Assembly: GCA_043228905.1 (NCBI GenBank)
Contig: JBHGNT010000011.1
Coordinates: 14,880,001-14,944,000 of the forward strand
Length of the DNA stretch: 64,000 nt
Reading direction: 5' to 3'
From: Azolla caroliniana
Taxonomy: Eukaryota > Plantae > Polypodiophyta
Position 1 is the first letter of the stretch; the number at the start of each line of letters is the position of its first letter. The notes below the pieces were generated by a model. It had not been told where the DNA came from and searched no databases. It was given only the letters and a program-made list of their open reading frames with translations. This document shows, one piece after another, positions 1 to 64,000 of this stretch. The position numbers and the translations under genes are program-made.

Positions 1-582
1 CCATATTTGGATCCCGCATTACGCCCACGTCGCGGAGCTGCTCTATGGATTGCTAAAGAAAGGGCATAATTTCGAGTGGAGAGAGGAGCATACGGAGTCG
101 GTCTGGAAGATGAAAGAAGCACTTGTTGCGGCGCCGACACTCCGGAAAGTGGTCTACGGTAAAGACATTCCGATTTACGTGACCGTAGACATGAGTCCGA
201 CCAGAATCGGATGGGTGATCAACTAGGAGGATGAGAATGGCACGAGGTTCCCCATCCGGTTCGGTGCGAAAGTCCTCAGTGAACGACAACGAGCTTTGGG
301 GTATCGTTTCGGCGGTCAAGGTCGACAAAGACTATCTGATCGGGATAGAGGTGATAATTGAGACAGACTCCCTGCCGATTCTCGGTATGGTTTCCGGATG
401 CGCGACGCCGGACCTGGCAATGCTCAGGTGGATAGCGTACATCAAGTCCCTGAATCCGGAAATACGACACATTTCCGGAAAAGACAACACCATGGCCGAC
501 ATGCTTTCAAGGGCGAGATTCGATGATGAGGACGGCATGGTTTCGGAGGACGAAGAAGTCGGTGTGGACTTCTTTGAGACGG

Positions 583-1789
583 TGTCGTGAAGATCCGTCA
601 CTACGCGCGGATCGTGAGGCGGAACCGCCGGGGTTCTGGACCGGAAGGATTCAAAGTCGGTACAAGCTTTGGCGCAAGCTTTGGCGAGAAAGTACTTAAG
701 ATAGATTGGGAAAGGGAGAAGTTGAGATTAAACGATTGAGAGAGATTGATTGAACTTTTATCTTTGGATTTAAGAAACAAGTTACACGATCAATTTGATA
801 ACGAATTTCTTCTTCTTAATTTCATAACAAAAAAAACGCGTTTTTTCTCCTCCCCCTTCCTTCTTTTATAGATGCTCTCATGCATATGATGCATGTGAGG
901 GTACAAGACATGCATAAAATTCATGCTTGCCATTTGGCGCTTATGTATTACATGTGGTGCATGATAACCATGTCACTCATTTTAGCTCTCATGTATGAGA
1001 ATTTACATGTAAAAGTACAATGATAGAAATATAAATTCAACTAAATGGCATGGCTTAATGGTAAGCCAATTGACTCCTAACTCGAAGGTGCAAGGTTCAA
1101 ATCCTTACTTGCTCTCCTTGTATATGTATATATATATATATATTTATATATTTATTTATCTAGTCACCGGACGCCGGTTCGCCGGATGCCGTCGGTTACC
1201 GGTGCCTCGCCGTCGCCGGATTGCCGTCGGATGCCGGTGTCTCACTAGTGCCGAATGCCGCCGGAACACCGGCTCCATCACCGGTCCGGTTTTGGTTGGC
1301 CGATGCTGCCGCCGGATGCCGTCGGTTACCGATGCCTCGCCGGATGCCGCCGCCTCGCTGTCGCCGTCGGATGCCGTCGGAACACCGGCTCCATCGCCGG
1401 TCCGGTTTTGGTTGGCCAAAACCCTTTACGAGTAGCTAGCCCACCTCCACTCTTAGTTCAAGTTACCTTGAACTCTCTATGCTCCACACATAGACACAAA
1501 GATAATATCTTTTGCTCTACCTTATATATGATGAGAGCCGTATTTGTCGTGCCTATGTGGGATATCTCACAAATTTCTCTTTTCCTTTCACAAACTTTAT
1601 ACCCTCATATCTTGACATTTAGTTCTCTGTTTCTCGTGTAATAAAGTGCATTCGAAACTTCCATCATTTTGTACTTAGATATTAAATTTATTTAAAATGT
1701 TATCTTCACAATTATTGTATTATGTGATTCATACTCGATTTTGTACGTTTTATGGGATTTTCACACTATTGTCAAAAATCTTCATGATA
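583..1789 (-). mobile_element. Solo LTR of subfamily A (same as 5733-6789 and 13981-15063)
   Basis: TGTCGTGAAG..TTCATGATA (terminus decayed); 4-bp TSD ACGG at 579-582 and 1790-1793; host frame FFET|AYI is restored on removal. Confidence 0.93.
1044..1114 (+). promoter_or_regulatory. tRNA-like Pol III A-box/B-box cassette inside LTR-A (also at about 6183-6253 and 14429-14499)
   Basis: A-box TGGCTTAATGG at 1051; D-arm TGGCTTA/TAAGCCA; CTCCTAA anticodon-like loop; B-box GGTTCAAATCC at 1094 (GGTTCGAATCC in the 6233 copy); tRNA-like spacing; acceptor stem does not pair. Confidence 0.6.
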
Positions 1790-3249
1790 ACGGCTTACAT
1801 AAAAACAAGGGAGGGGAGCACTCCAGCGCTTAACGAGTTCGACGAGAGCAAGTACGATGGGGAGTGGCTCTAGATCGGCGGGTTCCTGAAGACAATGACA
1901 CCGGACATGGCGTGGACGGAGGAAGAGACCAACCGGATTCGGAAGAAAGTGTACCGGTTCTTCCTACGGGATAAGTGCATGTGGAAGCACCCGAAGAAGA
2001 GAAACGACATTCCGCTCCGGGTTATGGTGAAGAAAGAGGAACAGGTGGAACTGTTGACGGCGTACCACAACAGTCCCTGGGCCGGACACTGTGGGACATG
2101 GGCCACATTCGAGAAACTGAAGGGGAAGTAATGGTGGACGGGACTATACTGGGACATGCATCGATTGGTGACGACCTATGAAAGCTGCTAGATGCACTCC
2201 ATAGTCCGACATCGGGATGGGCTTCACCCGACCTACCCTCCGATTGTCCACTTCAAGTGGATGGTGGATCTGGTGACGATGTCGATGGGGGTAGGGTAGA
2301 TGCGATATCAGGTGCTGGCACAGGAGAACCTGACAAACCAGGTGGAAGGCTGAGCGTTGCCGAACAAAACGATCGTGGCCGTGTGCCGATTTCTGATCGA
2401 AGAAGTGGTATGCCGGTACGAGTGCGTAGGAAAGATCGTAGCCGACCGCGGAGAACTGGACGCACAAGAGGCTGAAGAGTTGTTTGACCAGCTAGGGGTT
2501 AAACTCTCGCTCACCACGGCGTACAATCCGGAGGCGAACGGGAAGGTGGAACGCGGACACGGGCCGATCGTCAAAGAGTTAGTGCGGGCATGTGGAGGCC
2601 AAGTGGGAAACTGGTCGCGGCTCTTACCCAATACGTTGTGGGCCGACCAAACCACGCATAGTTCGGTAACCGGGTTCATGCCGGCGGAGCTGATGTACAG
2701 GTAGAAGCCGGTCACGCCAATGGAGCGAACGATCTCCTCATGGGCCATGGTGAAGTAGAGAGACGAGATGAGCCGGGAGGAGTTGTTAGCGGCGCGGATC
2801 CGATAGCTCGAGTGAAGGCTAGAGGATGTGGAACGAGCCGTAGAAAAGTTGCGGGCCGCGAGGGTAAGGAACAAGGGATGATTCGACCAGACTCATCGAC
2901 TAAGGCCAAAGAAAATTGAGGAAGGCGATTGGGTTCTGGTATATGACAGCAGTCTCGATAACCAGCACAAGGCGATGCGGAAGTTCGCAAGGAGGTGGTT
3001 CGGGCCTTACGTGGTGACAAGCACCAATGACAACAGGACCTACCATCTCGCGGAGTTTGACGGGACGAGGATGGCAGTACCGGTGGCCGGGAAAAGGATC
3101 AAAGTGTTCAAAAAGCGGCATGAGGATGAACCGGACCAGGTTGACTTGGATTGCGAGGACGACCGGTTCGGGGCAAATGGTGGTCCGAAGGACGAAGGGT
3201 AAGTGCGGATTGGTCTTCTCCAACAAGAGTCTATTTAGGCGCATACCGG

Positions 3250-4334
3250 TGTCGCGAAAATACGACGAGGATACGCGAACTTGAGGCAGGACCCCTCTGA
3301 TCAGAGGATATCACATTACTGTGTTTATATTTTTAACAATTAACGGAAATAAGAAATTTAATAATTACCATTAACAAAGGAAAAGAAACTACAATATGTC
3401 CCAAGGTTGGGATTCATAAGTTTTAGGTTTACTGAGATTAATAGAAAAGAAAAATTAGGGGTTTTGAGAGATATGGCTTTCGTAGGGAAAATTAGGGTTT
3501 TTGAGTCTTATGGCATCCGTAGCGAAATTAGGGGTTTTGAGTGTTATGGCTTCCTTAGGGAAAATTAAGGTTTATGAGAGATATGGCTTCCGTAAGGAAA
3601 TTAGGGTTAGCTAAGAAGGAAAAGAAAAATTAATAATATATAGAGAGAGAATGAGTGTAGGAAAAAAAATGTAATTTTATATGGAGTTCCCCGTTGATCA
3701 TATGCATCTCCACTTTTTGTTGCATGGCCTCTACTTTTAGTTGCATGGCTTTTTCTTTTAGTTACATGCGACCGTCCACATGACCTTTCCTTTAGTTTTC
3801 TTCACTTCACTATAATTAGCCACATGATCCTATCATCTATCCGTCTCGATCGTCGCCGGTTGTCGGATCCGCCTGATTTCCAACACCATCCGATTGCCGA
3901 TTTCACCGGTTCTGATTTGCTTACCAGCCGGTTCCGGTTTGCTTAGCGGCCGGTTTCCGGTTTTGCTTGCCGCTCGATTCCGTTTTTGCTTACCGGCCGG
4001 TTCCCGGTTTTGCTTACTAGCAAGTTCCGATTTTGCTTGCCGGCCAGTTCCGATTTTGCTTACCGGCCGGTTTTCAGTTTTTGGGAACTTGGCCACTATC
4101 ATCCATCAAGACAAAGTGGCCAAAGTGCTCTTAGCACAAATGAAAATGAGGGTCTCAAGGTGCTTATATAACAAGGGCCTTAAGTTTCCTATCTATGTGG
4201 GATAAATAATACTTCTATTTTCCCTATCTTCTCAAACATCCATCTTTTATAACATGCCATTAAGCTAATATAAAGTACTTATTTTATTTTATTATTATTA
4301 TTATTTTACATAGTGTGAGAAGATTCACACGACA
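3250..4334. mobile_element. Solo LTR of a related subfamily (1085 bp) with internal subrepeats
   Basis: TGTCGCG..CACGACA; TSD CCGG at 3246-3249 and 4335-4338; tandem subrepeats at about 3455-3610 and 3905-4085. Confidence 0.9.
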
Positions 4335-5018
4335 CCGGTGGATGCGCTGTCAGGTGGGGGTGGATGTTGTGGAGAAAACCGTCCCTAGGCAGAATCGGAA
4401 AATAATGTGCGCGAACTAGCCCTTATACGTAGGCACAAGTTTTGTTGTAATATATATATTTAGGTACAAGTCAGCAGATGTGAATATCCTAGGTAGCACG
4501 CATTTGTTAGGTAGAAAATCGAGGCGAATCTCTATCCGAAAGGACAGAGAGTAAAGATGATGTAACGGGTTGTGAGAGCCTCCCTCCTTGGGCTATAAAA
4601 GAGAGGGAGAGGAATCGTAATGGGGATCGCTGTTGTCGAGGATGAAGTGTTGTCGGACTGGGACTGAGCTCTTCTCCTCCGTCTTTCTCTGTGTTTGCGC
4701 TATGTAGGTTTTCGGGAGGCTGACTCTGCTCCGCGGAATGCTCGAGTGCTTCCGGCAGAGTCTCCATCTCGTGTCTGTGTGCGTGTAAGCATCAGTGCTT
4801 GTCGCTCATCGGCCCGCCGGTTGTAATCCCTTTCATCTGATATATATGTATATAAACGTACACGCATTCATCTTGTTCTAATGGGTTGCGGTTTCTGTGT
4901 ATTCGTGTGAGTGCGAAGCACGGTCGTTTTTCTCGCTCACCTCCTGCTCTCTTGCTCCTCGTTCCAAGACCCTCGTGGTCCCGCCTCGTTCTACACGCAC
5001 ACGCGTAACAACGCGACA

Positions 5019-5732
5019 CCATCATCTACTTCGAGCTCAATCCCAATGGCCTCCCGCTCCGCTCGGTTGATCGACCTAATGAACAACAGGACTCTGTTCG
5101 CCCCCACCAAACCTTGCTGCCGCTTCAGGAGTCGAGCAAGCCGTCGCTCGAACTCTCGGAACGCCTTCGTTGCGCCCCGATGGGTTTTCGCCGATGCTAC
5201 CCACTGGTCAAAGTCATGTCGTCCCCGGCTCTTCCGCCGTCCTCCATATGTCTGCAAGAGCGCCTCTTCGAAGGCCTCCCACAAACTATGAGCTTCTCGG
5301 AGCTCCTTCACTTCCACGTGCATACGGACGACGATGACCCGATAGAAGAACTCCAGCCTCTACGTCTCGCTCCTCCATTTCCGCGTTGTAGGCTTCCAAG
5401 TAGAATGAGACATTGTCCTCGTTGAAACGGCCGACTCTTTCGACCACTCGCTCAATAGCTTGCTGTATCGTCTCCCTTCTTGTTGTTGCTCTTCCAAACT
5501 CCCTCACCGCTTCGACAAAAATTTGCGTGTAGTTGTCTTCTTCCAACTCCATTTTCCCTTGCCACCCTTCATGTCGGGTTCACCAAAGATGTCGCGGTAA
5601 TCCGCGAATGTGTGTCGAAAGGGGCGGGACCACGGGGGTCTCGGACGAGGAAGTGATTGGTGTTGAGAAGCCGACTTCTCTCCAGTCCCGACTGCACTAA
5701 TTGTGCGCAAACCAGAGCGATTCCGGATGCTA
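5019..5732 (-). mobile_element. Phygy-like gag 5' fragment, tRNA-Trp PBS (5569-5585) and part of its 5' LTR (5590-5732, continuing at 15064-15757)
   Basis: ORFs 5286..5552 and 4991..5323 resemble the family gag (AIERVVERVGRF, VSFYLEAY); PBS TGGTGAACCCGACATGA on the minus strand; LTR is split by the 5733-15063 element. Confidence 0.85.
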
Positions 5733-6861
5733 TGTCGTGAAGATCCGTTACTACGCGCGGATCGTGAGGCGGAACCGCCGGGGTTCTGGATCAGAAGGAT
5801 TTAGAGTCGATACAAGCTTTGGCGAGAAAGTACTTAAGATAGATTGGGAAAGAGAGAAGTTGAGATTACACGATTGAGAGAGATTGATTGAACTTTTAAC
5901 TTTAGATTTAAGAAACAAGTTACACGATCAATTTGATAACGAATTTCTTCCTCTTAATTTTCATAAAAAAAACCGTGTTTTTTCTCCTCCCCCTTCCCTC
6001 TTTTATAGATGCTCTCATGCATATGATGCATGTGAGGGTACAAGACATGCATAAATTGCATGTTTGCCATTTGGCGCTTATGTATTACATGTGGTGCATG
6101 ATAACCATGTCACTCATTTTAGTTCTCATGTATGAGAATTTACATGTAAAAAAGTACAATGATAGAAATATAATTTCAACTAAATAGCATGGCTTAATGG
6201 TAAGCCAATTGACTCCTAACTTGGAGGTGCAAGGTTCGAATCCTTACTTGCCCTCCTTGTATATGTAAAATTGTATATATATTTATATATTTATTTATCT
6301 AGTCGCCGGAGGCCGGATGCCGTCGGTTACCGGTGCCTCTCCGGATGCCGTCGCTAGATACCGATGCCGGATGCCGCCGGATCACGGGCTCCATCGCCGG
6401 TTCGGTTTTGGTTGGCCAAAACCCTTTACAAGTAGCTAGCCCACCTCCACTCTTAGTTCAAGTTACCTTGAACTCTCTATGCTCCACACATAGACACAAA
6501 GATAATATCTTTTGCTCCACCTTATATATGATGAGAGCTGTATTTGTCGTGCCTATGTGGGATATCTCACAATTTTCTCATTTCCTTTTACAAACTTTAT
6601 ACCCTCATATCTTGACATTTAGTTGTCCGTTTCTCGTGTAATAAAGTGCATTCGAAACCTCCATCATTTTGTACTTAGATATTAAATCTATTTAAAATGT
6701 TATCTTCACAATTATTGTACTATGTGATTCATACTTGATTTCGTACGTTTTATGGGATTTTCACACTATTGTCGAAAATCTTCACGACATCCACCCCCAC
6801 CAAACTGCACGTCCTCCGGTACGTGCCAAGAAGAGAAGAAGTGAGATTTCGGCTACGATGA

Positions 6862-9284
6862 TCAATTAGAATCCTCCATGTCTTCATTTTCATCCGGCCT
6901 ATTATGTTCATCGTCGAGGTAATCGAGGTCAGGATCCTTGTCTTGTCTTTTCTTGAAAATCTTTACTCTTTTTCCCGCAATGGGTACGGCCAACCTTGAT
7001 CCGTGTAGTTCCGCAAGGTGGTATGTGGCATTATCGTTGGCACTTGTCACCACATACGGCCCGAACCATCTTCTTGCGAACTTCCTTGTTGTACTGTGTT
7101 GATTGTCAAGGGTGCTGTCGTAAACCAAAACCCAATCCCCTTCTTCAATCTTCTTGGGACGAAGTCGATGCGTGTTGTCGAACCGAACTTTGTTCTTTAC
7201 TCGGGCTGCCTTCATCATCTTTCGCGCTTTTTCTAAATCTTCAGGTCTTCTTTCAAGTTGCCTTATCCGCGCCGCTAATAACTCTTCTCGGCTCATCTCG
7301 TTCTCCCACGGTATCGCTACCCATGAGGCGATCGTCCTTTCGATGGGCATAATTGGCTTTTGTCCATACATAAGCTCCGTCGGCATATACCTTGTCACCG
7401 AGCTATGTGTCGTTCTATCAGCCCACAAGGCATAGGGTAATAGTCGTGGCCAATTCCTGACTCGACCGTTGCATGCCCGTACGATGGCTTTAACGATAGG
7501 TCCATGCCCTCGCTCGATCTTCCCATTTGCTTCCAGATTGTAGGCAATCGTGAGGGAGAGCTTCACGCCTAGTCTTTCGAAGAGCTCCGTCGCTTCGTGC
7601 GCGTCCAACTCCCCTCGGTCGGCCACTATCTTCCCTACACATCCATATCGGCAAACAACATCTTCAAGTAAAAATTTACAAACGGCTGAAGTCGTCTTAT
7701 TTGTCAAGGCTTGTCCTTCCACTTGATTTGTCAAGTCTTCCCTTGCCAGCGCTAAGTACTTCATTTGTCCCACTCCCATTGGCATCGAGACCAGATCCAC
7801 CATCCATTTGAAGTGAATGGTGAGTGGGTATGTCGGCTTTAACTCATCACGATGACGTATATTTGAATATATTTGGCAAGTTTCACATGTGGACACGAAA
7901 TGGAGTACATCTTTGTACATGCTTGGCCACCAGTACTTCTCCTTCAATTTTTCGAACGTCGCCCATGTTCCTCTATGACCTGCCCAAGCACTCTCGTGGA
8001 ATTCGGTCATCAGCGTCTCTTGCTCTTCTTTCTTTACCACCACTCGACGTGGTATTCCTGTCCTTCTTTTTGGATGTCGCCAAAGGAATCCTCCCTTCAA
8101 GAAGTATCGGTAAGCTTTCTTTCGGATTCGTAGGGCCTCCTCCTTTGTCAACGAAGCATCTGTCGTCAATGTTCTTAGGAATCTACCGATGAGTAACCAT
8201 TCTCCTTCGTACTCGTTCTCGTTGAAGGCGTGGAGGGTTTGTGTGTCCTGGTCTTCCGACGACAATCGAGCCATCTTGAAGAAGTCGAGGGCGACATCTT
8301 CATCTTCCGAAACCATGTTACTTCCATTTGAAAATCTTGCCCTCGACAGCACGTCAGCCATGGCGTTCTTCTTCCTTGCGATGTGACGGATCTCTGGGTT
8401 TAAAGACTTGATGTAGGCGATCCACCTTAGCATAGCAAGATCTAGGGTCGCACATCCCGAGACCATTCCGAGAATTGGGAGACAATCTGTCTCTATTATC
8501 ACTTCTGACCCGATCAGGTAATCTTTGTCCATCTTCACTGCCGACACAATACCCCAAAGTTCCCGCTTGACTTGGGCATATCTTTGTTGCCGTTCGCTGA
8601 GAACCTTTGCTCCGAACCGGACGGCATATCGCGCATTATCTTCACCTTCTTGATTGATGACCCACCCGATTCCGGTTGGGCTCGTATCTACGGTCATGTA
8701 AATTGGTTTCCCTTCTGCATAGTCGGCCTTCCTTAGTGCCGGAGCTTCAAGAAGCAGTTTCTTTAATCTTCGCATCGTCTCTGTGTGCTCATCTCGCCAT
8801 TCGAACTTTATTCTTTTCTTTAGTAGTCCATATAACGGTTCGGCGACATGAGCGTAGTGAGGAATCCATATATGATAAAACGCGCATGCTCCAAGGAACC
8901 TTCGAACCTCCGTTTGGTTTTCGCATTCTTCTTTCATGTCTTGGATTGCGTTCACTTTGGATGGCAAGGGTTTCCGGCCGTATGCTCCACACAAGTGACC
9001 TACCACCAAGATCTCCGGTTGCCCGAATGCGGATTTTTCTCCCGAAAATGTCAAATTCGCATCTTCGAGCCTTTGAAGCACCTTCTCGCAATCTTTCATA
9101 TGATCCGCAACGAACTTTCTACAACCTTCCTTATCTTTCGATTCATCTTTCTCCTCATCCGAACATCCTTTTATCGGAATATCATCCAAGAATGGCATCG
9201 TGATGTCCGGAATGCAATCCTTCAAGACTTTATTCATGGCATTCACCATATGAGCCTCCGAGTTCGTTGCGCCTTGGGGTAAGG
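6862..9284 (-). CDS. pol: Pol C-terminal part: RT (PFLDD), RNase H, integrase (HHCC, DDE, GPY); no chromodomain
   Basis: 795-aa ORF 6862..9249 plus upstream TLPQGATNS; 5' end cut off by the 9285 insertion. Confidence 0.93.
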
Positions 9285-11038
9285 TGTCAGGATTCGAACT
9301 CTTGACATAACCATGCTATAATCGAGTGTTATGTGTTAACCACACATCTAGCATATAATCAAGTATATACTTCCTCATTGTAGGTTTTAGCTAGCATCAT
9401 GTGCATAATTTCTCCCTTGTATTATTAACACTTGGCACATGCATGCGTACCTACTGCCTACATACTCTATTGTATCACATGCGTGCACCAGGTATGCATG
9501 CCACTTAGTATAAATAGTTGAGTTCACCTTGAAGGAATTCAAGGTGAACAACACCAGTTATGGAGTCTTTCCTTTAGTACTATATTCTTTCTTGTCCATT
9601 TGGTTATCTTCTTCGTTGTCTCTTGAGTTTATGATCCGTGACAGTTTGTTCACCTTCCAACTAGAAGCATCACCCATCTCCGTCATCGCCCTTGCTTCTA
9701 GAGTTACCATCGTCACTGTACCATCATCAACATCGCTTCATTTCTTATCTTCCTCGCCATTTCTATCTCCTAGTTTCTTCTCATCATTTTCATTGGCTTT
9801 ATATTTCTCCTCATCATTGTCTCTATTTTTTAGTTTCTTTCCCGTTCGTGTTTGTGTTCCAGCTGTTAGTGAGGGCTACACAAGGCCGCTCACTCCCATT
9901 GGTGTTCGTGTTCTAGCTGCTAGTGAGGGCTACACAATGCCGCTCACTCCCGTTGGTGTTCGTGTTCGAGTTCTTGGTGAGGGCCGCATGGTCGCTCACT
10001 CCCGTTCGTGTTCTAGTTTCCGGTGAGGACCACACATGGTCGCTCACTCCCGTTTGTGTTCTAGTCTCTGGTGAGGACCACACATGGTCCCTCATTCCAG
10101 TTATTTTTCATGTTCCACATCCTGGCGAGGACCGACATGGTCGCTCACTCTCGTTCGTGTTCCCGTCTCCGGTGAGGACCCACATGGTCGCTCACTCCAG
10201 TTATTTTTCATGTTCCACATCTTGGCGAGAACCAATATGGTTGGTCATGCCCATTACGGTTCATGTTCCAGTTCTTGGTGAGGACCACACGTCGCTCACG
10301 CCCGTTGGTGTTCATGTTCCAGTTCTCCGTGACGACCACACATGGTCTCTCATGCCTGTTGGTGTTCGTGTTCTCTATGAGAACCGCACATGGTCACTCA
10401 CACCCGTTGATATTTGTGTTCCAGTTCTAGGCGAGGACCACACATGGTTGCTCATGCCTGTTGGTGTTAAATACCTCGTCTTGTGGAAGGGTTACTCCTT
10501 GTCTAGGATTTACAAAATACTTTGGAGGTGATCTATGATTGTCATCAACAATATCCCCTTAACCCGACAAACGATTTGGGAAGGCATCGTTGGAGGGGGG
10601 ATAATGTCAGGATTCGAACTCTTGACATAACCATGCTATAATCGAGTGTTATGTGTTAACCACACATCTAGCATATAATCAAGTATATACTTCCTCATTG
10701 TAGGTTTTAGCTACCATCATGTGCATAATTTCTCCCTTGTATTATTAACACTTGGCACATGCATGCGTACCTACTGCCTACATACTCTATTGTATCACAT
10801 GCGTGCACCAGGTATGCATGCCACTTAGTATAAATAGTTGAGTTCACCTTGAAGGAATTCAAGGTGAACAACGCCAGTCATGGACATATCAATCTAGTAT
10901 TCTCATTTCACCCAATCTTGTCTCCTTAATCTTCATCTCTATCATTATGCTCTTGTGTCATTCCGTCATCGCTCTGCCATAGCCTCATCATCCGTGCTCC
11001 GTCTTAGTCCGCGCTTGGTGTGTCCATGATCCGTGACA
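9285..11038 (+). mobile_element. Non-autonomous LTR element (TRIM/LARD-like), probably self-priming (Tf1/Tcn1 type); LTRs 9285-9643 and 10605-11038
   Basis: Both LTRs start TGTCAGGATTCGAAC and end ATGATCCGTGACA; PPT GGAGGGGGGATAA before 10605; no protein domains; PBS position TTGTTCACCTT is complementary to LTR 9541-9551. Confidence 0.85.
9840..10470 (+). repeat. Degenerate ~45-50 bp tandem repeat array in the internal region of the non-autonomous element
   Basis: Recurring GGTGAGGACCACACATGGTCGCTCACTCCCGTT..GTTC unit, about 13 copies. Confidence 0.9.
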
Positions 11039-11724
11039 ACCATCGGCTCTATAACCTTTGGGTCGGCGCATCCGATTTCTCGTGGGAAGAATGCGAAAGC
11101 CTTCCCATGTCTCTCAAGCATATCGTGAAACATTCGGTCCTCTTCAGGGAGAAGGAAATCCTCCTTTCCAACTCGTAGCTTCCCCTTCGTCTCTTTGGTG
11201 AAGACATGACCTATCTTCTTCGGATCTCTTAAGCTTGGATCGTTAGCGACTTCCTTCATCTTTTGCCAGCTATCTTCCGGTAGCGGAACCGCAACTGGCT
11301 TGATCTTCTTATCCACCGTTTTATATTTCGTGTTGATGTCAGCTTCCTTCATCGAGATGCCACGACGGTATTCATCGATGATAGCGTACATGTTGACGGA
11401 GTTAACCGAAATCACGCATTGGTTGTGAAGATAGCTCAAGTCCATGACGTCCTCGATTTCGCCGATGGTGTCGTTAAATGAGGCTTCTTCCATAATATGA
11501 GTCACGAACTCCCCTTCTTGTATTATGTTCTCTTCTTTCAGCATCTTCTCAAATCCTTGTATCCGGTGCTTGTGCTTCTTGTCGGGTAGTACTAGTTTAC
11601 ATGCGCTACTAGGTGTGACACATGTTGCTTCTCCTTGCAATCCACGCTCTCTTCTTTCTTGTGGGGTCTTGTGATTGCTCGGACTATTTGTGCCCCATGC
11701 TTCAATAGTCCGCTCTAAAAATCC
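11039..11724 (-). pseudogene. pol: Pol N-terminal part (spacer and start of RT), entered by -1 frameshift from the PR ORF
   Basis: Frame of ORF 10966..11640 stays open back to GGATTTT at 11724; TKYKTVDKKIKPV, GKAFAFFPREIG, EPMV. Confidence 0.85.
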
Positions 11725-13919
11725 GAGGATTCGCCTCCGAGACTATCTCGATTCCTTTCATGATTGGCTCGCACCGTTAGGAATTGGACCGATCTTTGGT
11801 TGTCAAGACTCTTTATTCGTGCGAAGGCTGCTCCATTATCGAACACTTTGGTCTCCATCCGAGATGATGTGATATAAGGTTGCCCTAGGATGACAGGATG
11901 CGACGCCGATTCTTGTACGAAGAAGTGTTGATCCATCTCCACATCCCCGATCGTGACTTTGACATTGGGACAAGCTCCGTACAAATCCTCCGTAGACTTT
12001 GTTGCCGCGCGAACCTTCCATCTGTGGTTTGTATTGATTGGCCATCTTCCTTTTTTGTAGAAGTCGGTTGACATGAGGTTGATCTCTGAGCCGTGGTCGA
12101 TCAAGGCTACCATGGTCTCTTTCTTCTCCCCGATCTTCACCGGCGTCTCCGTTGTCGCTCGTGCCCAATGAGGTCGAGTGTAGTGGTTGTCCACCATATC
12201 TTCATCGATTTCGTCTCTTGCCATCGTTATGGCATTCGTTTTTGCTTTTTGCGGCTTCTCTTCTTCCTCGTTCGATTGTTGTCTCTTTCTCTTTACAAGG
12301 TCCACGATCGTGTCATGGAACTCCTTCTTCGTAATGCCAAGCAATTCCCTCAAGGACAAAGTTATGTGGCTATCAAGAACTCGTTCTTCGAGAATCTTCT
12401 TTAGGTCCGTCGTCTGCTCTATGTCCGACCTTAGCTTATAGGTAGGTATGGTCCTTGTCCTCCGAGCGGGGTCTTCGACACCAACCTTCACAGGCCGAAC
12501 CGTTTCTTCAACTCGTATGCTCGGCTCCCCTTTTTGGCTTGATTCTCATTCCTCCGTTTGTAAAGGTCAACTCGTCTCTGCATCGTCCTTCTTTTTCGCG
12601 TTCCTTGTTTCATGTCTTTTTGATGGCCCTTGCTCTTCTATTCTCTTTCTCGTTTCTTCAACGAACACCTCGTGGTTGTCGCACATCACCTCTGCGAGTA
12701 TGGTGTTGTCGTCCACCGGATCCGACCACCCGATTATGTTTTGCACGCTTCGGTCCGCAAGCTCTACCTCGTTCGATGTGATTTTTCCCTTCTTCTCATA
12801 TTCGAGAACGGAAGTCCAAAACTTTGCTCCCGCTCTAGCAGCTTCAGTCTTGTCTTTCCCGACTCTTATTCCGGCCGACGCAGCATAGTGCATCGCATCC
12901 ACATGAGTCGCATCGGCATCCTCCATAGATCTCTTCATTCCTCCTCTTCCGAAATTCACTCGTAGGGGTCTTCTAGTCTCGCTTGAGCAGATCATGTTGT
13001 CCTCTATGTATACGATATTTTGTCGAATCGCCTCTCGAAGGCTCGCACAATCCCTTCTCATGTGGTCCATGCTATCGCACCACACGCATCTAAAGGGTTC
13101 TTTTCCTTTAAGGCCCCGACGATTCATGTTGGCTAGCGTGACCTTCTCGAACTTCTTCGCTAGCTCTTCAATGATGTCGTCATCAATCTTCTTTTCTTCC
13201 ACATTACTTTGTCTTGGCGGCTCAGCTACTTTCGGCGGTCTTGCTTTCTCCGTGGTAGTCGGTCCCGTCAAGTCGGTGTCATCAACCCATTGGCGACACT
13301 TGTCGAGCCTATTGCATGCCCGCTTCACCGCAATCCAGTCCGCTACAAGCCAATTTTCTTGGGTATCATCTTCGAGAAGAGTCCCCAACTCCCATCTATC
13401 CTTTATGTCCACGGCCTTCAAGAAGTACAAAGTCTTGTCCTCTTCAAGCAACACTTGGTCCGTATTGGGGAGACGACTAAACATCTGTTCGAATTCGTCG
13501 TACACCCTCGAGACACTCATCTTCTTATTCTTCTTCTCTATCCACTTCATCAGGGCATGTCGAGTCATCCTCGTTGAGTCTTCAGTCACAAACTCCGCTA
13601 GTATCGTTTTCTCGAACTCAGTCCATGTTGTCTTACCTTCTTGAAGCTTGAGGACGCGTCTTTGGATGTTGTTGGCGACAACTCTCTTGAAGCTTGCGAT
13701 TTGACGTGCCTCGGACACGTCCCTCTGATTCATCTCCCTTCTATATGCATCAAGGAACTTCGTAACATTCCTTCCATCGAATTGGCCCTCGAGCTCTACG
13801 ACACGATCGACAGCCTTCTCCACGCTCGCGTCGTTGTCCCGAGATCTCATCATTTGCTCGACGATTAGCATCATCCTTTCGAGCTCTCCTGCTTGGTTGC
13901 TTGAGGACGCCATCTCCAA
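11715..13919 (-). pseudogene. gag: Gag-protease ORF (CCHC knuckle CVWCDSMDHMRRDC; protease ALIDHGSEIN), broken by two in-frame TGA codons
   Basis: ORFs 12567..13919 and 11715..12491 are in the same frame; both stops fit CGA>TGA decay; the homologous stretch is open in the 47404..48342 copy. Confidence 0.88.
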
Positions 13920-15757
13920 GTATTAATCTCGACTTGATCCTTCCTACCGCCTCTTTCACGTCGGGTTCACCACTTAATTATGTCGTGAAGATCCGTCACT
14001 ACGCGCGGATCGTGAGGCGGAACCGCTGGGGTTCTGGACCAGAAGGATTTAAAGTCGATACAAGCTTTGGCGAGAAAGTACTTAAGATAGATTGGGAAAG
14101 AGAGAAGTTGAGATTACACGATTGAGAGAGATTGATTGAACTTTTAACTTTAGATTTAAGAAACAAGTTACAGGATCAATTTGATAACGAATTTCTTCCT
14201 CTTAATTTTCATAAAAAAAACTGTGTTTTTTCTCCTCCCCCTTCCCTCTTTTATAGATGCTCTCATGCATATGATGCATGTGAGGGTACAAGACATGCAT
14301 AAATTGCATGTTTGCCATTTGGCGCTTATGTATTACATGTGGTGCATGATAACCATGTCACTCATTTTAGTTCTCATGTATGAGAATTTACATGTAAAAG
14401 TACAATGATAGAAATATAAATTCAACTAAATAGCATGGCTTAATGGTAAGCCAATTGACTCCTAACTTGGAGGTGCAAGGTTTGAATCCTTACTTGCCCT
14501 CCTTGTATATGTAAATATGTATATATATTTATATATTTATTTATCTAGTCGCCGGTTCGCCGGATGCCGTCGTCGGATGCCGTCGGTTACCGTTGCCATT
14601 GCCGAATGCCGTCGGTTACCGGTGCCTCGCCGGATGCCGTCGAATTGCCGCCGGATCACCGGCTCCATCGCCGGTCCGGTTTTGGTTGGCCAAAACCCTT
14701 TACGAGTAGCTAGCCCACCTCCACTCTTAGTTCAAGTTACCTTGAACTCTCTATGCTCCACACATAGACACAAAGATAATATCTTTTGCTCCACGTTATA
14801 TATGATGAGAGCTGTATTTGTCGTGCCTATGTGGGATATCTCACAATTTTCTCCTTTCCTTTTACAAACTTTATACCCTCATATCTTGACATTTAGTTGT
14901 CCGTTTCTCGTGTAATAAAGTGCATTCGAAACCTCCATCATTTTGTACTTAGATATTAAATCTATTTAAAATGTTATCTTCACAATTATTGTACTATGTG
15001 ATTCATACTCGATTTCGTACGTTTTATGGGATTTTCACACTATTGCCGAAAATCTTCACGACAGCGTACCGGCGGCTACTGAACATGAGAGAGGGGAGAG
15101 AGAGCGAGAGAGAGGCCATGCGTGCGTCACCGACTCAAGACATGCCTCTTATGTACAAGAAACGAAGGGAAATAAACACACCCGACACCAACAAAGACAC
15201 AAATATGCACAACCTTTTGTATATATAATTATAAGAGAAAGATACAACCCCGACTTCGAGCCGGACCAAGGTAGGGTAGGTTACAACAACAATGTACCGT
15301 CAAGCCACCGATCGGGGATCTCTCGGGCTCGTCGCGCCGAGCAGGGTCTGGCACAGGAGACCGAGCATAAGCAAACCCTAAACAGACACAAACTCTCGAC
15401 CCACGCCACGACAAAGAAGAAGAAAGAAAGAAACTCCCAAAAAGAAACCCTAGAACAAAGCAAGAATAAGAGAACTGCCTAACCCTAACTCTAACGGTAT
15501 ACCCTCTTTACTCAAAATGGGCAACCCCTCTACAAGGGACCATCCCTTCCTTTTATAGAACAAGGAGAGGGATATGTTACAATGTGGGATAAATCCCGAT
15601 TTACATGGGATTCTTTGTCCCGACTTGACTCCCACTCGGCGCCATAAAGGCACCCCTATTATTCATACGTTTATACAAGGGTGAGTGCACATGATGCACT
15701 CCGCTGATTCTTCTGATATTCCTCGGTTTCTCACCATGGCCCAGAATCTTCATGACA

Positions 15758-16058
15758 GCGTGTCGAAAGCAGATCAGATTGACCAGATATCCCATACCGA
15801 AGTGAAGGGGGAGATTGTTGGGATTCCGGTCCCTCCGGATGGGATGATGAGTACCCGACAAGGAAGACCTGGTGAGAACCGGATGATGTAGGCCCGGTGA
15901 GAACCTCTAATCGGATGAAGGGACATATATGTAAATATGTTTCTAAGAAGCCCATTAGGGCTATATTTGTAAATAGTCCTAAAGTCATATTAGTATAAAT
16001 ATGACCTAGGGCAAACACTATTGAGTGTCATTGCAGATCATTGTATGAGTAACTGTTG

Positions 16059-16092
<34 letters not shown>

Positions 16093-16443
16093 CAACGTGA
16101 GTCTCTGTTGTAACCGCCGCCAGGCGAAGATTGTGAGTAAGAGGTCGTTGCCTCTGTGTTCCTTTTGTTGTATTCTTCTAGACATAGTGATAGTTTGGAG
16201 CTAATGGGCTCCCGTGGTTTTTCCCGTTTAAGGTTTTCCACGTAAACATCTTGTGTACTCTTTATTGCTCTATTGTTTGTGTGTATACGTGCATTTCTTC
16301 CTATTCCCATCTTTCCGTGGTTGATCATAAGACTCGGTTGTGGCCGAGCAATATTCCGCATATTCTTGTCATTATAAAGGTAGGTTAACTATGTGCTCAC
16401 ACTAGAGATACAAGGTGGGCGGAGTGGGAATTTTATCCCAACA
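15758..16443 (+). mobile_element. Ty1/Copia 3' remnant: PPT and LTR from 15816
   Basis: GAAGGGGGAGAT|TGTTGGGA..TCCCAACA; (GA)n and GTGGTTTTTCC motif shared with other Copia LTRs here; right boundary is ambiguous. Confidence 0.7.
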
Positions 16444-16543
16444 AACTCCCCCATAAAAGGACTACTTTGTCTGCATACAATGACATGGGGCTATATATCT
16501 CCACCGTAAACCTAGATTACAATTTAAATTTCAACTAGAACGT

Positions 16544-17057
16544 TGTCGTGGAGAAAACCGTCCCTAGGAGAAATCAGTGGATGATATGCGTGAACTGGCC
16601 CTTACACACGGGCACATGTTTTGATAGATTTATATACATAGTTCAGTATAGGCCGGTGATGTAACTATCCTAGATAGCACTAGTTCATTAAGTAGGGAAT
16701 TGAGGAGAATAACAGGGATTTAACGGTCTATAAACGGCTCTCTCCTTGTGTTGTGAAAGGAGAGGAAAGGGGCTTGAGTAGCAATCGCATTGTTGGGAGG
16801 ACGAAGTGTTGTCGGATTGGGAATTGAGCTCTCTCCTCCAGCATCGTTGTTGCTTGTGTAGGGATTTGGGATAAGTTGGCTGCCTTTGTTGTGTGAAAGC
16901 CCGTGTGCTTTCGGTAGTGGCTGCATTGCGAATTTCAGTGCGTGTGTTCGTCCGTGTTGAGTCTGTCGCCGTCTTGCCGGTTGTAACATTGCGAGCTCTG
17001 TAATCTATATTGTTATTGGATTCGATTCTTTCATTTTCTGTCCCTCTATGTTTCTGC

Positions 17058-17122
<65 letters not shown>

Positions 17123-20100
17123 GTTCCTCGGTTCAGGGCCCTCGTGGCCCCGCCTTATTCCCTACACGCGAGCGTAACAACACGACATTAATTTGGTGAA
17201 CCCGACGTGAATTAAGGCGGCAGAGGAAAGAAGAAGAAGAAGAAGAGGGGATCAGAGCTCGCCGAAGTCATGGCGGCAGTAGTCAATCGGATAGTAAGTG
17301 CTCACGAGGGCACGGGCGCCCTCGACCAGGCCATCGAAGCAATTGTCGGCACAATAGGCCAGTTCCATGGGAAGGACACCACGAGTTATTTGGTGGCCTA
17401 CCGGGCCGAGATGGTGATGAGGGACATCCCGGAAGAAAGGCGTTTGGTTGGGTTCCCTCGGGTAGCGACACCGGGCATCCATGCAGAGGTGCTCGAGGTG
17501 CAGGTTGGATGCCAGACCTGGGGAGAATTTGAAGTGCAGGTCCTCGAGTGGTACAAGTTTGATGACACGCTTCGGTTATTGAAGCAGGACTTTATGGATT
17601 GGGTAGAGATCCCAAGAAAGGGGAGGAATGTGTCGGCGCTCCTCCGAGAGTTCGAGGAACGCTTCACACGACTTTCAGCGTTGGATAGGTACGTACTGGA
17701 CACGAGCCGTGTCCTTTTCTCACCGAACTAGGCATGAAGCAAAAGGAGTTCTTGCTTCACTGTGATAGCCAAAGCGCCATACACCTAGCCAAGAATGCAA
17801 CATACCATTCCCAGACCAAGCACATACAAAGAAGGTATCACTGGTTGTGGGAGAGAGTCGAAGATGGAGAGTTTACTCTTGTAAAGATCCATACTAACGA
17901 CAATGGATCCGACATGCTGACGAAGAACCTACCTATGTACAAACCTAGAGTTTGTCGACAGAATACATGACTGACAATTTTCCTCCCACAGGAGTGAAGG
18001 GGGAGTTTGTTAGGAAATATGTCCCTCTAGTGGGAGGATGATCCGACTGTTCAGAAAGTCGACAGTCGAAGAGTCGGAAAACATGAGCCGAGTTGATGAG
18101 GAATATATATAGCCAACTCGGGAGACTACATTTGTGAATAGTCTAAGTGTGCGCCCCATGAGGGCTACGTATGTAAATAAATAGAAGTTGCATAAGTATA
18201 TATGCAACTAGGGCAAACTTTAACTGTGGTGAGAATAGATTGTGTGTAGAGAGTGAGAGAGTGTGAGAGAGGAAGGTAGAGCCGCGCCATAGCTGTGTGT
18301 GTAACAACAGACGCGTGAGAGAGTGTTGTAATCTTCTCACTATTGTATATCCACTATTTTGTATAGTGAAGAATTTGTTCCCATGGTTTTTCCCATTTTA
18401 GGGTTTCCACGTAAATCTCTATGTATACTCCTACTCATCTTGTCTTTTTGTATTTCTACAATTTGTATTTCAGCGCGTAATCTGTTCACTGTGATTTATA
18501 TTCCACAATGTTTACTCAACAATAAGGGCTAATGTGGTATACCTATGGAACAGGAGGGTGCACGCTAGCGAGACCCGGAGAGCCTTGGAGCTAAATATCG
18601 GATGGGGAGGGATGAAGAGACTGATGGAAGAAGCGGCGGCGTGCCACGCGGAGAGCATCCACTACTCAACCTCGGTAGGAATCCGGGTCGGGAGTGATGA
18701 AGGCCAGAAGACGAAAGACTCCGGGTTCTGGCCGGTGGTACTAGAAGGCCTCGCCGGCGTACGGTTGAGAAATGAGGAAGCGAACCATGTGGAAAGACGG
18801 GTCCGGGAGGTCACCGGGTGGAGCGATCTGGTCGAAGAAAAGACCGGCTTTGTGGAAGCCGCGTGCCAGAACTACGAAGTTCTGGTAGAAGATAAGATAA
18901 GCATGCGGGAAAGGCCGGAGGGGCTGGATCTTCGCAATGGTACGAGACCCGATTCGGGCCGAAGCAGAATGACACCGGTGCTACTGGGACACCGGATAAA
19001 GCAAAGAAAGCCGACTACCGGTTGAGCACCGAGATAGAAAGAACGACGGACCTATGGAAGGTCCTTGAGGACCGAATCCTTGACAACAAGGTAGAGTTGT
19101 CACTAAGGGAAGTGCTTGGGATCGCCAAGAAAGAATTCCATGACTCCATCGTGGACTTGGTGAAGCGGAAAAGACTTTCGATGGAGCCGAAGCCGGAGAG
19201 GCCAGTGGAGGTACGAACGACACACCTAGAAGACATGGCCCTGGAAGACGAGTTGGCGGAAAGCCACTATTCAAAGCTGCACTAGGCAAGAGCCACTACG
19301 GAGACCCCGGTTAGGATCGGGGACGTCTAGGAGCCGGTGGTAGCATTAGTAGACTACAGTTCGGAGATCAACCTCATGTCTATGGACTTCTACAAGAAAG
19401 GCAAGTGGCTAATCAACACCAAGCACGGGTGGAAAATACAAGCGACGACGCGCGCCACAAAGGAGCTACATGGGGCCTGCCCGAATGTGTGAGTGAAAAT
19501 CGGTGATGTTGAGATCGACCAACACTTCTTCGTGTAGGAGACATCCTCACATCCGGTGATACTCAGGGAGCCGTACAGTACGACAACACGTATGGAGACG
19601 AAAGTGCTCTATAACGGTTCGACGTACCCATGCGTGAAGAGCCAAGATGGACGACACTCCGTCCAATTCCTGACCGTGCGACCGAACCATGAGCGCAATC
19701 ACGAGACCCTCGGCGGCGAAAGCCGAGGGGATTTTTAGAGAGGGCTATCGAGGCGTGGGGTCGTGATAGTCCGGACACCTCGGAGGATCCCCACACATGT
19801 ACCACAGGTCGGAAGTTTTGGTTCTCCAATAGTGGAGGTTGTACAATAGACGACATCATTGGCCGGGAGAAGAAGCGGGCGGAGGAACGACTCAGGAGAC
19901 ATGGAGTCCTCGCCCCTGATGAGGAAATTAATGGCATCGTGGAGGCGGTCTCTTTCGAGACACCCTCGGGGAAATTGGGAAGGTGATCAAAGAAGGCCTC
20001 AATGAAGACCGGATGATCCCGGTTAACTTGGTGGAAATGTACGAAGTCATTACTGACTTCGGGGAAAGGGTCAAGTCGGATTGGATGGCCTGCGTGCATA

Positions 20101-21916
20101 CGAGGTACAAGACTGTGGACCAGAAGGTGAGGCCAGTCGCGGCACCCTTGTTGGAGGACAGCGGGTTATGGATGAAAGGGGTTGCGTCGGACCCAAGTCT
20201 ACGGGATCAGGCCGGCATAGGACACCGGTTCACCAACACAATGCTACGGGAGCTCAAGGATGGTGGGGATAGCTTTCTACTGCTGGCGAAGGAGGAACGG
20301 TTTCGGAGAATGCTTGGGAGGCACGGGAATGCCTTCGCATTCTCGCCGAGAGAGATTGGGTGCGTGGACCCGACGATTGTTGAGCCGATGGTTATTTTTA
20401 TGATACCGCATGTGTTGTGGAATCTCAAACCTATTCCAATACCTAGAGCTCACATCCCGAAGCTGATGGAGCTGCTAAAGCAAAAGGTGGAGATGGGCAT
20501 CCTCGAATCGTCGAGTGCCTAAGAAGAACGACACATTGCGCTTCATTCAAGACCTGCAACCGGTCAATAAAGTGATCATTCGGAACGCAAGAGTCGGATC
20601 AACGATCGACGAGTTTGCAGAGGCCTTCGCCGGGAGGTCGATCTATTCGGTCGGGGATCTATACTCAAGGTACGACCAGTTCCAACTAGCCGAGGAGAGC
20701 AGGGATGTCACAACGATGCGGACACCTCTCGGATTAGTGCGGATGTGTACCCTGCCGCAGGGAGGGACAAACTCAGTTGCACACATGGTGAATGCGATGA
20801 ACAAGGTGCTGAGGGACTGCATCCCGGACATCACCATGCCATTTCTAGTCGATATACCGATAAAGGGGTGCCCAATGGAGGATAAGGATGAAATGGTTGG
20901 GCCGGACGGGTGCCGAAGATTCGTGGCGCACCACATTGACAACTGCGAGAAGGTACTGCAAAGGCTAGGGGGTGCACGGCTCACCCTCTCCGGAGAGAAG
21001 TCGGCTTTCGGGCAGCTAGAGATCCTTGTGGTCGGTCACCTGTGCAGGCCTTACGGCTGGAAATGGTCTCCGGCAAAGGTAGAGGCCATCTCCGCGATGA
21101 AGGAAGAATGCAAGTCGGTTACGGAGGTGCGGAGGTTCCTGGGGGCATGCGTGTTCTATCACATTTGGATCCCGCACTACGCACACGTCACGGAACCGCT
21201 CTACGGGTTGCTTATGAAAGGGCGAAAATTTGAATGGAGTGACGAACATACGGAATCGGACCCAGAGGGTAGGGATAGCGATGATGACCGGTTCGGAGTA
21301 GGTGACGAACGAGAGAACGAAAGATAATCGCGGGTCGGTCCTCTCTGGCAGAAGTCTATTCTGGAGCATAGCAGAGGATGCGCGGTTAGGTGGGGGCAGA
21401 TGTCGTGAAGAAAACCATCCCTAGGAGAAATCAGTGGATGATATGCGTGAACTGGCCCTTACACATGGGCACATGTTTTGATAGATTTATATACATAATT
21501 AAGTACAGACCGGTGATGTAACTATCCTAGGTAGCACTAGTTCATTAAGTAGGGAATCGAGAAGAATAACAAGGATTTAACGGTCTGTAAACGGCTTTCT
21601 CCTTGTGCTATAAAAGGAGAGGAAAGGGGCTTGAGTAGCAATCACATTGTTGGGAGGACGAAGTGTTGTCGTACTAGGAACCGAGCTCTCTCCTCCACCA
21701 TCGTTGTTGCTTGTGTAGGGATTTGGGGTTAAGTTGGTAGCCTCTATTGTGTGAAAGCTCGTGTGTTTCCGGTATTGGCTCCACTGCGAATTTTAGTGCG
21801 TGTGTTCGTCCGTGTTGAGTCTGTTGCCGGCTTGCCGGTTGTAACATTGCGAGCTCTGTAATCTATATTGTTATTGGATTCGATTCTTTCATTTTCTGTC
21901 TCTCTGTGTTTCTGTG

Positions 21917-21951
<35 letters not shown>
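16544..21951 (+). mobile_element. Degenerate Phygy-like Gypsy element: 5' LTR 16544-17187, Trp PBS 17194-17210, gag, PR and RT remnants, RH/IN mostly deleted, truncated 3' LTR from 21401
   Basis: ORFs 17270..17731, 18534..19738, 19983..21327; PPT GGTGGGGGCAGA before 21401; 3' LTR ends in a (CT)n tract. Confidence 0.92.
17716..18521 (+). mobile_element. Copia 3' fragment (RNase H end, PPT, LTR 18008-18521) replacing the middle of the host gag
   Basis: HCDSQSAIHLAKN, TKHI, DMLTK; GAAGGGGGAGTT|TGTT..CAACA. Confidence 0.88.
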
Positions 21952-21957
<6 letters not shown>

Positions 21958-22850
21958 TTAGGCAGAGATAAAGTCGGCTTGTCCGGATGCTTGCCGAGTC
22001 GGTAGATGTTGGAATAAGACAGTACTCGTTTGACCTTTCACCTCTAAGTTGTCTGCTCTTTGTGCACGTTGTTTCCCGTGCTGTAGATGGATCGTTGATC
22101 AGCTTTCGGTTCCTTTGCACTCACCTGCATCTTCAACCTTCAACTGATTGGCTCCTTCGACTTTGCTTGTTCGACTTGTTTGGCTGTGCCGTTCTTTGAA
22201 TTACCTTTTGCTTTACTTTCGGCTCTTCTTTGCTCACTCGCTTGTTGTAGTCCCATATGTCCTGTGAGTGCGTTGAAGCGTTGATCAAGGAGTGTTTTTG
22301 TTAGACTGTTGGTGATGTTCACTTCGGTATCCACCTTTTGGACTTCGAGCTTCTTGTTAGTGACGAGCTCTCGAATGTGATGGCACCTCACCTCAATATG
22401 CGTTGTCTTAGGATGGTATACCAGATTCGTGATGATGTGTATTGCACTTTCTGAGTTGCAATAGAGGGTTGGCACTAGATGGTCGTTTGGGTCTTTTGCA
22501 GAAAAATCAGCCAATAGTTGGTGCAACCAGATGGCTTCTTTGGTTGCCTCCGATGCGGCTATGTACTCGGCCTCTGTTATCGAGAGTGTCGTGCAATCTT
22601 GTAATTTCGACCTCCATGATATGGCATGACCGCCATAAGTAAAGACATAACCTGATGTCGACATCCAATTGTCTGGATTGCCAGTGTACTCAGAGTCGAT
22701 GAAGCCTTCAACTTTGATTGGACTATCTGATCCGAACATTAGTTGCACGTCTTCGGTGCCTCGTAGGTACTGGAATATGTTCTTTACATCCTCCCAGTGC
22801 TTCCATCCAGGTTTTGACATGTATCGGCTGACAACCCCTACAACATATGC
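21952..22850 (-). pseudogene. Copia RT C-terminus and RNase H (host of the 22851-41013 insertion; continues at 41014-41460)
   Basis: AYVVGVVSRYMSKPG, STSGYVF, ISWRSKLQ, EAEYIAA, HIEVR. Confidence 0.92.
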
Positions 22851-23374
22851 CCTAGGGGCGTCACTGTCAAAACTTGTATGATAGCACGTGAGTTCATCAA
22901 AAGGGGTTTAAATTAATTAGTGAGATACAGGATATATATATATAAGGGTATTAATAAGGATTTGAAAATATATTTACATAAGGGTATTATCAATTATGCT
23001 GGGAAAAAAATTACATAAGCCCGTGAAATATTAGATATTTCAATGAGATAGTAAAGAATGTATTATGCAAACAATACTCAAATTTGGAGTAGCATATATG
23101 CATACATAAATACATACACATGCACACATCCATATATACCCACATTCAAACATTACATCCATGAATATTTATATACGTACAATACACCCATTTATACATG
23201 CATACTGACTAAACATAAATATATGTACAAATATATATGACCATATGTAAATATGTACATACATGTACATACATGCATTACATACTACATACATATTAGA
23301 ATCGACCATATATATTGACATACATATATACATAATACATACATAAAAATTATATATTATATATATATCTGTAT

Positions 23375-23570
23375 TGTGGTGTGCATGTATGCCTTTGTGC
23401 CACTCTTTTAGCACACCCTTTTTAGGATGCATGTACCTAAGCCGACCCACCCTTTTAGCATACCCTTTTAAGCTAAGCCAACCCAAATGGGTACCTTTGT
23501 ATAAACTATAAATTGAGTAAGAAGTAAGAAGCTAACTACACTGGTTTTGATCTCTTATGTGCATTTCACA
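23375..23570 (+). mobile_element. Short solo LTR (196 bp), architecture similar to the 181-bp LTR family
   Basis: TGTGGTGTGCA..TGCATTTCACA; 4-bp TSD GTAT at 23371-23374 and 23571-23574; TATAAA box. Confidence 0.75.
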
Positions 23571-24035
23571 GTATGTATGTATACACATTTTTACAATTTA
23601 CAAACATATTTTATATATTACATATTACACACATATATTATTATACGCACAATTTTATACAAATGCAAATATACAAACCAAACAGAAAAAAATAAATTAC
23701 ATATTATATATATATACACATATACACACATTCCATACATACAATACAATATGTACATACATACACACACAAACATAACACACATCACATATGAATACCA
23801 CATACATGCATATATACCTACATTCATACATCACAACACATCACACATGCATATATACCTACATTCAAACATTACATCCATGAATATGTATATACATACA
23901 TTACACCCATTTATACATGCATATTGACTAAACATAAATATATGTACAAATATATATTACCATATGTAAATATATACATACACATACATACATGCATTAC
24001 ATACTGCATACATATTAGAATCAGCCATATATATT

Positions 24036-24145
24036 GAAAGAAAGAAAGAAATATATATTAACGTCTTCTAAGACCAAATTTGGCCCATGAGACAATTGGT
24101 TTACAACAAAAATGGGGTATTTACCCATTCATCGAAAGTAAAAAC
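24036..24145 (-). mobile_element. Severely 5'-truncated LINE 3' end
   Basis: Minus strand GTCTCATGGGCCAAATTTGGTC..GACGTTAA plus (TTTC)n tail resembles the 3' end of the LINE at 53627-53690. Confidence 0.6.
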
Positions 24146-24628
24146 ATAAATATGTATTATGTATATATGTATGTATTGACATGCAATAAAATTACATATT
24201 GCATATATACATACACAAATGCATATATACATACAAAACACAAAAAATTAAATTACATATTATATATTATATATGTACACATCACATACATATTAATACC
24301 TAAGATTACATATTATATGTATACAAATCTTCATATTTACAATTTACATATATGTATATTATGTATATACACATGCACACACACATAAATAAATTAGATA
24401 TTACATAGCATATAATCCACACCTATTAGACAATATACAAATTTACACATACATAAATTACATATATACATATGTTATTATTATTACATATATGTATAGA
24501 TACATACATAGATATATTACATATGTACATACATATTCCACATATCACCATATATATAGATTATATTGGATCATACAAACCACAATACTTACACACACGC
24601 GCGCGCGCGCGCGATATGTATATGTATA

Positions 24629-27600
24629 TGTTGAGAATCAAGCTCAACTTGGTCTAGTGTGTGAACTCACCTTGAGAGTGAATAGACACTCCAACGATCA
24701 AGAGTCACCATTAAGTCACCTCTTTGTATTCTAGCATTTAGTATGAGTCATAGAATCATATTCTATGACACATAACTTATGAGCTTTCACATTCCCCATG
24801 CTCCATGAGCCCTCCATGAGCCTTGTAGTTAATGAAGAGAGAGGGTGACTATATAAAGCACCCTCCTCCCACCTTGTATTGAGTTGAGTCTTTCTCCTTT
24901 GTTAATATACTTTACCTTGCGTATTCTCTGTGTTTCTCTCTCTCTCTCTCTCTCTCTCATACACACACACATAACTCACATCTCTTCCGCCTCACAAGAA
25001 TCCATCACTTGATTCTTTACATGGTATCAGAGCGATTTGGTAGCTCGATCTAGCCCATTCGCCTCATCGTGATCGTGTGTTGTGCTACACGCCGACGACC
25101 AAGAACCGGCTCATCGTTATCGTAGCTTCGCGACATAGCTCGCATTCAAAGAGAGAAGAAGACGAAGAAGAATCGACATAATGAATACTCAAATGGGGAG
25201 TGCTCTCTCTACCGAGAAGTTGGATCGAAACAACTTCGCATCTTGGGAGTACAAGATGCACCAATACCTTGTCAGACAAGGCTATTGGAGCTACATCAAA
25301 GGAGCGCATGAAGACCGACCTGCCGAAGTGGCTCCCAGATACGCGACATGGGAGCAAGCCACAAGCCGTGTGATGTATTGCTTGATGACATGTGTTCACA
25401 ATCACATGCTCGGCTACATTTGCGAAGCCAAGACGCTGAAGGAGGCATGGGAAAATCTACGAAAGATTTTTGCGGCAAACACAACTGCAAGACGACTTTA
25501 ACTCCGCAAAGAGTTGAACAACATTCAACAAAGGGGCATGTCCATTATGACATACACCTCGAAGATCAAGGAGCTTTGCGATTCTCTTGGCTCAATAAGC
25601 GTAAATATCGATGATGATGAGATGGTTCAAATATGCCTCGGCGGACCCAATCAATGCTATTGGTCGTAGAAAATCACGTGTGTACAAGGAGCAATGAGTC
25701 GGAAGGCCACATGCTCTACACGCACTCGAACGGAGGAAGAGGATGCGGATGGTCGAGAGGCCGATTCGGCCAAGGACAAGGCGGACGAGGTCCGACCTAC
25801 GATAACAGCTCCCAATTTCAGTCGCAAAACGGAAGCCAACGAGGAACCTTCGCAAGAAGGGGGAGCTTCCACTTTGGCCCAAACCGTCAAAACACAACCG
25901 AATGCGGATATTGCAGAAAGCTCGGCCACCACGAAGAAGAGTGCCGAAAGAAGATGTGTGAATCGGCTTCCACAAGCCGACAACTCACGAATTACGCGCA
26001 CAACTCCGACTATGAAGATCGTGGCGGAATGTATGCACACAACTCCGACTGTGGCGGAATGTTCATGATGAAACATAGAGCAAACTCTATGCCGGCCTCT
26101 ACCTCAACTAGTGCCTCCGGTCCGGAAGACGTATGGTTTGTCGATTCTAGTGCCTTGAACCATATGACATCGCATCAAGAATGGTTCCAAGAACTTCGAG
26201 AGCCAGAACGACCCGGCTATGTCGAAACCGGAGACGACACTACGCACCCGATTCAGCACATCGGCAATGTTCCGTTCGGAAAAGAAGGTAAGCAAAATTA
26301 CATTAAAAATGTCTTGCATGTACCGACCATTACGAAGAATTTGGTCTCCGTTAGCCAAATTGTAGAGCAAGGGATGCAAGTTCGATTTAATCAAGGTGGT
26401 TGCTTCATCGAAAAAGAGGGCCAACTCATTGCACGCGGACGAAGAGAGGGCCGAATGTTCATTCTCGACTCACATGAGATGAAATCGGCCATGTTCACAA
26501 AGGGCATGAAAGCCGACTCCGACATAGAGTTATGGCACAAGAGGATTGGCCATATAAATCTCCAAAAGCTCAAAGCAATGAAATCGAAAGGAGTCGTCAT
26601 CGGACTCCCAACATTCAAAGAGAAGGAGATTGAAGGTGTATGCGAAGCGTGCCAATTCGGCAAGCAACACCGACACCCATTCTCGAAAGAGCGGAACGTG
26701 AGCAAAGGTCTACTCGACGTAGTCCATTCCGATGTATGGGGACCGGCATAGACGGCTACATTCGGCGGATGCCGATATTACGTGCTCTTCATCGACGACT
26801 TGTCTAGGCACACTTGGATCTACCCGATGCGGCAAAAGAGCGAAGTGTTTGTACACTTCCAAACATTCAAGAATGAAGTCAAGAAAGCCACGGGCCGACA
26901 TGTACGTTGTCTTCGATCGGATGGCGGCAAGGAGTACTTCTCGGACGATTTCAGGTGTATCTCCGAAAGGAAGGAATTCGGGGAGAATTCACTTGCCGAC
27001 ACACTCCGCAACAAAACGGAGTAGCCGAGCACAAAAATCGACACATCCTCGAAGTAGCACGGGCAATGATGAATGAGAAGCATATGCCCAAGTCTTATTG
27101 GGCTGAAGCTGCAAATGCGGCCGTCTACCTAATGAATCGGTGCACAACATCCGGCGTGCACGAGGTCACTCCGCACGAAAGATTCTTCGGAAAGAAGCCG
27201 AACCTATCACATGTTCGGATATTCGGATCCATTGCGTACGTGCACATCCCCGACGAGAAGCGACAAAAGCTCGACCAGAAGTCAGAGAAATGTATCCTCG
27301 TAGGATACTCACTGGAGCAAAAGGGATACAAGTGCTACAACCCCTCAACTCGAAAATCTCGAGTAAGTCGAGACATCGTCTTTGACAAGTCTGCATCCTG
27401 GTACGCACCAGAGACAACTTCGACTCCGACTCCGCTGGACCCGGAATCCGCCAAACAAGAGATAGAGGATGAAGATCGCCTTACGCGCATGATCGAAGAA
27501 AATCCGATCACGACCCGACTAAGCGGACCACAAGAGCCTTTGAGCGATCAAAGCACATCACGGCCTAGCCCAAAGATGGACAAAGGCAAGGCGAAAATGG

Positions 27601-30021
27601 CAGAATACGCAGACGATCGCTTCGACGACGGTGAGTCGACACACTCACTCAACAATGAGTTTGTCAGTTTCGAGGTACCAATCGAAGCTAAGAAAGCCCT
27701 CATCTTTGCAAATGAAAAGGTTCGCCGATCCACACGTGAAAAGAACCCCGTAAGCCGATTCGGCTACAACGATTATATGGTGTACCATTACGCCTTTATG
27801 ATAAAGGTAGCGACCGTATGGGAGCCGGAAACCTTTTCCAAGCCGCGAAGGACCTGCGATGGATCGAAGCAATGAACGAGGAGATGCAGGCACTACGCAA
27901 GAACGAGATGTGGGATCTCGTTCCCATCTCACCACACAAAAAGGCGATCGAATGCAGATGGATTTACAAAGTGAAGTACAACGCCGACGGCTCCACCAAC
28001 CGCTACAAAGCGCGACTCATAGCGAAAGGATACGCTCAGACGCATGGCGTTGACTACGAAGAGACCTTTGCCCCGGTGGCAAAGATGACGACGGTACGGA
28101 CTGTAATTGCGCTTGCTACGGCGAAAGGGTGGCACCTCCATCAAATGGACGTCAAGAATGTCTTTCTACAAGGCGAATTAGAAGAGGAGGTGTACATGAT
28201 ACAACCACCCGGCTTCAACTCGAGCATCCATCCAAAAGCTGTATGCCAACTCAAGAAGCCACTCTACGGCCTCAAGCAAGCACCGCATGCTTGGCATTCG
28301 AAGATAACGCAATATCTTCATCAAATTTGCTTCCGTATGTCAAAATCGGACAACTCCCTCTACATACGAAGCGATTCCACAAGTCCGATCGTCATCCTCT
28401 TATATGTGGATGACCTAGTCATTGGAGGTGAGCATCTTGTCGAAATCAATAAGGTCAAATCCCTCCTTTCCGACAAGTTTGAGATGACGGACATGAAGGA
28501 GCTCCACTTCTTCCTCGGCATCGAGGTAATTCGGACTCCGGCTGGAATCATGATCTCTCAACGGCACTACATCCTCAACTTGTTATACAAGTTCGGTATG
28601 GCTGAGTGCAAATCCACGGCAACCCCGCTCGATCGCAATCTCAAACTAGATGCGAACTCCGGCACCAAAGCGTGTGAGCCGACTTAGTATCGGCAAATCA
28701 TCGGGAGTCTCATCTATCTCACGATCACTCGACCCGATCTCAGTTATCCGGTCGGTCTCCTTAGCCAATTCATGCAAACACCGTGTGATGCTCACTTGGA
28801 TTGCGCTAAGCAAGTTCTACGATACGTGAGTGGCACAATGGACCGCGGCATCCTCTACAAGACCGCGATGCCAATACGACTCGAGGGGTACACAGACGCC
28901 GATTGGGCTGGCTACAAAGCTGATAGAAGATCAACCTCCGGATTCGTTTTCTCCCTCGGTAGTGGAGTAATATCCCGGAGTAGCAAAAAGCAACCGACCG
29001 TTGCTCTTTCGAGCACAGAGGCGGAATATAGGGGCGCAGCCGTAGCTGCATGTGAAGCCGTATGGCTCAAGAGGATTTTGAAGGATCGGGGCGTACCCAT
29101 CAAGGATCTGACTCCCCTTTACTGTGACAACATGAGAAGTATCTATTTGGCTTGGAACCCGGTGTTCCATGTGCGGACAAAGCAAATCGAAGTGCACTAT
29201 CACTTCATCCGAGAGCGTGTTCTAGCTGGCGATGTCGACCTACAACACATTAGCACCAATCTTCAAACGGCCGACATCTTCACTAAAGCATTAGGGGCCG
29301 ACAAGCTATGGCAATTCATGACCGATCTCGGCTTGACGATCCCTGACCTGCCAATCTTGAGGGGGAGTACTAAAGACACTACGCAATAACGCGTGGATTA
29401 CGCAACCGCGCAACGAAGCCGCGAAGAGCCGATCTACCGCACAAAGCCGCGAAGAAAGACGCAAGCCGACGCATAGACTTTGCAACTACGCACAACGCAA
29501 GCTAGAGCACAGATTCTGCAACTCTGCATAAATGTGAGTCGACGCGGACTCCGGAACGTGAGGCGAAGCGGATTTCGGATACCGTCTGAAACCGACCCGA
29601 CTTGAGCTTGAGGGGGCGTGTTGAGAATCAAGCTCAACTTGGTCTAGTGTGTGAACTCACCTTGAGAGTGAATAGACACTCCAACGGTCAAGAGTCACCA
29701 TTAAGTCACCTCTTTGTATTCTAGCATTTAGTATGAGTCATAGAATCATATTCTATGACACATAACTTATGAGCTTTCACATTCCCCATGCTCCATGAGC
29801 CCTCCATGAGCCTTGTAGTTAATGAAGAGAGAGGGTGACTATATAAAGCACCCTCCTCCCACCTTGTATTGAGTTGAGTCTTTCTCCTTTGTTAATATAC
29901 TTTACCTTGCGTATTCTCTGTGTTTCTCTCACTCTCTCACTCTCTCTCTCTCTCTCATACACACACACACATAACTCACATCTCTTCCGCCTCACAAGAA
30001 TCCATCTCTTGATTCTTTACA
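24629..30021 (+). mobile_element. Full-length Ty1/Copia element, recently inserted but inactivated
   Basis: LTRs 24629-25021 and 29619-30021 nearly identical; TSD GTATA; PBS TGGTATCAGAGC (iMet); PPT GAGGGGGCG. Confidence 0.97.
25181..29389 (+). pseudogene. Copia gag-PR-IN-RT-RH polyprotein with premature stops and frameshifts
   Basis: EKLDRNNFASW, CGYC..GH..EEC, WFVDSSA, WHKRIGH..CEAC, HSDVWGP, TPQQNGVAE, YKARL, LYVDDL, ADIFTKAL; stops end at 25501, 26751 and 28687. Confidence 0.95.
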
Positions 30022-30878
30022 GTATACTTACAACATACATTGGATATATACATGCATATTACATACATATTACAAACATACATCCATATATGACCCATAT
30101 ACATACTAAACATGAAAATATCCCAAAAATATACATACATAAATACACATTCATATATTTACATACATATGACCACATACACACATATATACATACACAT
30201 ACATACATTGGATATATACATACATATTATGCACATATTACAAACACATTCATACTCATTGAATGATGTATATTGACATATACATATATGCATACACATA
30301 CATACATTACATATGTACATACATGTTCCACATATCACCATATATATACGTACATATGCTTGCAATGTTATAAGTTTTACAAACAGACATCCATACACAT
30401 AAATACATTACATACACATGCATACATACATTACATATGTACATATATATCATCACCAAGTACAATAAATACATATATAAATACACATACATAAATATTA
30501 CGAATAAACATCCACACACTCATGTACGCATATATGCAACCACTGTTACACATACATACATTACATATTGTCATGTGTCGGGACCGAACCATGTGGGTTC
30601 GGTCCCAAGTCGAACGATGACAAATCAAGAAGTGTTAGAGTTAGTTAGAGGTCGAATCAAGAATGTAATTAGATGAACATGAATGTATAAATAGAGTGAA
30701 TGATGAATGGAAATGGAGGAGTATTTGGTTCTAATCTGTGTACATTACATTGGTGGAGATGACGGGCTAATTCACAAAAGGTCGCCGCTGTAGTAGAAAA
30801 GAGATCTGGATCAAGTCACTGCCACAGCAAAACAGTGAGCCCAAATCACACAATAGTGCAACAAATCTGCGCACAGAG

Positions 30879-31856
30879 ATGCCGAAATCAGAGTTTGATA
30901 GCAGCATGAGTATGCAGCCGGAGTTCGTGGAACAACATTCATCAAGTCCTGCAAATGATCAAATGTTTCAAGCCATAACTACCATGATGATGCAGGTAAA
31001 TCATACAAATCAAACACTCATGAATTGGTTAACTAATCAGTCACAGTTAACAACCAAGCCTGAGAAACAAAAAGATTCAAGAATCCGCCCGCGATCTTTC
31101 TCTGGACTTCCAACAGAAGACATTCTGGCCTGGTTGGATCATTTCGAGAATGTTGCAGGCTACCATGAGTGGGATGACGGCCGAAAAGCACTCGAGCTCC
31201 GCACAGTTCTAGAGCATGTGGCTGCGACCTGGTTCATCCAGCAGCCTGAAGAGATAAAACGTGATTGGCCATACCTGCGCGAGCAGTTAATACAGCAATT
31301 CGCCAACAACGATGTCACTCAAACAGCATTGCAACAATTAGACACTCTACGACAACAACCACTTGAACCAGTGGCACAATTTGCCGTCAAGTTAAAGCAA
31401 CTATTGTTAAGGGTAGATCCACATATGAAAGAAACTATGAAACTCTATTTCTTGCTACCTCGACTACGCCATGATATAGCCAGACGGGTGAAAGATCAAG
31501 GTCCAACAACATTTCAGATGGCGATACAGATTGCGCAACGCATAGAGTCTCCAGGCTACATCGAATTACAGCATGCACCTACACAGTCACAACAAATTAG
31601 TCAGAAAGTTCCAATGGAAACCACAGTAACTCCGATGGAGATTGATGTGCAAAATGCTCAATTTAATACAAGAAAGCACTTATCGGATCGTGACAGCCAA
31701 GGAAGACCACGATGTTTCTATTGCAACTCGTATGGGCATGTAAAGAAACATTGCAGAAAATTTGCAGCATCCAAGCATCATCAAAATGTGCAGATACATC
31801 TGGCAGATTCAACTTCACTCGCCGAAGTACCGGGAAACGGCAATGCGGGATGTTGA
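30879..31856 (+). CDS. gag: Gag (Ty3-type capsid and CCHC knuckle CFYCNSYGHVKKHC)
   Basis: Uninterrupted 325-aa ORF; PRSFSG..WL..FE, PMEID motifs. Confidence 0.93.
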   Translation: MPKSEFDSSMSMQPEFVEQHSSSPANDQMFQAITTMMMQVNHTNQTLMNWLTNQSQLTTKPEKQKDSRIRPRSFSGLPTEDILAWLDHFENVAGYHEWDDGRKALELRTVLEHVAATWFIQQPEEIKRDWPYLREQLIQQFANNDVTQTALQQLDTLRQQPLEPVAQFAVKLKQLLLRVDPHMKETMKLYFLLPRLRHDIARRVKDQGPTTFQMAIQIAQRIESPGYIELQHAPTQSQQISQKVPMETTVTPMEIDVQNAQFNTRKHLSDRDSQGRPRCFYCNSYGHVKKHCRKFAASKHHQNVQIHLADSTSLAEVPGNGNAGC

Positions 31857-34800
31857 AGGAAGAGCAACTACCGCACTTTCAGGCCGCTACCTCTTCCACT
31901 CGCATAGTTTGTTCCACAATGGCACGCATTCATAACCAACCCTATGAAGCATTATTAGATTCAGGGAGTACAATTTCATCAATTAGTTTAGATTTAGTAC
32001 ATTCATTGCACTTACCCACATCTAGTGCACCCCCTATTAATGTCATTTTTGGAGATAAACAAAAACTTTATCAGTCATCAATGCATGCACACTGCACATT
32101 CATACTAGCACAACACACATTCATGCATTCATTCTATGTACTACCAAGACAGCTTTTTTCTTTAACATTAGGATGTGATTGGTTTGTGAAACATGGCGCT
32201 CAACTGCATTTTGACACACAAAGGTTAGTCCTACCTCATAATAAACCATTCACCACGATCCCTTTACTTAGTGCACCGCATGTGAGTACACAGGTCATCC
32301 ATACACAGATCCATGTCGAGCCATCAGAGTCGCGTCTAGTAGACCTACGACACTTACTCAAGTCGTTTCCATCAATTTTCTGTAAAACTCAAAAAACAGC
32401 ACAAGTAAATCTACCAGTTCAACATGCCATTCCGACAACCGATGCTCCTCCAGTTCGGATGGCAACGCGACGGCGGTCCCCTCTTGATCACCAAAGGATC
32501 GCCACAGCAATCCAAGATATGCTGGAAAAAGATATTATTGAGCCATCAACAAGTGAGTGGGTATCAGAACCACATTTAGTTCGCAAAGAAGATGGATCAT
32601 TCCGATTTTGCATCGATTTCAGGCAGCTAAATAAAGTGACGAAACATGACAGGTACCCACTTCCGAGGATCGACGACTTACTAGACCAATTAGGACATTC
32701 CAGGTATTTCACATCCTTGGACCTAGCTTCTGGCTACTGGCAGATTCCCCTACACAAAGAAGACAAACATAAAACAGCATTTCGAACACAACACGGACTG
32801 TATCAGTTCAAGCGCATGCCATTTGGATTATCAGATGCTGGTAGCACATTTCAGAGGATGGCAAATAATATTTTCCAAGACTTGATTTTTCAAGGTGTTG
32901 TTTTGGTCTATCTAGATGACATATTGATTCACACAGATAGCTGGCCAAAACACATTCAGATCTTACGTGAAGTTCTCCTCCGTGTTCAAAAATACAACCT
33001 GCAATTGCAATTCAAGAAATGCAAGTGGGGTGCAACAACACTACGATTTTTAGGGTTCATGATCTCAGAAAAAGGAATACAACTAGATCCCGCAAAGACA
33101 CGAGCTGTCGCGGAATATCCGAAGCCATCCAACATAAAGTCCCTACAGAGTTTCCTAGGATTAGTGAATTTTTCACTAAGGTTTGTTCCCCATCTAGCAA
33201 CAATTACAAATCCCTTACGGAAACTATTAAAGAAGGATCAACCATACCAGTGGACCGAGGAGTGTGAGAAAAGTTTTCAGACAATCAAACAATTGATTAC
33301 CTCAGCAGCAACATTAGCATTCCCTGATTTTAGCAAGATTTTCCACCTACAGACAGATGCTTCAAATTTTGGAATTGGAGCAGTCCTTTTGCAACAAGAT
33401 GACAGTGATAGTTGGCGCCCAATTGCTTACATAAGCCGCGCACTAACAAAATCAGAGCAAAATTATTCAACAACTGAAAAAGAGTTTTTAGCCGTAGTAT
33501 GGTCATTTCAGAAATTCCATCCATACCTACATGGCACAATGGTGCAGGTGGAGACGGATCATCAACCATTGATATCCCTAATTCAGAAAACACATCCACC
33601 AGGGAGACTACTTCGGTGGGCTCTGGCTTTGCAAGAATACAAATTCACTATGATCTATAGACGTGGCCAATCCAATGTCGTGGCAGACGCCCTCTCACGG
33701 ATGGAATATCAAGCTGCTCAAGTAAGTGCGACTGATCTTCCTCTACATCAACATCAAATAAAACAGATGCAACAACAGGATCCCACAATAAAAAAAATTA
33801 TCTTACAAATTCAGGCAAGTCATGATGCACATTTACACCGAAATTTTATCATGATTGACAATATTCTATATTATGTAAGTCAGGGATGTCCACCACGATT
33901 GTATGTCCCCGAAGCATTGCGACCGACATACCTTGATTTCTATCACAGCCACCAACTATCTGGTCATTTCGGTTTCCATAAGCTTCTCCATCGAATACGC
34001 TCCATGTACTATTGGCCGAAGTTGCGACAATCCATATCAGTGTTCCTCCAATCATGTCCCACGTGTCAGGCTGTGAAGAATCCACACTCCACAAGCGGAT
34101 CGCTGACACCAATCACTGTAAAAGAACCCTTTGAGATGGTCGGTTGGGACCTCATGGGGCCATTCCCAGTTTCGCTTCAGGGCAACAGATACATACTAGT
34201 GATCACGGAATACCTCACTCGTTGGTGTGAGGCCGTTGCTCTACCTGATGCAACGGCAAATACAATGGCGAGGGCGCTCCTACAACGCATTATTTTTCCC
34301 CACGGGTGTCCACAAAAACTCCTTTCCGATCAGGGATCTCAATTTCGAAGTGAAGTTCTCAAAGTACTTGCACAAAGTTTGGGGATCAAGCAATTATTTA
34401 CATCACCATACCATCCCCAAACTAACGGGCTCACAGAAAGGATGAACAAAACTATAAAACAAGTGATAACGGCTTATGTTGATCCATTGCACCAGTCATG
34501 GGATCAGGTGCTTCCATTTGCGGTACATGCTTACAACACTTCGGTCCAAGAATCAACTCGGGTGAGTCCATTCCGAGCATTGTATGGCAGGGATCCACGA
34601 CTTCCACCAGACCCACAAGTCATCAAGATACACACCAATCACACGGATGCAACATCATGGTGGTTACATTTACAATCCAACATTCCTCTCCTTCGACGGG
34701 CACTTCAATACAACCTGACTAAGGCACAAGCACGCCAGAAGAAACATTTTGATGCCACACATCAGCCAGGAGAATTGGAAAAAGGGGACCAAGTGAGGGT

Positions 34801-35152
34801 TTATTACCCTATTCGCCGCAAAGGATTGTGCGAGTCTTTTATGCATCGTTGGCTCGGTCCTTATCAGGTCACACACCGCATCAGGACTAATACCTATCGA
34901 CTACGGAGAATAGATACAGCATCCCAAACTGTTGCACACATTTCAAGGATTAAAAAGATACCTGGATCAAGTATGCCGACCACCCTTCCACCGGTCGTAG
35001 GTAGCGAAGCAGCACAGTCCTCGGTCTCTCCCAGTTCGGTGAGCCACGAAATCGCAACACAACAGGAGCAAAACGAGTCGAATGAGGCGGAAACACCGTC
35101 AGACGAAACAGACGGAAGGGGAGAAGCAGCATCAGACACAGACCACGCATAG
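31832..35152 (+). CDS. pol: Pol (PR LLDSGS, RT YLDD, RNase H TDAS, integrase HHCC/DDE/GPY), expressed by -1 frameshift
   Basis: Uninterrupted ORF 31712..35152 in the -1 frame relative to gag; slippery G GGA AAC at 31832-31838. Confidence 0.95.
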   Translation, partial: GKRQCGMLKEEQLPHFQAATSSTRIVCSTMARIHNQPYEALLDSGSTISSISLDLVHSLHLPTSSAPPINVIFGDKQKLYQSSMHAHCTFILAQHTFMHSFYVLPRQLFSLTLGCDWFVKHGAQLHFDTQRLVLPHNKPFTTIPLLSAPHVSTQVIHTQIHVEPSESRLVDLRHLLKSFPSIFCKTQKTAQVNLPVQHAIPTTDAPPVRMATRRRSPLDHQRIATAIQDMLEKDIIEPSTSEWVSEPHLVRKEDGSFRFCIDFRQLNKVTKHDRYPLPRIDDLLDQLGHSRYFTSLDLASGYWQIPLHKEDKHKTAFRTQHGLYQFKRMPFGLSDAGSTFQRMANNIFQDLIFQGVVLVYLDDILIHTDSWPKHIQILREVLLRVQKYNLQLQFKKCKWGATTLRFLGFMISEKGIQLDPAKTRAVAEYPKPSNIKSLQSFLGLVNFSLRFVPHLATITNPLRKLLKKDQPYQWTEECEKSFQTIKQLITSAATLAFPDFSKIFHLQTDASNFGIGAVLLQQDDSDSWRPIAYISRALTKSEQNYSTTEKEFLAVVWSFQKFHPYLHGTMVQVETDHQPLISLIQKTHPPGRLLRWALALQEYKFTMIYRRGQSNVVADALSRMEYQAAQVSATDLPLHQHQIKQMQQQDPTIKKIILQIQASHDAHLHRNFIMIDNILYYVSQGCPPRLYVPEALRPTYLDFYHSHQLSGHFGFHKLLHRIRSMYYWPKLRQSISVFLQSCPTCQAVKNPHSTSGSLTPITVKEPFEMVGWDLMGPFPVSLQGNRYILVITEYLTRWCEAVALPDATANTMARALLQRIIFPHGCPQKLLSDQGSQFRSEVLKVLAQSLGIKQLFTSPYHPQTNGLTERMNKTIKQVITAYVDPLHQSWDQVLPFAVHAYNTSVQESTRVSPFRALYGRDPRLPPDPQVIKIHTNHTDATSWWLHLQSNIPLLRRALQYNLTKAQARQKKHFDATHQPGELEKGDQVRVYYPIRRKGLCESFMHRWLGPYQVTHRIRTNTYRLRRIDTASQTVAHISRIKKIPGSSMPTTLPPVVGSEAAQSSVSPSSVSHEIATQQEQNESNEAETPSDETDGRGEAASDTDHA

Positions 35153-35466
35153 TGGTAGATTTGATTTTTCCTTTTGTGAAAAAGGGGAAAAGTCAAAAAA
35201 GCTCATTTTTAGGTGTCTCAACTTTGTGGTCCTCTGAGTGGGAAAGGTCCTAAGAGCTTGGCCTTCAATTTCTTAAAGGGGGAGGTGTCATGTGTCGGGA
35301 CCGAACCATGTGGGTTCGGTCCCAAGTCGAACGAAGACAAATCAAGAAGTGTTAGAGTTAGTTAGAGGTCGAATCAAGAATGTAATTAGATGAACATGAA
35401 TGTATAAATAGAGTGAATGATGAATGGAAATGGAGGAGTATTTGGTTCTAATATGTGTACATTACA

Positions 35467-35818
35467 ATATATACATATATACATATATACATATATGTAC
35501 ATTCATGCATGAACATACATACATTGCATATGCATATATTACAATTGCATATACATACATGTACATTGACATATGCATGTACAATTGAATCATGTACATT
35601 GACATATGCATATACATACATACATTACATATGCATACACATATGACATATGTACATTCATACATGGACATACCTATATTCATTTATACATTAGATATAT
35701 ATGTACATAAATATTATGCACATATTACAATCACACATCCATACACATTGAATCATGTACATTGTCATATGGATATATGCATACAAATACATACATGCAT
35801 CCATACACATACACACAT

Positions 35819-35875
<57 letters not shown>

Positions 35876-37548
35876 TACATACATACATACATACTATGCA
35901 TACATACATGACATATGCATATATGCATACACATATATTAGATACACACACACATACGTATATATATATATATTACACATAAACATACATACATATTACA
36001 AACAAACATCCACACACACACATATATGCACATATGCATTCACATAAAAATATACATACATTACATATTCATACACATATGTGCATTCATACATGGACAT
36101 GCATATATTCATTTATACATTGCTACATGTATATACGTATTTATGGTTACAATGATATGTGTATAAATTTTACAAACATACACTCATACACATACATACA
36201 TACATATTCCACATATCAGCATATATGTAGGTCACATGGGGTCATACAAACTAGAATATGTACATATATACATACATATTACGCACATATTACAAACAAA
36301 CATCCACATACATACATTACATATTACATATATACGCATTCTACATTCATACATTACACATGTACATATATTCATTCATACATACATTATTACATACATT
36401 ACATATTACATATTAGATATATACACATATGTATGTATACATATTGTGCACATGCACACCACAATATATATATATTCATTCATACATACATCACATATGT
36501 ACATTATATACATATACATACATACATTGCATATTGCATATACACGTATGTACATTCATACATACATACATTACCTATTACACATTAGATATATACGCAT
36601 ATGTATGTATACATATTGTGCACATGCACACCACAATATATATATTCGTACATACATACATTACATATTGCATATACATGTATGTACATTCATACATAGA
36701 TACATTACATATTACATATTAGATATATACACATATTATGTATGTATACATATATGATATATATATTCATTCATACATACATGCATTACATATTAGATAT
36801 TAGATATATACACATATTATGTATGTATACATATATATATTCATTCATACATACATACATTACATATTACATATTAGATATATACACATATGTATGTATA
36901 CATATATATATGTACATTATATACATATTCATACATAGATGCATTACATATTACATATTAGATATATACATATATGTATGTATACATATATATAGGTACA
37001 TTATATACATATTCATACATAGATGCATTACATATTACATATTAGATATATACACATATGTATGTATACATATATATATGTACATTATATACATATTCAT
37101 ATACATATCCATACATACATTCATGAAAGCATACATATATTCATGCATTCAAATTTCATATATTCATTCATTCATAGATACATACATTCATAGTCAACAT
37201 AACATTGATACATTCACATTTTGAAATTTTGAGTTTTGCTGCCCCATTTTGCCGCTTAATGCTGCCTCCTCTACTCTCTTGGTTTTGCCGCCTTTGTTCT
37301 CCTCTTTGTTGTTGCCTCTATTCTTCTCGTTTTTGTTGCCTCTACTCTCATTGCAACTTCCTTTGTTCTCTTCATATTGACATTGCCGCGTCTGCTCGCC
37401 TCGTTGTGCCACCATTGGTCGCCTCTATCCTCTGTAGTTGCTGCCACAATTACTATTCATAAAACATTTACAGGCATGTAAAAGAATACACACACGGACA
37501 CAACACATACACACATGCAATGCAATACATACATATGCACATATATAG

Positions 37549-37583
<35 letters not shown>

Positions 37584-38305
37584 CACATTCATACAAACAC
37601 ATGCAATATAATACATACATATGCACATGTATAGAACATATACTCACACACACACACACACACACACACATATAACACATACACATATACATATATACAC
37701 ATGCAATACAATACATACATATGCACATATATATAACACACAAACAACACATACACATATACATATATACACATGCAATACAATACATACATATGCACAT
37801 ATATATAACACACAAACAACACATACACATATACATATATACACATGCAATACAATACATACATATGCACATATATATAACACACAAACAACACATACAC
37901 ATATACATATATACACATACATATGCACATGTATAGAACATATACTCTCTCACACACACATATATAACACATAGACATATACATATACATATATACACAT
38001 GCAATACAATACATACATATGCGCATATATATAACACACATACACATATACATATACACACATGCAATACAATACATACATATGGACATATATATAACAC
38101 ATACATACACACATGCAATACAATACATACATATGCAGATGTATAGAACATATACTCACACACACACACACATATAACACATACACATATACATATATAC
38201 ACATGCAATACAATACATACATATGCACATATATATAACACACACAAACAACACATACACACACACACACATGCAATACAATACATACATATGCACATGT
38301 ATAGA

Positions 38306-38360
<55 letters not shown>

Positions 38361-38582
38361 ACACACATTCAATACAATACATACATACACACATACAATA
38401 CAATACAATACATACATATGCACATATATATAACACACACAAACAACACATACATACACACACATGCAATACAATACATGCATATGCACATGTATAGAGC
38501 ATATACTCACACACACATCTAACACATACATACATGCATACACACATTCCATACATACAATACAATACATACATATGCACAT

Positions 38583-38620
<38 letters not shown>

Positions 38621-38990
38621 TACACACATTCCATACATACAATATAATACATACATATGCACATGTATAGAACATTCACACACACATTCCCTACATACAA
38701 TACAATACATATATACATATGCACATGTATAGAACATTCACACACACATTCCATACATACAATACAATACATACATATGCACATGTATAGAACATTCACA
38801 CACACAAACACACACACATTACATACATATAACACATGCATTACAATACGATATGTAAATACATACACATGCAATTCAATGAATACAATACAATATGTAC
38901 ACACATACATACATAACATGGAATACAATACAATACATACATATGCGTGCACGCGCGTGCGCACACACACACACGTGTGCTTGCAAATGT
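35467..38990. repeat. Long CA/TA compound microsatellite with higher-order ~60-70 bp units
   Basis: (CA)n runs; repeated CACATGCAATACAATACATACATATGCACAT unit at about 37620-38800; non-satellite island at 37205-37460. Confidence 0.95.
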
Positions 38991-39288
38991 TAATTGCAAG
39001 GTTAAAATATGTGATTTCGGATTGACAAGAGTTGTATTTCATGACAGCCCAACGACTATATTCTAGACAATATAGTAATCTATTTAAATATACACATTTC
39101 ATGTTCTTAACACACAATTTGCAATCTTTAGGTGCTAAGAGATAATTAACTTATTATTTTGCAAAGAAGGTACACTCTCATTGAACTTGTTTCATCTTTG
39201 ATGAATATGAAAGTAGAGTTTGTGCTTGTATTTTTTCTAGTTTGAGTCCAAGAAGAGATTGCTAAAAGTTTTACTAGTTTTTGTGAAG

Positions 39289-39583
39289 ACCTTAGTAAAT
39301 CATTACTTCAAGGGCTTAGCTAAGGTAACCCATCAGTAAGTTGGAGTTTGAATTCGAGAGGAGAAGAGTTTCAAAAAAGGATGTAAGGGAACTCATATAT
39401 CGAGAGGTAATATAAACTTTGGTTTACTGTATAATTTCATCATTATAATGGTATTGATTGAGCCTTCTCTAATTTTTATGAAGATTCTTTTTTTTATTGC
39501 CATTATTAGATCCTTGAGTATCATCTACGTATGCTCAAGGATTGTTTGAGTGGAGGGGATAAGCCCAACTTTTTGTATCCCAA
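39289..39583 (+). pseudogene. Captured fragment of a plant group-D (TDY) MAP kinase gene: two exons and the intron between them
   Basis: Exon 39289-39406 TLVNHYFKGLAK..PISKLEFEFERRRVSKKDVRELIYRE; GT..AG intron 39407-39509; exon from 39510 ILEYHLRMLKDCLSGGDKPNFLYP; small frameshifting deletion after GLAK. Confidence 0.9.
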
Positions 39584-41013
39584 GTTTCTATTGAATTATT
39601 TTTCCAAGGATGCCTTAGATATGATATATCATCTATAGAAACCATATAAGAGTTATATGAGGCCCATTGGTGTAGGTACATACTTGTGTCCCACGTTATG
39701 AACATTAATAACTTGACTTATTCTCAAATAGGTTTCTGAATTTTATAGCAAGAAATTTGAAACCCCCAAAAATTTGGAAAAGAATATATTTTGGATAAAA
39801 TTTAGAATTTTTTTTGAACGTAAGTCATTAATATTTGAAATACATAAGCTAAGATTGGATTGTTTTGTCATAAAGAAAGTATAAGAGCTTTGTTTGGACC
39901 CAATTATATAGAAGTCCTATATCAATGATCCTTAATAACTATTTTGGTATTTTTTATGATGATTCTGTTTATGAGTTACTGATTTTGATAGAAATGCAAC
40001 TTTTGCTTTTCCTCATTCCTTGCATGAACTACTCAGAAGGAAACGAGTAACCAAGAGAGCAACAAGCGTCATCCTCCCTGAAAGGTCATATTATTGAGAT
40101 TCAAAAAGAAAGTATGAAACAAACCAAGGATGTGGAGAGGGCGTAGAGTGATGTTATGGTTATAATACAGGTCCAACATTGAAGATAGAAACTACATGAA
40201 ATTTATAACCTAAAATAAGCTTCTTTGGGTTTTCTATTTATATAGTTGGTCTTTATGAAGATAACCTTTATTGTAAAAAGTATTTTAAGTAGACATTGAA
40301 CAACAAAATGATTAATTTTATCTCATTTTTACAGTGTGATGTCTTACATTTCAAATGGAAATATAACTTATGTTGTCATTTGCTTGATCAATGTATTTGG
40401 GAAAAAATAATGTAGTGGCTTCTTATGAGTTTATCCATTAAACCAAACATAATGTTAATTTGTTAGTAATTTCATTATTGATATGCATTTGGATTGTCCC
40501 ATGTGTGCCCTTTGAGATATGCATGTCAAGTTCAAGATAGATTTTTTTGTAAATTACATTCTTTTTTATCACATCATATTCTTCATATGTTTAAATAAAC
40601 TATTGACATGAACTTATATGTGGCTTATATATGATATACCTCTAATGTTTTTGGGTAATGTTTTTGAATTGTTTGTGCATTACTATATACTTTACACATT
40701 GTGTTTTCAATTTATGTGGTACTTGATGAAGCATTTCTACAAAATTGCATATGCTCTTTAATGTTCTTTCACAAATTTGTGATCCATTCTAGGTCTCTTG
40801 GATTAGAAACTATGTGTGCATGTATATTTTCTATGTAAGGGCATTTAAAATAGGTGGTTATCAAAAAATATATTGGTAATAGGGGGTATTTTTATTAATC
40901 TTTTTTTTACAAAAGGGCCTCTAAAATAGTAAAAAACATACGTATAAGGGCTTTATAAATGATGTCATGAACGCACGTGATACAACCTTCTTATATATAG
41001 TGGAGTCCCTGGG

Positions 41014-41460
41014 ACATATGCAAGGTCTGGTCGGGTCACCACCATTGCGTACATGAAACTTTCTACAGCTGATGCGTAGGGTATTATGCTCATGTGCTTT
41101 CTCTCCTTTTTTGTGGATGGAGAATCTTTGTCCCATAGTTGGAGTGACATCGGAAGTGGTGTTGGTGCTGGCTTTGAATTCTCCATATTGAAGCGCCTCT
41201 AACATCTTTCAGATGTAGTCAGACTGGGAGAGCCAGAGAGTCTTTGTAGATTTTGATTTCACTCGATCCTCATGCCCAATATGCGTTGGGCTTGTTCGAG
41301 TTCCTTCATCGCAAATTTCTTGTGAAGGCTCCACTTTAGCTTTCCGATTTCGTCTTGATTGCTCCTTGCAATCAGCATGTCAGCGCCATATAGGATGAGG
41401 TAGATCTAGGACTCATCGGCCAATTGCTGAGTTTACATACACGGGCCGGAATCGGATTGG
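41014..41460 (-). pseudogene. Copia RT, upstream continuation of 21952-22850
   Basis: PYASAVESFMYAMVVTRPDLAYV; FAMKELEQAQRILG. Confidence 0.9.
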
Positions 41461-41464
41461 ATGT

Positions 41465-41534
41465 AGACAAGCTATTTGTAAATAATCGAGGGTGCTTCTA
41501 TGCAGTGGAAGAATTGTGTGTCTGTGTGTGTGTG

Positions 41535-41574
<40 letters not shown>

Positions 41575-42350
41575 GAAAACTGTATTACAAGAAAAACAAG
41601 AATGACCAACAATTACAAAGAGAAGGAGAAGATGCTTACATAGTCACCTTCTCTCTAGGTTCTCTCACTAGAGTCGCCTCTTGGGAAGGAGGTGAAGTCT
41701 TAACTACCTAAAGATTATGTTTCATAGAACATTAATATCCTATGACGCACTAGTTACTATAGAAGGAGGTGGGCTGTTCACACACTTGAGTATCCTAGAG
41801 TGTGTTCCCACGCACGGGAAGTTGAGTTTGATTCTCAACAAGCCCCTTCAAACACAACTTCTGGTTGTCGGGTGGTTGGTTCAGACTAGTCTTTGAGTCG
41901 GCTTCAACTTCGAATGACTGAGTTTGATTCTCAACATGCCCTTCAAACATAATTTCCAGTTGTTGGGTGCGTTTCGGCTTCGAATGACCGGTTCACTCCT
42001 GCTGCTCCTTACTCCCCCTCAAGCTCAGCTGGTCAATGGGCGAAAGACCCAGGTTCGTCGTGAATTGCCACAGATTGTCGACTCCTAGGGCCTTGGTGAA
42101 GATGTCGGTCGTCTACAGGTTCGTGATCATTGATGATGTGATGTAGGTCGACATCCTCGGCCAGAACACGCTCTCGGATGAAGTGATAGTGCACTTCGAT
42201 GTGCTTGGTCCGAGCATGGAAAATTGGGTTTCAGGCCAGGTGGATGTTGCTCATGTTGTCGCAATACAGGAGAATCAGATCCTTGATGGGAACACTCAGG
42301 TCCTTCAGTATTCTCTAGAGCCAAACAACTTCACATGCGGCTACGGCCGC
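41465..42350 (-). mobile_element. Copia 3' remnant (RNase H end and LTR), related to the 24629 family, with a duplicated PPT/LTR-start segment
   Basis: YCDNMSNIHLA, HARTKHIEVHYHFIRERV, DIFTKALG; TGTTGAGAATCAAACTC occurs twice on the minus strand (about 41823-41840 and 41919-41936). Confidence 0.8.
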
Positions 42351-42351
42351 A

Positions 42352-43648
42352 AAAATGTGCAAAATGTTCAGCTCGGTCGGAGTCGATTCGCGTTCGCCTA
42401 TTGGGTTCGGGGTCGGGGTCGGATCCATCTTGAAGGTGTCCTTGTTGCGTTCGTTCTCCTATGGTGTCTCATGGGGTAGTGGATGGGAAGGGGTGCTGGG
42501 CTGCACATGTTGCTCTGTGATCTCTAGAAGCTCCTCAGCTGGCTGTTGCTCGGTGTTGTTTGCGTCCAGCATGGGCTCCATGGATGGTTTCCATTCCTTC
42601 ACTATTTCTTGCTCTTTCTCCGCTTGCACCCGTGCAGTGTCGTATGCTTCCATTTCTAGTGCGAAGTGGATTTGATCTTCGCTGAATTCTTCCAGAAGCT
42701 ACATTATTTTAGCGGAGTGTTGCTCAATGAGTGCCTTGCAGTCCCCTACAAGGTCTGTCCAAATAGCGCTAACGCTTTCCTCGTCGAGTTTGTAGAACCC
42801 ACAACCTTCTTTCCTTCGGTTCTCCTGGTCCTCTTGAAACATCTGAAGTTCAGCGGCTTGCGTGAACCAGTCGTCCCAGCCTCATTGCAGTTTGTCTGCG
42901 ATCATGCTGATGACTGATTCCTTCCGATTGGCGAGCAACGTCTGGATCCTTTCGACAGACATCTCCATTTTTGTCCGCATATGCTATATGGTCTCCTCAA
43001 GTTGCTTAATCGTACATGCAGCGCACCCTAATTGAATGGGTCTTGAATGAGACCCATGTTTGTCTGCAAGATTTTTAATTCCTTCTCGTGCAACTCCAGG
43101 ACCTCCATACACGTCATTTCTAGCCACATTCGGGATTGTATTTCCTCCAGCAATTTGCTCTCGGTTGCCATCTGTTCCTCGTACACTCCTTCTACATTGT
43201 CTTAGTCTCCCTTAGTTCCTCGAGCGTTTGTTCAGCCCGTGTGGTGGTCTGTTTTTGTTCGTCGAGAGCAGCTAAAGTCTGGTTGTGTGCGAACATCGAC
43301 ACATCCAACTTCTCTTGGAGTGCTTTTACACTCTTCCGGGTAGTAGCCCGAATGCTCGTTTGGCGATCCGATGATTGGCGGTGTTCGGACCAGAGCTGTT
43401 CGATCTCCATCTCGACAATTGTGGCCGCTTTCTTTGCCCTCACCGTCAGTGCCTGCTATGCTTCTTCTTCCTCGCGTAGTGCCTAGATTTCGATTGTGGT
43501 GGGGCCATATGTGGTGGCACCGTAGTCAATTTGGCTTCCTGCAACTACTGTTCTAATTGGGTGATCATGTTTTGCATGTCTTGCAGTTGCCGCTTAATCT
43601 CTTTTGTCGTTCGCCGCGATTGCTTGTTTTTGTAGGCCATGTCTTTTG
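42352..43648 (-). pseudogene. Degraded coiled-coil-rich ORF of unknown origin, possibly a retroelement accessory ORF
   Basis: E/Q/K/L-rich frames 43192..43443 and 42459..42653 broken by stops; no motif recognised. Confidence 0.4.
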
Positions 43649-43899
43649 TGTTAGGATTGCGACCAACTACAATTGGTTTCACTTCCAAATATTCAAGTGC
43701 AAAGATCAAGACAGATAGTACACGGACAGAAAAAACGAGAAGGCAAAAAACACAATTACAGAGACAATATTTTAGGTGGAAAACCCGAAAGGAAAAACCA
43801 CGAGAGTCCTCGAACTCCGAACTAGATCACTATAAGGGGAGGAGTACAACGAGACGCTCCAAGGCAACTAACTTGAGCTCTCCATCATTAGACAAATGG

Positions 43900-45281
43900 T
43901 GTCGCGTTGCTATGCGCGTGCGTGGAGAACGAGGCGGGACCACCGGGGTCTTGGACCGAGAAATAGCTGAGAAGGAGGAGAACGGAAAGGCAACGTGTGC
44001 ACTTGCACAAGCCCAGACACGGGAACACACAGGAATCACAGTCCAACAACACAGCAAACGAGACGACTAGAAGTCCGAGTATATGAACATGTATGTATAT
44101 AAATATATATATATATATATCAAACAAGCCCAGACACGGGAACACACAGGAATCACAGTCCAACAACACAGCAAACGAGACGACTAGAAGTCCGAGTATA
44201 TGAACATGTATGTATATAAAAATATATATATATATATCAAGACGGTTACAACTAACAGGCCGGCAAGGTGAACACCGCCGCCTGTTCACTCACACACACA
44301 GAAGAGCGGGATGGAGACTCTGTCGGAAGTACACGGGCGTTCCACAGAGCAGAGTCAGCCTCCCGAAAACCTGCGCAAAATGGCTATGGAGAGTGGCAGA
44401 GGAGAAGGGCTCGGTCCCAGTCCGGCAGCACTTCGTCCTCTCTAACGCGCGATCCCTTTTCCCATTCCTCTCCCTCTCTTTTATAGCCCAAGGAGGGAGG
44501 CCGTTATCATCCGTTACATCACATTAATTCTCTGTCCTTTCGAACAGAGATACACCTTGATTCTCTCCCTATTGAATGCGTGCTACCTAGGATTTCACCT
44601 CAGCCGACTTGTACCTACCTACTTACCATACAACAAAAAGTGTGCTCGCCTGTAAGGGCCGGTTTACTCACACTAAACTCGGTTTCCGACTAGGGACGGT
44701 TTTCTTCACGACATCTGCCCCCACTTAACCGCGCATCCACCGGTATGCGCCAAAATTGGGCTCTTGCTGGAGAAAACCGGTCCAATATTCACTCGTCGTC
44801 TTCCGGATCGTCATCCGCCTCGGACCGCCCGTCGTCGTCGTCCATGCTTTCCAGATCCGGCTCGCACTTGTGTCGTTTCTTAAACTCTTTGAGCCTCTTC
44901 CCCGCTACTGGTATTGCCATCCTCGTACCATCGAGCTCCGCAAGATGGTAAGTCCCGTTGTCGTTGGCGCCTGTCACCACGTAAGGCCCGAACCACCTCC
45001 TTGCAAACTTCCGCGTTGCCCTGTGCTGGTTGTCGAGGCTGCTGTCATACACTAGGACCCAATCGCCTTCCTCGATTTTCTTCGGTCGCAGTCAGTTAGT
45101 CCGATCAAACTGCCCTTTGTTCTTCAACCTTGCCAACCGAAGCTTCTCCGCGGTTCGTTCCACGTCCTCCGGCCTTCGCTCGAGCCGTCGAATCCGTGCC
45201 TGACGAAGATGAACAAAGAAGGCCATAGAGACACACAGAGTGACAGCCACGGACAATGAACATTTCTCTCTATCTCTCTTT

Positions 45282-45322
<41 letters not shown>

Positions 45323-48300
45323 CCTCAACGTTGAACCCCCTTGGGAGGGGGGTGGAGCCATTCTAGGCACCACCCCCCACCCCACAATGCTTCTCAATGG
45401 TTGTCTTGTTCTTCACGTCCTCTCTCATCATCACACATTCATTATCAATCTACCATCATTGGTAGCCCTATTCCTATCTTTATCATTATCATCCCTAACC
45501 CTAAAAACGTATAACATTAGCTTCTCGAACGTGGCTCACGTTCCGCGGTGTCCGGGCTAAGGACTTTCGTGGTAGGCCTTCAACAACTCCTCCTGTTCCT
45601 CCTTCTTCACCACCACTCGGAGTGGGATGTCGTCCCTCTTCTTCGGGTGTTTCCATATGTACCCGTCCCAAAGGAAAAATCGGTACGCTTTCTTCCGGAT
45701 CCGGTTGGTCTCTTCCTTTGTCCACGCCACATCCGGTGTCATTGTTTTCAAGAGCCCGCCGATCTGTAGCCACTCCCTGTCATACTTGCTCTCGTCGAAT
45801 TCCTTAAGCGCCGGAGTGCTCCCCTTTCTGGTCGTCACGTATGCCACCTCGAAGAAATCTACGCCGACTTTCTCGTCCTCCGAAACCATGCCATCCTCGT
45901 TTTCGAACCTCACCCTCGAGAGCATGTCGGCCATGGCATTGTCTTTTCCGGAAATGTGTCGTATCTCCGGATTCAGGGACTTGATGTATGCTATCCACCT
46001 GAGCATTGCCAGGTCCGGCGTCGCGCATCCGGAAACCATACCGAGAATCGGCAGGCAGTTTGTCTCGATTATTACCTCTGTCCCGATCAGGTAGTCTTTA
46101 TCGGCCTTCACTGCCGAAACGATACCCCAAAGTTCGCGTTTAACCTGGGCGTATCCTCGTTGTTTCTCACTTAGGACCTTCGCGCCAAACCGGATGGGGA
46201 ACCTCGTGCCAATGTCATCCTCTTGGTTGATCACCCACCCGATCCCGGTCGGGCTCGTGTCCACTGTCACGTAGATGGGGACGCCCTTGCTGTAAGCCGC
46301 TTTACGGAGAGCCGGTGCTACCGTAAGCGCCTCCTTTAGTCTCCGGACCGATTCCGTGTGCTCCGTCCTCCACTCGAACCTACGCCCTTTCTTCAATAGC
46401 CCGTAGAGCGGCTCCGCGACATGCGCGTAGTGCGGAATCCAGATGTGGTAGAACGAGCACGCCCCCAAGAATCCGCGGACCTCTGTAACTGACCCGCAGT
46501 CGTTCTTCATCGTGGAGATGGCTTCCACCTTTGCTAGAGACGGTTTCCTACCGTAAGGCCCGCACAGGTGTCCGACCACCAAGATCTCTGACTGCCTGAA
46601 CGCCGATTTTTCTCTGGAGAAGGTGAGTCGTGCGCTCTCAAGCCTCTGGAGCACCTTCTCGCAGTCGTCGATGTGGTTCACGACGAACCTCCGGCATCCA
46701 TCCGGCTCGACAGTCTTGTCCGCATCTTCCACCGAACACCCCTTTATTGGGATGTCGTCCAAGAATGGCATGGTGATGTCCGGGATACAGTCCCTCAACA
46801 CCTTGTTCATTGCGTTCACCATATGCGCCACCGAATTCGTCCCTCCTTGTGGTAGGGTACACATCCACACTAGGCTGAGAGGAGTCCGCATCGTCGTAAT
46901 GCCTCTGCTCTCCACGGCTAGTTGGAACTGACGAGTACACATCACCGACAGAGTAAATCGACCTTCCAGCGAAGGCCTCTGCGAACTCGTCTATGGTCGG
47001 TCTGATTCCTGCGTTACGGATGGTCACCTTGTTGACTGGTTGCCGGTCCTAAATGAAGCGCAACGTGCCGTTCTTCTTCGGCACCGTAAACCACCGATTC
47101 GAATACGGGGCACTCGACGGCTCGAGGATGCCCATCTCCAGCTTTTGCTTTAGAAGCTCCATCAACTTCGGGATGTGAGCTCTCGGCACCGGAATCGGTT
47201 TGAGATTCCATGGTACATGCGGTATCGTGAAGATCACCATCGGTTCAACGATCGTCTGGTCCACGCACCCGATCTCCCCCGGCGAGAACGCGAAGGCTTT
47301 CCCATGCCTTCCGAGCATTCTCCGAAACCTAAACCCTAAACCCTCTCTAAAAATCCCCTCGGTTGCCGCCACCGAGGGTCTCGCGATTCCTCTCATGGTT
47401 CGGTCATACGGTCATGAATTGGACGGAATGCCGACCGTCCTGGCTCTTGACGCGCGCGTACGCCGAACCTTTGTCTTGCACTTTCATCTCCATGCGCACT
47501 GCCGTAATGTATGGTTCGCCGAGAATCACCGGGTGCGAGGATGTTTCCTGCACGAAGAAAAGTTGATCTATCTCGACGTCACCGACCTTTACGCGTATAT
47601 TCGAGCACGCCCCATGCAGCTCCTTCGTAGCACGCGTCGCCGCGCGTATCTTCCACCCATGCTTGGTGTTGATCGGCCATTTACCCCTCTTGTAGAAATC
47701 CATGGACATCAGGTTGATTTCGGATCCATGGTCTACCAAGGCCGCCACCGGTTCCGGAACATCGCCGATCCGCACAGGGGTTTCCATAGTTTCCCTAGCC
47801 CAATGCGGCTTCGCATAGTGGCTTTCCGCCAACTCGTCTTCTAGGGCCGCGTCCTCTATGTGCGTCGTTCGCACTTCCACTGGCTTCTCCGGCTCTGGCT
47901 CTATCGACAACCTCTTCCTCTTCACCAAATCTACGATGGAGTCGTGGAACTCCTTCTTGGCGATCCCAAGCACTTCCCTCAGCGACAGCTCCACTTTGCT
48001 GTCGAGGATACGTTCCTCCAGGACCTTTCGCAGGTCCGTGGTTCTTTCGATTTCCGTGCTCAACCGGTACCCGGCCGTCTTGGCTTTATCCGGTGCGCCG
48101 GTCGCACTAGCCTCATTCTGCCTTTGACCGAACCGGGTCTCGTACCGTTGCGAGGGCCCGGCCCCTCCGGTTTTACCTACTCGCTTTTCTTCCACCAGAG
48201 CCTCGTAGTTCTGGCATGTGGCTTCAACGAAGCCCGACTTCTCTTCGACCGGGTCACTCCACCCGGTTACCTCCCGGACCCGTTTTTCCGTGCGGTCCGC

Positions 48301-50217
48301 TTCTTCTTTCCTTAGTCGTGCGCCGGCGAGGCCTTCCAGCATCAGTGGCCAGAATCCGGCTTCGTTCGTCTTCCGGGCCTCACCACCTCCGACCCGGATC
48401 CCAGCCGACGCCGAGTAGTGAACGGTCTCCGCATGGCGAGCCGCCGCTTCTTCCGATCAGCCGTCTCATACCCCCTCATCCGACATTCAGGTCCAGGGCC
48501 CTTCGGGTCTCGCTAGCGTGCACCTGACCGTTCCATAGGTACACCACGTTGGCTTTCATTGCCTTGACGAAGTCCCCGCAATCCTTCCGGACATGGCCGA
48601 CCGCGTCGCACCACAAACACCGGTTTCCAGCCAGAGGCCTTCGGTCACAGACCTGTTCGCCGCCGTCCCTCCGTGCCTGTGCAATCTGGAGGTCCTTTAC
48701 GATCCTAGTCAGCTCCTCTAGAGCTGCTCCTCCAGACGAGCCTTTGACCATGCCGTTCGAAGTTGATCCGGTCTCGAGCCAGTCTCGGGTCTCTTCCCTT
48801 CGCGCTAGCAGGGTTGGCTCGAGTTTCCTTGTTGCTACAGAGCCCGCCCCTGTCGATCCTTTATCGACCCACTCTCGCCGTTTGTCGAAACGGCCACAAA
48901 CTCTCTTCACCACGGCCCAATCGGTCGTCAGCCCGTCATCAGTCTCCAGCAGGAGACCCACTTGCTCCCAATCCCTCGCATCCACCGACTTAACGAACAG
49001 CAGGACGCGACTTGTGTCTAGTACGGACCGATCGAGCGCCGAAAGACGCGCAAAGCGTTCTTCAAACTCCCGGAGGAGCATTGACGCGTTTCTCCCCTTT
49101 TCGAGGGTCTCTACCCATTCCATGAAGTCTCGTTTCGAGAGCCGAAGCGCGTCATCAAGCCCGTATTTTTTGAGGAGCCGACCTTCAAACTCTTCCCAGG
49201 TCTGATTCTCAGCCCATACCTCGAGCACCTCCGCATGGATGCCCGACATCGCCACCCGAGGGAATCCGGTCAGTCGCCTTTCTTCCGGAATGTCTCTCAT
49301 TACCATCTCGGCCCAGTAGGCCTCCAAATAGCTCGTGGCGTCCTTCCCACCGAACCGGCCTATCGTGTCGACGACCGCTTCAATAGCCCTATTAAGGGCA
49401 CCTACGCCTTCGCGCGTACTCACTATCCGATCCACAGCCGAAGCCATGGCTTCCACGAGATCCGACCCCCTCATCTTTTTATTCCTCTACCGCCTCTTCA
49501 CGTCGGGTTCACCAAATATGTCGCGTTGTTACACGCGTGCGTGGAGAACGAGGCGGGACCACCGGGGTCTTGGACCGAGAAATAGCTGAGAAGGAGGAGA
49601 ACGGAAAGGCAATGTGCGCACTTGCACACGCACAGACACGGGAGCACACAGGAATCACAGTCCAACAACGCAGCAAACGAGACGACTAGAAGTCCGAGTA
49701 TATGAACACGTATGTATATAAATATATATATATATATATATCAAGATGGTTACAACTAACAGGTCAGCAAGGCGAACATTGCCGCCTGTTCACTCACACA
49801 CACAGAAGAGCGGGATGGAGACTTTGCCAGAAGTACACGGGCGTTCCACGGAGCAGAGTTAGCCTCCCGAAAACCTACACAAAATGGCTATGGAGAGTGG
49901 CAGAGGAGAAGGGCTCAGTCCCAGTCCAGCAACACTTCGTCCTCTCTAACGCGCGATCCCTTTTCCCATTCCTCTCCCTCTCTTTTATAGCCCAAGGAGG
50001 GAGGCCGTTATCATCCGTTACATCACATTAATTCTCTGTCCTTTCGGACAGAGATACACCTCGATTCTCTCCCTATTGAATGCGTGCTACCTAGGATTTC
50101 ACCTCAGCCGACTTGTACCTACCTACTTACCATACAACAAAAAGTGTGCTCGCCTGTAAGGGCCGGTTTACTCACGCTAAACTCGGTTTCCTCCTAGGGA
50201 CGGTTTTCTTCACGACA
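43900..50217 (-). mobile_element. Phygy-like Gypsy element with both LTRs (43900-44713 and 49519-50217), internally deleted
   Basis: TSD ATGG at 43896-43899 and 50218-50221; Trp PBS 49498-49514; gag 48476..49474, PR 47404..48342, RT-RH 45557..46945; 117-bp tandem duplication in the 3' LTR only (44007-44240). Confidence 0.95.
45201..45516. mobile_element. Unrelated short solo LTR-like insert replacing the host integrase core
   Basis: TG..CA ends; no TSD; host jumps from TFEKL to ARIRRLERR. Confidence 0.65.
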
Positions 50218-51062
50218 ATGGTTGTAGAGACACTCACTCGCACACTCTCACTCACTCACTCTCGTTCTTACACAGTTTTTGAGGCAACTATCCATTGTGT
50301 GTCTATACAACAATGATCAACAACTATATACCATAAAGTGTGCCCTAATTGTATTTATACATATACAATTTTCTAGTTATTTACATACATAGCTCACAAG
50401 GGGCACATTTAGACTATTTACATATATATAGTCAGCCGATTTCAGTTTCAGTTTTCGATTTCGGCCTCAACCGAAATACTCATTGACTCCATCTGATTCG
50501 GGTCATTCTCTTCCCATTCGGAGGGACCCATTTCCCAACAAACTCCCCCTTCACTCCGGCATGAAGTACTTCACCAGTCTGACCATCTATCGATATTCGT
50601 TCAATTTCTCTGTTGACAATACTTTCGTTAGCGTGTTTAATCCATTTTTGGCCGTGTGGATCTTTACTAGAGAAAACTCTTTTTCTTCTACTCGCTCTTG
50701 GAGCCAATCATATCTTCTTTGGATGTGCTTGGTCCTCGAGTAGTAGGCGACATTCTTCGCAAGGTGGATGGCACTCTGGTTATCGCAATGGACTCAGAAT
50801 TCCTCTTGTCGAATCCCCAACACTTTGATGAACTCTTTCATCCAAATGATTTCCTTGCCGACTTCTACTATGGCCATGTACTTGGCTTCCGTGGTTGATA
50901 GCGCCACGACCTTTTGCAGTCTCGACTACCACGAGACAACTCCCCCTACATAAGTCATCACGTATCCGGACGTGGATCGGCTGGTATCCACATCAGCCGA
51001 CATGTCCGAATCAGTATAACCTTCTAGTGAGGGGTTACCTAAGCCGAATCAGAGGCACATGC

Positions 51063-51350
51063 TATCGCGGAAATCCGCGCCTGCGTTTCGGTCGGACAGG
51101 ACCACCAGGGTCTTTGATCGGGGAGGATAAATCAGGTGACTTGTGCTTGAATCGATCGTTTAGGTTTATGGTCGGGTCATTATTTGTTGTCATAGACACT
51201 TGTGTGGGTTGGACACCCCGTAATGTATGAATTTTGGGAAGTGAAGATAGATGAAGTAAATAGGGAGAAGACTTGGGTGTGCTAAGGAATTCCTGAATTC
51301 CAATCTCTCCATGTTGTTCGGGGTTATTCTAGGTCGGATGGTCATTGTAT
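51063..51350. mobile_element. Truncated Phygy-type LTR fragment
   Basis: TATCGCGG (decayed TGTCGCGG) and GGACCACCAGGGTCTTTGA motif shared with the family LTR ends. Confidence 0.6.
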
Positions 51351-51357
51351 TGCGGTT

Positions 51358-51884
51358 AGAGAATTAACTTGTTTTTGCTTCCATTGTGTGCAGGGAAATT
51401 GGAGGTATTGTTTAAACAAAGCATATATTCAGAATTGGGAGTACCATACATTGAATGATAAGGAAGCAGTTGATGGAGAAATAGAAACAAATGTTGAGTG
51501 ATGTGGAGATACTCTAAGTGATGTCTTAAACGTTGGGGATAATTTCGTTGTAAATGCAGAAGAAGGTAATTCAAAGGGTGTTGATTTCTATATATTGAAG
51601 TGCACTGTTTGTAAACAATGTGCAATGAAGAATATTGTACAGATTCTTGGAGAAATTTTGTATCTGTCAGGACATTCTACATTGAAGGTATATTTTATGC
51701 AAGACTAGATGATTACGATTATGTGTATAGGCTTTTAGAAGACAAACCAGTAGCGTACATGTAATCTCATTTGGTCAGGTGCATCAACGTCCCGATGTCA
51801 CAATACAATAGCTGCTCAGGTTTATACACAGTTAGTGTTAATGTGTATGAATGTATTTACAATAGTATGCCATGGAATTTGTAA
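51358..51884 (+). pseudogene. Degraded C-terminal region of a probable DNA-transposon protein (Sola-like by recollection)
   Basis: RELTCFCFHC..W..C cysteine cluster, GDNFVVNAEEGN..DFYILKC; contains stops and a frameshift. Confidence 0.5.
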
Positions 51885-52439
51885 CTACAAGGAGATCATA
51901 CCAATTTTCTTGTAAAACAAGCAGAGCACATGTATTGCAAAAAAACAGTTTAATAAAATTGTTTGGGAGACTGCCGTCTTTCTGATATACAATTTTCATT
52001 TTGTTCTTGTTTCTTAATAAAATCATTTGGGAGTCTTCTTTTTTATATACAATCTTCTTTTTGTTCTTCTTTCTTAATAAAAAAACAATTTAATAAAATC
52101 GTGTGTCTTTTTTATATACAGTCTTCTTTCTTAAAAAACAATTTAATAAAATCGTTTGGGAGTCTTCTTTATGATATACATTTATACTTATTGCAACTTT
52201 CCGTCTTAGTGTCTATTCAATGTGCATAATGACAATTATACTGTATGGAATACATTTTGGCAATGGGTTTATTACTCTAAAGTGAACCATGTACAAGTTC
52301 AAACAGTTTGCCTAATTCGAAGAAAAAGCAACAGCATGAAATCAGAAATCGTGTACCTACTCTTAAAATTACATCGTGGATAATTTACTGAAAACAAGTG
52401 ATTTAATTCTTCATTGATTAATATGTCATCAAATTACAT

Positions 52440-52830
52440 ATTTATAATACACCATTGGCAATGTCTACAAAGTGCCTATAAAAAGCTAAGCTATTGCTGG
52501 TCAGTTCTATATCCATTATATTCAGGCCAAGTATCCCAAAAATCAGAAAGTCTTTTGAATCTTGCATTATCCTTCTGCTCACATTTTTTGTGTCCACGAA
52601 CCCTTGAAATGTTGTCGCCACTTCGGGAAGAATCTTTGACACACTTCCACACATCTATACGTGGATTTTCACTCCAAATATACAAATCAAAGTATTGCAC
52701 AACCCACTCTAGAAATTGATTCATGTCCCTCCTTGGCTGCATATATCGCACACTCATCAGGACTTTATCAAGCTCCAAGATCAAGGCTCTTCTTTCGGCT
52801 TCTAATGGTTTAGGTTTCCATTCCTATAAC
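52440..52830 (-). pseudogene. Degenerate FCP1/NIF-like (HAD) phosphatase domain fragment
   Basis: RALILELDKVL (DxDxxL-like), FLEW..FDLYIWS, FKRL..FW spacing. Confidence 0.5.
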
Positions 52831-53269
52831 TGAGCTTGTGTTACACAAGTATTGGTAGCACACGATCAATTTCAATCAACTCAGGTTCTGTCGACACAAT
52901 TGGTGTCCTTTTCCTCTTCAAACCCCTGGTCGACTATGTCGTTGGGTTTGGCTTCACCTTGTATTGTTGTTGTGCAGTCATTGGGTCTGGCTTCACATTG
53001 TTTTGCTCTTGTATAGTCGACTGTGTCATCAGTCCTGGCATTACCTCTATGCATGTAGATAGTTCTCTAGTCGATATCAGCCCACTGGTATCACATGTTG
53101 CATCTACATGCAAAATCAGATCATTTGTGCAACATGCTTGATCTACTTGCGTGACAAGATCATTTGTATCAATTGCTACATCTACTTTCAAGATGGGGCC
53201 CTCTAAACACACAGTAACATCAATAGTTGTCTAATTAACCCTTGTTTAATAAACTAATTCTTAACAAGT

Positions 53270-53690
53270 AGTAATGTTGGTAGAGCCCTTACACTACTTC
53301 GCACTCGATCTCACAAGTTAGGTATTGAAGTTGCATCATGGTATCAAAATGTAATGAATTTGAAGACATGTAAAGTATGCAATGAAGACATGGTCGAGGA
53401 TGATTGTCACTTGCTCTTCACATGCTCGACATATAGTGCAATTCGTTCAAGATATGTTGAGATGCTTAGTGGGAGTGATAACTTGAGTGTCATACTTAAG
53501 ACACCACCTAGAAGGTTGAGTTCATATGTGTATGCTTTATTAACACGTAGAGACTTTGTGCTTCAATGTATGAATACCCCTTCTTAGGAAGGAGACACAT
53601 ATTATCAAGAACACATGTATACTCTAGTCCCATAAGCCAAAATTGGCCTCTTTATGGACGATAAAAATTTCAAATTCTAATTCTCTCTCT
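53270..53690 (+). mobile_element. 5'-truncated LINE (C-terminal CCHC zinc finger, 3' UTR, simple-repeat tail)
   Basis: RTRSHKLGIE..W..CKVC..EDDCHLLFTC..Y..IR; stop at 53587. Confidence 0.8.
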
Positions 53691-53699
53691 CTCACACAC

Positions 53700-54607
53700 A
53701 CACACACTCTCTCTCTCAGTCTTGCCTTGTGCCCTGTATCGATCAGAAGAGGAAGGTGAAGCTTGTGCTCACGCAGGAAGCCCATGAGCTCCCAACCAAA
53801 GGTTCATCATTCTGTGTATCTGTGTGTGTGTGTGTTTCGAGAGCGCCCAACTCTGATATCAGCCGAGTCTGGTTGTATTCTTCCCTGAGTTTAATCTATT
53901 TCGTTTTGTTGTATCTAGTCGTGCTCTCCGTGCTTGCATGCATCTCCATTCTGTCTCTGTTGCTCACATTTACCCAAGTCCTGAGCAACGCCCTTGTCAC
54001 TCGTTATCTAGCAACCGGTCCAAAGCAGACCAATCTCCATACCCGTGTGATAGCCGTCCGGCATCCCAGAACCGATCTGGACCGGATACGTGACCGGACA
54101 CCGATCCTGCGAAGATATCAGGTTGACCTTCCTACTCCCACCCGCTTCTTGGTACGAGATCCGTTTCGAGCAATTGTCGGTTGTAGAGGTTCTCAACCCT
54201 CATGCTCTGATACCATGTAAAGAATAAAATGTGGAAGCTTGTAGACAAACCAGCTCAGTCAGATAACAACAATAAACAGAAATGTTCACGTTTAATGGAA
54301 GCTTGAGAATACACAGTACACAGGAGAGACAAAGAGAGTAGAACAATCCAAAAATTGAATATTCAAAAATATCACTCTGTACATACAATGTGCTCGTATT
54401 AGCATTGAAGTACATGTCAGTCGCTCTGTACTTCAATGCTCATACGGCGACTGACACTAACTCCAAGGAATATGCCTATGTATTAGGCTAAGATTGTAGG
54501 CCTCTAACGGCCTACCAGTTACAATTTGATTCGACTCTCCTATACCGATCCGGATGCCTATCCGGTTCTCCGTTCCGAATACCGATATGTCTCTGGCTTA
54601 TTCAACC
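53700..54607 (-). mobile_element. Copia 5' remnant: LTR from 54216 to about 54607, iMet PBS 54204-54215 and leader
   Basis: GCTCTGATACCA|TGTAAAG; far LTR boundary approximate. Confidence 0.75.
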
Positions 54608-54619
54608 GATCCGGATCCG

Positions 54620-56339
54620 GTGCCGGTTGGGACATGTAAATGTCCTCTTCCAAGCCTTCGTGTAAGAATGTCGTCTTGACGTCCAACCGCTCAAGCTCTT
54701 GGTCCTCTATCGCGACGACCCCGAGTAGGACTAAAGGGTGGTCATCTTGACTACTGGAGAGAATATCTCGTCGTAGGTGACCCCATGCTCTTGTTTGAAA
54801 CCCTTCGCGACGAGCTGAGCTTTGTACTTGGGGTTCACTGAGTCAAATACGTATTTGTATCTAAAGACCCATTTGCAGGGCAATGGCTTCCTTCCTACTG
54901 GTAGTTCGACCAGCTCCCATGTATTGTTCAGATAGATTGACTCCATCTTGGATCTCATGGCTTGTAGCCATGTATCGGCGTCTGGTGTAGCGATGGCTTC
55001 TTCATATGTGCTTGGTTCACCTGCATCAGTGTAGTTGACGTAGTCTAGGCCCAGTTGATAGAACTTTGTTGGCCTTCGAACTCATCTAGATCTCCTGGGT
55101 GCCGAAGTGAACTCTTCGAATCCTTCGATCGGCTCTGTCGGTAGATCGGCATTCGTTGAACCACTTATCTGAAGAATCTTGTTGTATGATTCGCCCTTGT
55201 CATAGGAGTTCAGTGATGTCACGTAATCCTCCCTTGCTTCGGAGTCTTAGACGACTAATGTAGGCTTTACCCCGTAGCCTTTTTGGGTTTCGCGATCGAG
55301 TCAACTCTGTCATTTCTGGGTCGAACCCTGTTGACTTTGCCGTTTTCGACTCTTGTCGATTCGGCTTTGTCTTCGAGTTCAACTAGTGGACCTCCTACCG
55401 ATTCAAAGTCGACATGGTCAAGTTCAACTGTTTGTTGAATCGTTAATTCGGCCTGGTAGGTCAGTCTTTCTACAATGTCTCTATCAACTTCAAAGGAGAC
55501 CTTTTTACCAACTATTTTTCTAGTTCCAATGCGAGAGAATAGAGTCTTCATTGAAGACTACGTCAGTACTCCAGATGAATTTCCGATTCTTTGGGTCCCA
55601 TAGCCTGTAGCTGAATTCCCCATTGGTTCCATAGCCGAGAAATATGCATTTCGTTGCATGGGGTGCCAACTTGGTCCTTTTCTCCCTGGGGATGAATGCG
55701 TAGGTTTCACATCCGAATATACGGAGCCTGACATAGGTTAGATGTTTGCCTGACCATAGTACTTGTTGCACTTCGAGAATTATTGCTTTCGATGGCGACA
55801 GGTTGATTAGATATACTACCATCTACAATGCTTCGTCCCAAAACTCCAACTTCAATCCAGAATGTTGGAGCATTTCCGTCACCCTCTATTGGATCATTCT
55901 ATTGATCCATTCGCCCACTCCATTGTACATGGTTGTGTATGGAACAGTCTTTTGATGTCGGATCCCTTCGTCATATAGGTACTGTTTGAAGGCTCGGGAG
56001 GTGTACGCTCCTCCGTTGTCGGATCGGAGTGACTTCTCTCTGTATCCTGACTGGTTCTCCACTTCAGTTATCCACTGAGTGAAGACCTCATGCGCTTCGT
56101 CTTTCAACTAGATCGAATTGCCCCAAAATTTCTGTGTACAATTATCTACAAATGTGATGAAGTACCGGGAGCTTCCTAGTGATCTCTCAGGCATAGGCCC
56201 ACAAATATCTGTGTGCACGAGCCCTAGGGGCTATCGTACTATTTTGTAATGGAGAGAGTGCGAACTTTGGGTCTGTTTCCCGTAGCGACAATGCTCACAG
56301 AAGTCCGTCTTCGCTTGGAGTTTCGGAATGTAGCCATGT
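54620..56339 (-). pseudogene. Copia integrase and RT N-terminus
   Basis: [42 protein letters not shown]. Confidence 0.92.
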
Positions 56340-59300
56340 TGTCCGTCGGAATAGTAACCGACGGACAAGAGCGCAGTAATATAGAATAGAGTAATATTGT
56401 AATGCATGTAAACGGTTCACACGGGAAGCGTGAACGGCTAAAAGACCCTACGTATATAAAGGGCAGAAAACCTCTGATTGAGGTAGCGTGTAATTTTGAA
56501 TGTAAAAGGCGTATTTTAATAGAGTTCTATCTTCTCTGATTCCTATGCGTATCTATGGTTAATCTACTATGTGTCTGTGATTCTTGGGTGGCGTAGCACC
56601 GTCGTAAGAGTATAGGCATGAGTAACAGTGTGTTTGCTAGTCCCCTGTCCAAGGAGTTTGGTTGTAGTCGTCTCCCTTATACGCTACTAGGATACGGGAG
56701 GTATCCCACTAAGTATTACGCTACGACAATACCATTCGTTGCAACACAGTCACTTTGAGGTCTAGGTCGAAGGATTGACCGTAGACCGTGTTCCTAATCG
56801 GTAACACTTTTGGCACGCTTGGTGATCTGTGTCTTCTCACAGACGAACAATGACGAATGGATGTTTAGCCGCAGACGCCCCAGAGAACCAACACGACAAG
56901 ACCGACCAATCACAAGGTCCATCACACGCCAGACAGAGGAACGTGCAAGGCAAAAGCCTCGCATCAGTGACCACAAAGATGATTTCTCGCTCCCCAAATA
57001 CCTCGGCGATACGCAGGAAGCGCGCTCACCACAAAAGCATTGTGATCTTTCCCTACCCGTCGTAGCATCCAGCATGGCCTTTGCTTATCCCGGCTTCAAC
57101 GGCCCACATGGCGCAAAGCCTTTCCAAAGCGGTAGCACACCAGTCCAAAATGACGGAGTTCGGATTAACCTTGGATGAGAGAGCGGCGTTTTGGCATTCG
57201 CAGATGGATCTACCAGCAATCACAACCTTCGACCAGTTGCAGTCAGCCTTTTTGTGGTTTTTTCATCAAAGGGTGCCGTAACGCGAAATCCTCGGGCAGT
57301 TTTACACAATTAAACAATTGCCAACCGAGACGGTAGCAGATTTCAGATTACACTTCCAAAATCTACGGCGGAAATTAGAATGGGGCCCGATGGAGGACGA
57401 GGCTAGGGAAACATTTTTGGCAGCATTACGACGACCCATACGGAAAATGCTCAACAACAATAGCGTGAAAGGGAAAACGGCCGATATGGTCATAGAAAGA
57501 GCGCTACAGCTCGAGCTGGACGAAGAAGAGGAAAGTTTTTCCATGTCCTCATTACGACAAGCATGACCTCAAGACGAGGAACGACATTTTCGCCAAGTGA
57601 TCCAGTGCATGATTTGCTTGAATTCGGGGCATTCCGCAGTTGAATGCAACATGTGAATCCACTGTCCCATCTATCACTCGAAAGCTCACACAATTGAGCA
57701 GTGCGAGTACAATATGTTGAACAAATCCACGCCCACAGTACGTAGCGTGGAAACATAACGTCTCCCACGCCGTAATGAACAAAGGCGGCAAGAAGAACGA
57801 CCACGGTATATGGAGCGGAACCCACGTTGTCGTGTTGTTACGCGCGTGCGTGTAGAAGGGGCGGGACCACCAGGGTCTCGGACTAGGGAGTAGAGGAGAA
57901 AGAATAAGATATGTTTTGGAAGCCTAGCTCAAGAGGAGAAGAAGAAAAAATAAGACCATGACATAGAAGGAGAGATCGGTCGAGGCAAGATGCTCAACAA
58001 GTTATATTAAAACAAACGAATGATTACAACAATGGTGGCCGCATGGGCCGTACCAAACGACTATGAGAAAACCCTAACCGAGAATGAATAAGGAAACCCT
58101 AAACAAAACCCTACCCCTAAAACGGTAAGAACTCTAGACTAAGTGGTATACCTTTCATACGCAAAATAGGCAACCCCTTCATAAGTGACCCCTCCCTTCC
58201 TTTTATAGCCCAAGGAGGGAGGGACCTTACAATGTGGGATAAAATTTCCCCTCTTATTTCTATACACCATTTCCTAGTATAAGTGTGCACATGTTGCACA
58301 CCACCGACTTGCCCATTCCACCCCGGTTTCCCCATATGGACGAAAATCTTCATGACAATGTGATGACTGGCACTACTGAAATCGCCGGAATCACAACGAT
58401 TTCGAGGAAGAAGAGCCAGAGGATAAAGACTATCGTGGCAACCATAGAAATACTAAAGGGGGTCGACACTATGAGAATTATCGTCCGACGAACAAACATG
58501 GCGGCTTCAATGGGCCTCACGGAAAGCATCGTCAGTATCGGGACCAACGGTGGTACGATGAAAGTTCGGATGATGACCGGCACCAGGAACCGCGCCAGGA
58601 CCAACAACAACCATCGCGTATGCTCCGACAAACGAATCCGGACCGAGAGGAGCAAGTCACACCTAGGGATCGGCACACACCACCAGGGGCCAAGAAGGGC
58701 GAATCTAGCATCCATTGTTTTGTTTGTCAACAGCCCGGACATTATGCCACACAATGCCCAATACGCAAGGGCAAGGGGCCCGCCATCAATATGATTACGG
58801 CGGAAGTACAGCAAGTCACGACATGTCAACAAACAAAAAATGTTGATTGGGACGCGCAAGATGAGATACGGCAGACAGCCCAAGCATGGGTTGAAAAAGC
58901 AAACGTGGCAAATACAGAACGCATGCGGAAGGAGTCCGCAAACACGGTGGAATTATTGGAGGAAGGACCATCTCCGGATCCCATATGGCAAGCACTGACA
59001 AGCTGCGAGATAACGTTAACCATGGAGAAGCTATTGCAACTAGTCCCACGATTCCGCCAGGCCGTGGAAGAGCGGATGACGGGCAGACTTGGGGTAAGCA
59101 TCGCCGCGAATTTTACGGACATTAGCGACGGACCAACAGTGGTGGATCACCACAATCCGGTTATTAAGTTGATACTACACGGTCAGGAAATCCCAGGATG
59201 CGTAATCAATGGTGGCTCGGGCGTTAATGTAATTAGCGCGAAGACATGTGAACAATTGGGAATTTCAAAATGGGAAGCTTGCCTGTTTTGGCTTCGCATG

Positions 59301-61234
59301 GCGGATACCCGCTCAGTACGACCATTGGGTTTGATACGCAAGGTAGGCATTATCGTGGGAGGACATCACTTTGACATCTCGGCGGTAGTCCTCACCCTTG
59401 ACGCCCTAGGAGCGTTTCCTATGTTGTTGGGCAAAACGTGGCTTTGTTCAACGAATATCAAGCAGAGGTGGCAACACAAGTGTATCAGCTTTCGACGCGG
59501 ACACACCAAGGTCCGCGTACCAACAGAGGAAATGGCGGCACAACCCAAGGGCATAACACCATTGTACACGAAGGATATATATATGCTGGCTGGGGTGGAT
59601 GATACAGAATTAGAGGTATACCTAAACGAGTACCCTCAGATTATTCCGTTGTTCGAAATCGACGTCATTGAAACCGCATCGGAATATGCCACGCCCGCTA
59701 CACTCCACGACGAGGCTTACGAACCAAACCCGGAGTCAATATTAGAACTAAGCAGAGCACGGGCAGCGTTCGAGAGGGAAATGGAAATTTCACGGCGAGT
59801 CATCGCCTCAACCCTGGAAGAAGTAAACTTGGGTACGGCGTCAGAACCCCGATTCCTCTCCATCGCAAAAGAATTATTGTCGAATCAAAGAGACTCGATG
59901 ATAGCACTACTCAAGAAGTACAAAGATGTGTTCGCCTGGGCCCATGAGGACATAAAGGGGTTAGATCCAAAGTTCTATCAACATAAGATCAATTTAGCAA
60001 ACGACACGAAACCGGTCCAGCAGCGTTGATACCGTATGAACCCAAACTACGCGGCCCGCGTAAAAGAAGAAATTGACAAACTTCTCAAGGCCGGATTAAT
60101 ACGACCAGTTAAACAAGCTACATGGTTAAGCCCGATAGTAGTCGTACCAAAGAAAAATGGCAAAATACGTGTATGCGTGGACTACCGGAAATTGAACGTC
60201 GTAACCATTACGGACGCATTCCCTTTACCGTTCACCGATAGCGTATTGGACGCCGTCGCGGGGCATGACATGTATAGCTTTTTAGATGGCTTTAGTGGGT
60301 ACAACCAAGTACGCATGCACCCCGACGACCAAGAGAAGTCGACGTTTGTCACGGATTGCGGAGTCTATGTCACAGTCGTCATGATGTTCGGGCTAAAGAC
60401 GGCGCCGATGACATTTCAACAGACAATCACGGAGATTTTTGGGGAATATACTCCAGCCTTCATGCAAGTTTTTTAAGACGATTTTGCGGTATATGGGACA
60501 ACAACCGACCATTTTACGCATATGCAACTTTGCCTATAGCATTGTCGAACCGCACGCTTAAGCCTGAATCCCGCCAAATGCGCCTTCGTCGTTACCAGCG
60601 GGGCTCTCCTCAGCCATATAGTCAGCAAGGAAGGGATAGTGGTCGATCCAAATAAAATATCCACGATTACTCACGCGAAAACGCCGACAAACACGAAATC
60701 ACTCAGCAGGTTTTTAGGGCAAATACGATGGCATAGTCGGATGATACGCTATTTGGCGGACTTTGCCACGCCGTTACATGCCGCCGTTCATCGGACTCCC
60801 TTCCGATGGACAAATACGGAAGAGAAGGCATTTGATGCGCTAAAGGTAATGCTAACACAAGCACCCGTCGTACAGCCACCACTTTGGGCGAAGCCATTCC
60901 ATGTGTTCGTAGATGCCTCAGACATAGCAATAGGTAGTTCACTAATGCAGCACATGGAGCTAAATTGGTACCGGCCGGTGTACTACGCTAGTCGGAAATT
61001 ATCAATGGCTGAGCGTAACTATTCCACAACGGAACGTGAGGCGTTGGGTATGATCTACAACATCAATAAGTTCCGGCATTATCAGCTAGGGCGGAAATTC
61101 ACGTTTCACGTGGATCATTCGGCACTGCTATATTTGGTAGAGAAACAAGCGTTGACGAGGAAATTGGCGAGATGGATGATGCTGCTTGAAGAATTCGACT
61201 TTGTAATTCAGCACCGCCCAGGTACGCAACACGT
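56340..61234 (+). mobile_element. Athila/Tat-like (OTA clade) Gypsy, 3'-truncated: LTR 56340-56806, Arg-like PBS TGGCACGC at 56811, degenerate gag-PR-RT-RH
   Basis: CFVCQQPGHYATQC, VINGGSGVN, WLSPIVVVPKKNG, FLDGFSGYNQ, FHVFVDAS; several stops. Confidence 0.88.
57828..58357 (-). mobile_element. Phygy-type solo LTR (530 bp)
   Basis: TGTCGTG..CATGACA; TSD ACGT/ATGT. Confidence 0.9.
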
Positions 61235-61500
61235 TGTCGTGAAGAATTTCAGCCAGAGGCGGAAACCGGGAGATATTGGCTACATCGGCGGGGTGCAGCG
61301 TGTGCGCTCACCCTTGTACATTTCGTGTGAATAACGAGGGCACCTTTATGGCGCCGAAGGGGTAATCAAGTCGGGACAAGAATCCCATGTAATAAGGAAT
61401 TTATCCCACGATGCTACGGATCCCTCTCCTTGTTCTATAAAAGGAAGGGAGTGCCCTTGGTGAAGGGGTTGCCCATTTTTGCATTCGTAGGGTATACCGT
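61235..61500 (+). mobile_element. Phygy-type LTR 5' part (related to 15064-15757), interrupted by another element
   Basis: TGTCGTGAAG start; reverse-complement similarity to 15600-15660. Confidence 0.8.
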
Positions 61501-62245
61501 TGTCGCGTTATTATGCGCATAGGTGTGGAAAGGGGCGGGACCACGGGGGTCTTGGACCGAGGAGCGAGACAGAGAGAGACAGAGAGAGATTTACTAACAC
61601 GAAAAGCGAGAAGGAAAGAGATAGAATCGTAACACTTAATTATAATGGCAAGATATTACAATCCCTGACAGTTACAACCGACGTGGCGGCGACGGACCCG
61701 ACACGGGGACCCTACTCACGCACACCGACGACAGTCACCCGACTCCAAGAAACAAAGGGAAAAGGGAGCGACTCTACTGGAAGCACACGGGCTGTCCACG
61801 AAGCAGAGGCAGTGCACTCCCACAGGTGGCGACGAACCCATAGAGAAGGACGGCTCGAGGAGTAGAGAGAGAGCTCGGCTTCCCTTCTGCAGCAGCCCTC
61901 CCCTTCCCCCTCGCGCGCCCCCCCATTTTTCTCTTCTCTTCTTCCCTTTATTCCTTGTCCCCTCTCTGGGATACGCACAATCCCCTCTAATAAATGCGTG
62001 TGGCTTAGTAGTCACATCCATCATTTCGTGTGCAAAGTATACAGTCACGCGTCCATCCGTGTAGGGGCCGGTTCACGCGCTTTCTCTCCAATTCCGCCTA
62101 TGGCCGGTTTTCTTCACGACATCCACCCCCACCAAACCGCGCATCCACCGGTATGCGCCAGAGACGGGTAGATATCGAAGAAACCCGGCCTCATTCGTTG
62201 CTCTCCGGTTCTCCGTCGGACCCGAACTGATCGTCGTTGTCGTAG
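61501..62245 (-). mobile_element. Phygy-like 3' LTR (61501-62121), PPT and last integrase codons
   Basis: TGTCGCG..CACGACA followed by TCCACCCCC. Confidence 0.88.
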
Positions 62246-64000
62246 GGGAGGGCTGATATAGAAGGGAAGCCGAGCTCTCTCTCTACTCCTCGAGCCGTCC
62301 TTCTCTGTGGGTCCGTCGCCGCCTGTGGGAGTGCGCTGCCTCTGCTTCGTGGACAGCCTGTGTGCTTCCAGCAGAGTCGCTCCCTTTTCCCTTTGTTTCT
62401 TGGAGTCGGGTGACTGTCGTCGGTGTGCGTGAGTAGGGTCCCCATGTCGGGTCCGTCGCCGCCACGTCGGTTGTAACTGTTAGGGATTCTAATCTCTTGC
62501 CATTATAATTAAGTGTTACGATTCTATCTCTTTCCTTCTCGCTTTTCGTGTCAGTGAATATCTCTCTGTCTCTCTCTCTCTCGCTCCTCGGTCCAAGACC
62601 CCCGTGGTCCCGCCCCTTTCCACACATACGCACGTAATAACGCGACATCTTTGGTGAACCCGACATGAAGAGGCAGCAAAGGAGTTGAAAGATGAGGGGA
62701 TCGGAGCTAGCGGAGGCAATGACGGTGGCCGTCGACCGGCTGGTGAGCGCTCGTGAGGGAACGGGTACCCTCGACAGAGCCATTGAATCGATCGTCGGCT
62801 CTATAGGCTGTTTCGGAGGGAAAGACGCCACAAGTTATTTGGAAGCTTACCGGGCCGAAATGATCATGAGGGATATCCCGGTGGACAGGCGGCTGTCCGG
62901 ATTCCCTCGGGTGGTGATGTCAGGCATCCATGCGGAGGTGCTCGAGGTGTTGGTTGGGTGCCAGACTTGGGAGGAGTTCGAGCTGCAACTCCTCGAGAAG
63001 TACGGGTTTGACGACTCGCTCCGGCTGTCGAGGGGGGACTTCATGGCGTGGGTGGAAAGCCCTAGAAAAGGGAGGAACACATCGGTGCTCCTCTAGGAGT
63101 TCGAAAAACGGTTCGCGCGGCTGTCGACACTGGACCAGACGGTGCTCGAAACAAGTCGAGTGCTGATGTTTGTCAAGTCGGTGGATGCGCTCGACAGGGA
63201 AAAGGTGGGTCCCCTATTGGAAACGGAGGAAGGGCTCATGACAGATTGGGCCATGGTAAAACGGGTCTGCAGCCGTTTCGACAAACGGCGCGATTGGAGC
63301 GACGGAAGCACATGGAGGCTCGAGGAGCCGGTTTCGGTGCCGGCTGGGAGGAAGGAAGAGACCCGAATCTGGCCGGAGTCAGGGTCAGCATCGAGCGACG
63401 TGGTCAAAGGCCCATCCGGAGGAGCGGCTCTGGAGGAGCTAACACAGATGGTGCGCGACCTGCAGATCGCACAGGCCCGGAGAGACAGCGGTGAAAAACC
63501 TCGCGACCGGAGGCCGCCAGCTGGGCAGCGGTGCATTGGTGTGACACGATCGGTCACATTCGGAAGGATTGCGTGGATTTCGCCGACGCGCTCAGGACCA
63601 ACATGGTGTACCTCTGGAACGGGCAGGTGCACGCGAGCGAGACCCGGAGAGCCCTGGAACTGAATACGGGGCGCGGCGGAATGAAGAGGTTAATGGAAGA
63701 GGCCGCGGCACGGCACGTCGAATCCGTTAACTATTCAGTGTTGGCAGGAATTCGGGTCGGGGGTGATGAGACCCGGAAGGCGAAGGACTCTGGATTCTGG
63801 CCGCTAGTGCTAGAAGGCCTCTCCGAAGTTCAGCTAAGGAAGGAAGAGGCAGACCGCGCGGAACAACGGGTCCAGGAGGTCACCGGTTGGGACGATCCGG
63901 TCGAAGAGAAAACGGGCTTCGTAGAAGCCGCTTGCCAGAACTACGAGGTTCTGGTGGAGGACAAACAGGCAGGAAAGGCCGGAGGGGTTGGGCCCCCGAG
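62246..64000 (+). mobile_element. Phygy-like element: partial 5' LTR to 62647, Trp PBS 62652-62668, degenerate gag running off the window
   Basis: ORFs 62692..63096 and 63142..63663 homologous to 48476..49474. Confidence 0.9.

Follow-up and report, generated by a model that had tools for sequence, protein, structure and literature searches.

The 64,000-nucleotide stretch of the Azolla caroliniana genome analyzed here, referred to below as the window, contains a Copia pol gene that is split by an 18-kb block, which raises the question of what kind of element the block is and which enzyme could have moved it. The block extends from 22851 to 41013 and is bounded by an exact 8-bp target site duplication (TSD), ACATATGC, that delimits one insertion (Table 1). 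When the two Copia flanks were joined in a script after removal of 22851-41013 and of one TSD, the pol frame was open on the minus strand, reading ...YASAVESFMYAMVVTRPDL before the junction and AYVVGVVSRYMSKPGWKHW... after it. The homology of each flank was searched separately, and the downstream flank matches the RNase H ORF of the Copia element nested within the block while the upstream flank resembles the terminal part of that same element's RVT_2 ORF (Table 1). This puts the insertion at the junction between RT and RNase H in Copia pol and not in the RT proper, where an earlier note on this DNA had placed it, although the TSD, the restored frame, the coordinates and the sequence strings that the note gave for the block all hold.

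The termini have a layout of two boxes and a spacer. The left end reads CCTAGGGGCGTCACT-N19-CACGTGAGTTCATCA and the right end, in reverse complement, CCCAGGGACTCCACT-N19-CACGTGCGTTCATGA. The hexamer CACGTG occupies positions 35-40 at either end, and this arrangement with its equal 19-bp spacers agrees with the earlier description. Across the family the terminal inverted repeat (TIR) is 15 bp long with the tip consensus CCCGGGGACTCCACT, and the inner box, which is inverted, also measures 15 bp, lies 19 bp inside the tip and reads CACGTG(A/C)GTTCAT(C/G)A. Tips start with CC in most copies and read CCCGGGG in the best-preserved ones (a consensus derived from contigs L005 and L006, described below). 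The window copy has CC-YA-GGG tips (CCTAGGGG at its left end, CCCAGGGA at its right), which are variants of this CCCGGGG tip, and the tip of contig L009 is degenerate (CTTGGGG). Within the window the degenerate tip pattern is present at two places only, and these are the two ends of the element. The spacers are identical at 6 of 19 positions between left and right but are conserved among copies within one end type, so the ends are asymmetric and the spacer is not 'unconserved', as it had been called. Several (A)AGGG(C/T) motifs also lie in the subterminal regions, on the same strand at both ends, and so the two ends are not equivalent; conserved motifs of the form (A)AGGG(C/T/G) occur four times on the plus strand of the right end, at about 40837, 40882, 40913 and 40946. 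The combination of tip, inverted inner box, end-specific spacer and same-strand AAGGG motifs is conserved across copies, and in this the ends agree with those of P elements (PMC7776569, PMC10983969).

Other copies of the family were sought in public ENA metagenome contigs (designated L001, L005-L009 and L011), which yielded one additional left end (L001) and six additional right ends (L005, L006, L008, L009 and two in L007). Homology begins at the tip in each of these six right ends and all readable flanks differ. The left end in L001 has an unrelated flank, a Copia gag, and is homologous from CCTAGGGG onward, with 65 of the first 66 bp identical. The independent copies thus begin their homology exactly at the boundaries of the window element, and at least eight public contigs carry left-end or right-end sequence next to unrelated flanks. 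Whether the termini are single-copy or multi-copy had been posed as a check in the earlier note, and they are multi-copy. The cargo varies, as L001 carries a Toc33/34 fragment (PDB 2j3e, E 4e-10) where the window copy carries a MAP kinase (MAPK) fragment, and the ATAC/CA satellite is common to the window copy, L001 and L008, which bears out the suggestion that pieces of host genes and tracts of microsatellite are spread by the family. The public ENA metagenome contigs yielded no second complete copy, and the TSD length of the family is a value with n = 1 because only the copy at 22851-41013 has both ends in hand. Scans of viral-contig and genome-contig collections with TIR plus inner box found nothing.

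Table 1. Features of the element and its insertion site (positions are those of the window).
Feature	Position	Strand	Evidence and details
Host: RNase H portion of Copia pol, downstream flank	22143..22850	-	BLASTP E 7e-38
TSD, left copy	22843..22850	.	ACATATGC
Left TIR tip	22851..22865	+	CCTAGGGGCGTCACT; L001's own left boundary reads CCTAGGGGCTTCACT
Family-specific left end	22851..23343	+	84-87% identity to L001 6067-5585; AAGGGT at 22944 and 22980, AAAAGGGGT at about 22897
Left inner inverted box	22885..22899	+	CACGTGAGTTCATCA, 19 bp inside the tip; identical in L001
ATAC/CA G-poor satellite, part 1	23080..24628	+	Low-complexity composition; small unique islands at 23380-23560 and 24060-24130
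Nested Copia	24629..30021	+	LTRs of 393/403 bp, 97% identity, first 300 bp identical; 5-bp TSD GTATA
ATAC-type satellite, part 2	30022..30568	+	79% identity to L001 4887-5191
Nested Ty3/Gypsy	30569..35466	+	181-bp LTRs, 99% identity; gag ORF and intact 1146-aa pol ORF; ATAT flanks
ATAC/CA satellite, part 3	35467..38950	+	72-, 84- and 172-bp higher-order units
Cargo, intron-containing MAP kinase gene fragment	38951..40159	+	PDB sequence matches, weak Pfam kinase match
Family-specific right end (3' non-coding region of transposase-bearing copies)	40160..41013	+	84% to L009 688-1576 over 890 bp; also L011
Right inner inverted box	40965..40979	-	Reverse complement CACGTGCGTTCATGA; one mismatch in L008, none in L005, L006 or L009
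Right TIR tip	40999..41013	-	Reverse complement CCCAGGGACTCCACT, family consensus CCCGGGGACTCCACT; aligned with other right ends
TSD, right copy	41014..41021	.	ACATATGC
Host: RT-region end of Copia pol, upstream flank	41016..41198	-	E 0.003; frame shared with the downstream flank after element removal

Two young LTR retrotransposons, which together make up 10.3 kb, are nested inside the element. Without them 7,867 bp remain, rather than the 7.6 kb or so estimated before, and 5,580 bp of this (71%) are G-poor (6-8% G) low-complexity sequence of the ATAC/CA type, in agreement with the earlier description of the body as mostly microsatellite. The rest consists of a MAP kinase gene fragment of about 1.2 kb and the two family-specific ends. 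In the kinase fragment an exon with the DFG motif lies at about 38996-39063 and C-terminal exons at about 39340-39408, 39510-39581 and 39990-40090. The best PDB sequence matches of the DFG piece are MAP kinases (best E about 1e-3), its Pfam kinase match is weak, and the C-terminal exons we take to be those of a group-D MAPK from their FEFERR..ILEYHP motif. Sequence comparison found no counterpart of this cargo region in L009 or L011. The earlier note had recognized no transposase in the element, and neither an ORF nor a tblastn trace of the family's enzyme was found anywhere in the window. Exact look-ups in the protein collection returned neither the pol of the nested Gypsy nor any of ten ORFs from the element, and a homologue search with the subterminal ORF P0003 returned only itself. 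An enzyme-less TIR element with host gene fragments between family termini, MAPK in the window copy and Toc33/34 in L001, has the defining arrangement of Pack-TYPE elements, and with multi-copy termini the earlier view of it, as non-autonomous and belonging to a cut-and-paste family of which little has been described, stands.

A candidate for the enzyme of the family is encoded next to the same right end in other copies. Window positions 41009-40160 align with L009 (Table 1) up to a point 155 bp from an ORF stop, and in L009 the shared right end lies about 1 kb downstream of this intact ORF of 1122 codons. The ORF is preceded by a GT..AG intron and an upstream exon of 234 codons, giving a gene of at least two exons and a protein of about 1350 aa. 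L011, which comes from a different ENA assembly, is a second transposase-bearing copy that is 94% identical to L009. Exon 1 and exon 2 of L009 were searched exon by exon, and neither Pfam nor the PDB sequences gave a match to the L009 ORFs above threshold. The sole Pfam family reported for the core is TNP-like_RNaseH_N, a sub-threshold match (E 0.11) to residues 385-415, at the predicted first catalytic Asp. Comparison of language-model features gave a value of 0.89 for the whole protein, for which the two best matches are unannotated fungal clusters and 9 of the 10 best Pfam-carrying matches share one family or clan. The value for the core (residues 370-800) was 0.95 with 200 shared features; here all 10 of the best named matches share the family or clan of the top match, and the families named are TNP-like_RNaseH_N, TNP-like_GBD and THAP9. 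The candidate catalytic residues are D389, D509 and E746, with spacings of 120 and 237, and the N-terminal parts of the protein contain two CxnC...Hx5H motifs. Single-sequence AlphaFold modeling of residues 371-800, without an alignment, gave a pLDDT of 32, which is too low for fold comparison, and the enzyme class is accordingly assigned from similarity of language-model features, a single Pfam match below threshold and the resemblance of motifs. By these measures the core most probably consists of an RNase H (DDE) domain that is split by an insertion domain of the P-element type. No relatives of the transposase were found in the viral-contig and genome-contig collections, and exact look-ups of both L009 ORFs returned L009 only. 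L009-type copies are presumed to be autonomous, rather than seen to be so, because the left end of such a copy was not recovered.

We consider it likely that the 18-kb block derives from a cut-and-paste family with many copies, some of which encode a P-like enzyme, and that it is itself a Pack-type element, non-autonomous and loaded with cargo. We infer that the L009-type enzyme is a member of the P superfamily, and the family, which the earlier note had left unassigned, is indeed poorly described but is most probably assignable to a divergent P-superfamily lineage. The catalytic residues of Drosophila P are D230, D303 and E531, with spacings of 73 and 228 (PMC7776569), and P elements are characterized by an 8-bp TSD and by terminal and subterminal inverted repeats (PMC7776569, PMC10983969). 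Like the members of this superfamily, including Drosophila P, zebrafish Pdre2/THAP9 and Galileo, the fern family has an 8-bp TSD (n = 1 copy here), a short TIR with a separate inner or subterminal inverted repeat at unlike ends (PMC7776569, PMC10983969), internally deleted non-autonomous copies, and a large candidate transposase with a core that, by its language-model features, resembles the TNP-like RNase H and GTP-binding insertion domains and with a D2-E spacing of about 230 residues. It differs from them in having a land plant as host, tips that read CCCGGGG instead of CA..., spacers of equal length (19 bp) as against 9 and 21 bp in Drosophila P, a protein of about 1350 aa that falls below Pfam thresholds and in which a THAP domain was not detected, and derivatives that carry host gene fragments and kilobases of satellite.

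The THAP zinc finger is typical of animal P elements, and the superfamily itself is defined by its catalytic core. Neither L009 exon has a THAP match in Pfam, even at E 10, and the absence of this domain is one of the observations that would favor a separate, unnamed DDE superfamily only remotely like P/THAP9, for example a sister of P, Kolobok or KDZ, for which the P label would be a nearest-neighbor artefact. The same could be said of the lack of any Pfam model at threshold or PDB chain match by sequence, of a D1-D2 spacing that at 120 exceeds the 73 of P, and of the unannotated fungal clusters that are the two best matches of the whole protein. We nevertheless regard such a separate superfamily as improbable, given the value of 0.95 for the core against TNP-like_RNaseH_N/TNP-like_GBD clusters with the 10 best named matches all sharing a family or clan with the top one, the position of the sole Pfam trace at the predicted first catalytic Asp, and a D2-E spacing of 237 and an 8-bp TSD that both agree with P.

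The consensus of hAT tips is YARNG, that is (C/T)A(A/G)NG. The tips of the fern family do not start in this way, as YAGGG is found only at positions 3-7 of the window copy, where it is present at both ends and resembles YARNG. This resemblance could be taken to mean that the block is a non-autonomous hAT-superfamily element and the L009 ORF an extremely divergent hAT transposase, and it is joined by N-terminal CxxC...Hx5H motifs that look BED-like in our own reading and by an 8-bp TSD, short imperfect TIRs and subterminal repeats that form the standard plant hAT picture, hAT being the superfamily with 8-bp TSDs that is usually listed for land plants (PMC9033089, PMC12973397). In Ac/Ds elements, too, the subterminal regions are unlike each other and contain short repeated motifs, and the Ds-like derivatives are heterogeneous (PMC3260210). 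A hAT origin is less probable still than a separate superfamily, however, because most tips start with CC and the best-preserved, CCCGGGG, is without YARNG, and because the linked transposase carries no hAT signature: its ORFs have no match to zf-BED, hAT dimerisation or other hAT Pfam families even at E 10, and the 10 best named language-model matches of the core all share a family or clan with the top match, the families named being P/THAP9 with no hAT shown. The ordinary hAT or MULE transposase that the earlier note had foreseen as an outcome against novelty is not what accompanies the right end; no sign of hAT or MULE is seen in the linked enzyme, which resembles P/THAP9. MULE was rejected for the element itself, as a long TIR is absent, the similarity between the ends extending over only about 50 bp, and as a TSD of 8 bp falls short of 9-11 bp. 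For Zisupton/KDZ, Merlin and MULE transposases the L009 ORFs have no Pfam match and none is shown among the language-model matches, which is an indirect test. Finally, a chance or recombinational satellite insertion into Copia with coincidental short repeats, a reading that a mostly satellite body without coding capacity of its own might invite, has next to no probability with an exact TSD and a restored host frame, and is refuted because independent copies of the ends exist beside unrelated flanks.

For a Pack-type derivative of a P-like family, as we propose, the following course of events may be envisaged. Transposase would be supplied in trans from L009-type copies and would bind the inner box and the subterminal motifs, pairing the two unlike ends, after which it would cut at the tips and join them to a target whose two strands are cut 8 bp apart, and gap repair would create the ACATATGC duplication. 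Enzymes of the P superfamily use GTP as a cofactor, and their 5' cut lies 17 nt within the TIR. In the window copy the fragment of the MAPK gene and some 5.6 kb of ATAC/CA satellite would have taken the place of an L009-like interior, beginning 155 bp past the stop codon of the transposase. The Copia and Ty3/Gypsy elements were inserted later.

In plant Pack-TYPE elements (Pack-MULE, Pack-CACTA, Pack-hAT) family termini likewise surround captured intron-containing fragments and the cargo varies by copy (PMC8903248, PMC6379663). The fern element is unlike these in that the mobilizing superfamily appears to be P-like and in that much of its body is satellite and not genic. To our knowledge a P-like superfamily is not among the known Pack-TYPE mobilizers, and gene-fragment capture would extend to one more DNA-transposon superfamily, while the transposon would also be a vehicle for the spread of satellite arrays. 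A review table of plant transposons has no P-superfamily elements for land plants (PMC9033089), and a 2025 screen of 1007 plant genomes that included P among 17 Pfam-based models reported active TIR elements only in seven other superfamilies (PMC12973397). A P-like transposase type is thus not described from land plants in the plant transposon literature searched (PMC9033089, PMC12973397).

We lean toward the view that the fern lineage, or land plants, host a divergent P branch that Pfam surveys have missed, with non-THAP zinc fingers, CCCGGGG termini, at least one copy with an intact frame, and 'Pack-P' derivatives that shuffle gene fragments and spread kilobase ATAC/CA satellites. A family missed by Pfam thresholds would explain unclassified elements with 8-bp TSDs and non-hAT ends in large fern genomes, some of which have probably been mis-filed as hAT. 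An intact candidate transposase with defined ends is now available, and what is mainly contributed here is a subfamily with variant tips, an account of the cargo and satellite that it carries, and the identification of public contigs with the enzyme gene. A minor observation concerns the left end of the window copy, the inner third of which is itself already satellite-like and is overlapped by the first part of the satellite.

We propose that the element inserted in the window derives from one like that on L009, a public ENA metagenome contig that carries a candidate transposase gene next to a related right end. On this reading it is non-autonomous, of Pack type and rich in satellite, and it moved by cut-and-paste with an 8-bp staggered cut of the target, a length taken from one complete copy. 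The earlier note's non-autonomous cut-and-paste reading is borne out by the TSD, the family ends, the cargo and satellite, and the lack of a transposase. The 8-bp duplication and restored frame described there were confirmed; joining the flanks with a single 8-mer copy in a script, done only for this frame check, gave one open minus-strand frame in which YASAVESFMYAMVVTRPDL is followed by AYVVGVVSRYMSKPGWKHW. Searched separately, the two flanks hit different parts of the window's nested Copia, the downstream one (22143-22850) its RNase H part (E 7e-38) and the upstream one (41016-41198) the final residues of its RVT_2-bearing ORF (E 0.003). These two matches place the insertion target where RT meets RNase H in a Copia pol gene, so that an insertion in Copia pol stands but its placement in RT proper does not.

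Features of the window element, its surroundings and its relatives in ENA contigs (coordinates without a contig name refer to the window)
Feature	Location	Details
Element	22851-41013	
8-bp TSD ACATATGC	22843-22850 and 41014-41021	immediately outside both element ends
Unique part	38951-40159	MAP kinase pieces separated by introns
Outward left-end frame	22701-22907 (minus); L001:6006-6290 (plus)	
Nested Copia	24629-30021	TSD GTATA; Pfam Pol_BBD, gag_pre-integrs, SH3_retrovirus, RVT_2
Nested Ty3/Gypsy	30569-35466	181-bp LTRs, 99% identity; intact 1146-aa pol ORF; ATAT either side
Gypsy-type LTR pair	5731-6789 with 13979-15063	95% identity
Gypsy-type LTR pair	16544-17094 with 21401-21952	92% identity
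Gypsy-type LTR pair	43893-44713 with 49513-50217	95% identity
Left end	L001	ENA ERZ1034377 NODE_719
Further right ends	L005, L006	
Two right ends, diverged, in tandem	L007:1-190 and L007:694-838	same orientation, ~694 bp apart; tip CCTTGGAGCCTCCAC, inner box TACGTGTGTTT
Right end	L008	Gypsy integrase insertion; satellite from 190 bp inside end
Right end	L009, position 684	ERZ1034433 NODE_1000, 6,589 bp
Candidate transposase gene	L009:1731-5857 (minus)	at least two exons, 234 and 1122 codons
Tip variant CCCAGGG	window copy	
Tip variant CCCAAGG	L008	
Tip variant CTTGGGG	L009	
Tip variant CCTTGGAG	L007	

The end strings read earlier are exact, with CACGTG at positions 35-40 of both, and within the window a degenerate tip pattern is present at the two element ends alone. 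When metagenome contigs were scanned with a pattern covering both ends, a second left end was matched (L001), whose homology to the window begins exactly at CCTAGGGG (65/66 identical in the first 66 bp, ~87% over 500 bp). Its flank is Copia gag, unrelated to the window flank, its interior holds an ATAC satellite of the same kind, and its cargo consists of Toc33/34 GTPase gene fragments (PDB 2j3e, E 4e-10) instead of MAPK. The right-end query was a stretch of ~30 element-encoded residues ending an ORF that enters from the flank; used in a search by words and in an exhaustive one with HMMER, it returned short ORFs whose contigs are right ends, and following an ORF further inward led to L009 and L011. 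The multi-copy termini that had been anticipated were therefore found in other contigs, and in an alignment of seven sequences homology starts at the tip, with each readable flank different.

The tip consensus from this right-end alignment is CCCGGGGACTCCACT, and every variant departs from it via C-to-T or G-to-A around the CpG. As both independent left ends (window, L001) share CCTAGGGG as their tip, this variant was probably already carried by the mobile progenitor of the subfamily. The spacer, which had been called unconserved, proved to be conserved at each end: at the right end, spacer and inner box hardly vary across close copies, and the L001 left-end spacer is identical to that of the window copy, and hence the spacer is end-specific and not free to vary. 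Motifs of the form (A)AGGG(C/T) are concentrated within ~180 bp of both ends, with five on the plus strand against ~0.16 expected, an estimate from the window-wide motif frequency. Since left and right motifs share one strand, the two ends do not mirror each other. The double end of L007 may represent tandem or nested copies, or else a sister subfamily's solo end that was duplicated.

Without its two nested retrotransposons the element measures 7,867 bp, of which 5,580 bp (71%) is G-poor (6-8% G) low complexity of the ATAC/CA type in a single strand orientation throughout, with ATAC-phase tetramers enriched ~12-20-fold over the window background; its higher-order units measure 72, 84, and 172 bp. 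The top PDB sequence matches of the DFG exon in the cargo are MAP kinases (best E ~1e-3), and the FEFERR.../ILEYH... exons are presumably those of a group-D MAPK; retroelement proteins and cargo genes alike are plant-type. The absence of a transposase held up, as no such ORF occurs in the element or the rest of the window, the remainder of which is all retroelement, and tblastn gave no trace of an L009-type enzyme in the window.

L009 aligns with the window from its right end inward (688-1576 with 41009-40160, 84% identity over 890 bp), and L011, which belongs to a different ENA assembly, shares 94% identity with L009 over the ORF end and 3' region. Both lose their match to the window at 40159, and the interior of the window element has therefore been replaced from there. 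In L009 an intact 1122-codon ORF reads towards the right end, its stop codon lying 155 bp beyond the window match, and upstream of it, across a short intron-like GT...AG interval, is a 234-codon ORF. Transposase-bearing copies are known from the right-end side, none with both ends.

The exons were searched one by one, and neither product gave a Pfam match at threshold or a PDB sequence match; THAP was absent even at E 10. An ESM-Atlas feature search with the whole protein scored 0.89, with 9 of the 10 best Pfam-carrying matches sharing the family or clan of the top one, and the matches shown included TNP-like_RNaseH_N, TNP-like_GBD, Tnp_P_element, and THAP9 clusters. Residues 370-800 scored 0.95, a value that shuffled proteins reach ~1 in 100 times according to the tool; 200 features are shared, and the 10 best named matches all fall in the top match's family or clan. 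A piecewise Pfam scan of this core gave TNP-like_RNaseH_N as sole family, below threshold (E 0.11), at residues 385-415 around IIVEDETVIKRNVKWD. The motifs DEMxI, SDG, and ExFFS belong to P/THAP9 transposases, and from motif resemblance to these we take D389, D509, and E746 as the candidate catalytic triad (spacings 120 and 237). The Drosophila P triad is D230, D303, and E531, with spacings of 73 and 228 (PMC7776569). Each exon also has a CxnC...(S/Q)HI(K/Q)Sx2H motif that Pfam does not recognize, possibly a duplicated non-THAP zinc finger. AlphaFold run without an alignment gave a pLDDT of 32, too low for the fold to be read.

Three features make P the most probable superfamily, namely the 8-bp TSD (one complete copy), ends that are bipartite and asymmetric, and the nature of the enzyme core (PMC7776569, PMC10983969). 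The TSD and end structure are shared with that superfamily, but the CCCGGGG tips and the lack of a detected THAP differ, and L009-type elements are most probably a divergent P lineage with such tips, no THAP, and no Pfam recognition. The main classical alternative, hAT, is disfavored, since the tip consensus does not fit and the linked enzyme is without any hAT signal; neither an ordinary hAT nor a MULE transposase, either of which would have ended the claim to novelty, appeared in Pfam and PDB searches of the L009 ORFs. Pack-TYPE elements are known for MULE, CACTA, and hAT (PMC8903248, PMC6379663), and, in the literature covered, P-type elements are absent from land-plant TE overviews and from a P-inclusive screen of 1007 genomes (PMC9033089, PMC12973397).

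Several further observations were made. The Toc33/34-cargo region (L001:1676-3806) recurs in two other ENA assemblies, L002 and L004, at 98.4% and 99.7% identity; these may be additional Pack copies, allelic forms or the source gene. In the left end an ATG lies 45 bp from the tip and faces outward. A frame reading outward (TPFDELTCYHTSFDS[DE]APR...) continues in frame into a host retroelement ORF at both independent insertions, which, with two cases, may be due to chance. A unique island in the left satellite (23380-23560), not present in L001, carries the subterminal motif three times on the minus strand (CACCCTTTTTAGG, CACCCTTTTAGC, and TACCCTTTTAAGC) and may be an internal cluster of putative binding sites or the remnant of another end. 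The truncated host Copia has Gypsy-type elements, framed by the three LTR pairs, on both its sides, and 42036-42230 holds a second RNase H tail of a Copia; retroelements nested in one another thus form a mosaic around the insertion. The nested Copia LTRs are 97% identical overall, the first 300 bp being identical and the differences falling in the final 100 bp, which contain TC/CA microsatellites of varying length. The nested Ty3/Gypsy is young, with very short LTRs and a separate, overlapping gag ORF, and given ATAT on both sides its TSD is apparently 4 bp, not 5 bp.
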